Shown here piece after piece: positions 1-64,000 of a DNA stretch of 64,000 nt. The notes below the pieces were generated by a model. That model searched no databases and was not told the origin of the DNA. It saw only the letters and a list, made by a program, of their open reading frames with translations. Within the stretch, counting starts at the first letter, position 1, and every line of letters starts with the position of its first letter. Location of the stretch: contig DATHAA010000007.1 in NCBI GenBank assembly GCA_035296905.1, forward strand, positions 32,415 to 96,414, in the 5' to 3' direction. A program made the translations under genes and the position numbers. The stretch comes from Gaiellaceae bacterium. GTDB taxonomy: Bacteria > Actinomycetota > Thermoleophilia > Gaiellales > Gaiellaceae.

Positions 1-471
1 GTCGTCGTTGCTCGAGCCGGGGCCGGAGTTGGCCGAAGGGCCGGAGTTGTCGTCGTCTCGGTCCTCGACCTCGCCCTGGTCGTCGCCGCCGGCTCCTCCG
101 CCCGCACCCGTGCAGCGCGGGTCGTTGGCGTGCTCGGCCTCGTCGCAGGGGCCACTGATGTCCTCGCCCTGGTCGTCGTCGTGATCGGCGACGGCGACGT
201 CGTCGTCGGCGTGGTCGCGGCCGCGGCCGCGATCGTCGTTTTGATCGTCGCCCTGCTCGTCGGCGTCGTTGTCCTCGGGAACCCGGGCGCCGGCGCACGC
301 GGGATCGTTCGCGTGCTCGGCCTCGTCGCAGGGGCCCTTGACGTCGACCACAGTCGAGGCCGGATCCGAGCTGGAGCCGCCGTTCGTGCCGGCTGCGACC
401 GCAACACCGACGCCGACGGCGAGCACCGTGGCGAGAATGAGCAGAAGCTTGTTGAAGGAATTCACTGACAT
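1..471 (-). CDS. Secreted/anchored acidic protein with repeated GPCDEAEHANDPxC motif (N-terminal part only; the gene runs off the window start)
   Basis: ATG at 471 (minus) is preceded by GGAGG. N-terminal hydrophobic segment MSVNSFNKLLLILATVLAVGVGVAVAAG. Two copies of GPCDEAEHANDP(A/R)C are separated by a D-rich linker. Absent from the ORF track because there is no stop codon inside the window. Confidence 0.5.
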   Translation of the reverse strand, partial: MSVNSFNKLLLILATVLAVGVGVAVAAGTNGGSSSDPASTVVDVKGPCDEAEHANDPACAGARVPEDNDADEQGDDQNDDRGRGRDHADDDVAVADHDDDQGEDISGPCDEAEHANDPRCTGAGGGAGGDDQGEVEDRDDDNSGPSANSGPGSSNDD

Positions 472-590
472 GACCTCCTAGAAAATTGCTGACTCCATGA
501 CCGTAGAGAGGCCCGGTTCAAGCGCGGGCGAGCTTCCAGTGAAGGTTCAGTCGGCGCTGGTAAAGACTTGGTTGAGCGCCCGGGGCGGGG

Positions 591-995
591 TCAATCGTCC
601 CCGCCGCCCGAACCGGAGTCGTCCGACCCGGACCCGCTCGATCCGGAGCCCGAGGAGCCGGATCCCGAGTTCGAGCCCGAGCTGTCATCCGAGCCCGAGC
701 TCCCCGAACCGGAATTGTCGTCGGAGCCCGAATGGTCGTCGGTGGTCGTGCCGCTGCCGGTCGACGTGGCGCCGCCCTTTCCGTCATCGCTCGAACCCGA
801 CCGGTGTTTCTTGTCGTCGGACTTCGAGTCGTCGTCGAGCGCCCTCGGGTTCGCCTTCCCCTGTGGGGTCTTGACGGGCACCGCAGCCGGCGTCGCGGCG
901 ATCGTGCTCGCCGAGCTTAGATAGACCGCGAGCGCGAGCGCCACCGGCAGCGCGAGGCCGGCGATTGCAACTAGAAGCGTGGTCAGGCGAGGCAT
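591..995 (-). CDS. Small N-terminally anchored D/S/G-rich low-complexity protein
   Basis: Internal ATG at 995 of ORF 591..1592. The hydrophobic N-terminus MPRLTTLLVAIAGLALPVALALAVYL is followed by a long Asp/Ser/Gly tract (SGSGSSGSDDSSGS...). Lies directly downstream of the sensor kinase on the same strand. Confidence 0.45.
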   Translation of the reverse strand: MPRLTTLLVAIAGLALPVALALAVYLSSASTIAATPAAVPVKTPQGKANPRALDDDSKSDDKKHRSGSSDDGKGGATSTGSGTTTDDHSGSDDNSGSGSSGSDDSSGSNSGSGSSGSGSSGSGSDDSGSGGGDD

Positions 996-1041
996 TGCCT
1001 GAACGTAGCAGCGGTGGCCTTCAGAATCGGTAAAGACACGG

Positions 1042-2451
1042 TCAACGATCGGCAGGCACGTGCAGGAAGGCCACTTGGATCCTCGTGCCGGGGCCGTCCG
1101 CGAGCGTGACCTCGCCGCCCCATCGCTCGACGAGCTCCGCCACGATCGGGAGGCCGAGCCCTGTGCCCGGCCCGAGCCGGCGGCCGTTCGACCCCCGGTA
1201 GAAGCGCTCGAAGACGCGGCCGCGGTCCTCGTCCGGGATTCCCGGCCCGTCGTCGGCGACGACGAGCGTCGCGCGGCCGTTCGCCGCTTCCGACTCGACC
1301 GTGACATGCGCGCCGGGCGGCGTGTAGCGCAAGGCGTTCTCGACCAGGTTGTCGACCACGTGCGCGAGGTCCCCCGGATCGGCGAAGACGAGCGCCTGCT
1401 CCCGGCGCCCTGCCGCAACCGTCTTATCCGCGTCCGACGCGGGAGCCTGCCACCGCTCGACCGCCTCCTCGACCACAGCGGAGAGATCGACATTTGTCCC
1501 GGCAGGCGGCGTGGTCGCCGCACCGGCGAGATCGAGGAGGTCGTCGACGAGCGCCTCGAGACGGTCGAGCTCCTCCTCCGCCTTCGCTGCATTCTCGCCG
1601 GCCGTCCCGCCTTCGGCCCGGATCGCCTCGAGGCGCAGCTTGATTCCCGTCAGTGGCGTGCGGAGTTGATGCGACGCGTTCGCGACGAAGTCGCGCTGGG
1701 CACGCATGCTCGAGCCGAGAGCGTCCGCCATGCGGTTGAAAGAAACGCCCAGGGCCGCGAGCTCGGCCGGGCCGTCGGTCGGAGCCCGCGCGTCGAGGTC
1801 CCCGGCGCCAAGCTCGCGCGCGGTGTCGCGTAACCTGCTCAGGGGACGCGACACAGTCGTCGCGAGGAACCACGCGAGCACGAAGGCGCCCGCGACGACG
1901 GCGAGCCCGATCGCCGCGAGGCGCGTCCAGCTGCGATGAACGCGGTCGACAACGGACTCACGCGAGGCCGATACGCGCACCGCACCCACCACCTGGCCCC
2001 CGTCGACGACCGGCACGGTCACGAGCAGGAGCTCCTCGCCGGCTGTGTCGCTGAACCGGCGCCTGGAGTCGACTTGCCCCTCCTCGAGGGCGACGCCGAA
2101 CTCCGGCCGCTCCGCGGTCCCGAACTTCGACCCGCTCGCCGCCTCGCCGGTGCTGTCCACGAGCACCTGGCCGCCTTCGTTCGTGACAACGATGCGCTCG
2201 TCCGGGGTGGCTGCCGAGGAGCTCACCGCCTCGGTCAGGGCACCGGTGTCGACGCTCGCCCCGCCCTGGCCCGCCGCCGCAACATCATCTGAGATGCGAG
2301 CCGCGAGGAGGGCGGTTCGGCTGAGCACGTCGGCCTGGAAATCGGAGTCCGCCCGGCGCTCGATGCTGAGCGCGAGCGGGATCTCGAGCGCGAGGACGAC
2401 CGCGGCGACGAGATAGGCGGCCGCGAGGACGAGGCGGGTGCGGAAGCTCAC
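1042..2451 (-). CDS. Sensor histidine kinase (TM - periplasmic domain - TM - HAMP - HisKA - HATPase_c)
   Basis: H-box ASHQLRTPLTGIKLRLE, HAMP-like segment and G-boxes (DDGPGIP, GTGLGLPI). GTG start overlaps the response-regulator stop (GTGA). Confidence 0.9.
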   Translation of the reverse strand: MSFRTRLVLAAAYLVAAVVLALEIPLALSIERRADSDFQADVLSRTALLAARISDDVAAAGQGGASVDTGALTEAVSSSAATPDERIVVTNEGGQVLVDSTGEAASGSKFGTAERPEFGVALEEGQVDSRRRFSDTAGEELLLVTVPVVDGGQVVGAVRVSASRESVVDRVHRSWTRLAAIGLAVVAGAFVLAWFLATTVSRPLSRLRDTARELGAGDLDARAPTDGPAELAALGVSFNRMADALGSSMRAQRDFVANASHQLRTPLTGIKLRLEAIRAEGGTAGENAAKAEEELDRLEALVDDLLDLAGAATTPPAGTNVDLSAVVEEAVERWQAPASDADKTVAAGRREQALVFADPGDLAHVVDNLVENALRYTPPGAHVTVESEAANGRATLVVADDGPGIPDEDRGRVFERFYRGSNGRRLGPGTGLGLPIVAELVERWGGEVTLADGPGTRIQVAFLHVPADR

Positions 2452-3158
2452 GGCTCGAGCTCGTCCGCGGACGAAAATCGGAAACCGACTCCGCGGACGG
2501 TGTGGATGTAGCGCGGCGCGGCGGGATCGTCGCCGAGCTTCTTGCGCAACGAGCTCACGTGGACGTCCAGCGTTTTCGTCGAGCCGAACCAGTTCGCATC
2601 CCAGACCTCCGCGACGAGGTCGTCCCGTTTCACCAGCCGGCCGGCGCTCTCGAGGAGGACGCGCAGGAGCTCGAACTCCTTCACCGTGAGATCGACTGGC
2701 TCGCCGTCGCGGGTGACCGTGCGCGTGTCGAGGTTCATGGCCAGGTCGCTGCGCGTGACGACTCCGCCGGACGGGCCCGTGGGCTCGGCCGTGCTCCGCC
2801 TGAGAACGGCGCGCATGCGGGCGACCAGCTCGGCCGCGCTGAACGGCTTCGTGACGTAGTCGTCCGCGCCGAGCTCGAGGCCGAGCACGCGGTCCATCTC
2901 CTCCCCGCGCGCGCTCACCATCACGACCGGCGTGCGCGATGCCTGGCGGATTTCGCGGAGCACGTCGCGCCCGTCGCCGTCGGGCAGCATGACGTCGAGG
3001 AGAACGATGTCCGGGGCCTGTGCCGAGAAGGCCTCGAGGCCGCCCGCGGCCGTCTCGGCCAGGTGGACGTCGAAGCCCTCGCGCCGCAGCGCGTCCGCGA
3101 GAGGTTCCGCAATCGGGCGCTCGTCCTCGATCACCAGGACTTTCTTCCTGCTCACCAT
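2448..3158 (-). CDS. OmpR/PhoB-family response regulator
   Basis: Receiver domain (KVLVIEDE...LLDVMLPDGDG) plus winged-helix C-terminus (TKTLDVHVSSLRKKL..IHTVRGVGFRF). Start taken at the internal ATG MVSRKK (3158) rather than the ORF maximum at 3215. Confidence 0.9.
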   Translation of the reverse strand: MVSRKKVLVIEDERPIAEPLADALRREGFDVHLAETAAGGLEAFSAQAPDIVLLDVMLPDGDGRDVLREIRQASRTPVVMVSARGEEMDRVLGLELGADDYVTKPFSAAELVARMRAVLRRSTAEPTGPSGGVVTRSDLAMNLDTRTVTRDGEPVDLTVKEFELLRVLLESAGRLVKRDDLVAEVWDANWFGSTKTLDVHVSSLRKKLGDDPAAPRYIHTVRGVGFRFSSADELEP

Positions 3159-3237
3159 GGCCACGCTCACAATACGGACGTAACGGGCGGTCGGCTTTTC
3201 ACCCAGGTCGCCCACCGCGGGCTCTAGAATCGAACCG

Positions 3238-4560
3238 GTGATCCCGCGCTACTCACGCCCGGCCATGCAGCACATCTGGTCGGACGAGGGCAAGCTCGCC
3301 CGCTGGCTCGAGGTCGAGCTGGCCGCGCTCGAGGGCTGGAGCGAGGTCGGAGCGGTTCCGGCCGACGCGGTCGGGCGCATCCGCGAGCGGGCGACTCCGC
3401 CGACACCCGAGCGCGTCGCCGAGATCGAGGAGCGGACGCACCACGACCTCGCTGCGTTCGTGGATGCCGTCGCCGAAGAGCTCGGGGACGACGGGCGCTG
3501 GTTCCACTTCGGCCTGACATCCTCCGATGTGCTCGACACGGCACTCGCCCTGCAGGCTCGCGAGGCTTGCCTGCTCGTCCTCGTCGGGCTCCAGAGCGCC
3601 TTCGCGGCGGTCGCTCGCCGCGCCGAGGAGCATCGCGGCACCGTGATGGTCGGGCGAACTCACGGCGTCCACGCCGAGCCGATCACCTTCGGCGCCAAGC
3701 TCGCCGGCTGCGCCTTCGAGCTCGAGCGCGACAGCGACCGGATCGAGCGCGCACTGGCCGGAATCAGCATCGGGAAGATCTCAGGAGCGGTCGGGATCTA
3801 TGGCGGCGGCGACCCCGAGGTCGAGCGGGTCGCCTGCGCCCGCCTCGGACTCATGCCCGAACCGGTCTCCACACAGGTGGTTCCGCGCGACCGGCACGCC
3901 GAGCTCCTGTCGGCGCTGGCCGTTTGCGCCGCGTCGGTCGAGCGCTTCGCCACCGAGATCCGCCACCTCGCGCGCACCGAGGTGCGTGAGGTTCAGGAGC
4001 CCTTCGGGAGAGGCCAGAAGGGCTCGTCCGCGATGCCGCACAAGCGAAACCCCATCGTTTCGGAGCGGCTCTGCGGCCTGGCACGCGTCGTGCGCGCAGC
4101 CGCGACGGTCGGGCTCGAGAACGTCGCGCTCTGGCACGAACGGGACATCTCGCACTCGAGCGCCGAGCGCGTCGTCCTCCCCGACGCCTTCCTCGCACTC
4201 GACTACATGCTCGACCGCTTCACCTGGCTCGTCGACGGGCTCGTCGTCGACCCGCAGCGGATGCGCGCCAACCTCGACTCCTCGCACGGTCTCGTCTTCA
4301 GCCAGCGCGTTCTCCTTTCGCTCGTCGAGTCCGGCCTCTCCCGCGACGAGGCCTACCGGCTCGTCCAGCGGAGCGCACTCCGCGCGTGGGACGAAGGGGT
4401 CGACCTGCGGGCCCTGCTGGAAGAGGATCCCGAGCTGACTCTGCCCCCGGAGGCACTCGACGCCGCCTTCGACCTGGACGACGCCCTCAAGCACGTCGAC
4501 GTCGTCTTCGACCGACTGTCCGCCCTCATGACCCGCAAGGAGGAACCCATACATGCCTGA
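3238..4560 (+). CDS. purB: Adenylosuccinate lyase
   Basis: N-terminus MIPRYSRPAMQHIWSDE, the lyase signature SSAMPHKRNP, 440 aa, GTG start. Confidence 0.93.
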   Translation: MIPRYSRPAMQHIWSDEGKLARWLEVELAALEGWSEVGAVPADAVGRIRERATPPTPERVAEIEERTHHDLAAFVDAVAEELGDDGRWFHFGLTSSDVLDTALALQAREACLLVLVGLQSAFAAVARRAEEHRGTVMVGRTHGVHAEPITFGAKLAGCAFELERDSDRIERALAGISIGKISGAVGIYGGGDPEVERVACARLGLMPEPVSTQVVPRDRHAELLSALAVCAASVERFATEIRHLARTEVREVQEPFGRGQKGSSAMPHKRNPIVSERLCGLARVVRAAATVGLENVALWHERDISHSSAERVVLPDAFLALDYMLDRFTWLVDGLVVDPQRMRANLDSSHGLVFSQRVLLSLVESGLSRDEAYRLVQRSALRAWDEGVDLRALLEEDPELTLPPEALDAAFDLDDALKHVDVVFDRLSALMTRKEEPIHA

Positions 4561-5416
4561 GGCTGCCGTCCACGTCGCGAGCGGCAAGGTTCGCGAGATC
4601 TTCGAGCTCGACTCCGAGCGCCTGCTGCTCGTCGCCAGCGACCGCATCTCGACCTTCGACGTCGTGCTCCCGACCGAGATTCCGGACAAGGGCCGCGTGC
4701 TCACCGGACTCTCCGGCTTCTGGTTCGCGCGGACGCGTGCGATCGTCCCAAACCACCTGCTCGCGCTGCGGCCCGACGGCCGCTCGACCGAGGCGAAGCG
4801 CCTGCAGATGCTCCCGATCGAGTGCGTCGTCCGCGGGTACCTCGCCGGCTCGGGGTGGAAGGACTACTGCGCGACCGGCGCGACATCGGGCCACGAGCTT
4901 CCGGCCGGCCTGAGTGAGTCGGACCGGCTGCCCGCTCCGATCTTCACGCCCGCGACGAAGGCTCAGACCGGGCATGACGAGAACATCGACCACGCCCGCG
5001 CGGCCGAGCTCGTCGGCGAGGAGCGCCTGGCGCAGGTAGAGCGAATCGTTCTCGAGCTCTACCGGCACGCGTCCGAGTACGCCGGCGAGCGGGGCGTGAT
5101 CATCGCCGACACCAAGTTCGAGCTCGGTTTCGACGAGAACGGCGAGATCGTCCTCGGTGATGAGGCTCTGACGCCGGACTCCTCCCGCTTCTGGCCGGCG
5201 GACGTCTACACGCCCGGCGGGCCGCAGCCCTCATTCGACAAGCAGTACGTTCGCGACTACTGTGAGCGGCTCGGCTGGGACAAGACCGCTCCCGGCCCCG
5301 AGCTTCCCGAGGAGGTCGTCGCCGAGACGCGTGCCCGCTACGTCGAGGCTTTCGAGCGCCTCACCGGCCTCTCCTTCGAGGACTACCTCGCCGACCCGGA
5401 GATTGTCCTCCGATGA
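4553..5416 (+). CDS. purC: Phosphoribosylaminoimidazole-succinocarboxamide (SAICAR) synthase
   Basis: SGKVREIFE...LLLVASDRISTFDVVL, typical of long-form PurC. Overlaps the purB end. Confidence 0.92.
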   Translation: MPEAAVHVASGKVREIFELDSERLLLVASDRISTFDVVLPTEIPDKGRVLTGLSGFWFARTRAIVPNHLLALRPDGRSTEAKRLQMLPIECVVRGYLAGSGWKDYCATGATSGHELPAGLSESDRLPAPIFTPATKAQTGHDENIDHARAAELVGEERLAQVERIVLELYRHASEYAGERGVIIADTKFELGFDENGEIVLGDEALTPDSSRFWPADVYTPGGPQPSFDKQYVRDYCERLGWDKTAPGPELPEEVVAETRARYVEAFERLTGLSFEDYLADPEIVLR

Positions 5417-5652
5417 GGGCGACCGTCCTCGTTCGGCCGAAGGCAGGGATCCTCGACCCCCAGGGAGCGGCGGTGGAAAGCTCGCTGCGCCAGCTCGGGT
5501 TCCCGGTCGGCGAAGCGCGCGTCGGACGCGTGATTGACCTGGACGTCGACGCCGCCACCGCCGACGAGGCACGAGGCGAGATCGAACGCATGTGCGAGCG
5601 CTTGCTCGCGAACCCCTTGATCGAGAGCTACGAGATCGAGGTCGCCGGATGA
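5413..5652 (+). CDS. purS: FGAM synthase subunit PurS
   Basis: 79-aa protein. [24 protein letters not shown] is the typical PurS core. ATGA overlaps with both neighbours. Confidence 0.9.
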
Positions 5653-6335
5653 GCGAGGTCGTCCCGCGCATCGCAGTGCTCGTCTTCCCGGGGTCGAACG
5701 ACGACCGCGACGCGGCGTGGGCGCTCACTGCGCTCGGCGCCGACGCACGCCTCATCTGGCACGCCGAAGAAGCGCTGCCCGAGGTGGACGCCGTTGTCCT
5801 CCCCGGCGGGTTCTCGTACGGCGACTATCTGCGCTGCGGCGCGATCGCCCGCTTTTCGCCCGCGATGCAGGCGGTGACCGCGTTCGCGGCGGAGGGCGGT
5901 CTCGTCCTCGGGATCTGCAACGGCTTCCAGATCCTCTGCGAGGCCGGCCTCCTTCCGGGGGTCCTTCGCCCCAACGCGTCGCTCGAGTTCGTCTGCGCGG
6001 ACGTACCCCTGCGGGTCGAGCGCACTGACACGCCGTTTACCTCCAGGTGTGAGCCAGGACAGGAGCTGGTGATCCCCGTGAAGCACGGGGAGGGCTGCTA
6101 CCACGCACCGGCCGACCTGGACGACGAACAGATCATCCTCCGCTACACGCGGGGCGCGAACCCCAATGGCTCGGAACGCGATATCGCAGGCATCGTCAAC
6201 CCTGACGGGAACGTCCTCGGCCTGATGCCGCACCCCGAGCACGCGGTGGACCCCCTGCTCGGATCGGGGGACGGCGCGCTCGTGCTCGCGTCGCTGGTGG
6301 ATGCCGCTCGAGAGCGGCTCTATGCGAGGGCCTAG
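5649..6335 (+). CDS. purQ: FGAM synthase glutaminase subunit PurQ
   Basis: [15 protein letters not shown]..., nucleophile motif GICNGFQ and PHPEH near the C-terminus. Start at the ATG overlapping the purS stop (5649), not the ORF maximum at 5592. Confidence 0.92.
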
Positions 6336-6595
6336 GCAGCCATCCCGAGCGCTCCTTGGATCGTTGGATGTTCGGCAAGCGCTGCGCGGAAGCGCTCGAG
6401 GTCACGGCCGCGGAGGGTGACGGGTCCTCTCCGAGCTGTGCCGTCGGTCGAGTAGGCGAAGCGGACGAGCTCGTTCCCCTTCTCGTCCACCAGAAGCTGG
6501 ACGATCGTCGCGAAGCGGCGGTCGCCCGCGCGCTGCTGCACGGTGAACTCCTCCAGGACCTCTGCCTGCCCCCAGGGTGTCGTCGCTTTCGCCAT
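6332..6595 (-). CDS. Hypothetical protein (87 aa)
   Basis: Clean ORF with coding-like composition, convergent with purQ. No family recognised. Confidence 0.45.
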
Positions 6596-6684
6596 GACCC
6601 GAGGCTAGACGGAAAAAACGCACGGGAGACGCGCGAGGTGTGCCGGCTTTGCGAAGCCTCTGCGCCGAGAGGCCCTAACGAGGC

Positions 6685-7665
6685 TCAGGCTTCGCGCAAC
6701 CGCGGGTCGAGCATGTGGTGGGCGATGTCAACGAGCAGGTTCAGGCAGATGATCATCACGGCGAGGACGATCGTCACGCCCATGACCACCGTGTAGTCGC
6801 GAGCGATCACCGACGCGACGAAGTACTTCGAAATGCCGGGGATGGCGAAGATGTTCTCGACGATGAACGAGCCCGTGACCATCGCGCCGAACATCGGCCC
6901 GGCGACGATGATCAGGGGCAGCAACGAGTTCTTGAGCGCGTGGACGCCGACGATGCGCCTCCGCGACAGGCCCTTTGCCCGGGCCATCCGTACGTAGTCG
7001 CTCTCCAGGGTCTCGAGCAGAGTGCCGCGCAAGAGCCGTGCGAAGTAGGCCATCGGCACGAGGCTCAGGGTGAGGGTCGGCAGCACCTTATTCTGCCAGC
7101 TGTCGTCCCAGCCAGAGGTCGGGAGCAGGGCGAGCTTCACCGAAACGTAGTAGATGAGCAGCGTGGCGACGAGAAAGCTGGGCAGCGAGATGCCGAGCCC
7201 CGTGAGGACGCGGACGGCATAGTCGAAGACCGAGCCCGGTCGCAGCGCGGCCAGGATTCCCACCGGGATCCCGATGAGGATCGCCCACGCAAACGCCAGC
7301 AGCACGAGCTGGACCGAGCGCGGCGCCATCTCCTTGATGATGTCGGTCACGCGCATGTATCGAAACGACAGCGAGGGTCCGAAGTCGAGTGTCACGACGC
7401 CCTTCAGATAATTGCCGTACTGCTGGTACCAGGGCAGGTCGAGCCCGTACTTCTCGCGCTGGTTACGGCGGATCGCCGGAGGCTGCGGATCCCCGTACTT
7501 CACCCATCCCGCATTCGAGAGCCCGAGCAGCGGCCCGTGCCGGAACGGATCGCCGCCGATTGACCTCATCATGAAGAACACGATCGTGAGAACAACCCAG
7601 AGGATGGGGATCGTCCACAACAATCGGCGCAGGATGAAGCCAGCCACAGACTGAGCTTGCCCCAT
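6685..7665 (-). CDS. ABC transporter permease, oligopeptide/dipeptide (DppB/OppB) type; orphan
   Basis: N-terminus FILRRLLWTIPILWVVLTIVFFMM, 6-TM pattern and the EAA-like loop YVRMARAKGLSRRRIV. No partner DppC, ATPase or SBP gene is adjacent. Confidence 0.85.
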   Translation of the reverse strand: MGQAQSVAGFILRRLLWTIPILWVVLTIVFFMMRSIGGDPFRHGPLLGLSNAGWVKYGDPQPPAIRRNQREKYGLDLPWYQQYGNYLKGVVTLDFGPSLSFRYMRVTDIIKEMAPRSVQLVLLAFAWAILIGIPVGILAALRPGSVFDYAVRVLTGLGISLPSFLVATLLIYYVSVKLALLPTSGWDDSWQNKVLPTLTLSLVPMAYFARLLRGTLLETLESDYVRMARAKGLSRRRIVGVHALKNSLLPLIIVAGPMFGAMVTGSFIVENIFAIPGISKYFVASVIARDYTVVMGVTIVLAVMIICLNLLVDIAHHMLDPRLREA

Positions 7666-7995
7666 TCGTGAGCATCACCACCACTTTGATTTCTTGCCGC
7701 GAGCATAAGCGCTCCTTAGGCTCGTGGAGCGGACGCTGAGCCGCAGGCGAAAACCCTTTCGCTCCCGAGACGGGCACTCGTGCGCAGGGCGAAGACCGCG
7801 CTTCGCCACACATCTCGGGGGAGGCCCGTGCCGATCGGGACGCGCTCCGGATCCGGTGCTTCGGGGGTGGGACCAACATGCACACGTTCCGGGCAGCGCG
7901 TGTGGTCCGCCAGGGCACGGCGCTCGCCAACCCCTCCCTCTCCCGAGAGTCTCGCCGACCGCAGGTTCGGTGACTGGACGATTTCCACCCAGGCG

Positions 7996-8136
7996 ATGAA
8001 CCTGCTGGAGCAGGAGATCCGGGCAAGCGCGCCCCGCCGCGTGCGCGAGTTCGGAAGCGGGCTCAGCACCGCCTGCCTCGCGCGCTACATGGCGGAGAAC
8101 GCGCCCGGCTCGATCCTTTGCGCACGCAAACCGTGA
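7996..8136 (+). pseudogene. N-terminal remnant of a class I SAM-dependent methyltransferase
   Basis: MNLLEQEIRASAPRRVREFGSGLSTACLARYMAENAPGS contains a motif I-like E/DxGxGxS stretch. The reading frame ends after 46 codons, about 70 nt before repeat locus L1. Confidence 0.3.
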
Positions 8137-8208
8137 CGGGCTGGCCAAGGTCGACGTTCGCACCTGAGGAGCTTGCGCTCGAAGCGTTCCGCCTCGGAGC
8201 CAGCCATT

Positions 8209-8399
8209 TCAGCCGCGCTCGATCAGCTCGACCCGGTAGCGCATGTGCGTAAATTCATGCCCGCTCGATCAATTCGACTCGGTAGCCGTCGAGAAACAGT
8301 ACGTTTGTAAGTTGATCTGATTTGATCCTTCAGGCGCTGCTGTCCTCGATCAATTCGACCCGATAGTCGTCTGGAAGCGCGAACTTGTCGTGTGCAGCC
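8209..8399 (-). repeat. VOC-tail composite repeat, locus L1 (units a-b-c)
   Basis: Read on the minus strand there are three consecutive stop-terminated tails: ..THMRYRVELIERG*, ..NVLFLDGYRVELIERA*, ..DKFALPDDYRVELIEDSSA*. Same unit order as locus L3. Confidence 0.8.
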
Positions 8400-8423
8400 C
8401 GTTTTAGCAAGCCTCCCCAGCGA

Positions 8424-10004
8424 TCAAGCTCGCCAATAGCGGCGCGTGAAGAGCACGACGATCGGGATCAGCTCCAACCGGCCCAGCCACATCAGCACGA
8501 TCATGATCACTTTGGAAAGGTCGCTGAAAGGCTCGAACGAGCCCATCGGGCCCGCGAACCCGAATCCCGGTCCGACGTTCCCGATCGTCGTCGCGACGGC
8601 CGACATGGCCTCGAACGGGGTCACTTCTACCCCTGCTCGCGCGGATTCGATCGTGATGCCGATCGTTCCAAGGGCGAAGAGCCCGAGGTAGAGCAGCACG
8701 AAGAAGCTGAGCGCTCTCAGCGTCGGCTCGTCCACGACCCGCTGGTTGAAGCGGACCGGCCGAACGATCTCGGGATGAATGGTTTGATCGAGCTCGCGAC
8801 GCATTAACCTCGTGAGCATGAGGTGGCGGACGACCTTGATCGAGCCGGCCGTCGAGAGCGCCATCCCCCCGACGAACATGGCCACGACGAGGAGCACGGA
8901 CGTCAGCGCCGTCCAGCGTGTGAAGTCAGCGTTCGCGTAGCCCGTCGTAGTTGTCACCGAGACCGTCTGGAACACGGCCTTTCCAAAGGCTTCCCTGCCG
9001 TCGAACAGGTCGTTTGCCCACAGAGAGGCAAAGATGACAAGCGACGTGACGATGAGGACGGCGCCGTAGGTTCGAAACTCCTCGTCGCGCAAAAAATTCA
9101 TACGCCGGCGGGCAACCCCGTACAGGAGGACGAAGTTCGTTCCCGCCAGGAACATGAAGGCGACGATTGTCCATTGAGACGCCGAGCCGAACGCCTCGAT
9201 CGAGCGCGCCCGTGTCGAGAACCCACCGGTCGGCATCGTGGTGAAGGCGTGCCCGACGGCATCGAAGAGATTCATCTCGGGGTCGACCCCCGTCCAGCCG
9301 AGGAAGGCGAGAATGGAGGCCTCGAGTGCCGTGAGACCGATGTAGAGGACCCACATGAGGCGCGCGGTCTCCCGAATCGAGCTCGTCAACGTTTGGAACT
9401 CGTGCCCGGGCGCCTCCGAGGCGAAGAGCTGCCGCCCGCCGACGCGAAGGCGCGGGAGCACGGCGATGGCGAGCACGATGATTCCCATGCCGCCGATCCA
9501 CTGGGAGAACTGGCGCCACATCGCGAGCGAGTGGTTCAGCGCGCCGATGTCCGTGAGGGTGCTCGCCCCGGTCGTGGTCAATCCGCTCATCGCCTCGAAG
9601 AAAGCGTCGAGGGGGGCGTCGAGCTGCTGCTCGCTCGACAGGATGTACGGCAGCGCGACCAGGGCCGCTCCGAGAAACCAGGTGACGGCCACGACGAGGA
9701 AACCCTCTCGCGGTCCGACCCGCTCCTTGCCCCGCGTGAGGAACTCGAGACCCGCGCCTAGAGCGAACGAGACGGCACCACCGATCACGAACGGCCAGAC
9801 GGGTTCGCTGTAGCCGAGGGCGACAGCGGCCGGCAGGACGAACGCGAGGCTGAGGTACTTGACGAGCGCGCCGATTAGGTTCACGGACGCGCCGAGATCG
9901 ACCCCGATCGTTAAGCGTGCCTCGCCTGGCTCACGCGGTCTCCGATGCCATCGCTGTCGAACCACGAGCCTGACGTTAGAGACGCGCTCGGCGCTCGGGG
10001 TCAT
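8424..10004 (-). CDS. trkH: Trk-type potassium uptake protein TrkH
   Basis: Polytopic membrane protein with repeated pore-like segments (SGLTTTGAS, TTMPTGGFS, VTTTTGYAN, IGNVGPG). Start is uncertain: the ORF maximum is 10040, MTPSAERV is at 10004, and later alternative starts are possible. Confidence 0.85.
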   Translation of the reverse strand: MTPSAERVSNVRLVVRQRWHRRPREPGEARLTIGVDLGASVNLIGALVKYLSLAFVLPAAVALGYSEPVWPFVIGGAVSFALGAGLEFLTRGKERVGPREGFLVVAVTWFLGAALVALPYILSSEQQLDAPLDAFFEAMSGLTTTGASTLTDIGALNHSLAMWRQFSQWIGGMGIIVLAIAVLPRLRVGGRQLFASEAPGHEFQTLTSSIRETARLMWVLYIGLTALEASILAFLGWTGVDPEMNLFDAVGHAFTTMPTGGFSTRARSIEAFGSASQWTIVAFMFLAGTNFVLLYGVARRRMNFLRDEEFRTYGAVLIVTSLVIFASLWANDLFDGREAFGKAVFQTVSVTTTTGYANADFTRWTALTSVLLVVAMFVGGMALSTAGSIKVVRHLMLTRLMRRELDQTIHPEIVRPVRFNQRVVDEPTLRALSFFVLLYLGLFALGTIGITIESARAGVEVTPFEAMSAVATTIGNVGPGFGFAGPMGSFEPFSDLSKVIMIVLMWLGRLELIPIVVLFTRRYWRA

Positions 10005-10045
10005 GACCGCGAATCGAGGATCGCGTGGCGCTAGGCTCACACGGC

Positions 10046-11374
10046 ATGAAGGTCATAGTCGTCGGGGCGGGACAAGTTGGCTCAACGGTCATTGAGGCAC
10101 TCCACGGCGAGCACGAGCTGACGCTGATCGATGTCGACGCGACACGGCTGAACACGTTCGCGCACCGCTACGACATCGCCACGGTCGAGGGGAACAGCGC
10201 CAGCCGCCGCACGCTCCGCCAAGCGAACGTCGAGGAGACCGACCTGCTAATCGCCTGCACGTCCCGCGACGAGGTGAACATCGTCTCTTCGATGTTCGCG
10301 AAGAAGCTCTCGCCCTCGACCACGACGATCGTGCGGACGACGAACGTCGAGTACCTCGAGATCTGGCGCGAGCGAGAGCTCGAGATCGACTTCATGGTCT
10401 CCTCGGAGCAGGAGGTGGCCAACGCAGTCACACGAATCATCGGCATTCCAGCCGCGCGCCAGACCGACGTCTTCGCAGACGGGAAGGTGCAGGTCGTCGA
10501 GTTCGATGTGCCGGCGGACAGTTCCGACGGTCCAGTCATTGGGAAGGAGCTTCGGGAAGCCGAGATCCCGGCGGACTCGAAGGTGGCAGCCGTCATCCGC
10601 GGCAGTCGTGTCATCGTGCCGCGCGGAGACTCGTCCATCCTTCCAGGCGACCGGGTCGTGTTGATCGGCTCTCCCCGAGCAGCGCGCGAGTGGAGTCAGA
10701 TGCTGAGTGGCATCCGCCGCGGCGTCGAGAACGTCGTCATCTTCGGAGCCGGCCAAACGGGCTTCGCCGTCGCCGAGTCTCTCCTGGCCGAAGGAATCGA
10801 CGTGCGTCTGGTCGAGTGGAGGGCCGACCGCGCCCGCGAGGTGGCCGAGGCGCTTCCCAAGGCGCGCGTCTTCCATGCAACGGGCACGGATGCGGACTTT
10901 CTCGAGCGCGAACGGATCGGACGGGCCGCGGCTGGAATCTTCGCCATGCCCGACGACGCGAAGAATCTCTATGCGGCGACGCTCGCGCGGGTGCACGGAC
11001 TGAGGCTGACGATCGCGCTCGTCCACGAACCCGGCTCCGAGGAAGTCTTCGAGCGCACGGGAATCGACGTGACGATCAACCCGCGCACCGTGACCGCCGA
11101 GGAGATGGTCCGGTTCGCACACGACCCCCGTATCCGCCAGCTCGCGATGCTCGAGCGCGACCGTTTCGAAGTACTCGACATCACCGTCCGGGCGGAAAGC
11201 CGGCTCTGCGGGACGCCGTTTCGCGAACTCCCGATCACCGGCTCGCTCATCGGGGCCATCATCCGTGACGACACCGCGGTCTTTCCGCACGGCAATGACA
11301 TGCTCGAGCCCGGCGACCGTGCGATCATCTTCACCGAGTCGTCCCGGGTCCGCGAAGTTGAGGACGCCCTATAG
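10046..11374 (+). CDS. trkA: Trk system NAD-binding component TrkA (two RCK modules)
   Basis: MKVIVVGAGQVGS and a second VVIFGAGQTGF Rossmann motif, each followed by a TrkA_C-like segment. Divergent from trkH. Confidence 0.9.
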   Translation: MKVIVVGAGQVGSTVIEALHGEHELTLIDVDATRLNTFAHRYDIATVEGNSASRRTLRQANVEETDLLIACTSRDEVNIVSSMFAKKLSPSTTTIVRTTNVEYLEIWRERELEIDFMVSSEQEVANAVTRIIGIPAARQTDVFADGKVQVVEFDVPADSSDGPVIGKELREAEIPADSKVAAVIRGSRVIVPRGDSSILPGDRVVLIGSPRAAREWSQMLSGIRRGVENVVIFGAGQTGFAVAESLLAEGIDVRLVEWRADRAREVAEALPKARVFHATGTDADFLERERIGRAAAGIFAMPDDAKNLYAATLARVHGLRLTIALVHEPGSEEVFERTGIDVTINPRTVTAEEMVRFAHDPRIRQLAMLERDRFEVLDITVRAESRLCGTPFRELPITGSLIGAIIRDDTAVFPHGNDMLEPGDRAIIFTESSRVREVEDAL

Positions 11375-11480
11375 CGTTCGTGCAAGCGCGTGCTCAGCTC
11401 CGCTCGTCTCCATGTCGATCTGGGGGCGAAGCGGTCGAGAGGGGTCGAACGCTCATCCCCACCTCGCGAAGACGAGCGGG

Positions 11481-11549
11481 CGCCTCGTCGCCGTGCTCCT
11501 GCGTGTGACGGGTGTAGCCCCGGACATCGCGATCAGGAAGGTCCGGATC
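11481..11549 (-). pseudogene. Inverted partial copy of the 5' end of the cyclase gene at 12915
   Basis: The minus strand reads IRTFLIA-(1-nt deletion)-VRGYTRHTQEHGDEA. It aligns by eye at nucleotide level with 12972..13043 (IRTFLIADVRGYTRFTQERGDEA). Confidence 0.55.
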
Positions 11550-11777
11550 CCGGCTTCCGAGGTGGGTAGGAGAGGGTCTTCGAATCAAGGCCGCAAACGC
11601 CCGTTTCGACGAACCGGGCAGCACATGTGCTTGCCGTTCTCGCGGGTCAACCACACGAAGAGCCAAGGGCCCGGGCGCCGGGCATGACCCACGAATCGCC
11701 CCTCTGACGGTCGCTCGATCAGCCGCTGCATTCGATGAGCCCGACCCTGTAGGGATCGGGGGAAGCGCGTGGCCGCG

Positions 11778-11843
11778 AATTCATCCGCGCTCGATGAGCT
11801 CGACCCGGTAGCCGCCTGGAAACGCGAACTTGTCGAGTGCAGC
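11778..11843 (-). repeat. VOC-tail repeat, locus L2 (chimeric: c-type body with b-type tail)
   Basis: The minus strand reads ..AALDKFAFPGGYRVELIERG*, followed by the gaattca flank typical of b units. Confidence 0.75.
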
Positions 11844-11888
11844 ACGGTTAGCCGCTCCCCTGCGGTCACGCCTGCTCGCGGCCGCATC

Positions 11889-11993
11889 GACCTCCCAACG
11901 GGCTTGGCACCTCCGCAGGGCTACGTCTACCACTGCCACATCGTCGAGCACGAGGACGACGAGATGATGCGACCCTTCCGCGTCGTGAGCTGA
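11889..11993 (+). pseudogene. C-terminal remnant of a multicopper oxidase (CotA/bilirubin oxidase type)
   Basis: ..PPQGYVYHCHIVEHEDDEMMRPFRVVS* carries the C-terminal HCHxxxHxxxxM copper-binding motif. No upstream cupredoxin domains are present; the fragment abuts repeat L2. Confidence 0.6.
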
Positions 11994-12062
11994 GACGGCG
12001 GGTAAGGCGGCAGCGCGAAGAGCCGGGCGCCACACCGCCGAGCTCATCGAGCACCGAGGCGC

Positions 12063-12537
12063 TCAACCCGCTCTCGAGCGGCCTTCGGCTCCCACCGATT
12101 CGTGGTCGATTTGCTCGAGTCGGCTGAGCCGAGCGTCGACAGCCCCGAGCAGCGCGATGATCTCGTCCTCCTTCGACTCGAGCGCGTGCTCCTCCACTTC
12201 CACTTCCTGGAGGATCAGAATTGAGGCGACGACTGCGGTGACGACCGCGAAAAGGGCAGCACCCGAGAACATGAGTAGGAATCCGACTCCTCGGCCGGCA
12301 GCAGAATTGGGGGGCGAAATCCCCGTAGCCGATGGTCGTGACCGTCGCCCCCGCCCAGCAGATGCCGCTGAACGGCGAGTCGAATTCCTCTGGTTCCACG
12401 AGCCACACCGCAAGCCCTGCGCTCGAGACGAGGGCCGCCGTGACCGCGGCCGCACCCCACAGCGCCTTCTGCGCCATCAGCCGGGGAAAAAAAGAGAAAA
12501 TGAGTGCCATGCGTGTCGGACTCCACTTCGATTCCAT
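12063..12537 (-). pseudogene. Two-TM (KcsA-like) potassium channel, frameshifted in the pore-to-TM2 linker
   Basis: Frame A: TM1 plus pore helix plus selectivity filter ATVTTIGYGDFAP. Frame B continues NSAAGRGVGFLLMFSGAALFAVVTAVVASIL plus a C-terminal coiled segment. The frames join at a G6 run (12309..12314, C6 on the coding strand). Confidence 0.75.
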
Positions 12538-12658
12538 CGACTCACTCGCATCTTGGAATCCGAGAGCGCCCCGATTCCCTGTGCGGATTAGTACATCTCC
12601 GGAGGGCATGCGAGATCAGCTCACGTAACCGGCCCGAACATGCCGGCGGCGGGCCGAA

Positions 12659-12852
12659 TCAACCGGACTCGATCAGCTCGACCCTGTAGCCGTCCGGGAA
12701 GCGCGTGCGCGCAAATTCATCCGCGCTCAATGAGCTCGACCCTGTAGCTGTCTAGGAGGCGTACGTTTATAAGTTGATGTCTCAGGCGCCGGGCTCCTCG
12801 ATCAGTTCAACCCGATAGCCGTCTGGTAAGAAAAGGTTGTCGAGCCCACAAG
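12659..12852 (-). repeat. VOC-tail composite repeat, locus L3 (units a-b-c)
   Basis: Minus strand: ..ARTRFPDGYRVELIESG*, ..LINVRLLDSYRVELIERG*, ..GLDNLFLPDGYRVELIEEPGA*. Collinear with L1. Confidence 0.8.
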
Positions 12853-12914
12853 TGGCCCGGCGCGATCGCTGACAGCTCTGGAATCAGAGACTCCCGCGTC
12901 GTACGCTTGGCATC

Positions 12915-14357
12915 TTGCCTGGCGATGCGGCCCAGACCTCCGTCCATCGGACGGAACCACTGGACGACTCCGACATAAGGACGTTCCTGATCGCCGACGT
13001 CCGTGGGTACACGCGGTTCACCCAGGAACGAGGAGACGAGGCGGCGGGCGCCCTCGCCGGGCAGTTCGCCGACCTAGCGCGCGGCGTCGTCGCCGATCAC
13101 GACGGCCATGTGCTCGAGTTCCGGGGTGACGAAGCGCTTTGCGTCTTCCGCTCGGCCCGCCGGGCCCTGCGGGCCGCGGTCGGCCTCCAGGTGCGCTTCC
13201 GCGCTCCGGCGGGCGACGGGTCCACGTTTCCCCTCGGGATCGGCATCGGGCTCGCGGCGGGTGAGGCTGTGCCGATCGAAGGCGGATTCAGAGGGGCCTC
13301 TCTCAACCTGGCCGCACGACTCTGCGCGCTCGCGAAGCCAGGCGAGATCCTCGCGAGCGAGACGGTCGTCGGGCTTGCCGGCCAACTCGACGGCGTCCGC
13401 ATCGTGCCAAGGCGCTCTGTCCGCTTGAAGGGCATCGATCGTCCGGTCCGCTTGCTCGAGATCGCGTCAGAGACGCCGCTCCCCCCGCTTCCGGAACCGC
13501 ACGCGCGACGGCGGCGTATCGATCGACGATGGCTGGTCCTCGGAGCGATAGGTGCGTTCGCAGTTTTGGCCGGTCTTCTGACGCTTGGGCTTACTCGGGC
13601 GACCGCGGACCGCGGGCTCTCGGCGCTCACGCCGAATTCGCTTGGCGTCGTCGACCCGTCCGACGGGCGCATCACCAGCGAGATTGCACTCGAGGCTCGC
13701 CCGAGCGCGGTTGCCGAAGGCGACGGCTCGCTCTGGGTCGCGAACGCCGCTGACAGCACCGTCACGCGCATCGACCCTAGTACGCGCGCCAGCACAACCA
13801 TTCCCGTGGGCCCGGGACCGACCGCGCTGACCTTCTACGAAGGGGCAGTCTGGGTCGCCAACAACCAGGGAAGAACGGTTTCGCGCGTCGATGCAGCGAC
13901 GAACAAGGTCGTCCAGGAGATCACCGTCGGGAACGGGCCACGAGCGATCGCCGGCGGCGCAGGTCGCGTCTGGGTTGCGAACGGAGTCGACGGCACGGTT
14001 TCGAGCATCGACCCCCAGAGCGGCAACACGACGAAGCCGATCACGGTCGGGGCGGATCCGAGCGGTCTCGCCGTGCTCGGTGGCAGCCTCTGGGTGGCGA
14101 GCGAGGCGACCGGGACGGTTGTTCGGCTGAACCCTTCGGGGGACATCGTCGAACCAGTCGCAGTCGGAAATGCGCCGAGCGCAATCGCGACCGACGGAGA
14201 GGGTCTTTGGGTCGCGAACGCTCAGGACGCGACCGTGTCCAGAATCAATCCGAGTCGCGGCAGTGTCACCGACGTCGTGCGGGAGGAAAGAATCCCCGGG
14301 CACTTGCCTTCGGGGAAGGCGCGCTGTGGGTGGCGAACGTCGACGACGGCACTCTGA
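12915..14357 (+). CDS. Class III adenylate/guanylate cyclase domain - TM helix - YVTN/NHL-like beta-propeller repeats (upstream part of a frameshifted fusion gene)
   Basis: Cyclase motifs FLIADVRGYT, EFRGDEALCVF and GASLNLAARL, then the TM helix WLVLGAIGAFAVLAGLLTLGL. About six repeats of the pattern G.GP.A.a...g.lWVAN..d.TVSRIdp follow. The last 25 codons look out of frame. TTG start is uncertain. Confidence 0.75.
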   Translation: MPGDAAQTSVHRTEPLDDSDIRTFLIADVRGYTRFTQERGDEAAGALAGQFADLARGVVADHDGHVLEFRGDEALCVFRSARRALRAAVGLQVRFRAPAGDGSTFPLGIGIGLAAGEAVPIEGGFRGASLNLAARLCALAKPGEILASETVVGLAGQLDGVRIVPRRSVRLKGIDRPVRLLEIASETPLPPLPEPHARRRRIDRRWLVLGAIGAFAVLAGLLTLGLTRATADRGLSALTPNSLGVVDPSDGRITSEIALEARPSAVAEGDGSLWVANAADSTVTRIDPSTRASTTIPVGPGPTALTFYEGAVWVANNQGRTVSRVDAATNKVVQEITVGNGPRAIAGGAGRVWVANGVDGTVSSIDPQSGNTTKPITVGADPSGLAVLGGSLWVASEATGTVVRLNPSGDIVEPVAVGNAPSAIATDGEGLWVANAQDATVSRINPSRGSVTDVVREERIPGHLPSGKARCGWRTSTTAL

Positions 14358-16030
14358 CCAAGGTCGACGTACAGAGCCGAAGAGCGGTGCAAACGATCGA
14401 GCTGACGAGCAGCCCGATCGGCATCGCCTTTGCGGACGGGTCCGTCTGGCCGACTGCCGTGGCGACGCCGGTAAGCCATCGGGGCGGAGTCCTTCGTGTC
14501 GCGTTGAGCGGCCTTTCGGACTGCGAGTGTCTCGACCCCAAGGTCTCCTGGGACAATGGCGCTTGGCAGCTGATGGCGAACGTCTACGACGGGCTCGTCG
14601 GCTACAAACGCGTTGCTGGCGCGCTGGGCCGGTCTCTCGTGCCGGACCTCGCGCGGACCGTCCCGACCCCCACCGACGGGGGAAAGACGTACTCGTTCCA
14701 GCTGCGGCCAGGGGTTCGCTTCTCGAACGGCCGGGTCGTCCGGGCGAGCGACGTCCTGTACTCCTTCGAACGCCTCTACACGGCTGGATACCGCTACAAC
14801 CAGATCCCCTACTACGGGGGGATCGTCGGCGCGGAAGCGTGTGCGGGGGATCCGAGCTCGTGCGATCTCTCGGGCGGAATCGAGGCGGACGACACGACGG
14901 GCACCGTGACCATCCACCTGACCCAGCCGGATGGTGATTTCCTCTACAAGTTGGCCCTGCCGTTTGCCGCAATCGTTTCGGCGGAGAGCCCGCCTGCGAA
15001 GGACTCCGGACTCAACGTCGCCGGCACCGGACCGTACAAGCTGGCCCAGTACGACGGGAACGGCGTTCGGCTCGTCCGCAACCCCCACTTCCAGCCGTGG
15101 TCGCTCCAAGCTCAGCCGGCCGGTTATCCGGACGAGATCACGGCGATCCTTGGTCTATCCCCCGACGAGCAGCTCTCGGCCGTCATGAACGGCAAGGCCG
15201 ATTACACGAGCGAGCTTCCACCCGAACGGATCGCCGATCTTTCGACCCGCTATCCCGGGCAATTCCACAGCGATTCGATGACCGGCGTCTATTTCGTCTC
15301 ACTGAACTCGGCCGAGGCGCCCTTCGACGACGTTCGCGCTCGTCAGGCACTGAACTATGCGGTCGATCGGCGCCGCGTCGTGGAGCTCATGGGCGGCCCT
15401 GCGATGTCCCAGATCACCTGTCAGTTCCTGCCGCCGAACTTCCCGGGCTACGAGCCGCATTGCCCCTACACGTTCGATCCAAATCCGGCCGGAACGTGGA
15501 CGGCGCCCGACATCGCCCGGGCACGCCGACTCGTCTCCGCGTCCGGCACGAAGGGGATGCGAGTGGAGATGTTCGTGAAGCAGGACTGGGCAAAGGTCGG
15601 TCGGTACCTTGCGAGCGTGCTCGACGAAATCGGCTACGACGGCTCGTTGACGGTTTTCACGGACGACGAGAGGTACTTCGACGCCATCTACGCGAAGCAT
15701 CGCTATCAGGCGGCGATGAGCGGCTGGGTCGGGGACACGGGTCCGGCCAACTTCCTGCAGGTGAACTTCGGCTGCCCCGCCGCGGAGAACACCTCCAAAT
15801 TCTGCGATCCGAGGATCAGCGCTCTGATAGACCGGGCGGTGGACGCGCAGAGCGCGGAGAACGCCGTCAGTCTCGCCCCCTGGGCCGAGGCGGATCGTGC
15901 GCTCACCACCGTGGCGCCCGTCGTCCCGCTCTTCAACCCGCGCCGGACGGTTCTCCTCTCGACGCGAACCGGTAATTTCCAGTCACACCCCGAGTACGGA
16001 GCGCTCCTGGATCAGTTGTGGGTCCGCTGA
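14207..16030 (+). CDS. Final beta-propeller blade plus family-5 solute-binding protein domain (peptide/nickel SBP type); downstream part of the frameshifted fusion
   Basis: From about 14282 the frame reads GKNPRALAFGEGALWVANVDDGTLTKVDV (a continuing blade), then an SBP_bac_5-like body (LDP...WDNGAWQLMANVYDGLVGY, TYSFQLRPGVRFSNG, NPHFQPW). The first 25 codons of the listed ORF are probably not coding. Confidence 0.75.
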   Translation: MGRERSGRDRVQNQSESRQCHRRRAGGKNPRALAFGEGALWVANVDDGTLTKVDVQSRRAVQTIELTSSPIGIAFADGSVWPTAVATPVSHRGGVLRVALSGLSDCECLDPKVSWDNGAWQLMANVYDGLVGYKRVAGALGRSLVPDLARTVPTPTDGGKTYSFQLRPGVRFSNGRVVRASDVLYSFERLYTAGYRYNQIPYYGGIVGAEACAGDPSSCDLSGGIEADDTTGTVTIHLTQPDGDFLYKLALPFAAIVSAESPPAKDSGLNVAGTGPYKLAQYDGNGVRLVRNPHFQPWSLQAQPAGYPDEITAILGLSPDEQLSAVMNGKADYTSELPPERIADLSTRYPGQFHSDSMTGVYFVSLNSAEAPFDDVRARQALNYAVDRRRVVELMGGPAMSQITCQFLPPNFPGYEPHCPYTFDPNPAGTWTAPDIARARRLVSASGTKGMRVEMFVKQDWAKVGRYLASVLDEIGYDGSLTVFTDDERYFDAIYAKHRYQAAMSGWVGDTGPANFLQVNFGCPAAENTSKFCDPRISALIDRAVDAQSAENAVSLAPWAEADRALTTVAPVVPLFNPRRTVLLSTRTGNFQSHPEYGALLDQLWVR

Positions 16031-16087
16031 GCCGGCAGCCCGCCGCGAAGACGACTCGGGGCGGCGCGGCTCGGCTGGCGCCTTCGA

Positions 16088-16150
16088 TCAGCCGCGCTCG
16101 ATTAATTCAATCCTGTAGCGGTCTAGGAAGCGTACGGTGGTAAGTTGATG
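16088..16150 (-). repeat. VOC-tail repeat, locus L4 (chimeric a/b unit)
   Basis: The minus strand reads HQLTTVRFLDRYRIELIERG*. It is followed directly by tcaggcgcc, the stop region of the next gene. Confidence 0.7.
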
Positions 16151-16152
16151 AT

Positions 16153-16809
16153 TCAGGCGCCCTCGCCCTCGGCGGCCCCGTCGACCACCTCGGACTGTAG
16201 GTTCGCGTCCGTGGCCTGCTCAGGGGCCACGGCGGACGGGAACCGCACATCCGCCGCGCTCGCGACTTCCTCGACCCGCGTCGTGATTTCACGGATGTCG
16301 GCGAGGAGGCGACCGCGCTCTTCCTGAATCATGTCTGCATCGGCGCGAAGCTCATGCACCCGTGCCTCAGCCTCTGCACGCGACGCGGTGACCTCCGCCT
16401 GGCAGCGCTCGCGCTCTTTCGCAGCTTCCGCCCGCGCCTGCGCCACGGTGGCCTCCGCCTCCCCCTGTGAGCGGGCGAGGATGTCTTCCGCCGCGGTCTT
16501 CGCTTTGGCGACGATCTCCTCTGCCTCCTCGTTCGCGCGGGCGATTGTTCCTTCTGCGTCATGGCGCGCCGCGGTCGTGATCTCTTCGGCCGTCAACCCC
16601 GCCTGTTCGAGGAGGGCTCTTGTCTGCTCGCCCACCTGTTCAAGCGCGCGCTTCACCGCTGCCTCTGGTGAGCGCCTCAGCTCGAGCTCAGCGACGACCT
16701 GCTCGACGCGGTTCGCGTAGGCATCGACGGCGGCGCGGTCGTAGCCGCGAACCGACACGGGGAAGGTGGCCTTTCCGATTTCCTCGGCCGGGTCTCGCCA
16801 CTCCGTCAT
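16153..16809 (-). CDS. DivIVA-domain protein with long Ala/Glu-rich coiled coil (paralog 1)
   Basis: FPVSVRGYDRAAVDAYANRV (DivIVA N-terminal motif), then EAEEIVAKAKTAAEDIL.. repeats. ATG at 16809 is preceded by GAGGAG. The ORF maximum (17016) would overlap the upstream paralog. Confidence 0.75.
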   Translation of the reverse strand: MTEWRDPAEEIGKATFPVSVRGYDRAAVDAYANRVEQVVAELELRRSPEAAVKRALEQVGEQTRALLEQAGLTAEEITTAARHDAEGTIARANEEAEEIVAKAKTAAEDILARSQGEAEATVAQARAEAAKERERCQAEVTASRAEAEARVHELRADADMIQEERGRLLADIREITTRVEEVASAADVRFPSAVAPEQATDANLQSEVVDGAAEGEGA

Positions 16810-16894
16810 CTTCTCCTCTGGAATGGAGGACGCAGTCGGCTCGCTCGCGGGCTCAGAGGGCTGGTCGCTCGGCACTGCTCGAGTATGCCTCGCA

Positions 16895-17533
16895 CTAATG
16901 AAATTTGTCGCTGCGTGTTGTGTTCGCATCACGCTCCTCGCCATCTTCGTCGACGAAGTGCGCAACGGTTTCGTCCAGTCGCGTGGCGATGGCGCGAATG
17001 CCCGCGAGTACGTCACGGCGCTGGCCCCAGATCACATTCGTATCGATGCGAAGTGCCCGCAGCCGTGCCTCTGCTTCTTTGCGCATGACCTCGATCTCGT
17101 GCTCGGCGTGCGCGAGTCGGCGTGCTGCCTCCGTCACTGCGTCTGCCAGGATCCGCTCGGCCTCAGCTCCTGCCCTTGCGCAATGTTCGTCGGCCTCGAC
17201 CTTTGCCCGCTCCGCTTCATCGCCGGCAGTGACGACGAGATCGACCGCTTTCGCCCCGGCCGCCGAGGTGATCTGCTTCGCCTCTCGCCCGGCCGCAGCA
17301 ACGAGCTCGGCCGCCGCCTCCCGGGCGTCTCGCAAGATGTCGCTTCGCTGTTCCTCCGCCCGCTCGAAGGCGCGCTCGAGCACAGTCTCTGGCGAACGCG
17401 TCGCCTCGAGCTCGGCGATGAGGCGGTTCACGCGGGTGACGTAGACATCGACCGCCCGGCGCTCGTAGCCGCGACCGACAGTCGGGAAGGCGACCGTCCG
17501 GAGGTCTTGGGGGACGCGCGGCGGTTCCCTCAC
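16895..17533 (-). CDS. DivIVA-domain coiled-coil protein (paralog 2)
   Basis: FPTVGRGYERRAVDVYVTRVNRLIAELE, followed by an A/E/R-rich coiled coil. GTG start. Confidence 0.75.
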   Translation of the reverse strand: MREPPRVPQDLRTVAFPTVGRGYERRAVDVYVTRVNRLIAELEATRSPETVLERAFERAEEQRSDILRDAREAAAELVAAAGREAKQITSAAGAKAVDLVVTAGDEAERAKVEADEHCARAGAEAERILADAVTEAARRLAHAEHEIEVMRKEAEARLRALRIDTNVIWGQRRDVLAGIRAIATRLDETVAHFVDEDGEERDANTTRSDKFH

Positions 17534-17846
17534 GCTTGCCCCCTATTCTCGCGCGGGCAGGTCTGGGGCCTCCGAGTCGCGACCATCAGCCGCACGCGGG
17601 AACCCTACCCGCCGACTGGCCGGCACGTGGGAAGCCTAATCCCAGCGGCTCGAGCAGGCGGGAAACACGCTTTGGTGGCCCAGGCGCATCCTCAGACGAG
17701 CGGCCGTTCGTAGCCGCCTGCGACCTCCGCGACGAGTAGCCAAACGACGCTCTTCCTCACCCCGAAAAGGGAAATCCTCGTCTCACCCTTTCGCTGCAAT
17801 CAAGCCCTCTCGGCCCTGAGGAGCGGTCGCAAGGATCGCCTCAATT

Positions 17847-17908
17847 TCACGCGTCGCGCTGGTCAATCAGTTCAACCCGATAAGCCGTCCGGGAAGTCGC
17901 GTGCACGC
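17847..17908 (-). repeat. VOC-tail repeat, locus L5 (a-type unit with 1-nt insertion) abutting the gloA stop
   Basis: The minus strand reads ..FPDG(+1 nt)YRVELIDQRDA*. The junction gcgtgcacgcaaaattcatcc reproduces the a-b junctions of L1 and L3. Confidence 0.7.
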
Positions 17909-17913
17909 AAAAT

Positions 17914-18294
17914 TCATCCCCGCTCAACAAGTTCAACACGGTAGCCGTCCGGGTCGCGGACAAAACAGATGCGCGAGCCGCCCTCACGAACTGTGTACGG
18001 AGGCCGCTCCGGCGCGATGCCCTTCTTTTCCAACTGGCCGAGTGCTTCGTCGAGGTCGTCGACCGTCACGGCTATGTGTCCGTAGCCGGTGCCAATTTCG
18101 TATCCGGCCTCGGGTGTCTCAAAGTTGTACGTAAGCTCGAGCTCTGGGCCGTCCCGGCCCGGGACGCCGAGAAAATAGTTGACGGCTTCGTCGCGGATCG
18201 GGAGCTCGCGCCGTTTCTGGAAGCCGAGTGCCTCGTAAAAGGCGATCGACGCGTCCGGGTCAGTGACGCGGTAGCAGGTGTGGATCAGCTCCAC
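17914..18294 (-). CDS. gloA: Lactoylglutathione lyase (glyoxalase I), VOC superfamily
   Basis: MELIHTCYRVTDPDASIAFYEALGF...LELTYN...GYGHIAV...FVRDPDGYRVELVERG; 126 aa, typical small GloA. Confidence 0.85.
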   Translation of the reverse strand: MELIHTCYRVTDPDASIAFYEALGFQKRRELPIRDEAVNYFLGVPGRDGPELELTYNFETPEAGYEIGTGYGHIAVTVDDLDEALGQLEKKGIAPERPPYTVREGGSRICFVRDPDGYRVELVERG

Positions 18295-18802
18295 GTGCCG
18301 AGCGTACTACGAACGACTCCTGACGCGAGAAGAATTGGCGGCTCCCAACGTAGCGTCACCGGCTCTCGCCCTCTTCGCAAGAACAGCGAGCGCCTACACG
18401 GTAAGGAAGGGCTCGACGGTGCGAGTCCGTCAGAGGGCTTGCCGAACCCGCCGCAGATGGCGGGTGCGGGCGCTCCTCCTCAGCGGTGCTCAGCCAACCT
18501 TCCTACGTGTCGAGCTCGGTGGCGGGCACGGTGAGACGTCGACCGTATCCGAGGAGGCGCTCTGGTGGCCGCCAGGCAAGATCGTTGGCCACTACCTGAG
18601 CCCCTTCCTCGCCAGCCTCGGCATCGCCGAGGTTCATGATGAGGACGAGGACGTCCTCCGCGTCGAGATCGATGCGGCCACTGCGCATGAGCGCCGACTC
18701 GTAGGCGCAATCCGTACTAGCCCGAGGAGCAAGACGGCGTTTTCCCCGACGACGCCCGTACGCGCTGGCGCCACCCTATAGACGAAGCGAAAGGAGCACA
18801 CT

Positions 18803-19210
18803 GTGAAGACGGAATTCGCAGCGGAAACGCCCGTCAGCCTCGTCATGACGAGAGATTTCCTCACCGCCGAGCCGTGGGACACGCTCGGCGAAACGGCTGA
18901 AAGAATGACCCAGTCGGCCTACGGCTCGGCGCTCGTGATCGACGCAGGGCAACTCGTTGGCATCCTTACCTCACGCGACCTCGTGCGTGCAATGGCGGGT
19001 CGGACACACTCGAGCGAGGCGCGCGTGCGCGAGTGGATGACGTCGAACCCGCGCGTTGCTCGTCCCGAGACAGCCGCCGAGGAGGCCGGACTAATCATGG
19101 TCGAACAGGGCTGCCATCACCTGCCGGTCGTGGACGAGAACGGCCGGCCACTCGGCCTCGTGGGAATGCGGGCCGTCGTCTCCGAGACATTCGAGCCGGT
19201 CCTCGATTAG
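18803..19210 (+). CDS. CBS-pair domain protein
   Basis: Two CBS motifs (VMTRDFLTAEP...GSALVIDAGQLVGILTSRDL, and MTSNPRVARPET...HHLPVVDENGRPLGLVGMRAV). GTG start preceded by AAAGGAG. Confidence 0.85.
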   Translation: MKTEFAAETPVSLVMTRDFLTAEPWDTLGETAERMTQSAYGSALVIDAGQLVGILTSRDLVRAMAGRTHSSEARVREWMTSNPRVARPETAAEEAGLIMVEQGCHHLPVVDENGRPLGLVGMRAVVSETFEPVLD

Positions 19211-19213
19211 ACC

Positions 19214-19558
19214 TCAGAGGCCACTGGCTTCGTCACCGGAGTCGGCGAAAGCAGTACGGCTCGCGACGAGCGTCAGAGCCCTATCCGGCACACGCCCGGG
19301 GTCGCCTACCGCGGCCAGAGCTGATTCATGCTGTCGAGCGGGCCTATCGGAAACCTGTAGCTGCTCGAGCTCGTAGGAGTCGACGCCGAAGCTGTACGTG
19401 AGCTGCAGGCGGTCGCCGTCCGCGGGCAGGCCCATGAAGATGTTGATCGCCTCGTCGCGAATCGGAAGCTCGCGGCGCTTCTCGAACCCGAGCGCCTCTT
19501 AGAACGTGACCGAGCGGCCGGGGTCGGTGATTCGGTAGCAGGTGTGGATCAATTCCAT
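19214..19558 (-). pseudogene. Glyoxalase I paralog inactivated by an in-frame TAA and loss of C-terminal similarity
   Basis: The minus strand reads MELIHTCYRITDPGRSVTF*EALGFEKRRELPIRDEAINIFMGLPADGDRLQLTYSFGVDSYE, with the stop at 19499..19501. Beyond about codon 70 the sequence no longer resembles GloA. Confidence 0.8.
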
Positions 19559-19662
19559 GGCGCGAGCCTAACGCACGCAGCCTGCTCGCCCGGCCGCCGG
19601 CAAAGACCCGTCCACGCCCGCCCTGCGTATGCGTGGGCAAACCTCGAGGGAAGGGAGACGGG

Positions 19663-20148
19663 ATGAAGAGGCTCTTCGCAATCCTGGCCGCGGTCGTCGT
19701 CTTGGCCGCAATCGGAGTGACGGCAGCGATCTCGAGCGGGGACGGGCGCACAGTCCTCAAGTTCGACACGATGGCGCCGGTGGTGCCGCCCTACACGGGC
19801 GCGACAAACCCGATCCGGGGCGTGCACGGCGGTGGGGTGCCGTGGAAGCTCGAGTCCGCGCAGGGGAGGCTGCGCGCCGACGGACGCCTCGACATCGAGG
19901 TAGAGGGCCTCGTGCTCGTCTCCACGGGCGCGAACCCATCGCCGACGTTCAAGGGAGTCGTGAGCTGCCTCTCCTCCAATGCCGCAGGCGAGCCGACGAC
20001 AGTAAACGTGGCCACGGATCCGGTGCCGGCGACGATGACCGGAAACGCCGAGATCGACGCGAAGGTGGCGCTGCCGTCTCCGTGCTTCGCCCCGATCGTC
20101 TTCGTGACGTCGGGCGGCGGCAACTGGTTCGCGGTCACCGGCCGCTGA
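19663..20148 (+). CDS. Secreted hypothetical protein
   Basis: MKRLFAILAAVVVLAAIGVTAA signal/anchor. SD-like AAGGGAG upstream of the ATG at 19663. Two Cys residues. No family recognised. Confidence 0.6.
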   Translation: MKRLFAILAAVVVLAAIGVTAAISSGDGRTVLKFDTMAPVVPPYTGATNPIRGVHGGGVPWKLESAQGRLRADGRLDIEVEGLVLVSTGANPSPTFKGVVSCLSSNAAGEPTTVNVATDPVPATMTGNAEIDAKVALPSPCFAPIVFVTSGGGNWFAVTGR

Positions 20149-20162
20149 GCGGCTGAGACCGC

Positions 20163-21080
20163 CTATGCGCGTGGGGTCGCCGGGGCGGGCTCGTCCCGGC
20201 GACCCCGCACGACCTTGAAGACGCCGGAGCCGAGCGCCACCCCGGCGAGGATGAGCACGAGGCCGAGCGCCGCGTTCAGGTGGACCTGCTCGTCGAGGAG
20301 CGTGACGCCGTAAAAGAGCGCCATCGGCGGCAGGAGATAGGTAACGAGCGACGTGCGCGACGAGCCGTACGTGTTCAGCATCCGATAGAGGACGAGCGTG
20401 GCGAACGCGGTGCCGATGAGGCCGAGAGCCGCGACGGACGCGAGTGCCTTCCAGCCTGGCATCTGGTCGGGAAGCTGGAACAGCGAGACCGGGATCAGCA
20501 GGATCATTCCCCAGAAGGTGGTCGTGGCGGCCACGACGAGCGGCTCGGTGCTCCCGAACCGCGCCGGCGCGTAGAGGTTTGCGCACGCATAGGAGAACGA
20601 GGCGATGACCACGGCGAGCGTGCCGGCGATGGCCCACCAACCGCCGTCGGGATTGAGCCCGGTGAGGACGCCGACGCCGACGAGCCCGAGGATGACCCCG
20701 AAGAGACGCATGCCGGTCACGCGCTCGCTCGGGCGGAAGCGAATGGCGAGGAGCGCGACGAAGATCGGCACCGTCGAGTTCGCGATCGCGGCCACGCCTG
20801 AGTCCACGTGCTTCTCGCCCCAGGCGATGAGCGTGAACGGGATGGCCATGTTGATGAGGCCGAGCAGCAGGCCCCCGCCCCCGGTGCCACGGATCGCCGA
20901 GACCGCGCCGCGAAAGCCAGAGGCGTAGGCGAGCACGGGAAAGAGCGCGGCGAAGGCGAGGATCAGCCGCAGGCACATCATCGGAGCGGGCTCGAGGTCC
21001 TCGACGGCGACCTTGATGAAGAGGTAGGACGCGCCCCAGGAGGCGGCCAGGATCCCGAGCATGAGGACATAGCCGCGCAT
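20163..21080 (-). CDS. EamA/DMT-family transporter
   Basis: 10-TM pattern in two duplicated halves. The N-terminus LGILAASWGASYLFIKV is typical of EamA. Confidence 0.85.
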   Translation of the reverse strand: MRGYVLMLGILAASWGASYLFIKVAVEDLEPAPMMCLRLILAFAALFPVLAYASGFRGAVSAIRGTGGGGLLLGLINMAIPFTLIAWGEKHVDSGVAAIANSTVPIFVALLAIRFRPSERVTGMRLFGVILGLVGVGVLTGLNPDGGWWAIAGTLAVVIASFSYACANLYAPARFGSTEPLVVAATTTFWGMILLIPVSLFQLPDQMPGWKALASVAALGLIGTAFATLVLYRMLNTYGSSRTSLVTYLLPPMALFYGVTLLDEQVHLNAALGLVLILAGVALGSGVFKVVRGRRDEPAPATPRA

Positions 21081-21148
21081 GCTTAGAACCTAAACGACGA
21101 AGATCCCTCCTCGCCTTCCGCTCGACTCGATATGGTTGGCGAGGCCTC

Positions 21149-23236
21149 TTGAGCTCCGTTGCTCACCGCCCATTGCATCGCGCGCTCGGCCTCACGGACG
21201 GGGAGTTCGACCGTATTGAGACACTGCTCGCGCGCGGGCCGAACGACTTCGAGCTCGCCGTCTTCTCGCTTCTCTGGTCGGAGCACTGCGGCTACAAGCA
21301 CTCGGCGCTCCTGCTCAAGCGCTTCCCCACGGAAGGCGCGGGAGTACTGCAGGGGCCGGGCGAGAACGCGGGCGTCGTCGACCTCGGCGAGGGCGAGGCA
21401 GTCGCGTTCAAGGTCGAGAGCCACAACCACCCGTCTGCGGTCGAGCCCTTCCAGGGCGCGGCGACGGGGGTCGGTGGGATCCTCCGCGACATCGTCGCCA
21501 TGGGCGCCCGCCCGATCGCGCTCCTCGACGGCCTGCGCTTCGGCAAGCCGGGCTTCGAGTTCGGCCGCGCGGTCGGCGGCATCGGCCACTACGGGAACTG
21601 CGTCGGCGTCCCCACCGTCGGCGGCGACACGGTCTTCGACGACGCCTACGCGTCGAACCCGCTCGTCAATGCGATGTGCATCGGGCTCCTCCCGACCGAC
21701 CGCGTGACGCGCGCCGAGGCCGGCGGTGCCGGGAACCACGTCATCCTCTTCGGCGCGACCACGGGGCGGGACGGGATTGGCGGCGCGAGCGTCCTCGCGA
21801 GCCAGGAGCTTTCCGACGAGGACGAGGACAAGCGCCCGTCCGTCCAGGTCGGCGATCCGTTCACGGGCAAGAAGCTCATCGAGGCGAGTCTCGCGCTCGT
21901 CGAGGGCGGCCTCGTCCAGTCGCTGCAAGACCTCGGAGCGGCGGGCCTCGCGTCCTCCCTCTCCGAGATGGCGAGGGGCGGCGTCGGCCTCGACGTCCAC
22001 CTCGACCGCGTGCCCCTTCGCGAGGCCGACATGGAGCCCGTCGAGATCATGATTTCGGAAAGCCAGGAGCGGATGGTCTGCGTCACGGACCAGCCGGATG
22101 CGGTCGCGGCTGTCTGCGCGCGCTGGGAGCTCGAGGTTGCCGATATCGGCGTCGTCACGGCCTCCGGGGCTCTGCGCATGTTCTGGGACGACGAGGTCGT
22201 CGGCGAGATCCCGGCTGAGCTCCTCACGGAGGAGACGCCGCGCTACCGGGTCGCAACGCGGCCGCGCACGCTGCAGGCGCCGATCTCTCACCGCCCGATC
22301 AAGCCCGAGCCCGCCGAGCTCGTCGATCTGCTCCGGACGCCGGGTCTGAGGAGCCGTGTCTCGGTCTACCGCCGCTACGACCAGCTTGTCGGGTCGCGGA
22401 CGGTTCGCCGACCCGGGCTCGACGCGGCCGTGCTGCGGCTGCGCCCCTCCCACCGCGGGCTCGCGGTCTCCCTGGACGGCTCGGGGAGGATCGCGTCGCT
22501 CGATCCGCAGACCGGCGGGATGCTCGCCGTGCTCGAGGCGGCCCGCAACGTCGCGTGCGCCGGCGGGAAGCCGCTCGCGCTCACCGACTGCCTCAACTTC
22601 GGCAACCCCGAAAAGCCGGAGATCGCCTGGGAGCTGACCGAGGCGATCGAGGGCATGTCGCTCGCCTGCGAGGCGCTCGGCATTCCCGTGGCCTCCGGCA
22701 ACGTCTCGCTCTACAACGAGACGGACGGCACGGCGATCCACCCCACCCCAGTCGTCGGCTGCGTCGGGCTCGTTCCCGACGTACGGCTCGTCCCCGCGGG
22801 CTGGCGGGAGGGCGATGCGATCTACGTGGTCGGCGCACCGGAGCTCGCGCTCGACGGCTCCGAGTACCAGGCGCGCTTCCTCGGCGGCCCGGCCGGCCGG
22901 CCTCCGCGCCCCCACCTTGGCGCCGAGGCGGCGCTCGTCCGCTTCCTCTGGCGCGCGGCCCCGACGCTCACCGCCTCCCACGACGTCTCCGAAGGAGGGC
23001 TGGCGATCGCGCTCGCCGAGCTCGCGCTCTGGTCGGGGACCGGCGCACGGATCGAGCTCGAGGACGACGCCGTCGTCTGGTTCGGGGAGGGTGGAGGCCA
23101 GGCGGTCGTGGCCTGCCGAGGCGACGACGAATCCGCGCTCGAGGGCATGCCCTACTGCCGCATCGGCGAGGCGGGCGGCTCAAAGATCTTCGGCGTCGAG
23201 CTCGAAGACCTCGCTCGAGCAGGTGACTACGCCTGA
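21149..23236 (+). CDS. purL: FGAM synthase II (large subunit PurL)
   Basis: HRALGLTDGEFDRI, EHCGYKH, ESHNHPSAVEPFQGAATGVGGILRD; 695 aa; TTG start. Confidence 0.93.
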   Translation: MSSVAHRPLHRALGLTDGEFDRIETLLARGPNDFELAVFSLLWSEHCGYKHSALLLKRFPTEGAGVLQGPGENAGVVDLGEGEAVAFKVESHNHPSAVEPFQGAATGVGGILRDIVAMGARPIALLDGLRFGKPGFEFGRAVGGIGHYGNCVGVPTVGGDTVFDDAYASNPLVNAMCIGLLPTDRVTRAEAGGAGNHVILFGATTGRDGIGGASVLASQELSDEDEDKRPSVQVGDPFTGKKLIEASLALVEGGLVQSLQDLGAAGLASSLSEMARGGVGLDVHLDRVPLREADMEPVEIMISESQERMVCVTDQPDAVAAVCARWELEVADIGVVTASGALRMFWDDEVVGEIPAELLTEETPRYRVATRPRTLQAPISHRPIKPEPAELVDLLRTPGLRSRVSVYRRYDQLVGSRTVRRPGLDAAVLRLRPSHRGLAVSLDGSGRIASLDPQTGGMLAVLEAARNVACAGGKPLALTDCLNFGNPEKPEIAWELTEAIEGMSLACEALGIPVASGNVSLYNETDGTAIHPTPVVGCVGLVPDVRLVPAGWREGDAIYVVGAPELALDGSEYQARFLGGPAGRPPRPHLGAEAALVRFLWRAAPTLTASHDVSEGGLAIALAELALWSGTGARIELEDDAVVWFGEGGGQAVVACRGDDESALEGMPYCRIGEAGGSKIFGVELEDLARAGDYA

Positions 23237-24699
23237 TGTGCGGGATCTTCGGCATCCACGCTCCCGACCGCGACGTCGCGCGCCTCACGTACTTCGGGCT
23301 CTTCGCTCTGCAGCACCGCGGCCAGGAGTCCGCCGGGATCGCGGTCTCGGACGAGGGCCGCGTCACCGCTCTTCGCGACATGGGCCTCGTCACCCAGGTC
23401 TTCAGCGAGCAGAAGCTCCGCGGGCTCACCGGCCAGGTCGCGGTCGGCCACGCGCGCTACTCCACCACCGGCTCCACACACTGGGCAAACGCACAGCCGA
23501 TCATCCAGCAGGGCCGGGCGCGAACCGTGGCTCTTGGCCACAACGGCAACCTCACGAACACGAGCGAGCTCCGGGCCGGGCTGCTCGCCGAGGGCGCGCG
23601 CCTGCGCTCGACCTCCGACACCGAGGTGATCGCGGCGCTGATCGCCCGCGACGAGCGGCCGCTCGAGGAGGCCGTTGCCGGCGCGATGGGCAAGATCGAG
23701 GGCGCGTTCGCCGCCGTCCTCCTCGCCGAGGGGAAGCTCGTCGGCTTCCGCGACCCGCAGGGGATTCGCCCGCTCGTCCTAGGGAGGCTCGAGGACGACT
23801 GGCTCCTTGCCTCCGAGACCTGCGCCTTCGACCTCCTCGGCGCCGAGATGGAGCGGGAGCTCGCTCCGGGCGAGATGGTCGTCGTGGACGAGAACGGGTA
23901 TGAGGCGCGCCAGGCCGTCGCGCCGGACGGCGCGGGCTCCCTCTGCATCTTCGAGTTCATCTACTTCGCCCGGCCCGACACGAAGCTTCGCGGCGTCGAG
24001 CTCCACGGAGCCCGCGTGCGGATGGGCGAGCAGCTGGCCGTCGAGGCGCCGGCCGAGGCCGACCTGGTCATGGCCGTCCCTGACTCCGGCACGCCGGCGG
24101 CGATCGGCTTCGCGCGCGCAAGCGGGATCCCCTTCGCCGAGGGCCTGATCAAGAACCGCTACGTCGGGCGCACGTTCATCCAGCCCGACCAGGCGCTCCG
24201 TGAGCACGGGATCAAGACGAAGTTCAACCCGCTCGCCGAGGTTTCGGGGAAACGCGTCGTGGTCGTAGACGACTCGATCGTTCGCGGCACGACGACGCGC
24301 AAGATCGTCGCGATGCTCTTCGAGGAGGGCGCGCTCGAGGTCCACCTGCGTATCTCCTCCCCGCCCATCGTCTCGCCGTGCTTCTACGGGATCGACATGG
24401 CCGACGAGGACGAGCTGATCGCCGGCAACCGCTCGGTCGAGGAAGTGCGGGAGCAGCTCGGCGCGACGAGCCTCGCCTACCTCTCCCTGGAAGGCCTGCA
24501 GGATTCGACCCGCAGGCCCGAGGGCACGTTCTGCCGCGCCTGCCTGACGAGGGAGTACCCGACGCGGATCCCGGATGACTTGAAGCTGGCAAAGCTTCGC
24601 TTCGAGGGTCAGGCCGCCGCGGGCTCCGAGCGGAGCCTGGCGAACCCGACGAAGACGAACATGCTGGCCGCCAGCGGTACGAGCCCCAAAGCCCCGTAG
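23236..24699 (+). CDS. purF: Amidophosphoribosyltransferase
   Basis: N-terminal MCGIFGI (Ntn Cys), the PRPP loop VVVVDDSIVRGTT, and C-terminal Cys residues consistent with a 4Fe-4S type. The 3' end overlaps the convergent MFS gene by about 90 nt. Confidence 0.93.
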   Translation: MCGIFGIHAPDRDVARLTYFGLFALQHRGQESAGIAVSDEGRVTALRDMGLVTQVFSEQKLRGLTGQVAVGHARYSTTGSTHWANAQPIIQQGRARTVALGHNGNLTNTSELRAGLLAEGARLRSTSDTEVIAALIARDERPLEEAVAGAMGKIEGAFAAVLLAEGKLVGFRDPQGIRPLVLGRLEDDWLLASETCAFDLLGAEMERELAPGEMVVVDENGYEARQAVAPDGAGSLCIFEFIYFARPDTKLRGVELHGARVRMGEQLAVEAPAEADLVMAVPDSGTPAAIGFARASGIPFAEGLIKNRYVGRTFIQPDQALREHGIKTKFNPLAEVSGKRVVVVDDSIVRGTTTRKIVAMLFEEGALEVHLRISSPPIVSPCFYGIDMADEDELIAGNRSVEEVREQLGATSLAYLSLEGLQDSTRRPEGTFCRACLTREYPTRIPDDLKLAKLRFEGQAAAGSERSLANPTKTNMLAASGTSPKAP

Positions 24700-25706
24700 C
24701 CGAACGCCTCGGCGACTCCCCCGCCGATGGCCGGCCCCACGAGGTAGCCGACCGCCCAGATCTGCGACCAGACGACCATCGCCAGCAAGATGCGGTCGAC
24801 TCCGATTGATTCCAGGAGGACGCCGAGGGAGCCCGCCTCGCCCGCCCCGACGCCGAGCCCGAACACGACCGCGACGACGACCCAGAGGCCGATCATCTCC
24901 GTGGCCCCGCCGAGGGCGATCGAGAACGTCATGAGCACTGTCGCCACGGCGAGTATGGGCCTCGGCGCCTGGCGGCCGGCGAGCGCGGCCGCTCCCGAGG
25001 AGATGAGCGCAGCGAGGACGTAGAGCGCCGCGATCTCGGCCTGGCTCAGGTGCTCGGCGAAGTGGAGCGGCATCGGGCCGTCGAACGTCCCGAGGGTCAG
25101 CGCCACCATGAGGATCCCTGCCGAGGCAAGCCAGAAGCCCGGAGTTCTGAGCGCGGCCCGGTCCGAGCCGAACTTGGCCGTGTTCTTGGGAGCGCCGATC
25201 CCCACGAGAGCCAGGGTCAGCACCGTCACGAGCACGAGGTGGATGGCGAACGGCGCGCTGATGCCTCCGATTCCGCCGATCGCCGGGCCCGCGATCGCGC
25301 CGAGCCCGTAGGCGGCCAGGATCCCCGTCAGCCGCTTGTACTCCTCGCCGGGATACCGCTCGATGATCGCGAACGCCGTCCCGATCCAGAGGCCGCCCGC
25401 GCCGATCCCCTGCACGAGCCTGGCCGGGAAGTAGACGCCGAGACTCTCGCCGAAGACGAAGCCGAGGTCGCCGACGATCACGAGGGCGAGCGAGACGAAC
25501 AGAACCGCGAGGGCGTGCCGTCGCTGCAGCACGCGAGCGGCGAGCGGGTAGCCGACCATCTGGCCCACGGCGAAGGACGCGACCAGGGCGCCCATGAGCC
25601 CCGGCCCGGCGCCGGTCGCATCCCCGATCTCGGGAACGACGGGCGCAATGATGCTGTAGCCCGCGGAGTCGAGCGCCGCGAGCGCGAAGAGGACGGCGAA
25701 CGGCAA
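24609..25706 (-). CDS. MFS transporter
   Basis: 365 aa with about 11-12 hydrophobic helices. Last gene of the aminotransferase/ALDH operon. Confidence 0.8.
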   Translation of the reverse strand: MPFAVLFALAALDSAGYSIIAPVVPEIGDATGAGPGLMGALVASFAVGQMVGYPLAARVLQRRHALAVLFVSLALVIVGDLGFVFGESLGVYFPARLVQGIGAGGLWIGTAFAIIERYPGEEYKRLTGILAAYGLGAIAGPAIGGIGGISAPFAIHLVLVTVLTLALVGIGAPKNTAKFGSDRAALRTPGFWLASAGILMVALTLGTFDGPMPLHFAEHLSQAEIAALYVLAALISSGAAALAGRQAPRPILAVATVLMTFSIALGGATEMIGLWVVVAVVFGLGVGAGEAGSLGVLLESIGVDRILLAMVVWSQIWAVGYLVGPAIGGGVAEAFGYGALGLVPLAASMFVFVGFARLRSEPAAA

Positions 25707-25724
25707 GGACTAGTGGACCACTAA

Positions 25725-27185
25725 CTAGTCGAGGCTGCCGACGTCGAGCACGACCGTCCTCAGGTCGGTCATGTCGAGCATCGTGTACCGCCCGCCGATG
25801 CGCCCCCAGCCGGTGCGCGTGCCGGCGGCGCCGCCGAACGGCTCGTGCGCCTCCCAGTAGTCGGTCGAGTCGTTGACGACGACGTTGCCGACGCGCAGGT
25901 TGTCGAGGTAGCGGAATGCGCGCTGGAGGCTCGACGTGTAGACGGCCGCCTGGAGGCCGAGGTGCGAGTCGTTCGCAACGGCGAGCGCTTCATCATCGTC
26001 CGCGACACCGATGATCGGGACGATCGGCCCGAACGTCTCGTCGCGGTTGATGAGCGTGTCGGTGCCGACGCGGTCGATCACGGTCGGCTGGTAGTAGAGG
26101 CTCGTCGGCCGGCCTTCGTCCCGCGAGCCGCCGACGACCACCTCGGCGCCTTTGGAGACAGCGTCCTCGAGATGAGCGTCCATCTTCTGCGCGGTCGGCT
26201 CGTTGTTCATCGGGCCGACGAGGGTCTCGTCGTCGAAAGGGTCGCCGAGCTTCCAGCCCTCGGCCTCCTTCACGACCGCGGCGAGGAAGTCCTCGTGGAC
26301 GCGCTCGTCGACGAGGACGCGCTCGGTGGCGCAGCAGACCTGGCCGGCGCAGAAGAAGCCGCCGAAGACCGCGCCCTTCGCGGCGGCCTCGAGGTCGGCG
26401 TCGGCACAGACGACCACGGGCCCGTTACCACTCGCCTCGATCAGGGAGCGCTTGAGCCCCGCGGCGCGGACGATCTTCTCCGCGGTCGTGTGCGAGCCGA
26501 CGAACCCGACGCAGTCCACGTTCTCGTCCTGGATGAGCCGCTCGCCCACCTTGCCGTCGCCGTAGACGACGTTCACGACACCTTCGGGGAGCCCGGCATC
26601 GGCCATGATCTGCATGAAGTTCGCCATGGCGATCGGCGTCCACTCGGAGGGCTTCATGACGATCGCGTTCCCCGCAGCGATTCCGGGCGCGATCAGCTCG
26701 ACCGGGATCAGCGTCGGGAAGTTCCACGGGGTGATGCCCGCGTAGACACCGTTCGGCTTGCGGAAGGTGAGGATGCGCTTGTTCACGTCCTGCGAGGGGA
26801 TGACGGCGGTCTCCATCCGCTTCACGTCCTCGGCGGCGATGCGGAAGTTCTCCGCGGTCTCCTCGATGTCGGGGATGGCCTCGGCCGTGTAGGGCTTGCC
26901 CTGCTCGAGCGAGAGCTCGCGTGCGAAGTCCTCCTTGCGCTCCTCGATCAGGTCGGCGATGGCGTGGCAGACCTTCGCGCGGTCCCACGCGGAGAGCGCC
27001 GCCCACTTCGGCTGGGCCTCGCGCGCCGCTTTCGCGGCCCGCTTAACGTCTTCCTCGCTCGCGTTCGGCGCGTCGGCGAGCTTCTCGCCCGTCACCGGGG
27101 AGACGATCTCCCGCGCCTCGTCTCCCGTCGCCTCGACCCAGTCGCCGGCGACGAAGTTCTGCAGCCTCTTTACAGCCGTTGCCAT
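25725..27185 (-). CDS. NAD(P)-dependent aldehyde dehydrogenase
   Basis: ITPWNFP, catalytic region FFCAGQVCCATERV and EASGNGP (the ELGGK-equivalent); 486 aa. Confidence 0.9.
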   Translation of the reverse strand: MATAVKRLQNFVAGDWVEATGDEAREIVSPVTGEKLADAPNASEEDVKRAAKAAREAQPKWAALSAWDRAKVCHAIADLIEERKEDFARELSLEQGKPYTAEAIPDIEETAENFRIAAEDVKRMETAVIPSQDVNKRILTFRKPNGVYAGITPWNFPTLIPVELIAPGIAAGNAIVMKPSEWTPIAMANFMQIMADAGLPEGVVNVVYGDGKVGERLIQDENVDCVGFVGSHTTAEKIVRAAGLKRSLIEASGNGPVVVCADADLEAAAKGAVFGGFFCAGQVCCATERVLVDERVHEDFLAAVVKEAEGWKLGDPFDDETLVGPMNNEPTAQKMDAHLEDAVSKGAEVVVGGSRDEGRPTSLYYQPTVIDRVGTDTLINRDETFGPIVPIIGVADDDEALAVANDSHLGLQAAVYTSSLQRAFRYLDNLRVGNVVVNDSTDYWEAHEPFGGAAGTRTGWGRIGGRYTMLDMTDLRTVVLDVGSLD

Positions 27186-27186
27186 G

Positions 27187-28551
27187 TCACGCTCCCACTT
27201 TCGTGTTGACGCGGTCCCACGCCTCGTCCAGCACTTGGCGCAGAACGCCCACCATCTCGTCGAACTCCTCCGGCCCGGCGACGAGCGGCGGCGCGAATTG
27301 CGCGCACGTCTCGCCGCGGTCGTCGAAGCGCATGTAGACCCCGAGCTCGCGCGTGCGCGGGAGCAAGAACGTCTTGATCAGGTCGTCGCGATCGGCGGGG
27401 GTGAACGTCTCCTTCGTCTCCTTGTCTTTCACGAGCTCGAGGGAGTAGAAGTAGCCGTCGCCGCGCACGTCGCCGACCATTGGGTGCTCCTCGAGCAGCA
27501 CTTCGCAGCGCTCGCGTAGCTCCGGCCCGAGAGCCTGCGAGCGCCCGATCAGGTCCTCCTGCTCGAAGACCTCGAGGTTCGCGAGCGCGATCGCGCAGGA
27601 GAGCGGATGGCCGCCGAAGGTGATCCCGTGCGTGAACGCCGTCTTCTTCTCCGCGAAGAAGGGCTCGATCGTGCGCTCGTTGGCGATGAGGGCACCGAGC
27701 GGCGCGTACGCCGAGGTGATCCCCTTGGCCACGGTCATCATGTCGGGTTCGATCCCGTAGCGGTTCGACCCGAACCAGTCGCCGACGCGGCCGAAGCCGC
27801 AGATGACCTCGTCGGCCACGAGCAGGAGCCCGTGCTCGTCGCAGATCTCGCGGACGCGCTCGAAGTAGCCCTCGGGCGGAGTGATCGAGCCGGCCGAGTT
27901 CTGGACGGGCTCGAGGATGACCGCCGCGACGGTCTCCGGCCCCTCGTTCTGCACGATGGCGTCGATCTCGTCGGCGCACTGGAGGTTGCAGCGCGACTCC
28001 TCCGAGCAGTAGGGGCAGCGGTAGCGGTACGGCATCGGCGCGCGCAGGCAGCCGGGCACGAGGGGCTCGAACTGGGAGCGGAGCGCCGGGCTCCCGTTGA
28101 TCGAGAGCGCGCCCATGGTCGTCCCGTGGTAGGCGCTGCGGCGCGTGACGAACTTGTAGCGGGTCGGCTCGCCGCGCAGCCGGTGGTACTGCCGCGCGAC
28201 CTTGAGCGCGGTCTCGATCGCCTCCGAGCCGCCGCCCACAAAGAAGATGCGGCCGACGTCGATCGGCACGAGCTCCGTGATCTTCTCGGCGAGCTCGAGT
28301 GCAGGCGGCGTCGCAAAGCCGACCCAGTTGGTGAAGAACGGGAGCTGGTCGAGCTGCTTCTGCGCGGCCTCGGTGATTCCGGGCCAGGGGCCGTAGCCGA
28401 TGTTGACGCAGTAGAGGGCCGAGAGCGCGTCGAGATAGCGGTTGCCCTCGTTGTCCCAGATGTAGCACCACTCGCCGCGCTCGATCACGAGCTGCGGCGC
28501 GCCTGCCGCGGTGAAATGCCCCCAAAGGCGGTCCGTCGGCGTTGTCGTCAA
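27187..28551 (-). CDS. Class III (omega) aminotransferase
   Basis: GGGSEAIETALK, DEVICGFGRVGDWFG, and the PLP lysine in TVAKGITSAY. Start set at TTG 28551, preceded by GGAAGGAG and overlapping the PucR stop (TTGA). The ORF maximum at 28731 looks non-coding. Confidence 0.88.
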   Translation of the reverse strand: MTTTPTDRLWGHFTAAGAPQLVIERGEWCYIWDNEGNRYLDALSALYCVNIGYGPWPGITEAAQKQLDQLPFFTNWVGFATPPALELAEKITELVPIDVGRIFFVGGGSEAIETALKVARQYHRLRGEPTRYKFVTRRSAYHGTTMGALSINGSPALRSQFEPLVPGCLRAPMPYRYRCPYCSEESRCNLQCADEIDAIVQNEGPETVAAVILEPVQNSAGSITPPEGYFERVREICDEHGLLLVADEVICGFGRVGDWFGSNRYGIEPDMMTVAKGITSAYAPLGALIANERTIEPFFAEKKTAFTHGITFGGHPLSCAIALANLEVFEQEDLIGRSQALGPELRERCEVLLEEHPMVGDVRGDGYFYSLELVKDKETKETFTPADRDDLIKTFLLPRTRELGVYMRFDDRGETCAQFAPPLVAGPEEFDEMVGVLRQVLDEAWDRVNTKVGA

Positions 28552-30068
28552 TTCGTGCTCCTTCCGTTGCGGGCGGCGAGGGCCTGCTTGGCCTTCACGG
28601 CCAGCCAGAGCTCCATGCGCTGCTGAGGGTCGTCGGGATGGCGCCCCGTCTGCTCGCGCAGGCGGTCCATCCGGTAGCGAAGGGTGTGGCGGTGGACGCC
28701 GAGCTCGTCGGCAGCGTCGCTCCAGCGGCAACCGGCGTCGAGCAGAGCGGTGAGGGACTCGATCAGCCAGGTGTTCGACGAGGCCGGGCCGAGCACGCGG
28801 TCGACGAATGCCTCGAGCGCGGCGTCGGGAAGGCTGAGCAGAAGCTCGAGGGAGCCCAGGTCCTGGTAGGAGGCGACCTCGCCGGTCCCGGCGTCGAGCG
28901 CGGCGCGCGCTTCGAGAAGGCTGCGGCCGAGGCCCCGGCCCTGGGAAGGGCGGCCGATGCCGACTCTCGCCATCGGCTCCGCCTCGACGACGCGGCGGGC
29001 GAGGCTCATGACGTCCTGCTCGCTGTCGGCGCCGACGAGGAAGGCCGCGCGGTCGCGACGCGCGGTGGACAGATACGGCACGCTGCCGCGCTCGAGCTCC
29101 TCGGCGACTTCGTCGCGCAGGCGCTCGCTGGAGAGGCCATTGCGCGGAACAGCGAGGAGCGCCGCGTACTCGCGGTCGGACTCGAGCCCGAAGGCGGCCA
29201 TTCGCCGCGCCGCCTCCCGGTCGTCGAGGCGGTCGTCCTCGAGGTCCTCGAGGAGGTCACCGGCCAGACGCAGCTCGGCTGCGCTCACCGCGCGTGTGCG
29301 CGAGAGCTCGAAGGCGAGCGCCGACTGCCCGTGGTGGAGGACGAGGCGGTCGTACTCGCCGAAGTCGCCGCCTTCCCGGGCCGCCTTGAGAGTGACCATC
29401 TCGCCCGGAGAGACGACCGGCAGCTCGAGAGCGTTCTCGAAGCCGAGCCGGTTCCGCGCGTGCCGCTCGGCGACGACGCGGCCGTTCTCGTCGACGAGCG
29501 CGAGGCTGCAGCCGAGGTGGTTGCAGACGACGGCGAGAAGGGCCTGCAGGCCGCGACCTTCGAGGACCGCGGCGGCCAGCCTTTCGTGTACCTCGAGCGC
29601 CCGGGTCATCTGCTCGAGCTGCTCGCTCGCGAGGTGCGTCACGGCCGCCTTCGTGATCGCAACGAACGGGATCTCGTACGGCACCGCGAGAACCGGGAAG
29701 GCGAGCTTGTTCGCCTCCTCGACGATCGGCGCCGGTACGTCCGGGAAGCCGAAGCCCACGCCGAACCCAAGCCCCGCGAGCCCGTGCTTGGCGAGCCGCT
29801 TCACGTAGGCGCGCTGCGTCGTCGCCATCTCGCCCACCCCGAGCCCGGTGGTGAGGAGGAACTCCCCGCCCTCGAGGAACTGCGTCGGGTCGGCCAGCTC
29901 GGAGACGTGCAGCCAGCTGACCTCGTTACGAAGGCCTTCCGCGCCGGCGGCGACGGCCAGGCCGAGGTCGGGGAGCTCCGCGATCTCCTGGACGGTCAGC
30001 ACGCGATCTTTGCGATCTTTCGACGCACGGGCCAAGACGGTACGCTGTTCGGCGCCTTCGAGCAACAA
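28548..30068 (-). CDS. PucR/CdaR-family transcriptional regulator
   Basis: N-terminal PucR domain (LTVQEIAELPDLGLAVAAGAEGL) and C-terminal HTH (DELGVHRHTLRYRMDRL). The real start may be GTG at 30002. Confidence 0.85.
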   Translation of the reverse strand: MLLEGAEQRTVLARASKDRKDRVLTVQEIAELPDLGLAVAAGAEGLRNEVSWLHVSELADPTQFLEGGEFLLTTGLGVGEMATTQRAYVKRLAKHGLAGLGFGVGFGFPDVPAPIVEEANKLAFPVLAVPYEIPFVAITKAAVTHLASEQLEQMTRALEVHERLAAAVLEGRGLQALLAVVCNHLGCSLALVDENGRVVAERHARNRLGFENALELPVVSPGEMVTLKAAREGGDFGEYDRLVLHHGQSALAFELSRTRAVSAAELRLAGDLLEDLEDDRLDDREAARRMAAFGLESDREYAALLAVPRNGLSSERLRDEVAEELERGSVPYLSTARRDRAAFLVGADSEQDVMSLARRVVEAEPMARVGIGRPSQGRGLGRSLLEARAALDAGTGEVASYQDLGSLELLLSLPDAALEAFVDRVLGPASSNTWLIESLTALLDAGCRWSDAADELGVHRHTLRYRMDRLREQTGRHPDDPQQRMELWLAVKAKQALAARNGRSTN

Positions 30069-30321
30069 GGAGCGCGCGTCTCTTGGACGCGCGGGCCAGA
30101 GCGCGTCTTCTTGAACCGTGCCTGGGCACTCTGGGACGGCGCTCGCAAGGGAGGCAAGCGAGCAGGTCCGAGACAGTACGAGTGGTACGGCGAGGGACTG
30201 CGAGCAGGATCCCGCCGCGAGTCGATTTAGACGCGAAGCGTTGAAGCCGGGCTTTGCTCGGCGAAAGCCACCGCCGCCCAGAGCGCCCAGGGCCGGCCGC
30301 GTCGGCCGGCCCGGGAGAGTC

Positions 30322-30576
30322 CTAGTGGCCTTCCAAGACCTTGCCGGCCTTTGCGATCCCGCGGGAGATCATGTACGCGGCCGCAAGGAAGACCGTCGCA
30401 GTCGTGAACTCGGGCCAGTCGACCCGGTCGGACGCCACGGTGATGATGAAGACCACCGCCCAGACGAGCAGGAAGACGACGAGCTCGCCGTTGGGAGCGG
30501 CCACTGTCGGCATCCCGTAGTACGGCTGCCCGTAGCCCTGGGTCGGAGGCGGAGGTGGTGGAGTGCTTTGCGTCAT
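30322..30576 (-). CDS. Small membrane protein with Pro/Tyr/Gly-rich N-terminus
   Basis: MTQSTPPPPPPTQGYGQPYYG is followed by two hydrophobic helices; 84 aa. Confidence 0.55.
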   Translation of the reverse strand: MTQSTPPPPPPTQGYGQPYYGMPTVAAPNGELVVFLLVWAVVFIITVASDRVDWPEFTTATVFLAAAYMISRGIAKAGKVLEGH

Positions 30577-30623
30577 GGTCGCCCGTTCCCCACGAGGCGG
30601 CTGATTCCTCCGCGCCGAGTACG

Positions 30624-31247
30624 ATGGAGCCGCCGGTGCACCTGTTCCACTACCACCTCGTGACGAGCAAGGTCCGGCTGCTCGAGGCCCGGTATCTCGG
30701 CAAGCTCGGCTTCGAGCTCATCGGCCGCTACGGCTGGCGGGGCGAGAGCTCGTACTGGTTCGAGCCCGGGACGTCCTGGGAGGAGCTCGACAGGATCGGC
30801 TTCCGCTTGCGGCTCGTGGAGGTCGGGCGCGGGGCCGTCAACGTCGTTCTCCAACCCGGTCACTGGGACGTCCCGCGCGTGGACCACCTGGGCATCGCCC
30901 TCGGCGAGGAGGACTACGAGACCGTCCTCGATCGAGCCCGCGATCTCGGCCTGAAAATTCAGGATCACCCCGGGAAGCGCACCTTCGTCACCACCGAGGC
31001 CGGCTACAGGCTCGAGGTGCACCCACCGCGCGACTGGGTGGACGATGCGCTCGCGCAGGCGGACGAGTTCCAGATCGGCGAGCTCCACCTGCGCGCCCAC
31101 GATCCCGAGGAGAAAGCGGTCGCCCTCTCCGAGATCCTCCTCCTCGAGCGCGAGGGTACGAGCGTGCACCTCGGCGAGAGCATCGTGCGCTTCCTCCCGG
31201 CCGGGCCCGAGGGCCGCCCCGAGCTCGTGGCCGAGGTGCTGGCATGA
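30624..31247 (+). CDS. VOC/glyoxalase-fold family protein
   Basis: Two beta-alpha-beta-beta-beta-like modules (HYHLVTSKVRLLEARYLGKLGFEL; VDHLGIALGEEDYETVLDRARDLGL). Start at the internal ATG 30624. The 3' end overlaps the purM start. Confidence 0.6.
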   Translation: MEPPVHLFHYHLVTSKVRLLEARYLGKLGFELIGRYGWRGESSYWFEPGTSWEELDRIGFRLRLVEVGRGAVNVVLQPGHWDVPRVDHLGIALGEEDYETVLDRARDLGLKIQDHPGKRTFVTTEAGYRLEVHPPRDWVDDALAQADEFQIGELHLRAHDPEEKAVALSEILLLEREGTSVHLGESIVRFLPAGPEGRPELVAEVLA

Positions 31248-32140
31248 GCTCCTACGAGGCGGCGGGTGTGTCGCTGGGGAAAGCAGAGGAGGTCGTCGAG
31301 CGGCTGCGCGTCGCCGTCTCCTCCACCGGCGGATCCCTGGGCGGCTTCGCGGGCCTCCACCCGCTGGACGACGAGCGCCTCCTGGCCGCAACGATGGACG
31401 GGGTCGGGACGAAGCTCATCCTCTCCCGCCGCGCCGGCCGGCTCTTCGACGCAGGCGTCGACCTCGCCGCCCACTGCGTGAACGACGTCATCACGACCGG
31501 CGCCCACCCGCTCTTCTTCCTGGACTACGTCGCCTCCGGCTCCCTCGACCTCGAGGAGGTCGCCGAGCTCGTGGAGGGCGCCGCATCCGTCTGCCGTGAG
31601 GCAGGGTGTGCGATCCTCGGCGGCGAGAGCGCGGAGCTTCCCGGGATTTACCGCGATGACGAGCTCGACTTCGCCGGCGCCTGCATCGGGCTCGTCAAGC
31701 GCGCCGACCTCGTCGACGGCTCGCACTGCGAGGCCGGGGACGTCGTCCTCGGCCTTCCATCCTCGGGCCTGCACGCCAACGGCTTCACCCTCGTCCGCAC
31801 CCTAATCGGGGACGGGGACTTCGACGCCGACCTCTTGCTCCCGCCAACGCGGCTCTACCTTGAGGACGTGCGGCGCCTGCGCGCCCAGGCCGACGTCCGC
31901 GCCCTCGCCCACATCACCGGGGGCGGGATCATGGGCAATCTCCCGCGCGTCCTTCCGGCGGGCATGCGCGCCGAGATCGACTGGAGCTCCTGGGAGCGCC
32001 CGCCCGTTTACGCCTGGCTCGACGAGCAAGGCGTGTCAGAGGACGAGCAGCGCCGCGTCTTCAACCTCGGCATCGGGATGTGCGCCGTCGTCCCCGAGGC
32101 CGACGCGGGCACAGGGCTCGTCATCGGCCGGCTCGCGTGA
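31244..32140 (+). CDS. purM: Phosphoribosylformylglycinamidine cyclo-ligase (AIR synthetase)
   Basis: YEAAGVS..., DGVGTKL, DLAAHCVNDVITTGAHPLFFLDY, SSGLHANGF. At 298 aa it is shorter than typical PurM. Confidence 0.88.
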   Translation: MSSYEAAGVSLGKAEEVVERLRVAVSSTGGSLGGFAGLHPLDDERLLAATMDGVGTKLILSRRAGRLFDAGVDLAAHCVNDVITTGAHPLFFLDYVASGSLDLEEVAELVEGAASVCREAGCAILGGESAELPGIYRDDELDFAGACIGLVKRADLVDGSHCEAGDVVLGLPSSGLHANGFTLVRTLIGDGDFDADLLLPPTRLYLEDVRRLRAQADVRALAHITGGGIMGNLPRVLPAGMRAEIDWSSWERPPVYAWLDEQGVSEDEQRRVFNLGIGMCAVVPEADAGTGLVIGRLA

Positions 32141-32685
32141 TCGGCGTCCTCGTCTCGGGTGCGGGCACGAACCTGCAGGCGCTGCTCGACGCCCGGCTGC
32201 CGGTCTCCGCGGTCGCCTCGAACACGGCGGGAGTGCAGGCACTCGAGCGCGCCAAGTGCGCTTCCGTCCCGGCGGCCGCGTTCCCGCTCCAGGATTACGC
32301 CGATCGCGAGACTCGCGACGAGGCGATGGCCAACTGGCTCGCCGAGCACGGCGTCGAGCTCGCCGTCTGCGCCGGCTACATGCAACTCCTCACGCCCGGT
32401 TTCCTTGCACGCTTCCGGTGCATCAACGTCCACCCGTCGCTCTTACCGGCCTTTCCCGGCCTCGACGCGGTCGGTCAGGCGCTCGCGGCCGGAGCGCAGG
32501 AGACCGGCGTCACGGTCCACTTCCTGGACGAAGGCGTGGACACCGGTCCGGTCATCGCGCAGGAGCGAGTCGCAATCGAGCCGGGCGACACCGCCCAGAC
32601 CCTTTACGCGCGCATCCGGGCGGTCGAGCACCGGCTGCTGCCCGACGCCGTCAGCCTCTATCTGGCTGGCGCAATAAGGTCCTAG
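32137..32685 (+). CDS. purN: Phosphoribosylglycinamide formyltransferase
   Basis: IGVLVSGAGTNLQALLDA, INVHPSLLPAFPG, VHFLDEGVDTGPVI. GTG start overlaps the purM stop (GTGA). Confidence 0.9.
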   Translation: MIGVLVSGAGTNLQALLDARLPVSAVASNTAGVQALERAKCASVPAAAFPLQDYADRETRDEAMANWLAEHGVELAVCAGYMQLLTPGFLARFRCINVHPSLLPAFPGLDAVGQALAAGAQETGVTVHFLDEGVDTGPVIAQERVAIEPGDTAQTLYARIRAVEHRLLPDAVSLYLAGAIRS

Positions 32686-32689
32686 GCCA

Positions 32690-34234
32690 ATGGCCGTCCG
32701 GCGAGCGCTCATCTCCGTCTTCGACAAGACGGGCCTCGACCGGTTCGCCACCGGCCTCGCAGAGCTGGGCGTCGAGCTCGTCGCGAGCGGGGGAACCGCC
32801 GCGTACATCTCCGAGCTCGGCCTCTCGGTCAAGCCCGTAGACGCGCTCACGGACGTGCCCGAGATGCTCGGCGGGCGCGTCAAGACGCTCCATCCGAGGA
32901 TCCACGGCGCGATCCTCGCGCGGCGGGACGTGAAGGCCGACATGGAGGCGCTCGAGGAGTACGGCGTCGAGCCGTTCGACCTCGTGTGCGTCAACCTCTA
33001 CCCCTTCGCGCAGGTCGCCAGCCGGAAGGACGTGCGCGAGGAGGAGGCCGTCGAGATGATCGACATCGGCGGGCCGGCCATGCTCCGCGCCGCGGCGAAG
33101 AACTTCGAGCACGTCGCGCCGGTCTGCTCGATCGAACGTTACGAGGCGCTTCTACTCGAGATCCAGGCGACCGGCGAGATCGACGCGGAAACGCGACGCG
33201 AGCTCGCCGCCGAGGCTTTCGCACACACGGCCGCTTATGAAGCATCGATCGCCACCTGGTTCGGCGACCGGGAGACGTTCCCGCCCAAGCTGATCGTCGC
33301 GCTCGAGCGCCAGCGTGAGCTTTCCTACGGCGAGAACCCGCACCAGAGAGCTGCGTACTACGTCGAGAGCGGCGCCCGGCGCGACCTCCTCTCGCGCGTC
33401 GAGCAGGTCTCCGGCAAGGAGCTCTCCTTCAACAACCTGGGCGACCTGGACGCGGCCCGCGGGGTCCTGGGCGAGTTCGAGCTCCCGACCTGCGTGGTCG
33501 TGAAGCACGGGAACCCGTGCGGGGTCGGCGTCGCCTCGGCGCTGGACGACGCTGCCGCGAAGGCCTACGCCGCCGACCCGGTGTCGGCGTACGGGGGCGT
33601 CGTGGCGGTGAACCGCCGCGTCGACCCGCCGCTCGCCAAGCGCCTCGCAGAAGAGTTCGTGGAAGTGCTGATCGCTCCCGAGTACACCGCCGACGCCGTC
33701 GAGATCCTCAAGCAGAAGCCTGCGACCAGGATCCTCGAGGACCGCGAGCGCCGGCGCGCGACACTCGGCGAGCGCGACTTCCGGCGCGTGATCGGCGGCT
33801 TCCTCGTCCAGGACGCCGACGCCGAGGTGGACGACCGCGCGGGGATGGAGGTTCGCGCGGGCGAGCAGCCCGACGAGCAGCTCTGGGGCGACCTTCTCTT
33901 CGCCTGGCGCATCTGCAAGCACGTGAACTCGAATGCGATCGTCGTCGCCAAGGACCTGCAGACGCTCGGCGTCGGAGCGGGCCAGATGAGCCGCGTCGAG
34001 TCCGTTAGGATCGCGCTCGGAAAGGCCCGCGAGCTCGACCATTCCATGGAGGGAGCAGTGCTCGCCTCCGACGCCTTCTTCCCCTTTCCGGACGGGCCGC
34101 AGCTCGCTCTCGAAGCAGGCATCAAGGCGATCGTCCAGCCCGGCGGCTCGAAGAGGGACGACGAGGTCGTGGCCGCGGTCGCCAAGGCCGGCGGCACGAT
34201 CGTCTTCGCGCCCAGGCGCCACTTCAGGCACTAG
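32690..34234 (+). CDS. purH: Bifunctional AICAR transformylase / IMP cyclohydrolase
   Basis: RALISVFDKTGL, GGRVKTLHPRIHG, VVKHGNPCGV, IVQPGGSKRD; 514 aa. Confidence 0.93.
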   Translation: MAVRRALISVFDKTGLDRFATGLAELGVELVASGGTAAYISELGLSVKPVDALTDVPEMLGGRVKTLHPRIHGAILARRDVKADMEALEEYGVEPFDLVCVNLYPFAQVASRKDVREEEAVEMIDIGGPAMLRAAAKNFEHVAPVCSIERYEALLLEIQATGEIDAETRRELAAEAFAHTAAYEASIATWFGDRETFPPKLIVALERQRELSYGENPHQRAAYYVESGARRDLLSRVEQVSGKELSFNNLGDLDAARGVLGEFELPTCVVVKHGNPCGVGVASALDDAAAKAYAADPVSAYGGVVAVNRRVDPPLAKRLAEEFVEVLIAPEYTADAVEILKQKPATRILEDRERRRATLGERDFRRVIGGFLVQDADAEVDDRAGMEVRAGEQPDEQLWGDLLFAWRICKHVNSNAIVVAKDLQTLGVGAGQMSRVESVRIALGKARELDHSMEGAVLASDAFFPFPDGPQLALEAGIKAIVQPGGSKRDDEVVAAVAKAGGTIVFAPRRHFRH

Positions 34235-34257
34235 GCGCAGGCCGTATCGTTACGGCG

Positions 34258-35658
34258 ATGGCCGGCGACCACCCCACCGTTCTCGACCTCGTCGGGAACA
34301 CGCCGCTCGTCCGCCTGCAACGGCTCTCGCGCGAGGTCGAGCCCACGCTACTCGCCAAGCTCGAGCTCCTGAACCCGGGCGGGAGCGTGAAGGACCGGAT
34401 CGGCCTCAGGATGATCGAGCAGGCCGAACGGGACGGGAAGCTCGCACCGGGCGGAACGATCGTCGAGCCCACGAGCGGGAACACCGGAGTCGGCCTCGCC
34501 ATCGCGGCCGTGCTCAAGGGCTATCGCTGCGTCTTCGTCATGCCCGACAAGATCGCCGAGGAGAAGCGTGCGCTTCTGCGCGCCTACGGCGCCGAGGTCG
34601 TCATCTGCCCGACCGCGGTCCCGCCCGAGTCGCCCGAGAGTTACTACTCGGTCTCGAACCGCCTCGCCGAGGAGATCCCCGGCGCGTTCAAGCCAGACCA
34701 GTATTCGAACCAGGCAAACCCGCAGGCCCACTACGAGACGACCGGGCCCGAGCTCTGGGAGCAGACCGGAGGCCAGATCGACGCGCTCGTCCTGTCGGTC
34801 GGCACGGGCGGGACGGTCACCGGGACCGCGCGCTACCTCAAGGAGCAGAAGCCCGATCTGCTCGTCGTCGGCGCCGACCCCGAGGGCTCGATCTTCTCGC
34901 AGCCCGACAACGTCCACCCCTATCTCGTCGAGGGCATCGGCGAGGACTTCTGGCCTACGACCTTCGACCCCTCGCTCGTGGACGAGTTCATCACCGTCTC
35001 CGACCGCGACTCCTTCCGCACCGCGCGCCGCCTCGCGCGTGAGGAGGGCATCCTCGTCGGTGGATCCGGCGGCACGGCCGTCTGGGCGATGCTCCAGGTC
35101 GCCGAGCGATTTGGCCCCGACGCGACCCTCGTCACCATCGTGCCCGACTCAGGCCGCGGCTACCTCTCCAAGGTCTACGACGACAACTGGCTCCTCGAGC
35201 ACGGCTTTCTCGAGCGCGCAGCGCCGGCCGCGACGATCCAGGCCGTCCTCTCCTCGAAGCAGGACGAGGAGCCCGAGATGCCCGAGCTCGTCACCGTCGC
35301 CACGCACCAGAAGGTCGGCGAGGCCATCGACCTCATGCAGCGCTACGGGATCTCGCAGATCCCCGTCGTGCGAAACGGCGACGAGGCCGTGTCGCTCGCG
35401 GACGTGGTGGGCTCGATCCGCGAGAGCGGGCTCCTCGACCGGGTCTTCCGCGACCAAAACGCGCTCTCCGAGGACATCGCGGCCGCGATGGAGCCGCCGC
35501 TTCCCGCGGTCGAGATCGGCGCCTCCGTCGACACCGTCTTCGCCGACCTTTCCGCCGGGAACCCTGCGGTGGTCGTCGCGAGCCGCGGCCGGCCGGTGGG
35601 AGTCCTCACGCGCGCCGATCTCCTCGAGTACCTTGCCCGCCAGCAGAGCTCGGCCTGA
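34258..35658 (+). CDS. Cystathionine beta-synthase (PLP fold type II domain plus CBS pair)
   Basis: NPGGSVKDRIG (PLP Lys), EPTSGNTGVGLA, and two C-terminal CBS motifs; 466 aa. Confidence 0.88.
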   Translation: MAGDHPTVLDLVGNTPLVRLQRLSREVEPTLLAKLELLNPGGSVKDRIGLRMIEQAERDGKLAPGGTIVEPTSGNTGVGLAIAAVLKGYRCVFVMPDKIAEEKRALLRAYGAEVVICPTAVPPESPESYYSVSNRLAEEIPGAFKPDQYSNQANPQAHYETTGPELWEQTGGQIDALVLSVGTGGTVTGTARYLKEQKPDLLVVGADPEGSIFSQPDNVHPYLVEGIGEDFWPTTFDPSLVDEFITVSDRDSFRTARRLAREEGILVGGSGGTAVWAMLQVAERFGPDATLVTIVPDSGRGYLSKVYDDNWLLEHGFLERAAPAATIQAVLSSKQDEEPEMPELVTVATHQKVGEAIDLMQRYGISQIPVVRNGDEAVSLADVVGSIRESGLLDRVFRDQNALSEDIAAAMEPPLPAVEIGASVDTVFADLSAGNPAVVVASRGRPVGVLTRADLLEYLARQQSSA

Positions 35659-36077
35659 TGGAGCAGCGCCTCAGCCTCGTCACCCTCGGCGTTTCGGACC
35701 TCGCCCGCTCCCGCGCGTTCTACGAGGCGCTCGGCTGGAAGTCGGGCGCCGCCCCCGCGGACGACGTCGTCTTCTTCCAGGCGGGCGGCATGATCGTCGC
35801 GCTCTGGAGCCGCGAAGAGCTCGCGGCGGACAGCGGCGTCGAGGACCCCGGCGGCTGGGGCGGCATCACGCTCGCCTACAACTGCCGCTCGCCTGAGGAG
35901 GTCGACGCCGTCATCGAGGAGGCCCGCGCGGCCGGCGCGCACATCCCACGCGCAGGGGCGAAGACCTTCTGGGGCGGCTACTCGGGAGTCTTCATCGATC
36001 CCGACGGCCATCCATGGGAGGTTGCGCACAACCCGCACTGGACGATCGGGGCCGACGGCTCCGTCACGCTCGGCTGA
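35658..36077 (+). CDS. VOC/glyoxalase-family protein
   Basis: LSLVTLGVSDLARSRAFYEALGW ... GVFIDPDGHPWEVAHNP; 139 aa. Confidence 0.8.
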   Translation: MEQRLSLVTLGVSDLARSRAFYEALGWKSGAAPADDVVFFQAGGMIVALWSREELAADSGVEDPGGWGGITLAYNCRSPEEVDAVIEEARAAGAHIPRAGAKTFWGGYSGVFIDPDGHPWEVAHNPHWTIGADGSVTLG

Positions 36078-36078
36078 G

Positions 36079-36471
36079 CTAGTCCAGAACGGTGAAGAGG
36101 GTGAGCTGCATGCCGTCGGGCGCGCGCAGCCGCACATTTCGGTGCTGCCACGGCGTCACGACCGGGCCGCCCACGCGCTCGGCACCCGCGGTCTCGAGCC
36201 GCTCGGCCGCCTCGACCGAGTCCTCCACCTCCAGCGCCAGGCGTACGGGGCCGGAGCTCGGACGGCCGACCTCGATCTCGTCCACGAAATCGGTCTGGCT
36301 TCGCGACAGGACTTCGAGCGTGGCGCGGCCGGCGTCGAGGATCGCGCCGCTCCCGCCCTCGTTCTCCCACGACTCGACCACCGGCAGCCCGAGTGCGTCG
36401 CGATAGAAGCGCAGCGCCTCCTCGTAGTTTTCCGCCGTGACGGCGACGCGCAATTCGCGGACTGGGCCCAT
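36079..36471 (-). CDS. VOC/glyoxalase-family protein
   Basis: LRVAVTAENYEEALRFYRDALGL ... LRAPDGMQLTLF; 130 aa. Convergent with the preceding VOC gene with a 1-nt gap. Confidence 0.8.
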   Translation of the reverse strand: MGPVRELRVAVTAENYEEALRFYRDALGLPVVESWENEGGSGAILDAGRATLEVLSRSQTDFVDEIEVGRPSSGPVRLALEVEDSVEAAERLETAGAERVGGPVVTPWQHRNVRLRAPDGMQLTLFTVLD

Positions 36472-36494
36472 GCCGCAAGGATACGATCAGGCCC

Positions 36495-37643
36495 ATGGAC
36501 TTCGAGACGCGCGCCATCCACGAAGGGCAGGAGCCCGACCCGGCCACCGGGGCGATCACCACACCGATCTATCAGACCTCCACGTACCTCCAGGAAGCAG
36601 TCGGCAAGAACAAAGGCTACGACTACTCGCGCGCGGGAAACCCGACGCGCACCGCCCTGGAAACCTGCCTCGCCTCGCTCGAGAGTGCCGATCACGGCCT
36701 CGCCTTCTCGTCCGGCCTCGGCGCGACGACGACGATCATGCATCTCGTCAGCCCCGGTGAGCGCATTGTGTGCGTGAACGACGTCTACGGCGGCGTCTAC
36801 CGCATGTTCTCGCAGGTTTACGAGCCGAAGGGCTACGACTTCAGCTTCCTTTCCGCCCAGGAGATCGGTGCCAACCTCGCCGACCACCTCGACTCCAAGG
36901 CGCGGATCGTCTGGCTCGAGTCGCCCACGAACCCGCTCCTGAACGTGATCGACATCGCGGCCGCGGCGGAGGCCGCCCATGCGGTCGGCGCGCTCGTGGT
37001 CGTCGACAACACATTCGCCACGCCGTACCTGCAGCGCCCGCTCGAGCTCGGCGCCGACATCGTCGTCCATTCGACCACGAAGTACCTCGGCGGACACTCG
37101 GACGTGATCGGCGGCTTCGCGGGGACGAACGACCTGACCGTCGCGGAGCGACTGCGCTTTCTGCAGAAGTCCCTGGGTGCCGTTCCCGGCCCCTTTGACG
37201 CCTGGCTCGTTCTCCGCGGCGTGAAGACCCTCGCGGTCCGCATGCGCCAGCACTGCGAGAACGCGCGCCGGATCGCCGCGTTCCTCTCCGAGCACGAGGC
37301 CGTCGAGCGCGTCTTCTATCCTGGCCTGCCCGACCACCCCGGGCACGACATCGCGGCGCGGCAGATGGCGGACTTCGGCGGGATGATCTCGTTCCTCGCC
37401 GCCTCGGAAGAGGCGGCAGTGCGCCTCGTGGGAGAGACGAAGGTCTGGAAGCTCGCCGAGAGCCTCGGCGGAGTGGAGAGCCTCATCGAGCAGCCGGCGC
37501 AGATGACCCACGCATCGACGGCAAACGCGCCATTCGCTGTGCCCCCGAACCTGGTCCGGCTCTCGGTGGGAATCGAGTCGGGCGACGACCTCGTCGCCGA
37601 CCTCGAGCACGCGCTTGCGACGATTGTCGCAAGTCCTTCCTAG
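36495..37643 (+). CDS. Cystathionine gamma-lyase/synthase family PLP enzyme (Cys/Met metabolism)
   Basis: TRAIHEGQEPDPATGAI..PIYQTSTY, and the PLP lysine in HSTTKYLGGHSDV; 382 aa. Confidence 0.9.
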   Translation: MDFETRAIHEGQEPDPATGAITTPIYQTSTYLQEAVGKNKGYDYSRAGNPTRTALETCLASLESADHGLAFSSGLGATTTIMHLVSPGERIVCVNDVYGGVYRMFSQVYEPKGYDFSFLSAQEIGANLADHLDSKARIVWLESPTNPLLNVIDIAAAAEAAHAVGALVVVDNTFATPYLQRPLELGADIVVHSTTKYLGGHSDVIGGFAGTNDLTVAERLRFLQKSLGAVPGPFDAWLVLRGVKTLAVRMRQHCENARRIAAFLSEHEAVERVFYPGLPDHPGHDIAARQMADFGGMISFLAASEEAAVRLVGETKVWKLAESLGGVESLIEQPAQMTHASTANAPFAVPPNLVRLSVGIESGDDLVADLEHALATIVASPS

Positions 37644-37666
37644 CTCCTCTTTACAATTCGGGGCAG

Positions 37667-38347
37667 ATGAACGACTGGGGCCTCTACATCCTGCTGCTCG
37701 TCCCGACCCTCGTCATCGGCCTCGCTGTGCAGTGGTGGCTCCGGAAGACTTTCGACCGCTACTCGCACATCCAGCTCCTTTCTGGCATGACGGGCGCCGA
37801 GGTGGCGCGGCAGATCCTCGACCGAAACGGGCTCGAGGAGGTGCCTGTCGACCGCTCCGACACGGGCGCGCTCTCCGACAACTACGACCCGCGCAAGAAG
37901 GCGTTGCACTTGTCCCCGCCGGTCTACGACCCGAAGACGGTCGCGGCGGCGGCCGTGGCAGCCCACGAGAGCGGCCACGCGCTGCAGCACCAGGCGGGCT
38001 ATGCGGCCTTGCGCTTGCGGAGCGCGATGTTTCCCGTGGTAGCGATCGCCTCGAACACGTGGATCTGGCTGCTCATGGCCGGCGTGCTCTTGAACGCGCT
38101 GAACCTGATCACGATCGCGATCCTCATCTATGCGGTCGCCGTCCTCTTCCACATCGTCACGCTGCCGGTGGAGTTCAACGCCTCCAAGCGGGCCGGCCAG
38201 CAGCTCACGACGCTCGGCCTCGTCACCGCTGACGAGTCGGCCGGAGTCCGGAAGGTGCTCACTGCGGCCGCACTCACGTACGTCGCCGGCGCGCTCGCCG
38301 CGCTGACGCAACTTCTCTACTTCGTTCTCGCCTACCTGCGGGACTAG
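37667..38347 (+). CDS. Membrane-bound neutral zinc metallopeptidase (YugP/Zn_peptidase_2 type)
   Basis: N-terminal TM helix, HESGHALQH (HExxH) and C-terminal TM helices; 226 aa. Confidence 0.8.
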   Translation: MNDWGLYILLLVPTLVIGLAVQWWLRKTFDRYSHIQLLSGMTGAEVARQILDRNGLEEVPVDRSDTGALSDNYDPRKKALHLSPPVYDPKTVAAAAVAAHESGHALQHQAGYAALRLRSAMFPVVAIASNTWIWLLMAGVLLNALNLITIAILIYAVAVLFHIVTLPVEFNASKRAGQQLTTLGLVTADESAGVRKVLTAAALTYVAGALAALTQLLYFVLAYLRD

Positions 38348-38356
38348 CCAGCCCGG

Positions 38357-39397
38357 CTAAGCCGCAGCAACGGCGCCTTCGAGCGCCTTCTCGTAGGCCG
38401 CTTCGTAATCGCGGACCATCCGCTCGGAGGAGAAGCGCTCCTCGACGTAGCGCCGGCAATCCATCGGGTCGAGCGCGGCGGCCCTCTCGATCACGCCGGG
38501 CATCTCCATGTAGTCGTCGACGACGATGCCCGTGCGGCCGTCGTCGATCACCTCGGGCACGGCGCCCCAGCGCGTTGCGACCACAGGGGTCCCACACGCC
38601 ATCGACTCGATCATGACGAGGCCAAACGGCTCCTCCCATTCGATGGGGAAGAGGGTCACGCGCGCGTTCTGGAGGAGGTCCACCTTCTTCGCGTGGTCGA
38701 CCTCGCCGAGGTACTCGATGCCCCAGCCGAGGTTCGGCCGCACGTGCTCCTCGAAGTACTCCTTCTCGGCCCGGTCCTGCATCTTCCCAGCAATGAGGAG
38801 CGGGATATCGGCCTCCTTCGCCACCTCGATCGCCCGGTGGCAGCCCTTTTCCGCGCTCCCACGCCCGAGGAAGAGGAGGTAGTCGCCCTTGTGCGGGTGG
38901 ACTGGGTAGACGTCGAGCTCGAGCGCGTTCGGGCAGTTGGCCACCCAGTTCAGGTCCGGGAGCGGCTTGCGCTGGTTCATGGAGAGGGAGATGAGCCCGA
39001 CCTCAGGGCAGACCTTGGAGAGCGACGTGTAGAGGAGCCCCGGCTCCCCACCGAGCGGCCCGTGCACGGTATGGACGACCGGCGTGTCCACGACTCCGCC
39101 GAACATGGCGCCGAGCGGCCCGCTGTGATCGTTGATGACGTCGAAGTCCCCGGCCCGCTCGAAGCACGAAAGCGCATGGCGGAGCTCTACCTGCGTGTTG
39201 CCGATCATCTCGGACGGCGCCTCGTCGTAGATCGCAACGAGCTCGGCCTGTGTGCTCGAGTCCCCGGAGGCGAAGAGCGTCACCTCGTGCCCTGCGCGGA
39301 CGAGCCCCTCGGAGAGAAGCGAGACGATCCACTCGATCCCGCCGTAGCGAGTCGGCGGCACCGGGAACCACACCGGGCTGAGAACAGCGATTTTCAT
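38357..39397 (-). CDS. Family 4 glycosyltransferase
   Basis: MKIAVLSPVWFPVPPTRYGGIEWIV; the C-terminal EPFGLVMIESMACGTPVV motif. ATG 39397 is preceded by GGAGG and overlaps the stop of the upstream gene (ATGA). The 556-aa track ORF is an over-extension. Confidence 0.88.
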   Translation of the reverse strand: MKIAVLSPVWFPVPPTRYGGIEWIVSLLSEGLVRAGHEVTLFASGDSSTQAELVAIYDEAPSEMIGNTQVELRHALSCFERAGDFDVINDHSGPLGAMFGGVVDTPVVHTVHGPLGGEPGLLYTSLSKVCPEVGLISLSMNQRKPLPDLNWVANCPNALELDVYPVHPHKGDYLLFLGRGSAEKGCHRAIEVAKEADIPLLIAGKMQDRAEKEYFEEHVRPNLGWGIEYLGEVDHAKKVDLLQNARVTLFPIEWEEPFGLVMIESMACGTPVVATRWGAVPEVIDDGRTGIVVDDYMEMPGVIERAAALDPMDCRRYVEERFSSERMVRDYEAAYEKALEGAVAAA

Positions 39398-41457
39398 TGG
39401 GATTCCTCCACCTCTATATGCCCGTTCTCGAGACGAACGTCCCAACTGCGCTCGAAGGCGCGCACGCCCGAGAGCGTCAGAGTTCCGAGCCAGGCGGGCA
39501 ACTCCTGCGGAGCGACGGAGACGAGCGCCTTCCTTCCGGGATCCGGCCGAAGGCCGAGCAGGAGGTGGAGAAGGAGCACCGGCGTTCCCGCAGCCCACGC
39601 CTGCGGCCGGGCGGCGGTCGGGTAGGCGATCGGAAACGGCGTCGCCGCGCGGGAGAAACCCGCGAATACCTCCGGCAGCTGATTGGCGAAGTGACCTGCC
39701 GCGCTGAGCATGCGCCGGGCAATGCGGTGCGTTTCCGACCAGCGATCGTAGCGGGCGAGCCCCCAGGCGATCAGGGAGTTGTCGTGCGGCCAGACGGTGC
39801 CGTTGTGGTACGAAAGCGGGTTGAAGGCCACGTCCCCCGAGGACATCGTCCTCACTCCCCAGCCCGACCAGAGCTCCTCGCCCATGAGCTGGTCGACGAT
39901 CGCATCGGCGCGTCCAGCCGGGACGATGCCGCTCCACAACAGGTGGCCGACGTTCGAGGTCAACGAGTCGACCTTGGCCTTCTGCCCGTCGAGCGCGAGC
40001 GCGTAGTACCCGCCGCGCGCCTCGCACCAGAACGCATCGTCGAAGCGCTTCTGGAGGTCGGCCGCCTCGGTCTCGAGTCGGTCCGCGAGCGCCGTGTCTC
40101 CCCAGACATCCCGGGCGAGCTCCGCCGCGCGCTGCTTGGCGTCATAGACGTAGCCCTGCACCTCGCACGGCGCGATCGGCGCCTCCGCCAGCCGCCCGTC
40201 GTGGAACCGCTGCGAGTCGCCGGAATCCTTCCAGGACTGGTTCACGAGCCCTCGCTCCGAGCGGCGCCTGTACTCGACGAAACCGTCCCCGTCGAGGTCG
40301 CCGAACTCGTCGATCCACCCGAGCGCGCGCATCGCCGGCTCCCGGAGATCGCGGACGAGCGCCGCGTCGCCGGTCCAGCGCCAGACCTCCGACAGAAGGA
40401 TGAGATAGAGCGGCGTCGCGTCGACCGTGCCGTAGTAGCGCGGGAACCACGCGTCGGCGCCTTTGCCGTGGCGCACCTCGTGGACGATCTTGCCGGGCTC
40501 GGCGTCGATGGCCGGGTTGTCTTCGGTCGCCTGGAGGGCGGCGAGGACACGGAGCGCGTTGCTCGCAAGCTCCGGGCCGAAAAGCAGGGTCTGCAGGCAC
40601 GTGATCAGCGTGTCGCGGCCGAACACCGTCATGAACCACGGCATGCCGGCCGCAGGGAGCTGACCGGGGACGCGCGGGTCCTCGTCCATCCTGAGCGACG
40701 CAAGATCGGCGACGGATTGCGCGAAGGTGCCGCCGAGCTGCTCCCACGACGCGCGGAGATGCGGCACGGAGAGATGCCACGCCGAGAGCGAGGAGCGCAC
40801 GCGCGAGAGCTCGTCGCCGAAATTCCGCTCCGCCTGGGCGACCGCGAGCCGGACGCCGTCTGCCGAAGGGATGACGTCGGCGCGCAGCCGCCACTCCTCC
40901 CGGGGCTCGAGCGCGATGGAGTAGCGAACGCTGCTCCCGTTCACCTCGCCGGGCTGTGAGAAGAGCACCTGCGTGAGACGCTTGGGCCCGTCCACGAAGA
41001 TGAACTGGTTCCCCTCTGCGTCGAACTCACCGGTAGCGAGGCCAGGGAGCGGGGACGCGCTGTCCGGATGTCCGAGCGCAAAGTCGTGCTCCTTGACCGC
41101 GAAGATGTCCGCAAAGTCCGTGCCGACCTCGAGCGCGAGCTCGAACTCGACCGGGTGCTGCCCATGGTTGACGACGATGATGTGCTCCTGCATGGCATCG
41201 CCGATGAAGCGGTCCCGTCCGATCGAGAGCACGTCCTGCTCGAGTCCTCCCGCAATCGGGTTGCGGAGAAAGAACGCGGCCGAGAAGTACTCGACCTTGT
41301 CCGACGAGAGCCGCAGCGGGCGCTGCCCGTTGATCGTGAGAATCCAGCGCGAGAGAAAGCGCGTGTCGTCGGCGAAGAAGCCCATCACGGGGTCGGCGAT
41401 GTCGCCGCGCTCGTCCGAGACGCAGAACGTCGACCCCTCCAGAATCGTGAGAGCCAC
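39394..41457 (-). CDS. Amylo-alpha-1,6-glucosidase / glycogen-debranching-enzyme-like protein (GDE N-terminal domain plus GDE_C six-hairpin domain)
   Basis: N-terminus ILEGSTFCVSDERGDI, FGRDTLI, CEVQGYVYDA, SYHNGTVWPHDN. GTG start at 41457 overlaps the SDR stop. The ORF maximum at 41796 overlaps the SDR gene. Confidence 0.82.
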   Translation of the reverse strand: MALTILEGSTFCVSDERGDIADPVMGFFADDTRFLSRWILTINGQRPLRLSSDKVEYFSAAFFLRNPIAGGLEQDVLSIGRDRFIGDAMQEHIIVVNHGQHPVEFELALEVGTDFADIFAVKEHDFALGHPDSASPLPGLATGEFDAEGNQFIFVDGPKRLTQVLFSQPGEVNGSSVRYSIALEPREEWRLRADVIPSADGVRLAVAQAERNFGDELSRVRSSLSAWHLSVPHLRASWEQLGGTFAQSVADLASLRMDEDPRVPGQLPAAGMPWFMTVFGRDTLITCLQTLLFGPELASNALRVLAALQATEDNPAIDAEPGKIVHEVRHGKGADAWFPRYYGTVDATPLYLILLSEVWRWTGDAALVRDLREPAMRALGWIDEFGDLDGDGFVEYRRRSERGLVNQSWKDSGDSQRFHDGRLAEAPIAPCEVQGYVYDAKQRAAELARDVWGDTALADRLETEAADLQKRFDDAFWCEARGGYYALALDGQKAKVDSLTSNVGHLLWSGIVPAGRADAIVDQLMGEELWSGWGVRTMSSGDVAFNPLSYHNGTVWPHDNSLIAWGLARYDRWSETHRIARRMLSAAGHFANQLPEVFAGFSRAATPFPIAYPTAARPQAWAAGTPVLLLHLLLGLRPDPGRKALVSVAPQELPAWLGTLTLSGVRAFERSWDVRLENGHIEVEESQ

Positions 41458-42215
41458 TACCTGCGGACGATTGCGTCCTGGCTTGCCTGCTGGAGGGGTT
41501 TGATGACCATCTCGTCGACGACCATGTAGTCGGGTCGGGTCAGGGCGAAGAGGATGCAGTCGGCAACGTCGGCGGGGGTCAGGTAGTCCACTCCGTGGTA
41601 GACGGAGTCCTTGCGCTCCTGGTCGCCCCCGAAGCGCACGTCGGAGAACTCCGTGTCCCCCACCATGCCCGGGTCGACCGTCGAGACCTTGATGCGCCCG
41701 ACGAGCTCCTTCCGCATCACCTGCGTGAGCGCGAGCACGGCGGTCTTCGAGCCGACGTACATTCCGCCCTGCGGGTAGGCCTCCCGCCCCGCCCACGAGC
41801 CGAGGTTGACGATGTGCCCGCGCCCGTCCTCCATATGCGGGAGAACGAGGCGAGTCATCCGCATGAGCCCGAGCACGTTGGTCTCGAGCATCCGGCGGTC
41901 GTCCTCGTCATTCGACTCCTCGACGGAGGTGCGCCCGAGGGCGAGTCCGGCATTGTTAATCAAGATGTCGAGCCGAGAAAACCGGCTCGCCATCTTGGAG
42001 ACAAATTCCTCGCAGCTCTGAGCGTCCGTGACGTCGAGTGGCGCGATCTCGTGGCCCTCTCCGGGAAGATCCGCGACGAGCTCTTCGAGCCGGTCCGTCC
42101 GTCGCGCGCCAAGGGCGAGGCGGGCGCCGGCGGCGGCGAGCGCGCGCGCGGTCTCGGCCCCGATGCCACTCGAGGCGCCCGTGACGACGGCTGTCCGATC
42201 CTTCAGATCCGGCAC
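41457..42215 (-). CDS. Short-chain dehydrogenase/reductase
   Basis: VVTGASSGIG, NNAG, YVGSKTAV (YxxxK); 252 aa. Confidence 0.88.
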   Translation of the reverse strand: MPDLKDRTAVVTGASSGIGAETARALAAAGARLALGARRTDRLEELVADLPGEGHEIAPLDVTDAQSCEEFVSKMASRFSRLDILINNAGLALGRTSVEESNDEDDRRMLETNVLGLMRMTRLVLPHMEDGRGHIVNLGSWAGREAYPQGGMYVGSKTAVLALTQVMRKELVGRIKVSTVDPGMVGDTEFSDVRFGGDQERKDSVYHGVDYLTPADVADCILFALTRPDYMVVDEMVIKPLQQASQDAIVRR

Positions 42216-42232
42216 GTGCGGAGCCTACAGAG

Positions 42233-42469
42233 CTACTTGCCGACCGTGGCGTCCACCAGCGTGGAGAGCTCCGCGCCCCCACGGCCGTGGGCGAGTCCGA
42301 CCAGATAGCAGAGGAGCGGAGCGTTGATCCGCTCGCCGCTCGAGTGCGCCGCGAGCCGGGCGAGCTCGAGCAACTCCTCGACGTCGGCCTGGGAGAGCTC
42401 GAGGCTCTCCGGGCTCTCGCCGGACGCCGCGGCCAGGCGATCGCGCGCCTCACGGAGCCATTCGTCCAC
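42233..42469 (-). CDS. Small conserved hypothetical protein (possibly DUF6457-like)
   Basis: 78-aa helical protein (ELSQADVEELLELARLAAHSSGERINAPLLCYLVG). The family assignment is from memory only. Confidence 0.45.
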   Translation of the reverse strand: MDEWLREARDRLAAASGESPESLELSQADVEELLELARLAAHSSGERINAPLLCYLVGLAHGRGGAELSTLVDATVGK

Positions 42470-42494
42470 ACTCGCACCTTAGACTGCGCGCGGC

Positions 42495-43604
42495 ATGAAG
42501 GTCGGCGTCCCCAAGGAGACCGCTTCTGGCGAGCGGCGAGTCGCCCTCGTGCCCGATTCGATCAAGCGTCTCGCCGAGGCAGGCGTCGAGGTCCTCGTCG
42601 AGGCGGGTGCAGGAGCGGCAGCCGGATTCCTCGACGAGGCCTACGAGGAGAGCGGCGCGCAAATCGTGGGGGACGCGTTCTCCGGAGTCGACGCGGTGGC
42701 GAAGGTGCAACAGCCGTCCGACGGCGAGGTGGCCAGGCTCGGGGACGGGCAGATCCTGATCGCCTTCCTGCAGCCGCTCGTCAACGGCGACCTCGTGCGC
42801 GCGCTCGCCGAGCGGCGCGTCACGGCCTTCTCGATGGACTCGATCCCGCGCATCACCCGCGCGCAGCCGATGGACGCGCTCTCCTCCCAGAGCACGGTCT
42901 CGGGCTACAAGGGAACGCTGATCGCGGCCGACCACCTGCCGAAGTTCATGCCGATGCTCACCACCGCTGCCGGGACGATCCCGCCGGCGCGCATCCTCGT
43001 GCTCGGAGCGGGCGTCGCCGGCCTGCAGGCGATCGCGACCGCGCGGCGGCTCGGCGCCGTCGTCTCGGCCTTCGACGTGCGTCCCGCCGTGAAAGAGCAG
43101 GTGGAGAGCCTCGGCGCCACGTTCCTCGAGCTGGACGTCGAGGGCGCGGAGGGTCAGGGCGGCTACGCGGTCGCGCTCTCGGACGACCAGCACGAGCGAG
43201 AGCAGGAGCTGATCGCCCGCCACGTTGCCGAGTCGGACGCGGTCATCACGACCGCCCTTATCCCCGGCCGGGAGGCACCCGTCCTCATCACGGCCGACGC
43301 GGCTCGGGGGATGCGGCCGGGCTCCGTGATCGTCGACCTCGCCGCCGAGGCGGGCGGGAACTGCGAGCTCACGAAGCCCGGCGAGACCGTCGTCGAGAAC
43401 GGCGTCACCCTCGTCGGCGAGCTCAACCTGCCGAGCTCGATGCCGCTGCACGCGAGCCAGATGTACTCCCGCAACGTGTGGACGTTCCTGAACCACCTCC
43501 TCGGAGGCGGCTCGGAGCTTACGCTCGACTTCGACGACGAGATCACGCGCGAGACGTGCGTGACCCACGAGGGGCGCGTGCTGAAGGAGCCGGTTGCGGC
43601 ATGA
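42495..43604 (+). CDS. pntAA: NAD(P) transhydrogenase subunit alpha, part 1 (dI)
   Basis: MKVGVPKETASGERRVALVPD, GAGVAGLQAIATARRLGA; 369 aa. Confidence 0.92.
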   Translation: MKVGVPKETASGERRVALVPDSIKRLAEAGVEVLVEAGAGAAAGFLDEAYEESGAQIVGDAFSGVDAVAKVQQPSDGEVARLGDGQILIAFLQPLVNGDLVRALAERRVTAFSMDSIPRITRAQPMDALSSQSTVSGYKGTLIAADHLPKFMPMLTTAAGTIPPARILVLGAGVAGLQAIATARRLGAVVSAFDVRPAVKEQVESLGATFLELDVEGAEGQGGYAVALSDDQHEREQELIARHVAESDAVITTALIPGREAPVLITADAARGMRPGSVIVDLAAEAGGNCELTKPGETVVENGVTLVGELNLPSSMPLHASQMYSRNVWTFLNHLLGGGSELTLDFDDEITRETCVTHEGRVLKEPVAA

Positions 43605-43903
43605 GCATGACGCTCCTCAACAGCATCACCGTCTTTGTCCTCGCGGTCTTCATCGGCATCGAGATCATCTCGAAGGTCCCGACCATGCTGCACACTCCGC
43701 TCATGTCGGGGACGAACGCGATCCACGGCATCGTGCTCGTCGGGGCGATGCTCATTGCGGGCTCGGCCGACTCCGACCTCGAGAAGGCACTCGCTTTCGT
43801 CGCGGTCGTCTTCGCGACGATCAACGTCGTCGGTGGCTTCCTCGTCACCGACCGCATGCTCGAGATGTTCAAGCGCAAGCCGTCCAAGCCCGAATCCGAA
43901 TGA
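43601..43903 (+). CDS. pntAB: NAD(P) transhydrogenase subunit alpha, part 2 (membrane)
   Basis: 100-aa protein with about 3 TM helices (LHTPLMSGTNAIHGIVLVGA). ATGA overlaps on both sides. Confidence 0.9.
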   Translation: MSMTLLNSITVFVLAVFIGIEIISKVPTMLHTPLMSGTNAIHGIVLVGAMLIAGSADSDLEKALAFVAVVFATINVVGGFLVTDRMLEMFKRKPSKPESE

Positions 43904-45306
43904 CGGTCCTCGCGTTGTCGCAGACGGCGATCAACTTCACCTACCTCGTCGCCGCGGTCCTCCTCATCGTCGGGATCCGCCGGCTCTCCTCGCCGCCGAC
44001 CGCGCGGTCGGGCAACTGGATCGCGGCGGTCGGGATGGGGATCGCGATCTTCTTCACGTTCCTCGACGAGGACATCACGAGCTACTGGCTGATCCTCGTC
44101 GGCATGGCCATCGGGACCGTGATCGGGGCCATCTCGGCGCGCCTTGTGAAGATGACCGCGATGCCGCAGATGGTGGCGCTCTTCAACGGCGTCGGCGGCG
44201 GCGCGGCGGCGCTCATCGCGGCCGCAGAATTCCACCGGATCGCGCCCGCGGCGGGCCACCTCTCGGGTGACTCGGTCGGCGCCATGCTCTTCTCGGCGCT
44301 GATCGGCTCGATCTCCTTCTCGGGCAGCCTGGTCGCGTTCGGCAAGCTCCAGGAAATCCTGCCGGGCCGGCCGATCACCTATACGGGCCAGCAGATCGTT
44401 AACGCTCTCCTCTTCGTCGCGCTGCTCGGGCTCGGAGTGCTCGCAGGCTCGACCGAGCAGGGGATCTGGATGGTGCTGCTCCTCCTGGGGGCTCTCCTCT
44501 TCGGCGTCTTGCTCGTCCTTCCGATCGGCGGCGCCGACATGCCGGTCGTCATCTCGCTCCTGAACGCGTTCACGGGTCTCGCGGCCGCCTCGGCCGGCTT
44601 CGTGCTCGAGAACACGGCGCTGATCATCGGCGGCACGCTCGTCGGCGCCTCGGGCACGCTGCTCACCGTCCTCATGGGCCGGGCCATGAACCGCTCGATC
44701 GCCAACGTCCTTTTCGGCGCGTTCGGGGCGGCCCCGGCCGGAGGCGCCGCGGCAGCGGCCTCGACGGACGGGAAGTCCTACCGCGAGGTGACCGCCGACG
44801 ACACGGCCGTCATGCTCGCCTACGCGCAGCGCGTCGTCGTCGTGCCCGGCTACGGCCTCGCGGTCGCGCAGGCCCAACACGCGGTGCGGGAGCTCGCCGA
44901 CCTCCTCGAAGCGCGCGGCGTCGACGTCAAGTACGCGATCCACCCCGTCGCGGGCCGCATGCCGGGACACATGAACGTCCTCCTCGCGGAGGCGCAGGTG
45001 CCTTACCCGCAGCTCTACGACATGGACGACATCAACCCGGAGTTCCCTCGAACCGACGTCGCTCTCGTCATCGGCGCGAACGACGTCACGAACCCCGCCG
45101 CGCGCGACAACCCCGAGAGCCCGCTCTACGGCATGCCGATCCTGAACGTCGACCAGGCGGCGAACGTCGTCATCCTCAAGCGGAGCATGAGCCCGGGGTT
45201 CGCCGGGATCGACAACGACCTCTTCTACGAGGGGAACTCGGCGATGCTCTTCGGAGACGCGAAGTCGTCCGTCGAGAAGCTCGTCGCCGCGGTCAAAGCA
45301 GCGTAA
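43900..45306 (+). CDS. pntB: NAD(P) transhydrogenase subunit beta
   Basis: Polytopic N-terminal domain, plus the C-terminal dIII domain (VVVVPGYGLAVAQAQH, YAIHPVAGRMPGHMNVLLAEA, GANDVTNPAA). Confidence 0.92.
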   Translation: MTVLALSQTAINFTYLVAAVLLIVGIRRLSSPPTARSGNWIAAVGMGIAIFFTFLDEDITSYWLILVGMAIGTVIGAISARLVKMTAMPQMVALFNGVGGGAAALIAAAEFHRIAPAAGHLSGDSVGAMLFSALIGSISFSGSLVAFGKLQEILPGRPITYTGQQIVNALLFVALLGLGVLAGSTEQGIWMVLLLLGALLFGVLLVLPIGGADMPVVISLLNAFTGLAAASAGFVLENTALIIGGTLVGASGTLLTVLMGRAMNRSIANVLFGAFGAAPAGGAAAAASTDGKSYREVTADDTAVMLAYAQRVVVVPGYGLAVAQAQHAVRELADLLEARGVDVKYAIHPVAGRMPGHMNVLLAEAQVPYPQLYDMDDINPEFPRTDVALVIGANDVTNPAARDNPESPLYGMPILNVDQAANVVILKRSMSPGFAGIDNDLFYEGNSAMLFGDAKSSVEKLVAAVKAA

Positions 45307-45706
45307 TCGCGTCGCCCTGGGAGACCCGGCCGGTCGTGACGACCTTGGCCAGCATCCCGCGCTTGCCCTCGAGCTCGGCCTGTAGGCCGGGGCGGATCTC
45401 CTCCATCAGTTCGCAGGGGTCGCAGATCATCGAGACCTCGAACTCGGCATCGCCGATCTGAAGGCGCTGGCCGATCCGCCAGTTCATGACGTCGGCGCCT
45501 CGCACGGTGAAGTTCTCCTTCACACGCCCGGGCGGCACACCGAGCGACTCGAGGTCCTCGGCCGCGACGAAGAGGACGTTGCGCTTGCCGCCGCGGCGAT
45601 GGGCGCAGCCCTCGACGCCTTCGTTCTCGAAGACCTGGGCGGTATCGAGTTCCTCCATCAGCTCGCGCCGCTTGGGCGAGCGCCAGATGTGCGCGATCTC
45701 GGCCAT
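45293..45706 (-). CDS. MOSC domain protein
   Basis: ..LFVAAEDLESLG..ENFTVRGADVMNWRIGQRLQIGDAEFEVSMICDPCELM..; 137 aa. Start at the internal ATG 45706. Confidence 0.7.
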   Translation of the reverse strand: MAEIAHIWRSPKRRELMEELDTAQVFENEGVEGCAHRRGGKRNVLFVAAEDLESLGVPPGRVKENFTVRGADVMNWRIGQRLQIGDAEFEVSMICDPCELMEEIRPGLQAELEGKRGMLAKVVTTGRVSQGDAITLL

Positions 45707-45725
45707 GGGCCGAGTATAAGGAGGC

Positions 45726-46346
45726 ATGCCGCTGATGGACATCGCACCCGGCCTCTGGATCTGGCGTCTGCGGCATCCCGCCTGGAGCCCCGAGGCAGAT
45801 TGGGACCCGCACGTGACCTCGACGGTCGTCGAGACCGGAGGCGAGGTCGCGCTGACCGACCCCCTCGCTCCTCCGGAGGAGAACCGCGAGGTGTGGGAGC
45901 GCCTGAATGCCGCGCCACCCACGCTCGTCGTGGTCCTCAAGCCGGACCATGTCCGCGACGTCGATCTCTTCGTTGGCCGTTACGGCGCGCGGGCGTTCGG
46001 GCCGAGCCTCTTCTGGCGCGACGACATTCCCGAGACCGAGCTCGAGGCGATCGAGCCCGGCTCGGAGCTCCCGGGCGGGCTCGTCGCGCTCTACGACGGG
46101 CGCGGCCGGAACGAGACGCCGCTCTGGGCGCCCGAGCGGCGGGCCCTGGTGTTTGCCGACGCCCTGACGGAACGGGACGGCCAGCTCCGGGTCTGGGGAA
46201 CGCCATGGCACGAGGAGCGAACGCTTCCCGCCCTCAGGAGTCTCCTCGACCTCCCGTTCGAGCACGTGGTCGTGTCGCATGGTGAGCCCGTGCATGACCG
46301 CGCCGCATTCGAGCGGGCGCTCGAGCTCCCGGCCTTCGGCCCTTAA
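45726..46346 (+). CDS. Hypothetical protein, possibly metallo-beta-lactamase-fold-like
   Basis: ATG preceded by AAGGAGG. GLWIWR...TSTVVETGGEVALTDP...VVVLKPDHVRD resembles an MBL-fold N-terminus, but no canonical HxHxDH motif was seen. Confidence 0.45.
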   Translation: MPLMDIAPGLWIWRLRHPAWSPEADWDPHVTSTVVETGGEVALTDPLAPPEENREVWERLNAAPPTLVVVLKPDHVRDVDLFVGRYGARAFGPSLFWRDDIPETELEAIEPGSELPGGLVALYDGRGRNETPLWAPERRALVFADALTERDGQLRVWGTPWHEERTLPALRSLLDLPFEHVVVSHGEPVHDRAAFERALELPAFGP

Positions 46347-46362
46347 TGGACGAATGGACGAA

Positions 46363-46380
46363 GGGCCGGTTTCCCGGCCC
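46363..46380. terminator. GC-rich hairpin between convergent genes (possible bidirectional terminator)
   Basis: gggccgg-tttc-ccggccc, 7-bp perfect stem. Lies between the stop at 46346 (+) and the stop at 46417 (-). No clear U-tract. Confidence 0.35.
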
Positions 46381-46416
46381 TGCGCCTTCGGCTTGGCCGC
46401 AAGCTCGTTTTCGAAG

Positions 46417-47844
46417 CTAGGGAGTGACTGCGGCGAAGGCATCGACGATGCCGTGGCCGTACAACCCGTTGTAGCCCTCGCCACCCTGGCAGGCGGTCGG
46501 GTCGGGCGGGCACGCCACCTCGGTCGCCGTCTGCTGGAGGTAGGCCTGGACGCGCCCGGGCCTCATCGCCGCGTCTCCGCTTCTCAAGTCTCCGTAGCGG
46601 CTGACGATGAGCGCGGCGACGCCGCTCGCGTGGGCCGCGGCCATCGAGGTACCCGCCATGAAGCGGTAGAACGCGGGACCCGGTGCGGCGGGATCCTGAA
46701 GCAGGCGAGGAACCTGGAGCGCTGCCGGCCACGTCGAGAGCACAAAGCCTGCGGGCGGGGCGGGAACCGCATCGCCGCCGGGAGCTGCCACGTCCGTGAA
46801 CCCGACGCCGTAGTTCGAGTAGCTCGCCTTCTCGCCCGACAGAGCGGTCGCGCTGACGGCGATGACTCCTGGGAGCTCGCTCGGCAGGCGGACGCACTCG
46901 TTGCCGAGCGGAGGATGGGCAAGGTCGATGTTCGAGTTCCCCGCCGAGGCGACGACGCTCACGCCACTCTTGAGCGCGTAGCGGACCGCGCGCTTGACCG
47001 CTTTGATGAGCGGCTGCTGCACCGCGTCGTTGTGGCAGAAGAAATCGAGGGGATCTCCGGCCGTGGTCGCGCCGACATCGATGGTGTAGCTGTTGTTCGT
47101 CACATCGATGCGGTGCGTCGCCGCCCACATGAAGCCGCAGATAACAGCGGCGGGCGTGATGAGGCCGCTCGGCTGTGCCACCTTGATGGATGCGATCTTC
47201 ACGTTGGGGGCTACGCCGACGATCCCGATCCCGTTGGAGGCCGCGGCGATCGAACCTGCGTTGTGCGTCCCATGGCCGTTGTCGTCCTGGTAGGCAGTCG
47301 GATTCGTGTCCGGGACCCCGGTCACGCAGGAGGCGCTGTCGGCGAAGTCCATGTTCTGAGCAAGATCGGGATGCGTGAAGTCGATCCCGGAGTCCAGCAG
47401 GCCGACGACAACGGCGGGGCTTCCCCCCGTGATGGCATGAGCGTCGGGTGCGTGAATCTGACGCATGTTCCACTGCAGCGACGAGAACGTGTCCGCGTCG
47501 GTCGCGGGCACGTTCGGGAGCTCTCCGTCCCACTCGGTCGAATCGTGCTCGAGCCCGAAGGTGAGACCGGAAAGCGCCGACACACCGTCGACCTTGTTGT
47601 CGCCCGCCAAACTCGCCGCGAAGCCCGCGTTGGGCGAGTCGGCGAGTGCCACTCCGATATCGTTGTACGACCGCACGAGCTGACCGCCGGCCCGCTCGAT
47701 CGCAATCGCCGCCCCCTTGGGGACGTCCTCGCTCTTGTAGACCACGAGGTAGCGCTCCGCACCAGCCGCGCTCGTGAAGGCGAGCGCAAGTGCTGCGATC
47801 AAAGCGCCTAGGCAAAGGCGCGCCACTCGTCCCGGTTGCCGCAA
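46417..47844 (-). CDS. Secreted S8 (subtilisin-family) serine peptidase with I9-like propeptide
   Basis: Signal peptide, then propeptide YLVVYKSEDVPKGAAIAIERAGGQLVRSYNDIGVA. Catalytic triad contexts are GLLDSGID, HGTHNAG and GTSMAAAHASG. TTG start preceded by GGAGGAGAGG. Confidence 0.9.
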   Translation of the reverse strand: MRQPGRVARLCLGALIAALALAFTSAAGAERYLVVYKSEDVPKGAAIAIERAGGQLVRSYNDIGVALADSPNAGFAASLAGDNKVDGVSALSGLTFGLEHDSTEWDGELPNVPATDADTFSSLQWNMRQIHAPDAHAITGGSPAVVVGLLDSGIDFTHPDLAQNMDFADSASCVTGVPDTNPTAYQDDNGHGTHNAGSIAAASNGIGIVGVAPNVKIASIKVAQPSGLITPAAVICGFMWAATHRIDVTNNSYTIDVGATTAGDPLDFFCHNDAVQQPLIKAVKRAVRYALKSGVSVVASAGNSNIDLAHPPLGNECVRLPSELPGVIAVSATALSGEKASYSNYGVGFTDVAAPGGDAVPAPPAGFVLSTWPAALQVPRLLQDPAAPGPAFYRFMAGTSMAAAHASGVAALIVSRYGDLRSGDAAMRPGRVQAYLQQTATEVACPPDPTACQGGEGYNGLYGHGIVDAFAAVTP

Positions 47845-47952
47845 AGCTAACCTCTCCTCCGCTCGGTCCTTCTCCGACGGGCACTTGCCCGCACACGCAC
47901 TTTACGGCGGACTTTAGGTCCACGCGTCCCTCAATAGAGTGAGCCGTCCCGG

Positions 47953-49266
47953 TTAGAAATTTACCCGCAAAACGACTGCTTTTCGGGTCGACGGCGTCCA
48001 CATCGTCACATAGGCCATTCGGCCCGTTAGCGCCGTCGTCCAAAGAAGAGTCTTTCGTCCGCTCACGTGCATGAGCGTTTTCGTCCGCTTGCTCCCGAAC
48101 CACTTCATCCGCAGATACGAGCCCCGCGAGCGGTGCTCGACCCAGACGATGCGCCGCGAGCTCACGGATGGGTTCGCCTCCATCCAGACGTCGGTCTGCT
48201 TGATCACGCGCCGCTTGTTCGTCGCGAGCTCGAGCACGTAGATCGACGAGCCGCCGCTGGCGATCCGGTGCCAGGCGAGACGGCCGCCGCGAAGCGCCGG
48301 CCGGCCGAGGTCGGCTGCGCTGTGCACGGAGGCAATGTTCCGTTCTTCGAGGTTCGGCTTGCTGATATCTGCGAGGACGAGGCGCTCGTGTGCACCGTCG
48401 TCGCGGATGTAGGCGAGCAGCGGGTAGTCGAGCGCCGGATGTGAATAGGGCCCGTCGAGCTCGAGCACGGGGGAGTCGTTGCGCCAGTCGATCACCTTGA
48501 TGCCCTCGTCGTCCTCGTAGGCGAGGTAGGCGCCGTCGAGCGCGGGGGCGTCCGCCGGGCTCACCGTGTCGGTCGGGTCCGGGGCGGGCGGCACCACGAC
48601 CACCTTGATCGTCCCGGAGTCCATGCGGGCGCGTGCAAACGTCTGCCCATCCGCGGCCGGGTCGAAGCCGCGGCCAAGCGAGGTGACAGCGGCGCCGGCG
48701 GCCGGAGCGAGGGCGAGCAGGACGACCGCGAGCCCGAGCACGACCGCGTTCGCGCGCGAGACGAAGGACGCGCGTCCGACGAGTCTCTCGACGGCGGCGG
48801 GGCCGCTCGGCTCTCGGTGCCGGGGCCAGACCGCCATGAACGCGCGGCCGGCTCCGTAGAGCGCGAAGCAGGCGGCGGCGGCCGCGGGGTTCCCGAGCGC
48901 GAGCGCCACGGCGCACGCGACCCAGAACGTGGCGACCGGCTGGAAGGTGAGGAAGCCGAGGCCGAGTCCCGCCCCGTAGCCGGCGCTCCACAGGGGCAGC
49001 GGCAGCTCGTACTGCCAGCGCTCCGGCACCTGCCTCCTGGACTGCGGGATCGGCATGCGGAGGATTCCCGCCTCACGCAGGGCGGCCAGGAAGGCGAGCG
49101 CAGCGGCCGCGATCAGCGCGGGCCGGGTGCCGACGAGGCTTCCCACGAAGCCGAGCGTCGCCCCGAGGGCAGCCGACGCGACGACCGCCGCGAGGGCGAA
49201 GAGAGCGATTGCGAGCCGTTGGCGGGAGCGGCTCCCGCACACGGCGGGAGTGAAGGTCTCGACCAT
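47953..49266 (-). CDS. Polytopic membrane domain fused to an extracytoplasmic beta-propeller-like repeat domain (function unknown)
   Basis: About 5-6 hydrophobic helices in residues 1-190. Five repeats follow with the pattern (G/Y)xx(L/I)A(Y/W)... (DGAYLAYEDDEGIKVID, DYPLLAYIRDDGAHERLVLADI, RGGRLAWHRIASGGSSIYVLEL, SSRRIVWVEHRSRGSYLRM, LTGRMAYVTMWTPSTRKAVVLRV). GAGGA lies upstream of the ATG. Confidence 0.7.
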   Translation of the reverse strand: MVETFTPAVCGSRSRQRLAIALFALAAVVASAALGATLGFVGSLVGTRPALIAAAALAFLAALREAGILRMPIPQSRRQVPERWQYELPLPLWSAGYGAGLGLGFLTFQPVATFWVACAVALALGNPAAAAACFALYGAGRAFMAVWPRHREPSGPAAVERLVGRASFVSRANAVVLGLAVVLLALAPAAGAAVTSLGRGFDPAADGQTFARARMDSGTIKVVVVPPAPDPTDTVSPADAPALDGAYLAYEDDEGIKVIDWRNDSPVLELDGPYSHPALDYPLLAYIRDDGAHERLVLADISKPNLEERNIASVHSAADLGRPALRGGRLAWHRIASGGSSIYVLELATNKRRVIKQTDVWMEANPSVSSRRIVWVEHRSRGSYLRMKWFGSKRTKTLMHVSGRKTLLWTTALTGRMAYVTMWTPSTRKAVVLRVNF

Positions 49267-49340
49267 GGAGAATCCTCAGGGCGACCAGGCGCCCGAGACT
49301 CCGGCGAGGAGGGCCGTTGCCGCGAGCGCGGCGGCAACGG

Positions 49341-49874
49341 CTAGCACTTGAGCCCCGAGTCGTAGTAGAGGACGCAGAACACGCGCCTCCCGTCGAAGCA
49401 GTAGCCCGTCAGAGACGCATCGCCGTTGATCCGCTTCTTGCTGTAGGAGCAGCAGTCCACGAGCTTCCGCACCTGGCCGTTGCAGCAGCGGTACCACGCG
49501 CCCTGCATGACGCCGCCGATCCTGTAGTGCTCGTTCGTCCAGTCTTCGCAAAGCCGCGTGCGCGGGGCACGCGGGAGAAAATCGCCGTCAGGCGAGCGCA
49601 GTCGGTTGCCCGAGCCGTCAACAGCCCAGCCCGCGGAGTTGACCGCCCGGCCGAGATTGTCGATCGGATGTCCGTCGCTTGGCCGGAGCGGAAAGCCGTT
49701 TTTGTCGATGCGCGGGAGGCCTAGTGGGTTCAGGCACGACCCGGTCGTCCAGATGTGCCCGCAGAAGTGAAACGCCTCGCTCTTCTCGGGACGCACCGCT
49801 GCGGCGACCGCCGCTCCTCCCGTCGCGGCGAGCACCGCCCCGCCCATGCGTCCGAGGAAGGACCTCCTGGTCAT
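49341..49874 (-). CDS. Tat-signal, Cys-rich protein resembling the methylamine/aralkylamine dehydrogenase light chain (MauA-like)
   Basis: MTRRSFLGRMGGAVLAATGGAAVAAA twin-arginine signal. The mature part has 10 Cys, including C..W...C, AWYRCC and VDCC patterns reminiscent of MauA. Located directly after a mauE-mauD-like gene. This is the tail of track ORF 49341..51080. Confidence 0.65.
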   Translation of the reverse strand: MTRRSFLGRMGGAVLAATGGAAVAAAVRPEKSEAFHFCGHIWTTGSCLNPLGLPRIDKNGFPLRPSDGHPIDNLGRAVNSAGWAVDGSGNRLRSPDGDFLPRAPRTRLCEDWTNEHYRIGGVMQGAWYRCCNGQVRKLVDCCSYSKKRINGDASLTGYCFDGRRVFCVLYYDSGLKC

Positions 49875-49926
49875 CCCCGAGGCCAGGCGGGTCGAGAGTG
49901 CCCGGGCTGCGCCGTCGAAGAGCGCG

Positions 49927-50796
49927 TCAGGCCGGCGCATGTTCCATCCTGGCGGAGCCAAGCGCGACGAGACCGTCGAGTTGCTCGAGCGAGTTGACCG
50001 TGCCCTTGGCAGCGACGACCCCCTCGACGACGTGGACGAGGAACGGCGTCCCAGGAACGCTCCAGCGCTCGAACACGGAGGGCTCCTCGTGCTCGTACAC
50101 GGTTCGCACGGGCATTCCTTCGCGCTCGAAGGCCCGAATCCCCGGCGCGATCGCGCGGCAGAGGCGGCAGTCGGCGCTGAAGAACGCGACGAGCTCGTCT
50201 CCGACTCGGCTGAGGCCCTCGAGCTCCGGGGCGACGTCTCCCAGGGGCGGGCCCTCCTCGGCGAGCTCGAGCGCGACGCCGGGCCCGAGGCGCATCGTGA
50301 GCACGCCCACCTGGCGGTAGAGCGCGAGCACGAGCGCAGCCAGCGCGAAAACGGCGAGGCCGAGGACCACGAGTGCCGCGAAGACGATCGCATCGTTCGA
50401 CGGCCGGCCGACCTCGACGTGCGCGAATGCGCCGAACGCCGCGATTCCCGTGAAGAGAACGGCGCGGCCGAGAAGAAGATCGGTGCTGCGTTCCCTGGCG
50501 CCGAAGCAGCCGCAGCGGAGCCGGCGCACCCCGCGGGCGCGGACGCTCGCCAGCGCGCCGACGAAAACGACCCCCAGGGCGACGGCCGCGACCGCAGCGG
50601 CCCGGACGCCCGCAAGAAGAAGGATGCCCGTCGCGAGCTCGATCCCCGTCCACGCGGCGAGCGCGGCGCCGCGCCAGCGCGGGGACACGCCGTACGGCGC
50701 CAGGAACGACGAGTCTCTGGACAGGAGCTTCGACACGCCCGCCCACAAGAGGGCGACCGCGACGACCAGACGGGCGATGAGGTCGAGCGACAACAA
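49927..50796 (-). CDS. MauE-like membrane protein fused to a MauD-like thioredoxin-fold domain
   Basis: N-terminal 4-TM MauE/DoxX-like part (LVVAVALLWAGVSKLL...), an extra TM helix, then a thioredoxin-like domain with FFSADCRLC (CxxC). The C-terminal KGTVNSLEQLDGLV resembles the MauD GLVNxxExLExL ending. Confidence 0.7.
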   Translation of the reverse strand: MLSLDLIARLVVAVALLWAGVSKLLSRDSSFLAPYGVSPRWRGAALAAWTGIELATGILLLAGVRAAAVAAVALGVVFVGALASVRARGVRRLRCGCFGARERSTDLLLGRAVLFTGIAAFGAFAHVEVGRPSNDAIVFAALVVLGLAVFALAALVLALYRQVGVLTMRLGPGVALELAEEGPPLGDVAPELEGLSRVGDELVAFFSADCRLCRAIAPGIRAFEREGMPVRTVYEHEEPSVFERWSVPGTPFLVHVVEGVVAAKGTVNSLEQLDGLVALGSARMEHAPA

Positions 50797-50902
50797 TGGG
50801 CGTTCGTTCGTCGGCTGGGCGTTCCGCCCTTGGTTCTCGGAGGCAGCAGGATACCGGCTAACCCGGAGGATCGGCCCCCGAAAGCGTGGCCTTGACCCCC
50901 GT

Positions 50903-51670
50903 TTAGCCCGCCCGCTCGGCGCTTCTCAGGCCGCGCAGGGCCCAAACGGAGAAGGCGACGACCAGAGCCGCCGTGACCGCGAACGCGAGCCCGGTCTCGG
51001 TCGGGGTCCCCGCCAGGAAGCCGCGTCCTGCCTCGAGCACGCGCGTGATGGGGTTGTACGTCGCGACATTGTGGATCCACCCCTGCAGCAGGGCGAGCGG
51101 GACGTAGACCGGCGCAAAGAAGAGCAGGAGGAAGACGGGCATCTGCATGACCGGGCCGGCCTGCATTGTTCGCAGGCGAAGCGCGATGCCGGCCGCCCAG
51201 AGGGTCGCCGCGAGATTGAGGCAGACGGCCAGCGTGTAGAGGGCGACGAGGTCGACAGCGCCGCCGCCGATTTGCATCCCGACGAGTAGCGCGACCGCCG
51301 TGACAACCGCGGCCGTGAGCAGCCAGCGGACGAGAGCCGCCGCTACATAGCCGAGAACGATCCCCATCCGGTACGGCGCCGAAAGGAGGAGCCTGCGCCC
51401 GAACCCGCTCTCGAAATCGCGCGCGATGCCGAAGCCCGTGAAGACCCCGCCGAAGGCCGCCGACTGCAGAAGCACGAAGACGAACTGGAAGGCGGTGTAG
51501 CCCGGCGGGTAGTCGAAGCCAGGCACCTGGTCGAGGCGCGAGAGCCCGCCCGCGAACGCGGTGAAGAAGAAGAGCGGGAAGATCAGGGACGGGATCAGAA
51601 GCGACGGGTTCGTGAACACGTTGTGGAGGACGCGCCAGGCCACTCCCTCGGCGACGGAGAGCGTCCTCAT
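50903..51670 (-). CDS. ABC-2 type exporter permease
   Basis: 6-TM ABC-2 pattern; 255 aa. ATGA overlap with the upstream permease. Confidence 0.85.
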   Translation of the reverse strand: MRTLSVAEGVAWRVLHNVFTNPSLLIPSLIFPLFFFTAFAGGLSRLDQVPGFDYPPGYTAFQFVFVLLQSAAFGGVFTGFGIARDFESGFGRRLLLSAPYRMGIVLGYVAAALVRWLLTAAVVTAVALLVGMQIGGGAVDLVALYTLAVCLNLAATLWAAGIALRLRTMQAGPVMQMPVFLLLFFAPVYVPLALLQGWIHNVATYNPITRVLEAGRGFLAGTPTETGLAFAVTAALVVAFSVWALRGLRSAERAG

Positions 51671-52446
51671 GAGCGCGTGAGCCTCGTCCGCAGGGAGAGG
51701 GTGGCGAGAGAGACCGCGACCGCAGCGATGAGCAACGCGATCCCGAACCCGAGCGCGAGCGCTTCCGAGTCCCACCCGATGACGATCAGACTGCGAATGC
51801 CTTCGATCAGGTACGAGACCGGGTTCAGGGTCGCGGCGGTCTGGAACCACTTGATCTCGATCAGGTTGCGCGGCATGGCCATGGACGAGATGAAGAGGAA
51901 GACGAAGAAAACCGGGAACATGCCTTGCACCGCCTCGCCAGAGCCGGTGCGCAGCGCAAGGAAGGCGCCGAGCGCCCCGAAGCCGAGCCCGATAAGGAGC
52001 GAGAAGACGAAGAGGACGGCGATCCCCCCGGCGCCCGCCGCGAAGTGCACACCGAGGATGAGCCCCGCTGAGATCCACACGGCGGCCTGAACCGCGGTCA
52101 TCGCCATCACGCCGCCGAGCTGGCCGGCCAGTAGCGCGACGCCACGCATGGGCGTCAGCGCGAGGCGGTTGAGGAACCCCGTCTGGATGTCGCGCGCGAG
52201 ATCCGTGCCCGCGTTCATCGTCGCAAAGAGCGCGCCTTGCATGAACGGGACGGCGAGCGCGAATGCGAGATACGAGTCGGTCGGAAACCCGGGCAGGTGC
52301 GTGGCCGACTGGAGACCGCTCGAGTTCACCGCGAGCAGGAGCAGCGGGAAGACGAGCGGGAAGACGATGTTCGCGGGCTGGCGCGCGGTGCGCACGACCG
52401 ATCGCCGCGCGAGTTGGCCCACCTGCTCGACGAAGCTCTCGCTCAC
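51667..52446 (-). CDS. ABC-2 type exporter permease
   Basis: 259 aa, paralogous to the downstream permease. GTGA overlap with the ATPase gene. Confidence 0.85.
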   Translation of the reverse strand: MSESFVEQVGQLARRSVVRTARQPANIVFPLVFPLLLLAVNSSGLQSATHLPGFPTDSYLAFALAVPFMQGALFATMNAGTDLARDIQTGFLNRLALTPMRGVALLAGQLGGVMAMTAVQAAVWISAGLILGVHFAAGAGGIAVLFVFSLLIGLGFGALGAFLALRTGSGEAVQGMFPVFFVFLFISSMAMPRNLIEIKWFQTAATLNPVSYLIEGIRSLIVIGWDSEALALGFGIALLIAAVAVSLATLSLRTRLTRS

Positions 52447-53432
52447 GCCGGCTCGAGCGCCAGCTCGGGTTCTTCTTCCTCCTCGCCCGCACCTTCGAGC
52501 GAGCGGCCGGTCTTGGCGAGGAAGACGTCGTCGAGAGACGGCTGGTGGAGCTGAAGGTTCTCCACCTTGAGGCTCTCGGCGTCGAGCGCGCGCACGATCT
52601 CCGCCAGGTCGGCCTCGCTCGTCTGGAGGCGGACCGCGACGCCCTGGATGGCAGCGCAGGGCTCGCCGAACCGCGCGAGGATCACGGCGGCGCGCTCCTC
52701 GTCCTCGGGGCTCGCGGGGACGACCTCGACGGTGGGCCGCCCGACTTCCGCCTTGAGGTGTGCTGGAGTCCCTTCGGCGACGATCCGGCCGTGGTCGATG
52801 ATCCCGACCCGGTTGGCGAGCACGTCCGCCTCTTCGAGGTACTGCGTGGTCAGGAAGACGGTGACGCCGTCGTCGGTGGCGAGGCGGCGGACCTCCTCCC
52901 AGAGCGCGCTACGGCTCTGCACGTCGAGGCCCGTGGTCGGCTCGTCGAGGAAGAGGATGCGCGGGGAGTGGACCAGGGCGAGCGCGAGGTCGAGCCGGCG
53001 CTTCATCCCGCCGGAGTAGCCGCCGACCTTGCGGTCGGCCGCCTGCGAGAGCCCGACGCGCTCGAGCAGAAGCTCGCCCCGCCGCGAGCGCTCGGAGCGC
53101 GGGATTCCCTGCAGCGTCGTCTGCAGGCGCAGGTGCTCGCGCCCCGTCAGCAGCGGGTCAAGCGCCGCCTCCTGCAGAGCCGCGCCGATCGCGGCCCTGA
53201 CCTGCGGACCCTCGCGGACAATGTCGTAGCCGGCAACGGTCGCGGTCCCCGCAGTGGGCGGCAGCAGGGTCGTGAGCATGTGCACCGTGGTCGACTTGCC
53301 CGCACCGTTCGGGCCCAGGAACCCGTAGATCTCGCCGGGGTGCACGACGAGGTCGATCCCGTCCACGGCGCGGGGCCCCTTCTTGAACTCGCGCACAAGG
53401 CCTGTCGCGACGATCCCATGCTCGTCCGCCAT
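52443..53432 (-). CDS. ABC transporter ATP-binding protein (DrrA-like)
   Basis: Walker A GPNGAGKST, signature YSGGMKRRL, Walker B ILFLDEPTTGLD, plus a C-terminal extension. Confidence 0.92.
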   Translation of the reverse strand: MADEHGIVATGLVREFKKGPRAVDGIDLVVHPGEIYGFLGPNGAGKSTTVHMLTTLLPPTAGTATVAGYDIVREGPQVRAAIGAALQEAALDPLLTGREHLRLQTTLQGIPRSERSRRGELLLERVGLSQAADRKVGGYSGGMKRRLDLALALVHSPRILFLDEPTTGLDVQSRSALWEEVRRLATDDGVTVFLTTQYLEEADVLANRVGIIDHGRIVAEGTPAHLKAEVGRPTVEVVPASPEDEERAAVILARFGEPCAAIQGVAVRLQTSEADLAEIVRALDAESLKVENLQLHQPSLDDVFLAKTGRSLEGAGEEEEEPELALEPA

Positions 53433-53449
53433 GGTTATAGGCTAGTCGT

Positions 53450-53917
53450 GTGAGCACTCCGACGGTCTCCCGCGGGGCGGAGCTCGACACCTGGGTCAGC
53501 TTCCTACGAACGCACTCCGCGATCGTCGGGAAGCTGAACACCGAGCTCGTGGCGGACCACGGGCTGACGATCAACGACTTCGAGGTCCTGCTCCACCTCT
53601 CGTGGGCACCCGAGCAGGCCATGCGGCGAGTGGACCTCGCCTCGAGCGTCCTCCTGACTCCCTCCGGGATTACACGCCTCCTCGACGGGCTCGAGCGCTC
53701 GGGCTTTGTCGCGCGCGAAGCGTGCGCGACCGACCGGCGCGTCGTCTACGCGAAGCTGACCCCGGCCGGGAACGAGAAGCTCCGGGCCGCGCGCACGACG
53801 CACCTCGCCGGCGTGCACCGGCTCTTCGTGGAGCGCTTCAGCGCGGACGAGCTCGCGAGCCTCGCCAGTCTCCTCGAGCGCCTTCCCGGCGCGAACGGCG
53901 ACAGCGCGGACTGCTAG
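53450..53917 (+). CDS. MarR-family transcriptional regulator
   Basis: LTINDFEVLLHLS..., ..ACATDRRVVYAKLTPAG (winged helix). Divergent from the ABC-2 operon. Confidence 0.88.
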   Translation: MSTPTVSRGAELDTWVSFLRTHSAIVGKLNTELVADHGLTINDFEVLLHLSWAPEQAMRRVDLASSVLLTPSGITRLLDGLERSGFVAREACATDRRVVYAKLTPAGNEKLRAARTTHLAGVHRLFVERFSADELASLASLLERLPGANGDSADC

Positions 53918-55449
53918 AGCGCGAGCACGTCGTCCGCCTCGGCGACGACGAGCGGATCGTGGGTCGCGCAGATGACCGCGGCACCGCGCACGCGGGCGTA
54001 GCGCCCGAAGAGCGCGCCGACCGCGAGCGCGTTCGCCTCGTCGAGCCGCGCGGTGGGCTCGTCGGCGAGGAGGAGCTTCGCCTCGGCGGCGAGCGCGCGT
54101 GCGATCGCCACACGCTGGCGCTCTCCCGCCGAGAGCCGGGCGACACGCTGTTCCGCCCGCTCGGCGAGCCCGACCTCGGAGAGCGCATCGAGCGCGCGCT
54201 GGTGCGCCTCCTCGGGGCTCAGTTCCCGTAGCGCGAGCGCGACCTCCACGTTCTCGCGCGCACTGAGAAACGGGGTCAGTCCCGGATCCTGCGGGATGAA
54301 CGCGATCGGGTCGCGCCGGAGTGCGGCGCGCTCTTCCCGTCCCAGCCCAGCCAGATTCGTATCGAGGACGCTGACGCTCCCTGCGCTCGGGTCGCGCAGT
54401 CCGGCGACGATGTGGAGAAGCGTCGTCTTCCCCGAGCCGGAGGGCCCGGTCAGCGCTGTCAGCCGGCCGCCGCGGAAGTCGGCATCGAGCCCGGCGAGGA
54501 CGACGGTCTCCCGCGCGCCCGCCCCGTAACGCTTGCCGACCCCGCGCGCGTGCGCGATCACGGCGCCGTTTTCACCTGCCGCCGGAGCCGGGGCCTGTCC
54601 GTCCCGAGATCCGGGCTGCGCCGGCTCGCCAGCGGCCGAGACCACGATCCCCTCGTGAGCGAGCTCGGCGCGCGCCCGCGAGCCGATCCGGGCGCGGACG
54701 AGGAGCTCCTCCGGCAGGCGCACCCACCCGCCCCGCGCGACGACGAGCGTCTCCCCGTCTCCCCGCTCCGTCTCCTCGCTCACGCGGCCGTCGCGGACGC
54801 GGACGGTCCGGTCGGCGATGGCTGTCGACTCGACGTCGTGGCTGACGAGCACCGTGGTACACCCGTGCTCGCGGGCGAGCTCGCCGATGAGCTCGTACAC
54901 GAGCCCGGCGCTTGCGGCGTCGAGTTCTCCGGTTGGCTCGTCGGCGAGAAGGAGCCTCGGGCGGTGCGCGAGCGCTGCGCACACGGCGACGCGCTGCTGC
55001 TCGCCGCCCGAGAGCTCTGCGGGTGGCGCGGTGCGCTTATCTGCGAGACCCACGCGCTCGAGGAGCTCGTCGGCCCTCTTCTCCCGCTCTGCGCGGGGCG
55101 CGCCGGCAAGGCCGAGCTGCACGCCGAGGAGCTCGCGGGCGCTCAGGTCGGGGTCGAGTGAACGGGAGTAGTGCTGCTCGACGTAGCCGGTCGTCCGCGA
55201 GCGGTACTCGGCCAGGCGGCGCGACGACAGGCGCCCGAGGTCGGCGTCGAAGACCTGTGCCGTGCCCGCGGAAGGTCGCTCGAGCCCCGCGAGAATCCGG
55301 AGCAGCGTCGACTTCCCGGACCCGCTCGGGCCGAGAACGACGAGCACCTCCTTCTCCTGCACGGAGAGGGTCAGGCCCTGCAGCGCCGCAGCGTGTCCCT
55401 CGGGCGTTGAGTAGACGCGGAAGAGATCGCGGACCTCGACGGCGCTCAA
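53914..55449 (-). CDS. ABC transporter ATP-binding protein with two fused nucleotide-binding domains
   Basis: Two full NBDs (GPSGSGKSTLL / LSGGEQQRV / LLLADEPTGELD, and GPSGSGKTTLL / LSAGERQRV / LLLADEPTARLD). TTG start at 55449 is preceded by GAGGAGGG and overlaps the permease stop. Confidence 0.88.
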   Translation of the reverse strand: MSAVEVRDLFRVYSTPEGHAAALQGLTLSVQEKEVLVVLGPSGSGKSTLLRILAGLERPSAGTAQVFDADLGRLSSRRLAEYRSRTTGYVEQHYSRSLDPDLSARELLGVQLGLAGAPRAEREKRADELLERVGLADKRTAPPAELSGGEQQRVAVCAALAHRPRLLLADEPTGELDAASAGLVYELIGELAREHGCTTVLVSHDVESTAIADRTVRVRDGRVSEETERGDGETLVVARGGWVRLPEELLVRARIGSRARAELAHEGIVVSAAGEPAQPGSRDGQAPAPAAGENGAVIAHARGVGKRYGAGARETVVLAGLDADFRGGRLTALTGPSGSGKTTLLHIVAGLRDPSAGSVSVLDTNLAGLGREERAALRRDPIAFIPQDPGLTPFLSARENVEVALALRELSPEEAHQRALDALSEVGLAERAEQRVARLSAGERQRVAIARALAAEAKLLLADEPTARLDEANALAVGALFGRYARVRGAAVICATHDPLVVAEADDVLAL

Positions 55450-58400
55450 ACCGCCCTCCTCGTCGAGAGCGCGACCAGCCCCGCCGTGAGCACGCCGTAC
55501 ACGGCGCAAGCGAGGGCGACGAGACGCCAGTCCACCGCAATCGCGAGCGGCGGCTCGGGCAGAGAGGCGCCCGCAGTCAGCGTGACCAGGTCGACGGCGA
55601 GCACGGCGAGAAGCGCAGCCGCAGCCAGCCCGCCGAGTAGCCCGAGGACGGCAACGAGAACCGCGCGCAGGCGCAGATGCCGCCTGAGAGTGCCCGGCCC
55701 TGCACCCTGCGTCTCGAGGTCGAAGAGCTCGCGGCGCTCGTCGCGCGAGTCTCCGGCGAGCAACACCGCGAGCCCGACAAGGGCAAGCAGGAAGGCGACG
55801 ATCGCGGCTCCCGTCAGCGCGGCCAGCGAGCCGCGGGCGAGCGGGTCGGCCCGGAGGCGATCCTCGATCTCGGCGCGCGAGGAGACGGAGAGCGGCGCGA
55901 ACGGCGGCCGCTCCAGCTCGACGCCGATGTCCTTGGGCCCGGCGAGCCAGAGCTCGTTCGGCACAGCGGTGCCGGGATTGGCCGCGTTCATGGCGACGTA
56001 GAGCGAGCGCTCGTCTCCGAGTACGAAGTCGCCGTAGACCGATGGGAAGCGTCGAATCGTCCCCACAACGCGAACCGGGACGGAGCCGCCGGGGAGCCGA
56101 AGCGGGAGGATTCCGCCGGAGCCAGCCGCGGCCGCCAGGCCCGGCGTCGCGACTACTGCAGGGGGCGCCGCGTCGGTTGCCTGGCTCGGCTGGAAGCGCG
56201 GGTTCGCGGCCTCATTTGAGAGCAGGAAGCGGAGCCTCGACCCGGTTGCGTCGACGTTGTCGAGGCCGATCCAGCCGGAGTAGTCCGTGATCAGGTTCCC
56301 TCCGGCGGTCGCCGGGGCCAGCGTGAGCACCCCGTCCACGCGCGCGAAGTCGCCGTGACCCTCCACCGACAGCGCTCGCGAGAGCTCGAGCGCGACGATC
56401 CGCCCGCGGTGGGCGTCGGGCGGGATCGCTGCCCTCAGCGTCCCGGTCCCCGGCCTCGCCGTCCCGAGGTCGATGCGCGCAAACAGATCGTCCGGCTCGA
56501 GCACGACCGCCGTGAGCGTGACCGCTCCCCCGCGCAGGGTGTAGGGAATCGCAAGCTCCGAGGAGTCGGCCGGGAGCGGAGCGCCGCGCAGAACCGGGGA
56601 CGGGCTGGGCTCGAGGCGCTCGATCAGCTCACCGCGGGAGAGTCGAGAGAAGCGGTCCTGCCAGCCGTCGAGCTCCGCGATCGCGTCCGCGGGTACCCCG
56701 AGCACGGTCAGCTGGTCGGGCCCTCCCGCGCTCGCGGTCTGGCGGAGAACGGGCGTCACCTCCGCGCCCAGCGCCTCGTAGCTCGAGACCGGAGCCGCTA
56801 CGAGTGGCGCGACGAGCCCCGTTGGGGACAGGTCCTCCCGCACGGTGAAGTCCTGGGGCACGGCGTAGGCGGCCTGCTCGGAAAGGCCGTCGTCCAGAGT
56901 CGAGCGGTAGACGACCGCGAAGAGGCCGAGGCCGAGGCTCGCCACGAGGAACGTGACCGCCACAGCCGCCCGGCCGGGACTCCGTGCGAGCGAGAGCGCC
57001 GCCAGCCGCATGTGGATCCGTCCGCCGCGGGCGACGCGCTCGAGCAGGCGAAGGCCGGGCACGAGCAGGCGCGCGGCCGCGACGGCGACGACGAAGGTCA
57101 CGAGGCCCGGGAGGAGCAGAAGGAGCGTGCCCGTGCCGCCGCCCTGGCCCAGGGCGCGGGCGTCCGCATCTCCACGCGCGAACACGAGGACGACGGCGAG
57201 GAGCGCCCCGAGAGCCGCTGCGTCGAGCGGAGTGAAGGTGCGCCCGCCGAGCGAGATCCCCGGAACGCTGAGAACGAGGATCAGGACGAGAGCCCCGGCG
57301 AGCGCGAGCGCGGCGGCGGCGGCGAGGCCGGAGCCCGCGAGCGCCGAATGGCCGAGCACGGCGCCAGGCGGGGACCCCGCCTCGTCGGCCAGAAGCGCGG
57401 TGACCGCGCTGCCAAGCGCCCAACCCACGACTGCACCGAGAAGCGCAACTGCGGTCGTCTCGGCGACCGTCACCAGATGCACCTGCCAGCGCCGCGCTCC
57501 GAACCAGGTCAACCGCTGGCCGGCCGCCTCGACGTCGCGCCGCATGCCGACGGCCGCGAGCACGGCGAACGCGAGCAGGAGCGCCGCCACCTGTCCGCCG
57601 ACGAGCAGGAGCCTGCGCCCGGCGACCTGCCCGGTCTCGCGCGCCGCCGCGAGCTCGGCCACCGGGGCGGAGAGGTCGAGGAAGAGCGAGCGGGCACGCA
57701 GCGTCGACTCCGCACGCACCGCGCGCGTCTCGAAGCTGTCGATCTCCCAGGGATGGATGCTGCGCGGCGCGAGCGGCACTGACCAGGCGTACGTCCGGTA
57801 GATCGCCTGGAGCTGGGGCAGGGCGGAGAGCTCGTCGAAGCCCTCGGCGAGGAGGAAGGGCGGTTCCGCGACCCCGAACGACTCGCCCACTCGCGTCGCC
57901 TTCGCGCCGGGCAAGAGGCCGAAGGGGAGCGGCGATGTGAGGTCTCCCTCGCCCACCTTGACGAAGCGGAGGCCCGGCGCGCTTGCGATCTCGCCCGTGC
58001 CGCCGAGCTGGACGACCTCGCAGCGCTCGGGCGTGCACTCGCGGGGGTAGCGGCCCGAAGTCAGGCGCACCCAGCGCGAGACGTCGTCAACGGCCCCGAG
58101 GTTCGTGAGCGCGCCGTCGATCCGAAGGAGCTTGTACTGCACCGCGCGCACGGGCTCGCCGGACGCGAGATCGGCGAGGCTGCGAACGACGAGGGGCTCG
58201 AGCTCCTCGCGCGTGACGCCGTTCCGCTGCAGGCCGAGGTCGGCATACGTGACTGCGACGGCCCGCTTGGACGCGGGTAATCCACCGAGCGCGCGCCCCG
58301 CAGCCACGTCCTGCGCGACCAGGCTTCCTCCGAGCACGACCGCCAGCGCGCCGGCCGCCGCGGCGATCCCGAGCGCGAGCAGCAGGGCACTGCCGGGCCG

Positions 58401-58460
58401 GTGCCGCAGGCGCGACCACGCGAGCCCGAGCGGATACCCCACCGAGCGGATCGCCTTCAC
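55446..58460 (-). CDS. Large FtsX-family (MacB-type) ABC permease with two FtsX modules
   Basis: 1004 aa with two 4-TM FtsX-like bundles, each preceded by a large extracytoplasmic domain. Confidence 0.85.
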   Translation of the reverse strand: MKAIRSVGYPLGLAWSRLRHRPGSALLLALGIAAAAGALAVVLGGSLVAQDVAAGRALGGLPASKRAVAVTYADLGLQRNGVTREELEPLVVRSLADLASGEPVRAVQYKLLRIDGALTNLGAVDDVSRWVRLTSGRYPRECTPERCEVVQLGGTGEIASAPGLRFVKVGEGDLTSPLPFGLLPGAKATRVGESFGVAEPPFLLAEGFDELSALPQLQAIYRTYAWSVPLAPRSIHPWEIDSFETRAVRAESTLRARSLFLDLSAPVAELAAARETGQVAGRRLLLVGGQVAALLLAFAVLAAVGMRRDVEAAGQRLTWFGARRWQVHLVTVAETTAVALLGAVVGWALGSAVTALLADEAGSPPGAVLGHSALAGSGLAAAAALALAGALVLILVLSVPGISLGGRTFTPLDAAALGALLAVVLVFARGDADARALGQGGGTGTLLLLLPGLVTFVVAVAAARLLVPGLRLLERVARGGRIHMRLAALSLARSPGRAAVAVTFLVASLGLGLFAVVYRSTLDDGLSEQAAYAVPQDFTVREDLSPTGLVAPLVAAPVSSYEALGAEVTPVLRQTASAGGPDQLTVLGVPADAIAELDGWQDRFSRLSRGELIERLEPSPSPVLRGAPLPADSSELAIPYTLRGGAVTLTAVVLEPDDLFARIDLGTARPGTGTLRAAIPPDAHRGRIVALELSRALSVEGHGDFARVDGVLTLAPATAGGNLITDYSGWIGLDNVDATGSRLRFLLSNEAANPRFQPSQATDAAPPAVVATPGLAAAAGSGGILPLRLPGGSVPVRVVGTIRRFPSVYGDFVLGDERSLYVAMNAANPGTAVPNELWLAGPKDIGVELERPPFAPLSVSSRAEIEDRLRADPLARGSLAALTGAAIVAFLLALVGLAVLLAGDSRDERRELFDLETQGAGPGTLRRHLRLRAVLVAVLGLLGGLAAAALLAVLAVDLVTLTAGASLPEPPLAIAVDWRLVALACAVYGVLTAGLVALSTRRAV

Positions 58461-58530
58461 CTCCCGAAACGCTGCCAGAGAGTGAGCATCACAACCACTG
58501 AATCTTCTTGTGGTTGGCTAAGATTCGCTT

Positions 58531-59472
58531 ATGCTCGACGTTCGACGGATGCGGGTGCTGAGCGCGGTCGCCGAGCACGGCTCGATCGCCGCTGCCGCCC
58601 AGGCGCTCGCCTTCACGCCCTCGGCGGTCTCCCAGCAGATCGCGACCCTCGAACGCGAGGCAGGCGTGGCTCTCGTCGAGCGCGGTCCACGATCCGTCCG
58701 CCTGACCGAGGCCGGGCGCGCCCTCGTCGCCCACACGGACGGAATCGTCGCCAGCCTCGCGGCCGCCGAGGCCGAGATCCAGGCCATTGCGGGCCTTCGC
58801 GGGGGGATGCTCCGCCTTGCCTCCTTCCCCACCGCCTATGCGACGATCATGCCGCAGGCGATCGCGGAGTTTCGCCGCCGCCACCCGGCGGTCGAGCTCT
58901 CGCTGACCGAGGCCGATCCGCTCGCGAGCCTGGCCCGCATCAAGTCGGGAGAGCTCGATCTGGCGCTCATGTACGAGTACGACTACGTCCCGTTCCCCGA
59001 GGACGACTCGGTCGAGCAGACCTATCTGCTCGACGATCCCATTCGCGTCGTGCTCCCGAAGGGACACCGGGCAGCCCGCCGGCGAGCAGTGAAGCTGGAC
59101 GAGCTCTCCGAGGAGTCGTGGATCACCTCGACCGCCAACTCCTCCTGCCACGAGTTCGTCTCCCGCGCATGCCGAGACGCCGGGTTCGAGCCCTCGATCG
59201 GCTTCGAAAGCGACGACCACGGCGTCTGGCAGGGGCTCGTCGCCGCGGGAGTCGGCGTCGCGCTCGCCCCCGAGCTCGCGCTCGAGACGCTCTACCCGGG
59301 CGTCGAGGCCCGGCCGGTGGCCCTGAGCCCGCTGAAGCGGCGGATCTTCGCGGTCAACCGCGCCGGTGGACGCTCGCCGGCGATCGAGGCCATGCTCGAG
59401 GTGATCGCCGAGACGATCGCGGCGCGCGAGGAGCGGCCCGCCGTCGAGCCGCCCCTCGCATCGCTTCGGTAG
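58531..59472 (+). CDS. LysR-family transcriptional regulator
   Basis: N-terminal HTH MLDVRRMRVLSAVAEHGSIAAAAQALAFTPSAVSQQI plus a substrate-binding domain. Divergent from the FtsX operon. Confidence 0.9.
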   Translation: MLDVRRMRVLSAVAEHGSIAAAAQALAFTPSAVSQQIATLEREAGVALVERGPRSVRLTEAGRALVAHTDGIVASLAAAEAEIQAIAGLRGGMLRLASFPTAYATIMPQAIAEFRRRHPAVELSLTEADPLASLARIKSGELDLALMYEYDYVPFPEDDSVEQTYLLDDPIRVVLPKGHRAARRRAVKLDELSEESWITSTANSSCHEFVSRACRDAGFEPSIGFESDDHGVWQGLVAAGVGVALAPELALETLYPGVEARPVALSPLKRRIFAVNRAGGRSPAIEAMLEVIAETIAAREERPAVEPPLASLR

Positions 59473-59474
59473 AG

Positions 59475-60194
59475 CTAGAGGATCCCCCGGTCCTCGAACG
59501 CGCCACGGGTGGCGTTGGCCGCCGAGTTCCCGTAGAGGCTCCGCGCAGCAGCCACGGTCGCACTGGCCGCGGCCGGCATGGAAGTGTCGGGCGCGAACGA
59601 GAACTGCGCCTCGAGGATGCGCGTGTCCGCCTTCACGTGGCCGAGCGCGCCGCGAATGTCCCACAGTGCGCGCGACGCGAACACGTTCGAGACCGTGGCC
59701 GCCCAGTAGTCGCCGAAGCCCTCTCCGATCGAGCCGGCCTCGGCTGACGTGCCGAAGGTTCCGTCGGGCTGCTGCCATTCTTGAATCGCGTGCCCGTACT
59801 CGTGCAGGATCACCTCGGCGTCCTCGGCGTCCTCGGCGTCGTCGACGCCGCCCTTGCCGAAGCGAACGACGTCATGCTTGTCCCACGAGTACGAGTTGTC
59901 GATCCCGATCTGGTCGATGCGGATGTCCTGCGACTGCTCATTGACAGGACGACGCGCGAGGCCGAAGCCGAGGCTTTGGATGTACGTCTGGGCCGTGGTG
60001 ACCCAGTAATAGGCCATCACCTGCTCGAAGCGGTCGTCGTCGCGCGTGTACAGGAACGAGTTCGTCGAAGAGAACGCCGCCTTGCCGGTGTTGCTGCGGA
60101 CGTTGGCCCAGTCGCCCTGGAGGTACCCGCTCCCGTCGAGGTTGGTGAGGGTCACCGTCCGGTACGCGGGGTTGCAGCGCCGCGTAGTTCGCAT
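59475..60194 (-). CDS. Clan MA zinc metalloprotease domain (thermolysin/fungalysin-like); the N-terminal region is probably disrupted
   Basis: HEYGHAIQ (HExxH) followed by SIGEGFGDYWA (third-ligand Glu region). An SD-preceded TTG at 60350 encodes a signal peptide in the same frame but is separated from this ORF by TGA (60207..60209); see findings. Confidence 0.65.
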   Translation of the reverse strand: MRTTRRCNPAYRTVTLTNLDGSGYLQGDWANVRSNTGKAAFSSTNSFLYTRDDDRFEQVMAYYWVTTAQTYIQSLGFGLARRPVNEQSQDIRIDQIGIDNSYSWDKHDVVRFGKGGVDDAEDAEDAEVILHEYGHAIQEWQQPDGTFGTSAEAGSIGEGFGDYWAATVSNVFASRALWDIRGALGHVKADTRILEAQFSFAPDTSMPAAASATVAAARSLYGNSAANATRGAFEDRGIL

Positions 60195-60408
60195 CCTTCT
60201 GGTCGGTCAGCGACTGATCTTGCAGGGTCGCAATTGGATTCGGCGAGAGACGCGGCCCGACCCGGTCGACGGGCTCGGCCCCGCGCCGGCCGGCTGGAGG
60301 ACGACGACGGCGACCGTCGCCGCGATGAGCAAAGCTGAAAAGCGCCGCAAAAGAACCTCCCTGTGGTCCCGAAAACGGACCGCAGCGTAGCGCGCCCGGC
60401 GAAAAGGC

Positions 60409-61419
60409 CTAGCTGGCCGCGCGGGTTTCGACGCCTAGCAACGTGCGGGCACCGCCCGCGGCCTTCGCGCGATAGGCGGCGATATCCGCCGAGCGGTAAA
60501 GGTCGTACGAGGAGCCGAGGTTGATCGCTGCCCGGGCGACGCCGCCCGAGAAGCTGTACGGACCGCGTTGGTTGAGCGCTTCCTGCGCCCGCTCGGCGAC
60601 CTTGATCGCATCGTCCGGGTTGGCACCCGGAAGGATGACCGCGAACTCGTCTCCGCCTAGTCGACAGGCGACGTCTCCGCCGCGCGACGACTCGACCAGG
60701 GACTCTGCGAGAGCGCGGAGCGCCTCGTCGCCGGCCGGGTGGCCGCCGAGGTCGTTGATCCGCTTGAGACCGTCGAGGTCGACGACGAGCAGGCTGAGCT
60801 CCTCGCCGTTGCGCTGGCTACGGGCAACAGCTGCGTCGAACTGCTCCTCAAAGAGACGGCGGTTGTAGAGGTTGGTGAGCTTGTCGCGCGCGGCGAGCTC
60901 CTTCATCTCCTTGTAGAGCATTGCGTTCTGCACCGCGGGCGCGACGACGTTGCAAAGCGCCTGGCAAAAGTCCACGTCGGCGGCGTCGAACTCCCGGTCG
61001 AGCTGGTCGACGACCTCCATCATTCCGATCGTCTCGCCCCCTGTGATCAGCGGGAGCATGAGCAGGGCCTTGCGGTCGCGCGCCTCGAGGAGCGCGCGTT
61101 CGGCGGGGTCGTCGTTTTCGTTCGAGACGCGGATCTGGATCGGCTCCTGCGTCTCGAGCACTTGCTTTGTCGCCGGGAAGTCGACGAGCCGGTAGATCTG
61201 GCCGCCCTCCTCGGTGATCTCGTTCGCGCCCTCGAGGTACTCGACCAGCATGATCAGCTCGTCCCGTGCGTTGTCCCAGAAGGAGATCTCGGCCGCGGTG
61301 GCGCCGGTGAGCTCGGTCGCCTGGTCCGTAAAGGCACGCAAGACCTCGCTCAATTCAAGGGTCGAAGAGAGCTTGTGAGAGACGTCGAGCAGCGCCTGAA
61401 GCCGGTTTGCCGGAGCCAT
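60409..61419 (-). CDS. GAF domain - GGDEF diguanylate cyclase
   Basis: N-terminal GAF-like domain, then DKLTNLYNRR and the RLGGDEFAVIL active-site motif; 336 aa. Confidence 0.88.
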   Translation of the reverse strand: MAPANRLQALLDVSHKLSSTLELSEVLRAFTDQATELTGATAAEISFWDNARDELIMLVEYLEGANEITEEGGQIYRLVDFPATKQVLETQEPIQIRVSNENDDPAERALLEARDRKALLMLPLITGGETIGMMEVVDQLDREFDAADVDFCQALCNVVAPAVQNAMLYKEMKELAARDKLTNLYNRRLFEEQFDAAVARSQRNGEELSLLVVDLDGLKRINDLGGHPAGDEALRALAESLVESSRGGDVACRLGGDEFAVILPGANPDDAIKVAERAQEALNQRGPYSFSGGVARAAINLGSSYDLYRSADIAAYRAKAAGGARTLLGVETRAAS

Positions 61420-61493
61420 ACGGGACTTATCGGGATTCGGGGCGAAACGCTTGAGAGTGGCTAGGATCGGTGGATCTCAGGGAGGGAGAGGGC

Positions 61494-61650
61494 GTGCAAG
61501 CGACCGTTATCCACGAAGGCGGCGGCCGGAAGTCCTCAAGTACGAAGAGATCCCCGACCCCACTCCGGCCGACGGTAGGTGCTCGTCCGGCTCGAGGCCG
61601 CGGGGATCAACCACTTCGACCTCAACCAGCGCCAGCAACGCCCCTCTTCT
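61494..61650 (+). pseudogene. 5' remnant of a zinc-type alcohol dehydrogenase / quinone oxidoreductase gene, multiply frameshifted
   Basis: Pieces in three frames join as VQATVIHEGGG / PEVLKYEEIPDPTPADG / VLVRLEAAGINHFDLNQRQ, the canonical MDR/Qor N-terminus. No continuation is recognisable. Confidence 0.55.
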
Positions 61651-62373
61651 TCCCCTTGCCCAAAAGGTGTTTCTCTTCTCGCCCAAATTCCCATCCGGGG
61701 GGAAAGCTGCTAGATCGGGCGCTGGACGCCTAACTCGTGCCACGTAAAAAATGAGACACGAGGCGTTGGGTCCAAAACCACACCACTCGGAGGGTTCCAT
61801 CCATACTGGCGCCAGCCGCTGAGTCGATATGCCGGTCGCAGGATGAGCAAGGTTCCGGCTCGGATTTGGCTACGCCCCCGTTGCGGGCAAGCGCGAGCGC
61901 ATCGTCCAGAGCTCTGACGAGAGCCGCTCGGCGTCACCACCCACTCGGCCAGACAGTGTCGTATGAGGCAACGACCGGCGACATCATCTTCGACTAAGCG
62001 GTGCGGTTGAACCGGCGTTGGAAGGTCCGCGCGAGGAAGGTGCGCGGAAAGCGCATGCCTCGGTACGTCCGGGTCGCACCTCAGGTCTTGCTGCGTGCCC
62101 CCGGGCGTACTAGGGTTGTGGCCTGCGGCGGAGGAGGGTCCCGTTTCTCCCGCGAGAGCCGCTGCTTCGGCGCCGGCGCCCCGGCCTCCTCCGCCCAGCC
62201 ATTTGTTACGTCATGCGGGGCCGAACCGCCGTTTCCCCTTTCGCGCTGCCGACGTCGCGCGCGCTTGGTCGGCAGTGCGGGTTCGATCCGACCCCGCACT
62301 ATTAGATCGGCAAGATCGGCGCCGCTCTTACTACTTCCGCCCGAGCAGCCGAGCGACGGAGGGGATCGCCGCC

Positions 62374-62817
62374 TCACCTCGCTCGTCCGAAGAAGACGAG
62401 CTCCTCTGTATCGAGTACCTCACCGGTGTTCACGTCGGTGGCCGTCGCGACCCAGATTTGGTCCTGCTTGATCCCGATGAATTCGTCATGGGGAACGAAT
62501 CTCTCGACGAGCGTGCAGCTCTCGCCGGGTGCAAGGACAGCCGGCTCAAAGAGCGTGCAGGTGCTCTCAACAAGACCACCTGCGAAGTCGTCCCACGAGC
62601 GCACCAGAGTGAGGGTTAGGAGGACCGCCTCGTCGCTCGTGTTGCTGATTGTGGTGAACTTGATCGTGGACGACTCGACGGGCTTCGCCCCGAAGTTGAC
62701 CGTCCGGGGCGTCACCTGCAGGACATTGCCAGAAGCGAGCCCGCTGGCCGGCACTGCAGCCAGCGCAGCGAGGGCGACGGCGACGGCGACGGCGATGATG
62801 AAGCATCTCAGTCTCAT
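62374..62817 (-). CDS. Secreted single-domain beta-sandwich protein (choice-of-anchor D / ASH-like)
   Basis: Signal peptide MRLRCFIIAVAVAVALAALAAVPASG. Then LQVTPRTVNFGAKPVESSTIKFTTISNTSDEAVLLTL...C..F.P.VLAPGESCTLVERFVP, the typical pattern of this domain. Start at the internal ATG 62817. Confidence 0.6.
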   Translation of the reverse strand: MRLRCFIIAVAVAVALAALAAVPASGLASGNVLQVTPRTVNFGAKPVESSTIKFTTISNTSDEAVLLTLTLVRSWDDFAGGLVESTCTLFEPAVLAPGESCTLVERFVPHDEFIGIKQDQIWVATATDVNTGEVLDTEELVFFGRAR

Positions 62818-62854
62818 GGCTGCCTCCTCAGTCGCAGCATTGAGGCAACCGTAT

Positions 62855-63625
62855 CTAACTCGTTCGCAGAAATCGAGATCGAAAGCGCCGTTGCAGCGTG
62901 CTTGGGATGGCGTCCTCGTCGCTGACCGGGATCCGTTGCCAGGTGTTTCCGTAGTCAAGACTCACATGGAGGAACAGACGGTCATGGTTCCGCTCCGCCA
63001 GGGCCATGCGCCCCGGTTGCAGCCATCCGTCGGGGAACCAGTCGCATGCATGTAGGCGCGGTCCCAGCCTTCCCCGCAGTCGACTCGGCGTTCCTTGAAG
63101 TTGCCATCGGTGGCCCAGGAGACCGAGCAGCTGCGGTCGACGAACCACAGGAACTCGTCGACGTTCGGTCCTCAGTAGCGAGCGACGATCGTGGACGGAT
63201 CGTCGGGAAGGAGATGCGGCACATCCAGCGGCCGTATCGTGCCTTCGCGCTCGTCGATGAGGTAGACGTGCTCGAAGTGGTCCCCAGTACCGGCCGTTGG
63301 CGCCCACGATGAAGAGGGCGGAGCGCCCGTCCTGAGTCACCTCCAGCGCCGCATGCTGGTACGGGACTCGGAGCGGAGGATCGCTTTTGCATGCGGAGCG
63401 GGGTCCGTCGCACACAACGTAAGCGCGCGTCGTGAAGCCCGACTCGGTCACCGTCTGGTTTTCCGGAGAGCCCTCGGCGCGGATCCGCTCGAGCGACCAC
63501 AGCTCGTCGGTCGAGGGCGCCGCCTCCCTGCCGTCGCTCCCGGCGCTGCGGACAGCGTCCACGATCGCCACAAGAGCGACGGCAGCGACACACGTCACGC
63601 TGAGCCATCTGAACGCAAGCCGCAT
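62855..63625 (-). pseudogene. Secreted BNR-motif protein disrupted by two frameshifts and an in-frame TGA
   Basis: Signal/anchor MRLAFRWLSVTCVAAVALVAIV. Coding-like sequence continues in another frame after the C4 run at 63282..63285 (HFEHVYLIDEREGTIRPLDVPHLLPDDPSTIVARY-TGA-GPNVDEFLWFVD), then returns to the first frame (SLDYGNTWQRIPV matches the SxDxGxTW BNR motif). Confidence 0.6.
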
Positions 63626-63940
63626 TCGATCGCCCGAGCATAAAGACGCGCCGTTCGGACTGACAAGAGCCACTTTCTGCAGGAGTCAGCCGTCCGCTAC
63701 GTCGACGGCGGCGGCGACGTGCTGCTCGTGCCTGACTCGGAGCTCGCCACCGTCTGCCGCAGACACAATCCGCGCGGCGGCTAGGACGGGCGGAACCTGT
63801 ACGGAAGGACGCGGGGTGCGACCGGAACTTTTGGCTCGAGGGGCTGAATGCTCACGGCCCTACGAATGGATGCGGGAACCTGAACACCGACGAAGGTGTA
63901 TGACGACTGCTAGAGCTGGCAGCGTCCGGGAGGTACACGA

Positions 63941-64000
63941 ATGAAAAAAGTCGCCCTCATCCCCCTCGCAATCATGCTTTTGAGCGCGCTTTGCCCTGCG
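63941..64000 (+). CDS. Start of a secreted protein or lipoprotein (partial; continues past the window end)
   Basis: ATG at 63941 preceded by GGGAGG. MKKVALIPLAIMLLSALCPA looks like a signal peptide with a possible lipobox Cys. Confidence 0.4.
   Translation, partial: MKKVALIPLAIMLLSALCPA

Follow-up and report, generated by a model that had tools for sequence, protein, structure and literature searches.

The MIRU-VNTR minisatellites of Mycobacterium are found at ~40 loci around the genome (Supply et al. 1997, via PMC3184786 and PMC3635867). The repeats described here, which lie behind gloA in a 64-kb stretch of DNA (hereafter the window, meaning the whole stretch analyzed), resemble them as they are described in the literature: both are actinobacterial, direct tandem units of 40-100 nt that are intergenic and overlap the ends of neighboring reading frames, and in both the copy number differs between strains. 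Unlike the MIRU, each gloA unit can be recognized as the end of one identified gene, its C-terminal codons plus stop, a change in copy number swaps that gene's C-terminus, the orphan units (copies not attached to the gene) vary in a way that fits protein-level constraint, and, at loci with gloA, copies are seen solely downstream of it rather than at ~40 loci. Tandem accretion at the 3' end of a protein-coding gene has been described for ICESt1 and the CIMEs at fda of Streptococcus thermophilus, some of which are integrase-less (PMC5704250). Here too, successive blocks downstream of the target gene lie between direct repeats that include its 3' end, and some blocks have no recombination genes; however, no integrase was seen in the related gloA loci, the gloA repeats have expanded into purely tandem arrays as well and diverge like coding sequence, and the segments between them carry housekeeping-type genes in both orientations. 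At genomic-island hotspots with stacked 3' fragments of tRNA or tmRNA genes, partial 3' ends likewise accumulate downstream of the intact gene and in its orientation. The tail targeted at gloA, however, codes for protein, and its copies accordingly vary at synonymous sites; the gloA region yielded no integrase, and the window holds no tRNA or tmRNA gene. Integrons consist of an IntI integrase, a tyrosine recombinase, with attI and attC sites, attC being an imperfect inverted repeat that folds as a single strand and has the ends RYYYAAC and GTTRRRY. The gloA array shares with them an anchored, one-directional layout, short repeated sites between variable cassettes of one to a few genes, and a cassette content that differs among close relatives. 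It departs from them in that no IntI was found in the scanned window ORFs or in the gene lists of L001 and L019-L038, the sites show neither an attC-type imperfect palindrome nor GTTRRRY ends (GTCGAGC is what most units have at that position), the array genes are of mixed orientation with their own upstream regions, and the site itself is a translated gene tail.

Five repeat loci behind gloA

The array lies downstream of gloA, between purL (with the permease gene EamA) and purQ, and comprises five same-strand loci with 11 units (8209-8398, 11719-11843, 12659-12847, 16088-16170, and 17847-17955). Each unit consists of the final 10-25 gloA codons plus a stop, all five loci being readable on the minus strand, and two conserved linkers join the units, linker2 of 16 nt and linker1 of about 23-38 nt. 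The first unit of the array is gloA's own end. Unit types are denoted a, b, and c, and the features are as follows.

17914..18294, minus strand, intact gloA (lactoylglutathione lyase, VOC superfamily, 126 aa; Pfam Glyoxalase, E = 1e-19)
17914-17955, minus strand, gene-attached tail unit, the last 14 codons of gloA, DPDGYRVELVERG then stop
17847..17913, minus strand, locus E orphan, linker2 followed by a decayed tail unit
17897-17913, minus strand, locus E linker2, ATTTTGCGTGCACGCGA
17847-17896, minus strand, locus E decayed unit, ..LIDQRDA then stop, with a 1-nt insertion
16088..16170, minus strand, locus D, c remnant, linker1, and unit b
16153-16170, minus strand, locus D c remnant, the final 18 nt of a c unit
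16130-16152, minus strand, locus D linker1
16088-16129, minus strand, locus D unit b, FLDRYRIELIERG then stop
12659..12847, minus strand, locus C composite, c, linker1, b, linker2, a
12782-12847, minus strand, locus C unit c, ..LPDGYRVELIEEPGA then stop
12759-12781, minus strand, locus C linker1
12717-12758, minus strand, locus C unit b, LLDSYRVELIERG then stop
12701-12716, minus strand, locus C linker2
12659-12700, minus strand, locus C unit a, FPDGYRVELIESG then stop
11719..11843, minus strand, locus B, c/b fusion unit, linker2, a
11781-11843, minus strand, locus B c/b fusion unit, ..LDKFAFPGGYRVELIERG then stop
11765-11780, minus strand, locus B linker2
11719-11764, minus strand, locus B unit a, PDPYRVGLIECSG then stop
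8209..8398, minus strand, locus A composite, beginning 25 nt past the trkH stop
8330-8398, minus strand, locus A unit c, ..LPDDYRVELIEDSSA then stop
8297-8329, minus strand, locus A linker1
8255-8296, minus strand, locus A unit b, FLDGYRVELIERA then stop
8239-8254, minus strand, locus A linker2
8209-8238, minus strand, locus A unit a, 5'-truncated

When locus C (12655-12860) was used as an nhmmer query across the 64-kb window, the only strong matches were the other four loci (E = 2e-24, 3e-13, 9e-12, and 7e-10), with an extra row for a second alignment inside locus E (E = 0.0013); a plus-strand match at 12032-12123 (E = 0.84) was taken as chance. All copies within the 64 kb lie in one 10-kb stretch and in one orientation, which bears out the five-locus repeat family proposed in a first-pass annotation of this DNA. 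Its description of the composites at 8209-8399 and 12659-12852 as collinear and about three quarters identical also holds (136/181 aligned positions, 75%), as does its view that this is not a CRISPR array, given that repeat and spacer parts are both conserved and the loci are spaced 0.8-3.4 kb apart. The orphan beside gloA had been called an a unit; it does occupy the a position, 17 nt past the gloA stop, but in sequence it most resembles type c (83% across 36 nt), and it carries the insertion listed above. The period is 58 nt in the arrays of L007 and L009 and between b and a in the window, and 77-80 nt in L027 and L033 and between c and b in the window. At locus D, the c remnant forms the last codons and stop of a DivIVA-like gene (16153-16809), and unit b has its ortholog in the relative L038, in the unit directly 3' of gloA-2. 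Unit a of locus B together with the next 250 nt matches L025 (8623-8915) at 83%, and the place of locus A is taken by one degenerate unit in L019 and by none in L023.

It should be noted that all comparison sequences are metagenome contigs, in some of which repeat mis-joins are possible. Over the whole region, six more assemblies made independently (L001-L006, from ENA and Logan) show 99.8-100% identity and not one indel inside a unit; over loci A and B, the JGI metagenome contigs L013 and L016 match at 99.9% and 99.8%, respectively. Because independent assemblies and JGI contigs reproduce the loci, it is very unlikely that they arose as an assembly artefact.

The units match gloA-family C-termini

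The 120 best homologues of gloA are 70-97% identical to it, many being named lactoylglutathione lyase at source, and FVRDPDGYRVELIERG followed by a stop is present in 26 of them. Other homologue tails (..ELIEQRSA, ..ELVEQPSA, and ..ELIEDRGA) resemble the c-type ending. Judged by sequence, all unit types are C-terminus variants of a single gloA family. This agrees with the earlier proposal that the units were copied from the 3' end of gloA together with its flank, and it argues against two others from the same annotation, namely that the units are tails of several VOC paralogs and that the many VOC paralogs formed a hotspot from which they came.

At 10 gloA loci, all 41 unit matches share the strand of gloA and lie from its stop onward, as far as +9.7 kb, and none was found upstream of gloA across ~120 kb of upstream sequence. 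The L007 contig has four unit matches in 4 kb with no gloA within 8 kb, and in L009 the units are located behind a different VOC paralog; the link between the family and gloA is therefore not absolute. Different genomes share a near-identical consensus of 57-70 nt (tail, linker2, TTCCCGGACGG), which stands behind different genes. Exact-pattern scans returned one stretch among 185,579 species-representative genomes and 10 metagenome contigs.

Units bound segments that differ among relatives

The five unit blocks of the window enclose four segments, each holding 1-3 genes.

16171..17846, minus strand, segment 1 (loci E-D), DivIVA-like genes 16895-17533 and 16153-16809
12848..16087, plus strand, segment 2 (loci D-C), NHL-propeller / SBP_bac_5 gene, here two ORFs
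11844..12658, minus strand, segment 3 (loci C-B), frameshifted K+ channel gene 12063-12609
8399..11718, no single strand, segment 4 (loci B-A), cyclase-NHL-SBP fragment, trkA, and trkH
11469-11718, minus strand, truncated N-terminus of the cyclase-NHL-SBP gene, segment 4
10025-11374, plus strand, trkA, segment 4
8424-10004, minus strand, trkH, segment 4

Related genomes can differ in whether they have the segment between two unit blocks: the DivIVA segment of the window is missing from L038, where a single hybrid unit stands, its 5' part resembling the locus E orphan and its 3' part unit b of locus D. Segment 2 is 93% identical in L038, with homology stopping at the unit blocks on both ends, and L038 also carries a lone aminotransferase gene between two-unit blocks that differ by one mismatch over ~110 shared nt. 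Unit-bounded segments were found in the window, L014, L025, L027, L028, and L038; their content varies among relatives, and the differences end at unit blocks. Synteny thus supports the suggestion that units mark the boundaries of segments differing among relatives, though not every breakpoint conforms, as two lie away from units, on the trkA side (~11381) and at the end of the cyclase fragment (11469).

Copy-number change and tail exchange at gloA

Among close relatives with identical gene order, the number of tail units behind gloA is one (L034, L035, and L036), two (L027 and L032), or three (L033), with a period of 77 nt, and in the one-unit relatives gloA and the following unit are fused into a reading frame of 131 aa that ends in ..EIIERRAHFPA then stop. 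Therefore, contraction of the array fuses another unit in frame to gloA and alters the unit that ends its frame. Tail and body can differ sharply in conservation: between L014 and L017 the gloA body is 76.8% identical while tail plus flank is 98.2% identical, and between the window and L025 the body is 89.8% and the tail 73.7% identical. The two parts of the gene thus have had separate histories.

Among the possible single-site changes from consensus, 12/17 synonymous and 14/64 non-synonymous ones were seen in the orphans (Fisher p = 3e-4). The amino acid is kept in 53 of the 75 variant orphan codons, and five different Leu codons are in use across units. This mostly synonymous variation fits protein-level constraint on the orphans, and both it and the unlike histories of tail and body fit with contraction fusing units to gloA.

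Origin of the array

Directly behind gloA, the units make up a minisatellite whose periods are 58 and about 77 nt; the lineage that carries it belongs to the uncultured actinobacteria of soil. The only process directly seen is unequal recombination between units, as indicated by the one to three copies in relatives and by the presence or absence of the DivIVA segment with its hybrid unit. The reading we favor, and hold at about an even chance, is a gloA-tail minisatellite whose units serve as joints for recombination in a variable array that is cassette-like and runs in one direction. Over time, recombination between units has produced the one-directional mosaic downstream of gloA. Any unit could presumably serve as a working GloA C-terminus, which would explain why orphan variation is mostly synonymous, and selection on GloA would keep the orphans translatable. 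The exchange may be ordinary and homology-driven on 40-110-nt repeats, combining unequal exchange within the genome with exchange involving DNA of relatives that carry the same repeats, and would not need a dedicated recombinase. Against this, 40-110 nt at 75-98% identity are short RecA-type substrates, and homologous exchange alone leaves the origin of blocks beside non-gloA genes (trkH) unexplained. It is possible that a recombinase acts from elsewhere in the genome, outside the loci surveyed. A bolder and quite doubtful extension would make the array a gene-capture platform of actinobacteria, an integron analogue whose recombination site would also be translated, as the C-terminal end of a housekeeping enzyme, and would be served either by an unrecognized recombinase encoded elsewhere or by dedicated homologous recombination, with trkAH, ion-channel, cyclase, and solute-binding-protein cassettes exchanged among related soil bacteria.

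Classical site-specific accretion, to which we give a low though appreciable probability, would instead make the gloA 3' end the attachment site of an integrative element, each integration bringing a new tail that pushes the old one downstream and the segments being decayed CIMEs (cis-mobilizable elements), without an integrase of their own and moved by one encoded elsewhere. The co-oriented direct repeats with the gloA 3' end that flank each segment, all downstream of gloA, accord with this, as do the unlike segment content of relatives, the replacement of gloA tails independently of bodies, the lower third-codon-position GC at 11.4-20 kb, which suggests a foreign origin, and the precedents of accretion at gene 3' ends and of integrase-less elements (PMC5704250). 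Serial site-specific integration had been raised in the first-pass annotation, and the stacking solely downstream and on the gloA strand speaks for it; however, Pfam scans found no integrase, transposase, or excisionase in the window ORFs tested, and the Pfam gene lists around gloA in L001 and L019-L038 (~20 loci, ~200 kb) contain no recombinase genes, in line with that annotation's own remark that no integrase was visible. Phage, plasmid, and viral collections gave no match to the region, the segments carry ordinary chromosomal genes (trkAH, K+ channel, DivIVA-like, and solute-binding protein), and uninterrupted tandem 58- or 77-nt arrays are not produced by integration and excision. Many junctions fall at CCGGACGG / GACGGCTAC, which is also the conserved DPDG motif, and the apparent fixed breakpoint at GACGG is in part, at two of these junctions, a switch to the tail type PDG(N/K)RLVA(N/S) then stop.

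The near-identical consensus behind different genes, the unit clusters of L007 (away from any gloA in view) and of L009 (behind a different VOC paralog), and the resemblance to MIRUs (PMC3184786) in size, tandem layout, intergenic position, and actinobacterial host could also point to a 58-nt non-autonomous mobile unit (MIRU- or MITE-like) that arose from the gloA tail and copies preferably into gloA-like tails. We consider this very doubtful, and a freely moving element, as once suggested, is unlikely: the distribution is strictly one-directional, on one strand downstream of gloA, the other 54 kb of the window hold no copies, and the exact-pattern scans found very few. The units have no terminal inverted repeats, the flanks of terminal units show no consistent target-site duplication, and the units do not form the palindromic stem-loop of REP and MITE elements, with no conserved hairpin (z-scores -0.47, -0.24, and -0.95, a range of -0.2 to -1.0) and an alignment fold of -3 kcal/mol with no compensatory pair. 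These last results bear equally on the idea that function rather than history conserves the units, as structured RNA, terminators, or translated mini-peptides, which is extremely improbable. Mostly synonymous variation, ATGA start/stop overlaps at unit ends, and an 8-7-8 inverted repeat (CTCATC..GATGAG) over the stop codon in some copies could be cited for it, yet Rfam 15 covariance models gave 0 matches at E <= 1 across 7000-19500, neither significant folding nor covariation supports the structured RNA that had been put forward for checking, the units carry no terminator- or promoter-like sites, most have no in-frame start codon, and several copies are frameshifted, truncated, or stop-less.

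Implications of the array

The gloA-tail minisatellite is a clear case in which the source of a bacterial minisatellite can be identified, here as the 3' coding end of a named gene. We know of no resolved account of the origin of MIRU-like repeats, on which it may bear. Non-genic copies can carry a signature of protein-level selection since contraction keeps returning them to a gene, a caution that synonymous-site patterns need not mean that a sequence is translated. The locus is also a hypervariable, one-directional, cassette-like region of uncultured soil actinobacteria with no visible recombinase and, if exchange proves directed, would represent a new route of gene-content turnover. In practical terms, gloA-tail repeats could act as strain-typing markers and are likely break points in metagenome assembly and binning.

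A second, resident gloA is represented in the window by a 5' pseudogene fragment (19366..19558, minus strand), which the first-pass annotation missed. The ortholog of this fragment in L038 is gloA-1, which is full-length there; codon 19 of the fragment is TAA where homologues have TAC.

Repeated gloA 3' ends in the window

The five minus-strand loci within 8209-17955 had been described in the first-pass annotation as the final codons and stop codon of a gene of the VOC type (vicinal oxygen chelate, glyoxalase-type), and this description was borne out. Each unit copies a gene 3' end of 10-25 codons plus stop and belongs to one of three types (a, b, and c), with neighboring units joined by linker1 or linker2.

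Repeat loci in the window and the intact gloA gene
Locus A, minus: c 8330-8398; linker1 8297-8329; b 8255-8296; linker2 8239-8254; 5'-truncated a 8209-8238
Locus B, minus: c/b fusion 11781-11843; linker2 11765-11780; a 11719-11764
Locus C, minus: c 12782-12847; linker1 12759-12781; b 12717-12758; linker2 12701-12716; a 12659-12700
Locus D, minus: last 18 nt of c 16153-16170; linker1 16130-16152; b 16088-16129
Locus E, minus: gloA tail 17914-17955; linker2 17897-17913; decayed orphan 17847-17896
gloA: 17914-18294, intact gene among the locus genes

With locus C as the nhmmer query, the other four loci were recovered from the window at E = 2e-24 to 7e-10, while the remaining rows were a second alignment inside locus E (E = 0.0013) and a plus-strand row at 12032-12123 (E = 0.84), the latter treated as a chance match. 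Composites A and C, which by eye had seemed about three quarters alike, are 75% identical (136/181 aligned positions). In the window, units repeat at 58 nt from b to a and at ~65-80 nt from c to b; as these periods are not multiples of three, successive units lie in different frames and each has its own stop. Tandem Repeats Finder did not call the window arrays because their copies are too few and too diverged. An assembly artefact is very unlikely, since six independent assemblies (L001-L006) are 99.8-100% identical to the window with no indel in the units, and two JGI metagenome contigs spanning loci A and B (L013 and L016) agree at 99.9% and 99.8% identity. Two population variants were seen among the assemblies: position 11781 is A in the window and T in L001, which converts TGA to TGT and removes the stop of the locus B c/b unit, and every other assembly covering position 18691 is longer by two bases (AG) at that point. 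Ordinary genes occupy the stretches between the loci (trkH, trkA, a K+ channel gene, an NHL-propeller/SBP_bac_5 gene, two DivIVA-like genes, and gloA), and the array region is flanked by purB/purC/purQ (3184-6335) and by an EamA permease gene with purL/purF (20163-24699). Third-codon-position GC drops at 11.4-20 kb, and the window contains no tRNA or tmRNA genes.

Identity to the window VOC protein is 70-97% among its 120 best homologues, many of which bear the source name lactoylglutathione lyase, and a Gaiellaceae MAG (metagenome-assembled genome) is found among the GloA homologues at 81% identity. Their native C-terminus is FVRDPDGYRVELIERG* (asterisk, stop), which is exact in 26 of the 120, and c-type-like endings (..ELIEQRSA, ..ELVEQPSA, and ..ELIEDRGA) also occur in GloA homologues. 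Since these C-termini match the unit endings, types a, b, and c all derive from the single gloA family, and the earlier alternative involving many VOC paralogs was abandoned as their source. In the related contig L027, a linker1-like spacer and then a b-like unit come after an intact gloA. Judging from this layout, the c-linker1-b-linker2-a composite of the window resembles the 3' part of a gloA locus bearing two orphan tails, its gene body missing. A second, resident gloA (gloA-1) lies beside EamA in both the window and the related contig L038, with gloA-2 further on in each. The window gloA-1 is a 193-nt 5' pseudogene fragment (19366-19558, minus) with TAA at codon 19, a TAC codon in homologues, and its ortholog in L038 (2607-2969) is a full-length gloA-1. 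The latter has a different tail type at its end (..DPDGNRLVAN*), one that recurs as an orphan located after linker2 in contig L017 (FPDGKRLVAS*).

Distribution of the units

When 185,579 species-representative genomes were scanned with a strict pattern, one stretch matched, in an uncultured Actinomycetes MAG (L007), and a metagenome pattern scan matched ten contigs. The unit family appears limited to a narrow range of uncultured actinobacteria, all comparison sequences being metagenome contigs. Across about eight lineages, ten loci that carry gloA show a one-directional, same-strand layout: 41/41 unit matches were on the gloA strand at 0 to +9.7 kb from its stop, and none was found upstream of gloA in ~120 kb of these loci. 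L007 carries a unit cluster with no gloA within 8 kb, and in L009 the units follow another VOC paralog, with 46% identity to GloA. We found no earlier description of a gloA-tail repeat array in the literature.

Unit number, tail swapping, and constraint

In one lineage of constant gene order (purF-purL-EamA-acetyltransferase-gloA-cyclase-DapB...purQ-purS-purC-purB), the relatives differ in unit number with a 77-nt period. L034, L035, and L036 have a single unit, with gloA fused in frame to a b-like unit (131 aa, ending ..EIIERRAHFPA*), while two units follow gloA in L027 and L032 and three in L033. These differences show unequal recombination within the unit arrays, and the one-to-three-unit variation is minisatellite behavior that alters the GloA C-terminus. 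Swapping of gloA tails was also evident, as the tail plus its 16-nt flank is 98.2% identical between L014 and L017 and 91.2% identical between L025 and L014, with gloA bodies of only 76.8% and 72.6% identity, whereas the window and L025 share 89.8% identity in the body and 73.7% in the tail plus flank. The histories of tails and bodies therefore differ.

Among the orphan cores (n = 33, 27 distinct), the single-site departures from the consensus that were observed comprised 12 of 17 possible synonymous and 14 of 64 possible non-synonymous changes (Fisher p = 3e-4), in a test that counts site states rather than events on a tree. The amino acid is unchanged in 53/75 variant codons, and orphans use CTC, CTG, CTA, TTG, and TTA for Leu, with the sixth codon, CTT, present in the gene-attached gloA tail. 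These patterns show protein-level constraint acting on the orphan units. Contraction of an array could return any orphan to gloA, which would keep it exposed to selection, and such changes in copy number would explain both the separate tail and body histories and the synonymous bias of the orphans.

Segments between unit blocks

Past gloA, the relatives carry a segment of 1-3 genes that ends at a further orphan block and differs by lineage. This segment is cyclase-AAA-TPR on the gloA strand in L014 and on the opposite strand in L027, and a PQQ-repeat protein gene plus one more gene in L028. L025 has a protein kinase-NHL-SBP gene and then a cyclase-NHL-SBP gene, while L038 and the window have four segments each. 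The NHL-SBP segment is common to the window and L038 (93% identity), with homology running from the first base of a unit up to the margin of the following unit block. L038 lacks the DivIVA segment of the window and has a single hybrid unit in its place, the 5' part of this unit resembling the locus E orphan and its 3' part and flank resembling the b unit of locus D; this pair shows segment presence/absence, with the hybrid unit marking the joint. L014 and L027 are ~90% identical up to the gloA 5' flank, ~73% identical in gloA, and without identity past the tail until the distal units, so that gloA itself moves along with the exchanged stretch. The proposal that units mark rearrangements thus held for the segment ends of relatives, but some synteny breaks, at about 11381 and 11469, lie away from units.

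One degenerate unit follows trkH in L019 and none does so in L023, and the flanks of trkAH differ among the window, L019, and L023. In L038, two-unit blocks at 15127-15236 and 16793-16885, with one mismatch over ~110 shared nt, surround a single aminotransferase gene, which together with its matching blocks looks like a recent duplication or insertion. Both blocks have the same lost stop (TGG). Contigs L019 and L021 encode identical TrkH, and small indels distinguish their copies of an orphan unit (L019 3053-3089, which lacks CTACAGG, and L021 2171-2233). The cyclase gene beside it, a single ORF in L019, is split into two ORFs in L021.

Recombination at the units

The units may serve as recombination joints that allow the loss or gain of segments and their exchange with relatives. 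We give about an even chance to this being ordinary, homology-driven recombination, a reading favored by the lack of any recombinase gene in ~200 kb of related loci, by pure tandem arrays, which are the signature of unequal exchange, and by the dissolution of a candidate core. This core, GACGG, was withdrawn as a fixed cleavage core or site-specific junction because beyond the supposed break L038 gloA-1 and L017 carry a homologous alternative tail, these two apparent junctions being a switch to the type PDG(N/K)RLVA(N/S)*. Pfam identified no recombinase in the tested window ORFs or, for L025 and L038, in small ORFs lying upstream of gloA (DUF6946 alone exceeded the Pfam cutoff; SlpA_N, End_tail_spike, and BNR_2 were sub-threshold). 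The serial integration envisaged in the first-pass annotation comes nearest to site-specific accretion by an integrase encoded elsewhere, as in the cis-mobilizable element (CIME) model (reviewed in PMC5704250). Accretion at a gene 3' end has a similar larger layout, but no integrase was found in the related loci and no integrase or transposase among the tested window ORFs, and we regard this explanation as realistic although less probable than homology-driven recombination. The same likeness of layout extends to integron cassette arrays, except that neither an integrase nor an attC-type site was found here.

A free 58-nt mobile unit is poorly supported and improbable. Phage or plasmid origin was rejected, as BLASTN of the composite against phage and plasmid collections returned no match and pattern scans of viral contigs, three in all, produced no relevant match (L008 was a lone match to the 18-nt linker pattern). 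That the units act as a functional RNA or peptide is highly improbable: they have no Rfam match, significant folding, or terminator or promoter motifs, and the covariation analysis suggested earlier detected none, so a structured RNA or terminator was rejected. Translation by read-through or frameshift from trkH was likewise rejected, the frames being incompatible.

The arrays behave like MIRU-type variable-number repeats (PMC3184786, PMC3635867). They are unusual in two ways: the repeat is a translated gene tail whose coding signature persists in the orphan copies, and it punctuates a variable gene array with a recombinase nowhere in sight in the loci examined.

Additional features of neighboring genes

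The K+ channel gene (12063-12609, minus) is split by a frameshift near 12270-12330, so that the selectivity filter TTIGYGD is not in the frame that encodes the second transmembrane helix and the C-terminus; L001 is identical to the window at this site. The NHL-propeller/SBP_bac_5 gene (12915-16030, plus) is a single 1061-aa ORF in L038 and two overlapping ORFs in the window (12915-14357 and 14330-16030), probably due to a frameshift, and gene calls in L001 and L002 are split as in the window. The first of these ORFs has a cyclase-like N-terminus read from the sequence and absent from the Pfam report. The final six codons and stop of a DivIVA-like gene (16153-16809, minus) are supplied by the c-type gloA-tail remnant at 16153-16170. 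After locus B, 11469-11718 (minus) holds the truncated N-terminus of a cyclase-NHL-SBP gene (83% identity with L025 8623-8915); one part of it, paired with 12995-13043 (plus), is an inverted 49-nt copy from the beginning of the 12915 gene. At 6332-7674, an OppB-type permease gene and its 90-aa neighbor are in swapped order relative to L025 (12121-13438) and L010 (1166-2492). Adenylate/guanylate cyclase genes, often cyclase-AAA/NB-ARC-TPR, adjoin tail units in almost every relative and in either orientation (L014 6844-10365, L015 1186-2100, L019 3209-5680, L027 13136-13684, L028 1290-4325, and L038 16945-19431).

Follow-up and report, generated by a model that had tools for sequence, protein, structure and literature searches.

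A conserved MauE-MauD, Cys-rich, and MauF-propeller gene cassette of Thermoleophilia related to methylamine dehydrogenase maturation genes

Four co-directional open reading frames (ORFs) on the minus strand of a 64-kb window of Gaiellaceae DNA (the window being the whole stretch analyzed here) raise the question of which of them belong together and how they relate to the methylamine dehydrogenase (MADH) clusters that they recall. All four ORFs of the initial annotation are present, and it read them as one operon joining a MauE-MauD fusion, a light-chain-like protein, a propeller protein, and a subtilisin-like protease. The genes, and the two redox motifs of the first, are as follows.

49927-50796, minus strand: gene 1, a MauE-MauD fusion of 289 aa with a four-helix MauE domain, the MauD transmembrane (TM) anchor, and a thioredoxin-like domain
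50506-50514, minus strand: the CGC (CXC) active site of MauE, C95-G96-C97, read from the sequence and kept by 95% or more of 52 orthologues
50158-50169, minus strand: CRLC (CxxC) motif of the MauD-like thioredoxin domain, from the sequence, the MauD alignment, and orthologue conservation
49341-49940, minus strand: gene 2, precursor of a Tat-exported 10-Cys protein of 199 aa, a remote MauA-superfamily candidate, overlapping the MauE-MauD stop by 14 nt
47953-49347, minus strand: gene 3 (revised), 464 codons, one of them UGA, that join a MauF-like membrane domain to a six-bladed beta-propeller (translation, hhalign, AF2/Foldseek)
46417-47844, minus strand: secreted S8 peptidase, a neighbor only (Pfam S8, 176 bits)

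Conservation of the cassette and its neighborhood

The conserved unit consists of three genes, not four. Some 80 loci of Gaiellales and Solirubrobacterales have genes 1 to 3 side by side in constant order; adjacency and order are kept in essentially all 80, with identities of the three to the window falling to 55-60%, 33-39%, and 26-31%, and the triad is the sole gene set common to all those loci. Complete Thermoleophilia chromosomes such as OY970203.1 and OY970337.1 have the cassette as well. The propeller gene adjoins the Cys-rich gene in 54 to 55 of the 57 long loci, and the start and stop codons of the triad overlap in the window. Positions 47953-50796 are best explained as a translationally coupled three-gene operon, kept by soil actinobacteria throughout the class Thermoleophilia and diverged from the mauF/E/D/A part of MADH clusters, an explanation that we regard, taken as a whole, as moderately likely. 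The cassette is uncharacterized, as the initial annotation had it, and every member is labeled 'hypothetical protein' at NCBI; it is related to MADH maturation genes, and its function is one that we infer.

The order of the genes is the canonical E-D-A order, as a check on the Paracoccus cluster confirms, and the local lack of the other MADH components, also reported earlier, is borne out. Searches with tblastn give no match to MauB, MauG, or amicyanin in the 64-kb window or in 81 related loci, where the MauB and MauG search reaches to within ~8 kb of the cassette, the one exception being a weak cupredoxin match in locus L025. No CxxCH motif is present in window ORFs of at least 80 aa in six frames, likewise in agreement with the earlier reading.

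The S8 peptidase is real, but it is not a cassette component, and what stands of the proposed four-gene operon is a mau-derived cassette whose Tat substrate takes the place of MauA. A check of relatives finds the triad kept in ~80 loci and S8 downstream in only 21 of the 57 long loci, all of which share MOSC, PntB, and ABC synteny as well; S8 follows the triad in a Gaiellaceae subclade alone. At this position L011 and L012, the closest relatives, have S8 genes only 46-48% identical to that of the window versus 88-98% for flanking genes, and the paralogue found here varies even at this distance. Could S8 nonetheless be a protease of the QhpE kind, dedicated to the leader or the maturation of the small protein, in a hybrid MADH/QHNDH four-gene scheme? 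The gene is co-directional, lies 108 nt downstream without an intervening terminator-like site, and weakly matches the QhpE model (E 1.3e-7). The QHNDH system (QhpC/QhpD/QhpE/QhpG) is like the window in that a small redox subunit rich in crosslinks has maturation genes of its own, with a subtilase near the cassette in the window. However, the QhpE model gives 31 bits where its cut-off is 165, mycosin scores better, and the S8 protein is secreted, with a Sec-type signal peptide and a propeptide. QhpE is cytoplasmic. There is also no CX3CX2C (radical-SAM) motif in window ORFs of at least 120 aa. The QhpE analogy of the initial annotation is not sustained, the hybrid scheme is very improbable, and the downstream S8 appears to be an unrelated neighbor.

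The MauE-MauD fusion and the 10-Cys protein

Gene 1 is indeed the fusion of MauE to a MauD-like CxxC thioredoxin domain that had been proposed. Its product scores 53.9 bits with Pfam MauE (cut-off 27, E 2.8e-14), and residues 136-277 cover full-length Paracoccus denitrificans MauD, including the TM anchor and CxxC, in BLASTP (E 1e-11), with MauD tblastn matches in relatives reaching E 5e-17. The thioredoxin domain matches MauD itself, through the TM anchor and RQVG/GPxxGD motifs, beyond a generic thioredoxin. MauE generates disulfides in a DsbB-like, quinone-linked manner, and MauD is its membrane-anchored thioredoxin-fold partner. The published MauE is a DsbB-like oxidase with a CXC-F-G active site and conserved Lys/Glu that complements a dsbB deletion and for which CXC mutants are reported (bioRxiv 10.64898/2026.03.05.709764). 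In gene 1, 95% or more of 52 orthologues retain K23, E53, C95-G-C97-F98-G99, and C210xxC213, which include the CXC-F-G and Lys/Glu of published MauE. The product resembles, at the level of sequence, a DsbB/DsbA-type disulfide oxidase. A thioredoxin-fold fusion is likewise shared with published MauE, but the fused domain here is specifically MauD-like, and the gene is tied to a MauF-like gene and to a dedicated substrate.

Homologues and the NCBI record place the start of gene 2 at 49940, so the gene that had been placed at 49341-49874 is present and Tat-exported as stated but begins further upstream. The protein has 1,511 homologues, none of them named; the family occurs in at least 557 species genomes, and 80 of the 80 loci listed are from Thermoleophilia. 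The mature part is ~150 residues, and there is an additional N-terminal domain of ~70 residues; across 86 sequences the ten Cys, together with G61, H62, W149, D162, N172-G-D174, and Y180, are conserved at 97% or more. It is preceded by an unusual leader.

49791-49940, minus strand: long Tat leader of ~50 residues, made up of a helix at the N-terminus (DALFDGAARALSTRLA), the TRRSFLGR motif, and a hydrophobic region

The leader aligns with MauA/AauA leaders in hhalign (Prob 95.5, E 1.6e-8, 39 columns), and TIGR02659, the top NCBIfam match of the protein, is confined to residues 5-39. A hidden Markov model (HMM) of proteobacterial MauA leaders, run against 10,346 ORFs, picks out 81 Cys-rich proteins (best E 9e-8), the best other match (E 0.015) being an apparently frameshifted copy of the Cys-rich gene. 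These profile comparisons show a specific homology between the long leader and those of MauA.

For the mature domain the light-chain HMM search, named in the initial annotation as the test of its claim, went the other way: no significant match is obtained to PF02975, TIGR02659, other Pfam or NCBIfam models, or PDB chains, profile searches included. The AF2 model of the small protein is poor (pLDDT 57) and gives no Foldseek matches. Against Thermomicrobium-type PF02975 proteins, which are themselves clearly MauA-like (Prob 99.1 versus MauA), the mature core scores 26.5 in hhalign, above all of 200 column shuffles (mean 12.5, sd 2.3, max 20.3) although with a probability of just 28%; against canonical MauA it scores 18.3, within the shuffles (mean 13.4, max 25.4). 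The aligned pairs are W149 with W57, D162-C-C with D76-C77-C78, Y180-C with W108-C109, and C189 with C121. The light-chain resemblance noted earlier therefore stands for the leader and, above shuffles, for the core versus the Thermomicrobium type, but not against the light-chain HMMs. The 10-Cys protein weakly resembles Thermomicrobium-type MauA in this alignment of the mature domain and is probably a very remote MauA relative. Trp57, Asp76, and the Cys-Cys pair are kept, and an invariant Tyr stands in for Trp108, so a canonical TTQ is not expected. The ten Cys, the extra N-terminal domain, the Tyr for Trp108, and the failure with PF02975/TIGR02659 all distinguish it from P. denitrificans MauA.

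The Thermomicrobium roseum-type MauA-like proteins (PF02975; L003, P0391-P0403) are like the window protein in their terrabacterial lineage, in their W-x-x-C-C, DCC, and C-terminal Cys motifs, and in having a MauE fused to a propeller-like domain nearby and no MauG in the 12 kb examined. Unlike it, they retain both TTQ tryptophans and the N-terminal CxxW...GGS...CPxG, pass PF02975, are without the MauA-type leader helix, and form a small family of 13 clusters. Their passing models that the window protein fails weighs against a conventional methylamine or aralkylamine dehydrogenase whose genes are divided between loci, in which mauB, mauG, and the acceptor would be encoded elsewhere and TTQ would be normal. 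The MauE/D/F and leader homologies agree with such an enzyme, but with the invariant Tyr, 10 Cys rather than 12, the extra domain, and neither MauB nor MauG in the reach of the searches above, it is highly unlikely.

A housekeeping oxidative-folding locus has somewhat more to be said for it. The fusion would then be a general DsbB/DsbA equivalent and the Cys-rich protein an abundant, conserved substrate or neighbor, with no link to MauA and with convergent motifs. MauE is argued to be a generalist oxidase, so that its place beside the other genes could be a coincidence; only about 10% of the species that have MauE also have MauA, and fusion to a thioredoxin-fold domain is seen in 8.2% of MauE proteins (bioRxiv 10.64898/2026.03.05.709764). 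The lack of a light-chain HMM match for the mature domain fits as well, but a specifically MauA-like leader, a thioredoxin domain with the anchor and motifs of MauD, a MauF homologue fused into the third gene, and the translational coupling and universal linkage of all three make this reading unlikely compared with descent from mauF/E/D/A.

The MauF-propeller gene and its in-frame TGA

Gene 3 contains two features that the initial annotation did not mention, a homology to MauF and an in-frame TGA.

47956-48690, minus strand: six-bladed beta-propeller domain, presumed extracytoplasmic (AF2 pLDDT >90, 23 strands; Foldseek)
49276-49278, minus strand: in-frame TGA, a candidate selenocysteine (Sec) codon in the motif WSP-U-GFS (orthologue codon comparison)
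49232-49250, minus strand: SECIS-like hairpin CUCCCGC-CGUGU-GCGGGAG, with the stem from 26 nt after the UGA and GU in the loop

The gene starts at GTG 49347, overlapping the last Cys codon and the stop of the Cys-rich gene, and the called start at 49266 is internal. AF2 and Foldseek confirm the fold of the 437-aa polytopic-membrane/propeller protein described earlier, although not its start: the model (pLDDT 83, propeller >90) has a helical membrane domain and a beta-propeller, for which the best Foldseek match is the TolB six-bladed propeller (E 1.2e-8), among 544 propeller matches at E ≤0.001. Sequence similarity of the propeller to MauB is absent. The membrane domain aligns with P. denitrificans MauF in hhalign (Prob 96, E 4.2e-9, 118 columns, 35% identity); neither Pfam-A nor NCBIfam has a match for MauF, which, to our knowledge, is otherwise known from mau clusters alone.

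TGA occupies this site in the window and in 60 of 81 related loci, and 19 have TGC or TGT (Cys), the UGA form being that of most Gaiellales-type members and the Cys codons that of Solirubrobacterales-type members. It aligns exactly with the Cys of Solirubrobacterales orthologues (WSP-C-G) and of Paracoccus MauF (WSPCGYS). Codon-position entropies are 0.44/0.25/0.99 bits for the 15 codons upstream of the TGA and 0.28/0.00/1.44 bits for the three codons from the TGA to the annotated ATG. In 34 sequences 95.8% of cells in the hairpin are paired, with compensatory changes in three of the seven pairs, a level reached by 0 to 1 of 500 shuffles and compared with 40-81% in slid controls; RNAalifold recovers the same helix, L013 and L015 keep the pairing with a Gly-to-Arg change, and L088 replaces the 'Cys' codon. 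The loop motif recurs in a second Sec subfamily within another hairpin, CGGCAC-CGUG[CA]-GUGCCG. None of the Rfam SECIS models matches.

With a TGA at a conserved Cys, codon-periodic conservation across it, and a hairpin downstream, gene 3 encodes, on this comparative sequence evidence, a probable and previously unrecognized membrane selenoprotein; no description of the family as selenoproteins was found in the searchable literature. Were the TGA a true stop, a 23-residue TM peptide would be followed by a 437-aa protein re-initiating at ATG 49266, with no selenocysteine. Gene callers pick this ATG, all TGA-type members have a start codon four codons after the TGA (GTG in place of ATG in L088), and the absence of an Rfam match is in line with a stop. 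But the Met is also present in Cys-type orthologues and so is ancestral rather than a new start, and the intervening codons vary at third positions only, unlike an untranslated spacer. Neither would a stop account for the exact alignment to Cys or for two distinct GU-loop hairpins at SECIS-like distances, with compensatory changes overriding amino acid identity; a true stop is thus quite unlikely. The selenoprotein reading places gene 3 beside thiol-oxidoreductase-type bacterial selenoproteins, which share the in-frame UGA at a conserved Cys, the GU-loop hairpin at the usual distance, and Cys-containing orthologues in sister lineages, and it differs from known bacterial selenoproteins in being a polytopic MauF-type membrane protein and in lacking an Rfam match.

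A possible mechanism and the Paracoccus mau cluster

In the mechanism that we infer, Tat would export the small 10-Cys protein, and the MauE-MauD pair would oxidatively fold this substrate at the outer face. The MauF-like domain would process the small protein further or keep it redox-correct, with Sec/Cys marking a redox-active site. The small protein would then dock on the membrane-tethered propeller, which would act as a scaffold in the role that the soluble heavy chain MauB has in the periplasm, which a monoderm lacks.

The P. denitrificans mauFBEDACJG cluster likewise codes for MauE, MauD, and MauF homologues, for a Tat substrate with the same unusual long leader straight after mauD, and for a propeller protein partner. 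It differs in that no MauG, amicyanin, MauJ, MauM, or MauN is present at the window cassette, and MauE and MauD are fused here. MauF is fused here to a six-bladed TolB-like propeller, whereas in P. denitrificans it adjoins the seven-bladed MauB; in loci L047 and L067 the propeller gene is without the MauF domain.

The conserved triad and its neighbors

The four minus-strand open reading frames (ORFs) that the initial annotation described as one operon are all present, but comparison with related loci supports the synteny of three of them and not of the fourth.

Features of the cassette region (window positions)
49927-50796, minus strand: gene 1, MauE-MauD fusion, from a Pfam MauE match and a MauD BLASTP alignment
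49341-49940, minus strand: Cys-rich gene, 199 aa, with its start at ATG 49940 set by homologs of 199 to 200 aa
47953-49347, minus strand: gene 3, MauF-like domain and propeller, as revised here
49232-49250, minus strand: SECIS-like hairpin CUCCCGC-CGUGU-GCGGGAG, from comparative RNA analysis
46417-47844, minus strand: gene 4, secreted S8 peptidase, from a standard S8 family match

In tblastn searches of the window proteins against 80 loci of different species, the MauE/D, Cys-rich, and membrane/propeller genes are adjacent and in one order in essentially all 80, with the lowest identities to the window being 33 to 39%, 55 to 60%, and 26 to 31%, respectively. Clustering of all ORFs in the 57 long loci recovers the triad in 54 to 55 of them and any other gene in no more than 27, and the further conserved neighbors in this clustering are only subclade-specific housekeeping genes (nadA, nadC, fpg, MOSC, pnt, and ABC). 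By gene order, the conserved unit is three genes, not four. The MauE/D stop and the Cys-rich gene start overlap by 14 nt, and the revised gene 3 begins with a GTG that overlaps TGC-TAG at the end of the Cys-rich gene; the three cassette genes are therefore coupled in translation. A promoter and terminator scan was uninformative.

An S8 gene lies downstream of the cassette in 21 of the 57 loci, all from a Gaiellaceae subclade sharing ABC, MOSC, and PntAB synteny, and in the nearest relatives this slot (L011:10199-11326 and L012:10197-11324) is 46 to 48% identical, versus 88 to 98% for the flanking genes. Judged by this distribution, the S8 peptidase is a neighbor and not a cassette component. 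The suggestion that it acts like QhpE, the subtilase of the quinohemoprotein system QHNDH, did not hold up, as it scores 31 bits against the QhpE model (cutoff, 165) and is not syntenic with the cassette. QHNDH also employs the radical SAM protein QhpD, whereas the window cassette is accompanied by no such protease and no CX3CX2C motif (window ORFs of at least 120 aa), and on these comparisons it is not QHNDH-like. The slot at 46417-47844 is filled by different paralogs and is a locally variable spot, and two S8 genes are present on one related contig.

The reported local absence of MauB and MauG is borne out, with no tblastn match to either in the window or in 81 loci and no CxxCH in window ORFs of at least 80 aa. 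Amicyanin likewise has no tblastn match in the window, but a single weak cupredoxin was found among the 81 loci (in L025).

The window is ∼0.70 GC overall, with dips to 0.64-0.67 at ∼6000-20000 and 60000-64000, and few ORFs with GC3 >0.8 are present at 11.4-19.5 kb. These low-GC regions encode TrkH/TrkA, an ion channel, an SBP_bac_5 solute-binding protein, and a DivIVA-like protein, as well as an unrelated Vgb-lyase/SGL-type beta-propeller (12915-14357).

Relationships of the cassette proteins to mau gene products

Gene 1 scores above the gathering threshold for Pfam MauE (PF07291; 53.9 bits, cutoff 27), and K23, E53, and C95-G-C97-F-G are kept among its orthologs, corresponding to the CXC-F-G loop and the Lys/Glu of MauE. 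Residues 136 to 277 align with full-length Paracoccus MauD (BLASTP E 1e-11, 28% identity, 177 columns), a stretch that covers the TM anchor, the linker with its RQVG and GPxxGDxAPE motifs, and the CxxC thioredoxin fold; relatives reach E values down to 5e-17, and gene 1 falls below the equivalog level for MauD (TIGR02661; 26.7 bits, cutoff 188.6). These two matches therefore indicate that the fusion proposed in the initial annotation is real. The exact protein matches of the three cassette genes lie in a Gaiellaceae metagenome-assembled genome (MAG; NCBI proteins HLM92359-61), where that of gene 1 is annotated as a "MauE/DoxX family redox-associated membrane protein." Deletion of dsbB is complemented by MauE through a CXC site on the periplasmic side that directly precedes Phe-Gly, and fusions of MauE to thioredoxin-fold partners are common (bioRxiv 10.64898/2026.03.05.709764).

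Gene 3 is annotated in the MAG as a "hypothetical protein" (437 aa) and matches no Pfam family. Its AF2 model is confident (pLDDT 83) and contains a helical membrane domain and a beta-propeller (revised residues ∼220-464), for which the nearest structures by Foldseek are six-bladed TolB propellers (E ∼1e-8). Profile comparison of the 437-aa family with Paracoccus MauF gives an hhalign Prob of 96 and an E of 4.2e-9 (118 columns, 35% identity), the PQxRxQVP...YGxxLGLxxLT core being part of the alignment, and a Solirubrobacterales ortholog aligns WSPCG with MauF by BLASTP. These alignments identify the polytopic domain as a MauF homolog, including the PQxRxQVP and WSPCG motifs, and the cassette therefore holds homologs of mauF, mauE, and mauD, which are all three of the small-subunit accessory genes, together with a substrate in the MauA position, MauF being fused to a propeller. 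No Pfam-A or NCBIfam model detects the MauF of Paracoccus denitrificans, and Pfam searches with MauF and the MauF-like domains return no family, DsbD/CcdA included; that MauF is CcdA-like is speculation. MauB and the Thermomicrobium propeller-like proteins were considered as relatives of the gene 3 propeller and rejected, there being no sequence relation. At two loci, L047 and L067 (complete chromosome OY970337.1), the gene following the Cys-rich gene codes for a signal/anchor and a propeller without the MauF-like domain, which could mean that the obligatory partner is the propeller and not MauF, or that a MauF gene lies elsewhere.

The Cys-rich protein, a "hypothetical protein" (199 aa) in the MAG, has its mature part at residues ∼51-199 and belongs to a large but taxonomically narrow family of 1511 clusters at 90% identity and 236 at 50% identity (among 1.8 billion representatives); all 80 loci listed are from Thermoleophilia (Gaiellales and Solirubrobacterales), and complete chromosomes carrying the cassette include OY970203.1 and OY970337.1. 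No family member has a name or a Pfam domain. The cassette is present in at least 557 species-level genomes, with every member annotated as hypothetical. Ten Cys residues, Gly61-His62, Trp149, Asp162, Asn172-Gly-Asp174, and Tyr180 are essentially invariant. One 50%-cluster representative (P0124; 453 aa, on a single JGI contig of 9.2 kb) is an apparent one-ORF fusion of MauE, MauD, and the Cys-rich protein, which may be either a genuine triple fusion or a frameshift artifact; many other such representatives are visibly frameshifted reads.

The likeness of this protein to MauA, the methylamine dehydrogenase (MADH) light chain, stands for the leader but fails for the mature domain in searches with the MauA family models. 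The twin-arginine leader of the protein is long and extended by an N-terminal helix, as in MauA, and its 39 residues (pre-RR helix and Tat motif) align with MauA/AauA leaders (hhalign Prob 95.5, E 1.6e-8). An HMM built from seven proteobacterial leaders and searched against 10,346 stop-to-stop ORFs (window and 81 loci) found 81 Cys-rich proteins with a best E of 9e-8, the best other ORF (E 0.015) being an apparently frameshifted copy of the Cys-rich gene; among these ORFs the MauA-leader HMM is, by its matches, specific for Cys-rich proteins. TIGR02659 matches only leader residues 5 to 39 (E 0.014). The mature domain matches neither PF02975 nor TIGR02659 nor any PDB chain, profiles included: the protein and 13 family members give no Pfam match even at E up to 10, a PDB profile search returns no MADH or AADH chain, and the AF2 model is poor (pLDDT 57), with only noise in Foldseek searches of the PDB. 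By HMM criteria, the Cys-rich protein thus falls outside the MADH light-chain family, a result that the initial annotation had itself named as refuting its reading and that formally does so for the mature domain.

A weak similarity is nonetheless detected between the mature C-terminal core and PF02975-bearing proteins of the Thermomicrobium type, which are unambiguously MauA-like (hhalign Prob 99.1). The hhalign score is 26.5 (Prob 28%), and 200 column shuffles give a mean of 12.5, a standard deviation of 2.3, and a maximum of 20.3, the mean lying ∼6 standard deviations below. This alignment pairs GAW149YRCC with GSW57YMCC, VD162CC with ID76CC, GY180C with NW108C, and FC189V with VC121T, and a C-terminal Cys ends both types of protein. 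Trp149 and Asp162-Cys163-Cys164, invariant in the Cys-rich family, are paired in this Prob 28% alignment with Trp57 and Asp76-Cys77-Cys78, and the position aligned with the cross-linking Trp108 of MauA is Tyr180, conserved in at least 97% of 86 sequences. The Cys-rich protein has ten invariant Cys versus the twelve Cys and six disulfides of MauA, and it carries an extra N-terminal domain of ∼70 residues (FCGHxWTT...PRID...PRT). Three lines, namely, the leader, the mature C-terminal core, and gene context, tie it to MauA, and it is probably a very remote member of the MauA superfamily, in which the Trp that bears the quinone and the Asp-Cys-Cys hairpin would be retained; it is placed as remote because the mature domain compared with canonical MauA alone scores within the range of column shuffles, i.e., not above chance. 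Canonical tryptophan tryptophylquinone (TTQ) is unlikely here, given the Tyr in place of Trp108 and the lack of a nearby MauG.

An in-frame UGA and a SECIS-like hairpin in gene 3

Solirubrobacterales orthologs of gene 3 begin with an additional TM helix that ends in [WF]SPCG[FL]S, which matches WSPCGYS of Paracoccus MauF. Upstream of the annotated ATG, the window frame reads GTG(49347)-LAVAAALAATALLAGVSGAWSP-TGA-GFS-M(49266)VETF..., with the TGA at 49276-49278. A TGA is present at the WSP-C-G position in 60 of the 81 loci and in the window, forming two subfamilies (WSP-U-G[LF]SM.ET and WSP-U-SLSMVGT); 19 loci have a Cys codon (TGC or TGT) at this position, at which Paracoccus MauF also has Cys, and in two the propeller gene has no MauF domain. 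Nucleotide variation has a period of 3 in one frame on both sides of the TGA, with entropies by codon position of 0.44/0.25/0.99 bits over the 15 codons upstream and 0.28/0.00/1.44 bits over the three codons from the TGA to the annotated ATG. The annotated start Met (49266) is also found in the Cys-type proteins, and gene callers systematically cut gene 3 short at the TGA. Gene 3 probably codes for a selenoprotein, with the UGA as candidate selenocysteine (Sec) codon at residue 24. No tRNA-Sec was found in the window or in 50 loci, as expected for so small a sample.

The SECIS-like hairpin, whose stem begins 26 nt past the UGA in the window, is recovered by RNAalifold at 49232-49250. Its pairing is kept in 95.8% of cells in 34 sequences and three of the seven pairs show compensatory changes, whereas at most 1 of 500 shuffles is as good and slid controls give 40 to 81%. 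The second TGA subfamily has another invariant stem (CGGCAC/GUGCCG) 14 nt past the UGA, with the same CGUG loop, and GU in the apical loop is a known SelB determinant. Rfam searches of the window and at the UGA return no SECIS family, and single-sequence folding at the UGA is not distinctive (z −1.3), the comparative analysis alone being informative. In L013 and L015 a synonymous CCC-to-CCG change is matched by GGG to CGG, at the cost of a Gly-to-Arg substitution, and in L088 the apparent conserved "Cys" codon within the stem is a His codon; because of these replacements, with pairing kept in the first two, the invariant TPAVCGS peptide in the alignment of annotated 437-aa proteins appears to reflect constraint on the RNA and not on the protein. 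The strikingly invariant N-terminal peptide MVETFTPAVCGS (columns 1 to 13 of that alignment) is largely explained by the hairpin and the upstream reading frame, and does not reflect a need for its Cys at the protein level. Some Cys-type loci, L046 and L053 among them, have a GC-rich inverted repeat 20 to 50 nt past the TGC, at about the position of the Sec-type hairpin; that of L046 is GGCCCCGCGG-CCACA-CCGCGGGCC, its loop lacks GU, and such repeats could be fossil SECIS elements or mere GC-rich coding sequence.

Of the results obtained here, the selenoprotein reading lends itself most directly to testing. No description of it for this family was found in the searchable literature, and correction of the gene 3 call would add a selenoprotein family and imply selenium use in Thermoleophilia, which are abundant in soil. 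MauF is, to our knowledge, a required yet functionally blank gene of methylamine dehydrogenase clusters, and the Sec/Cys pair at the conserved WSP-C-G residue predicts a redox-active catalytic site there.

Predicted roles and relation to known systems

Set against the mau maturation genes, the cassette differs in that MauE and MauD are fused and MauF is fused to a propeller, and its homologies place it among mau maturation cassettes as a new variant. The MauE-MauD fusion is predicted to oxidize the ten Cys residues of the Tat-exported protein on the outer side of the membrane, and the MauF-like domain would add a redox step through its Sec/Cys residue, which could be reduction, isomerization, or maturation chemistry. 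By analogy with MauB in the periplasm, the fused propeller may retain or scaffold the Cys-rich protein, and the periplasmic two-subunit design could thus have been adapted to monoderm cells by fusing the partner to the membrane. An uncharacterized small redox protein system, as first proposed, is supported in part, but without its S8/QhpE component. That the mau E/D/F/A parts stand as a module of their own, with neither MauB nor MauG, bears on the evolution of TTQ enzymes and on the existence of other tryptophan-derived cofactors.

A more specific proposal, which we consider improbable, is that the Cys-rich protein serves as catalytic small subunit in a new quinoprotein-like or cross-linked-cofactor enzyme that does not depend on MauG and in which Trp149 is paired with Tyr180 and not with a second Trp. 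The subunit would be assembled and retained at the cell surface of monoderm Thermoleophilia by the membrane-tethered six-bladed propeller, and its maturation would require a selenocysteine-containing MauF. If true, it would define a new protein-derived cofactor and a long-unknown redox function of MauF. Literature searches on MauF, tryptophylquinone in Actinobacteria, and Thermoleophilia selenoproteins returned nothing relevant but the 2026 MauE preprint.

The Thermomicrobium roseum plasmid NC_011961.1 (L003) carries two PF02975-type MauA-like genes (∼696-1148 and ∼5850-6294), the second of which is unannotated in the gene table, and no MauG is present in 12 kb of this locus, making it a second terrabacterial arrangement of MauA without MauG nearby. 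Its MauE fusion (6323-8113) has a propeller-like domain on the C-terminal side of MauE, and paralogous hypothetical proteins of 403 to 456 aa and a redoxin are encoded close by.
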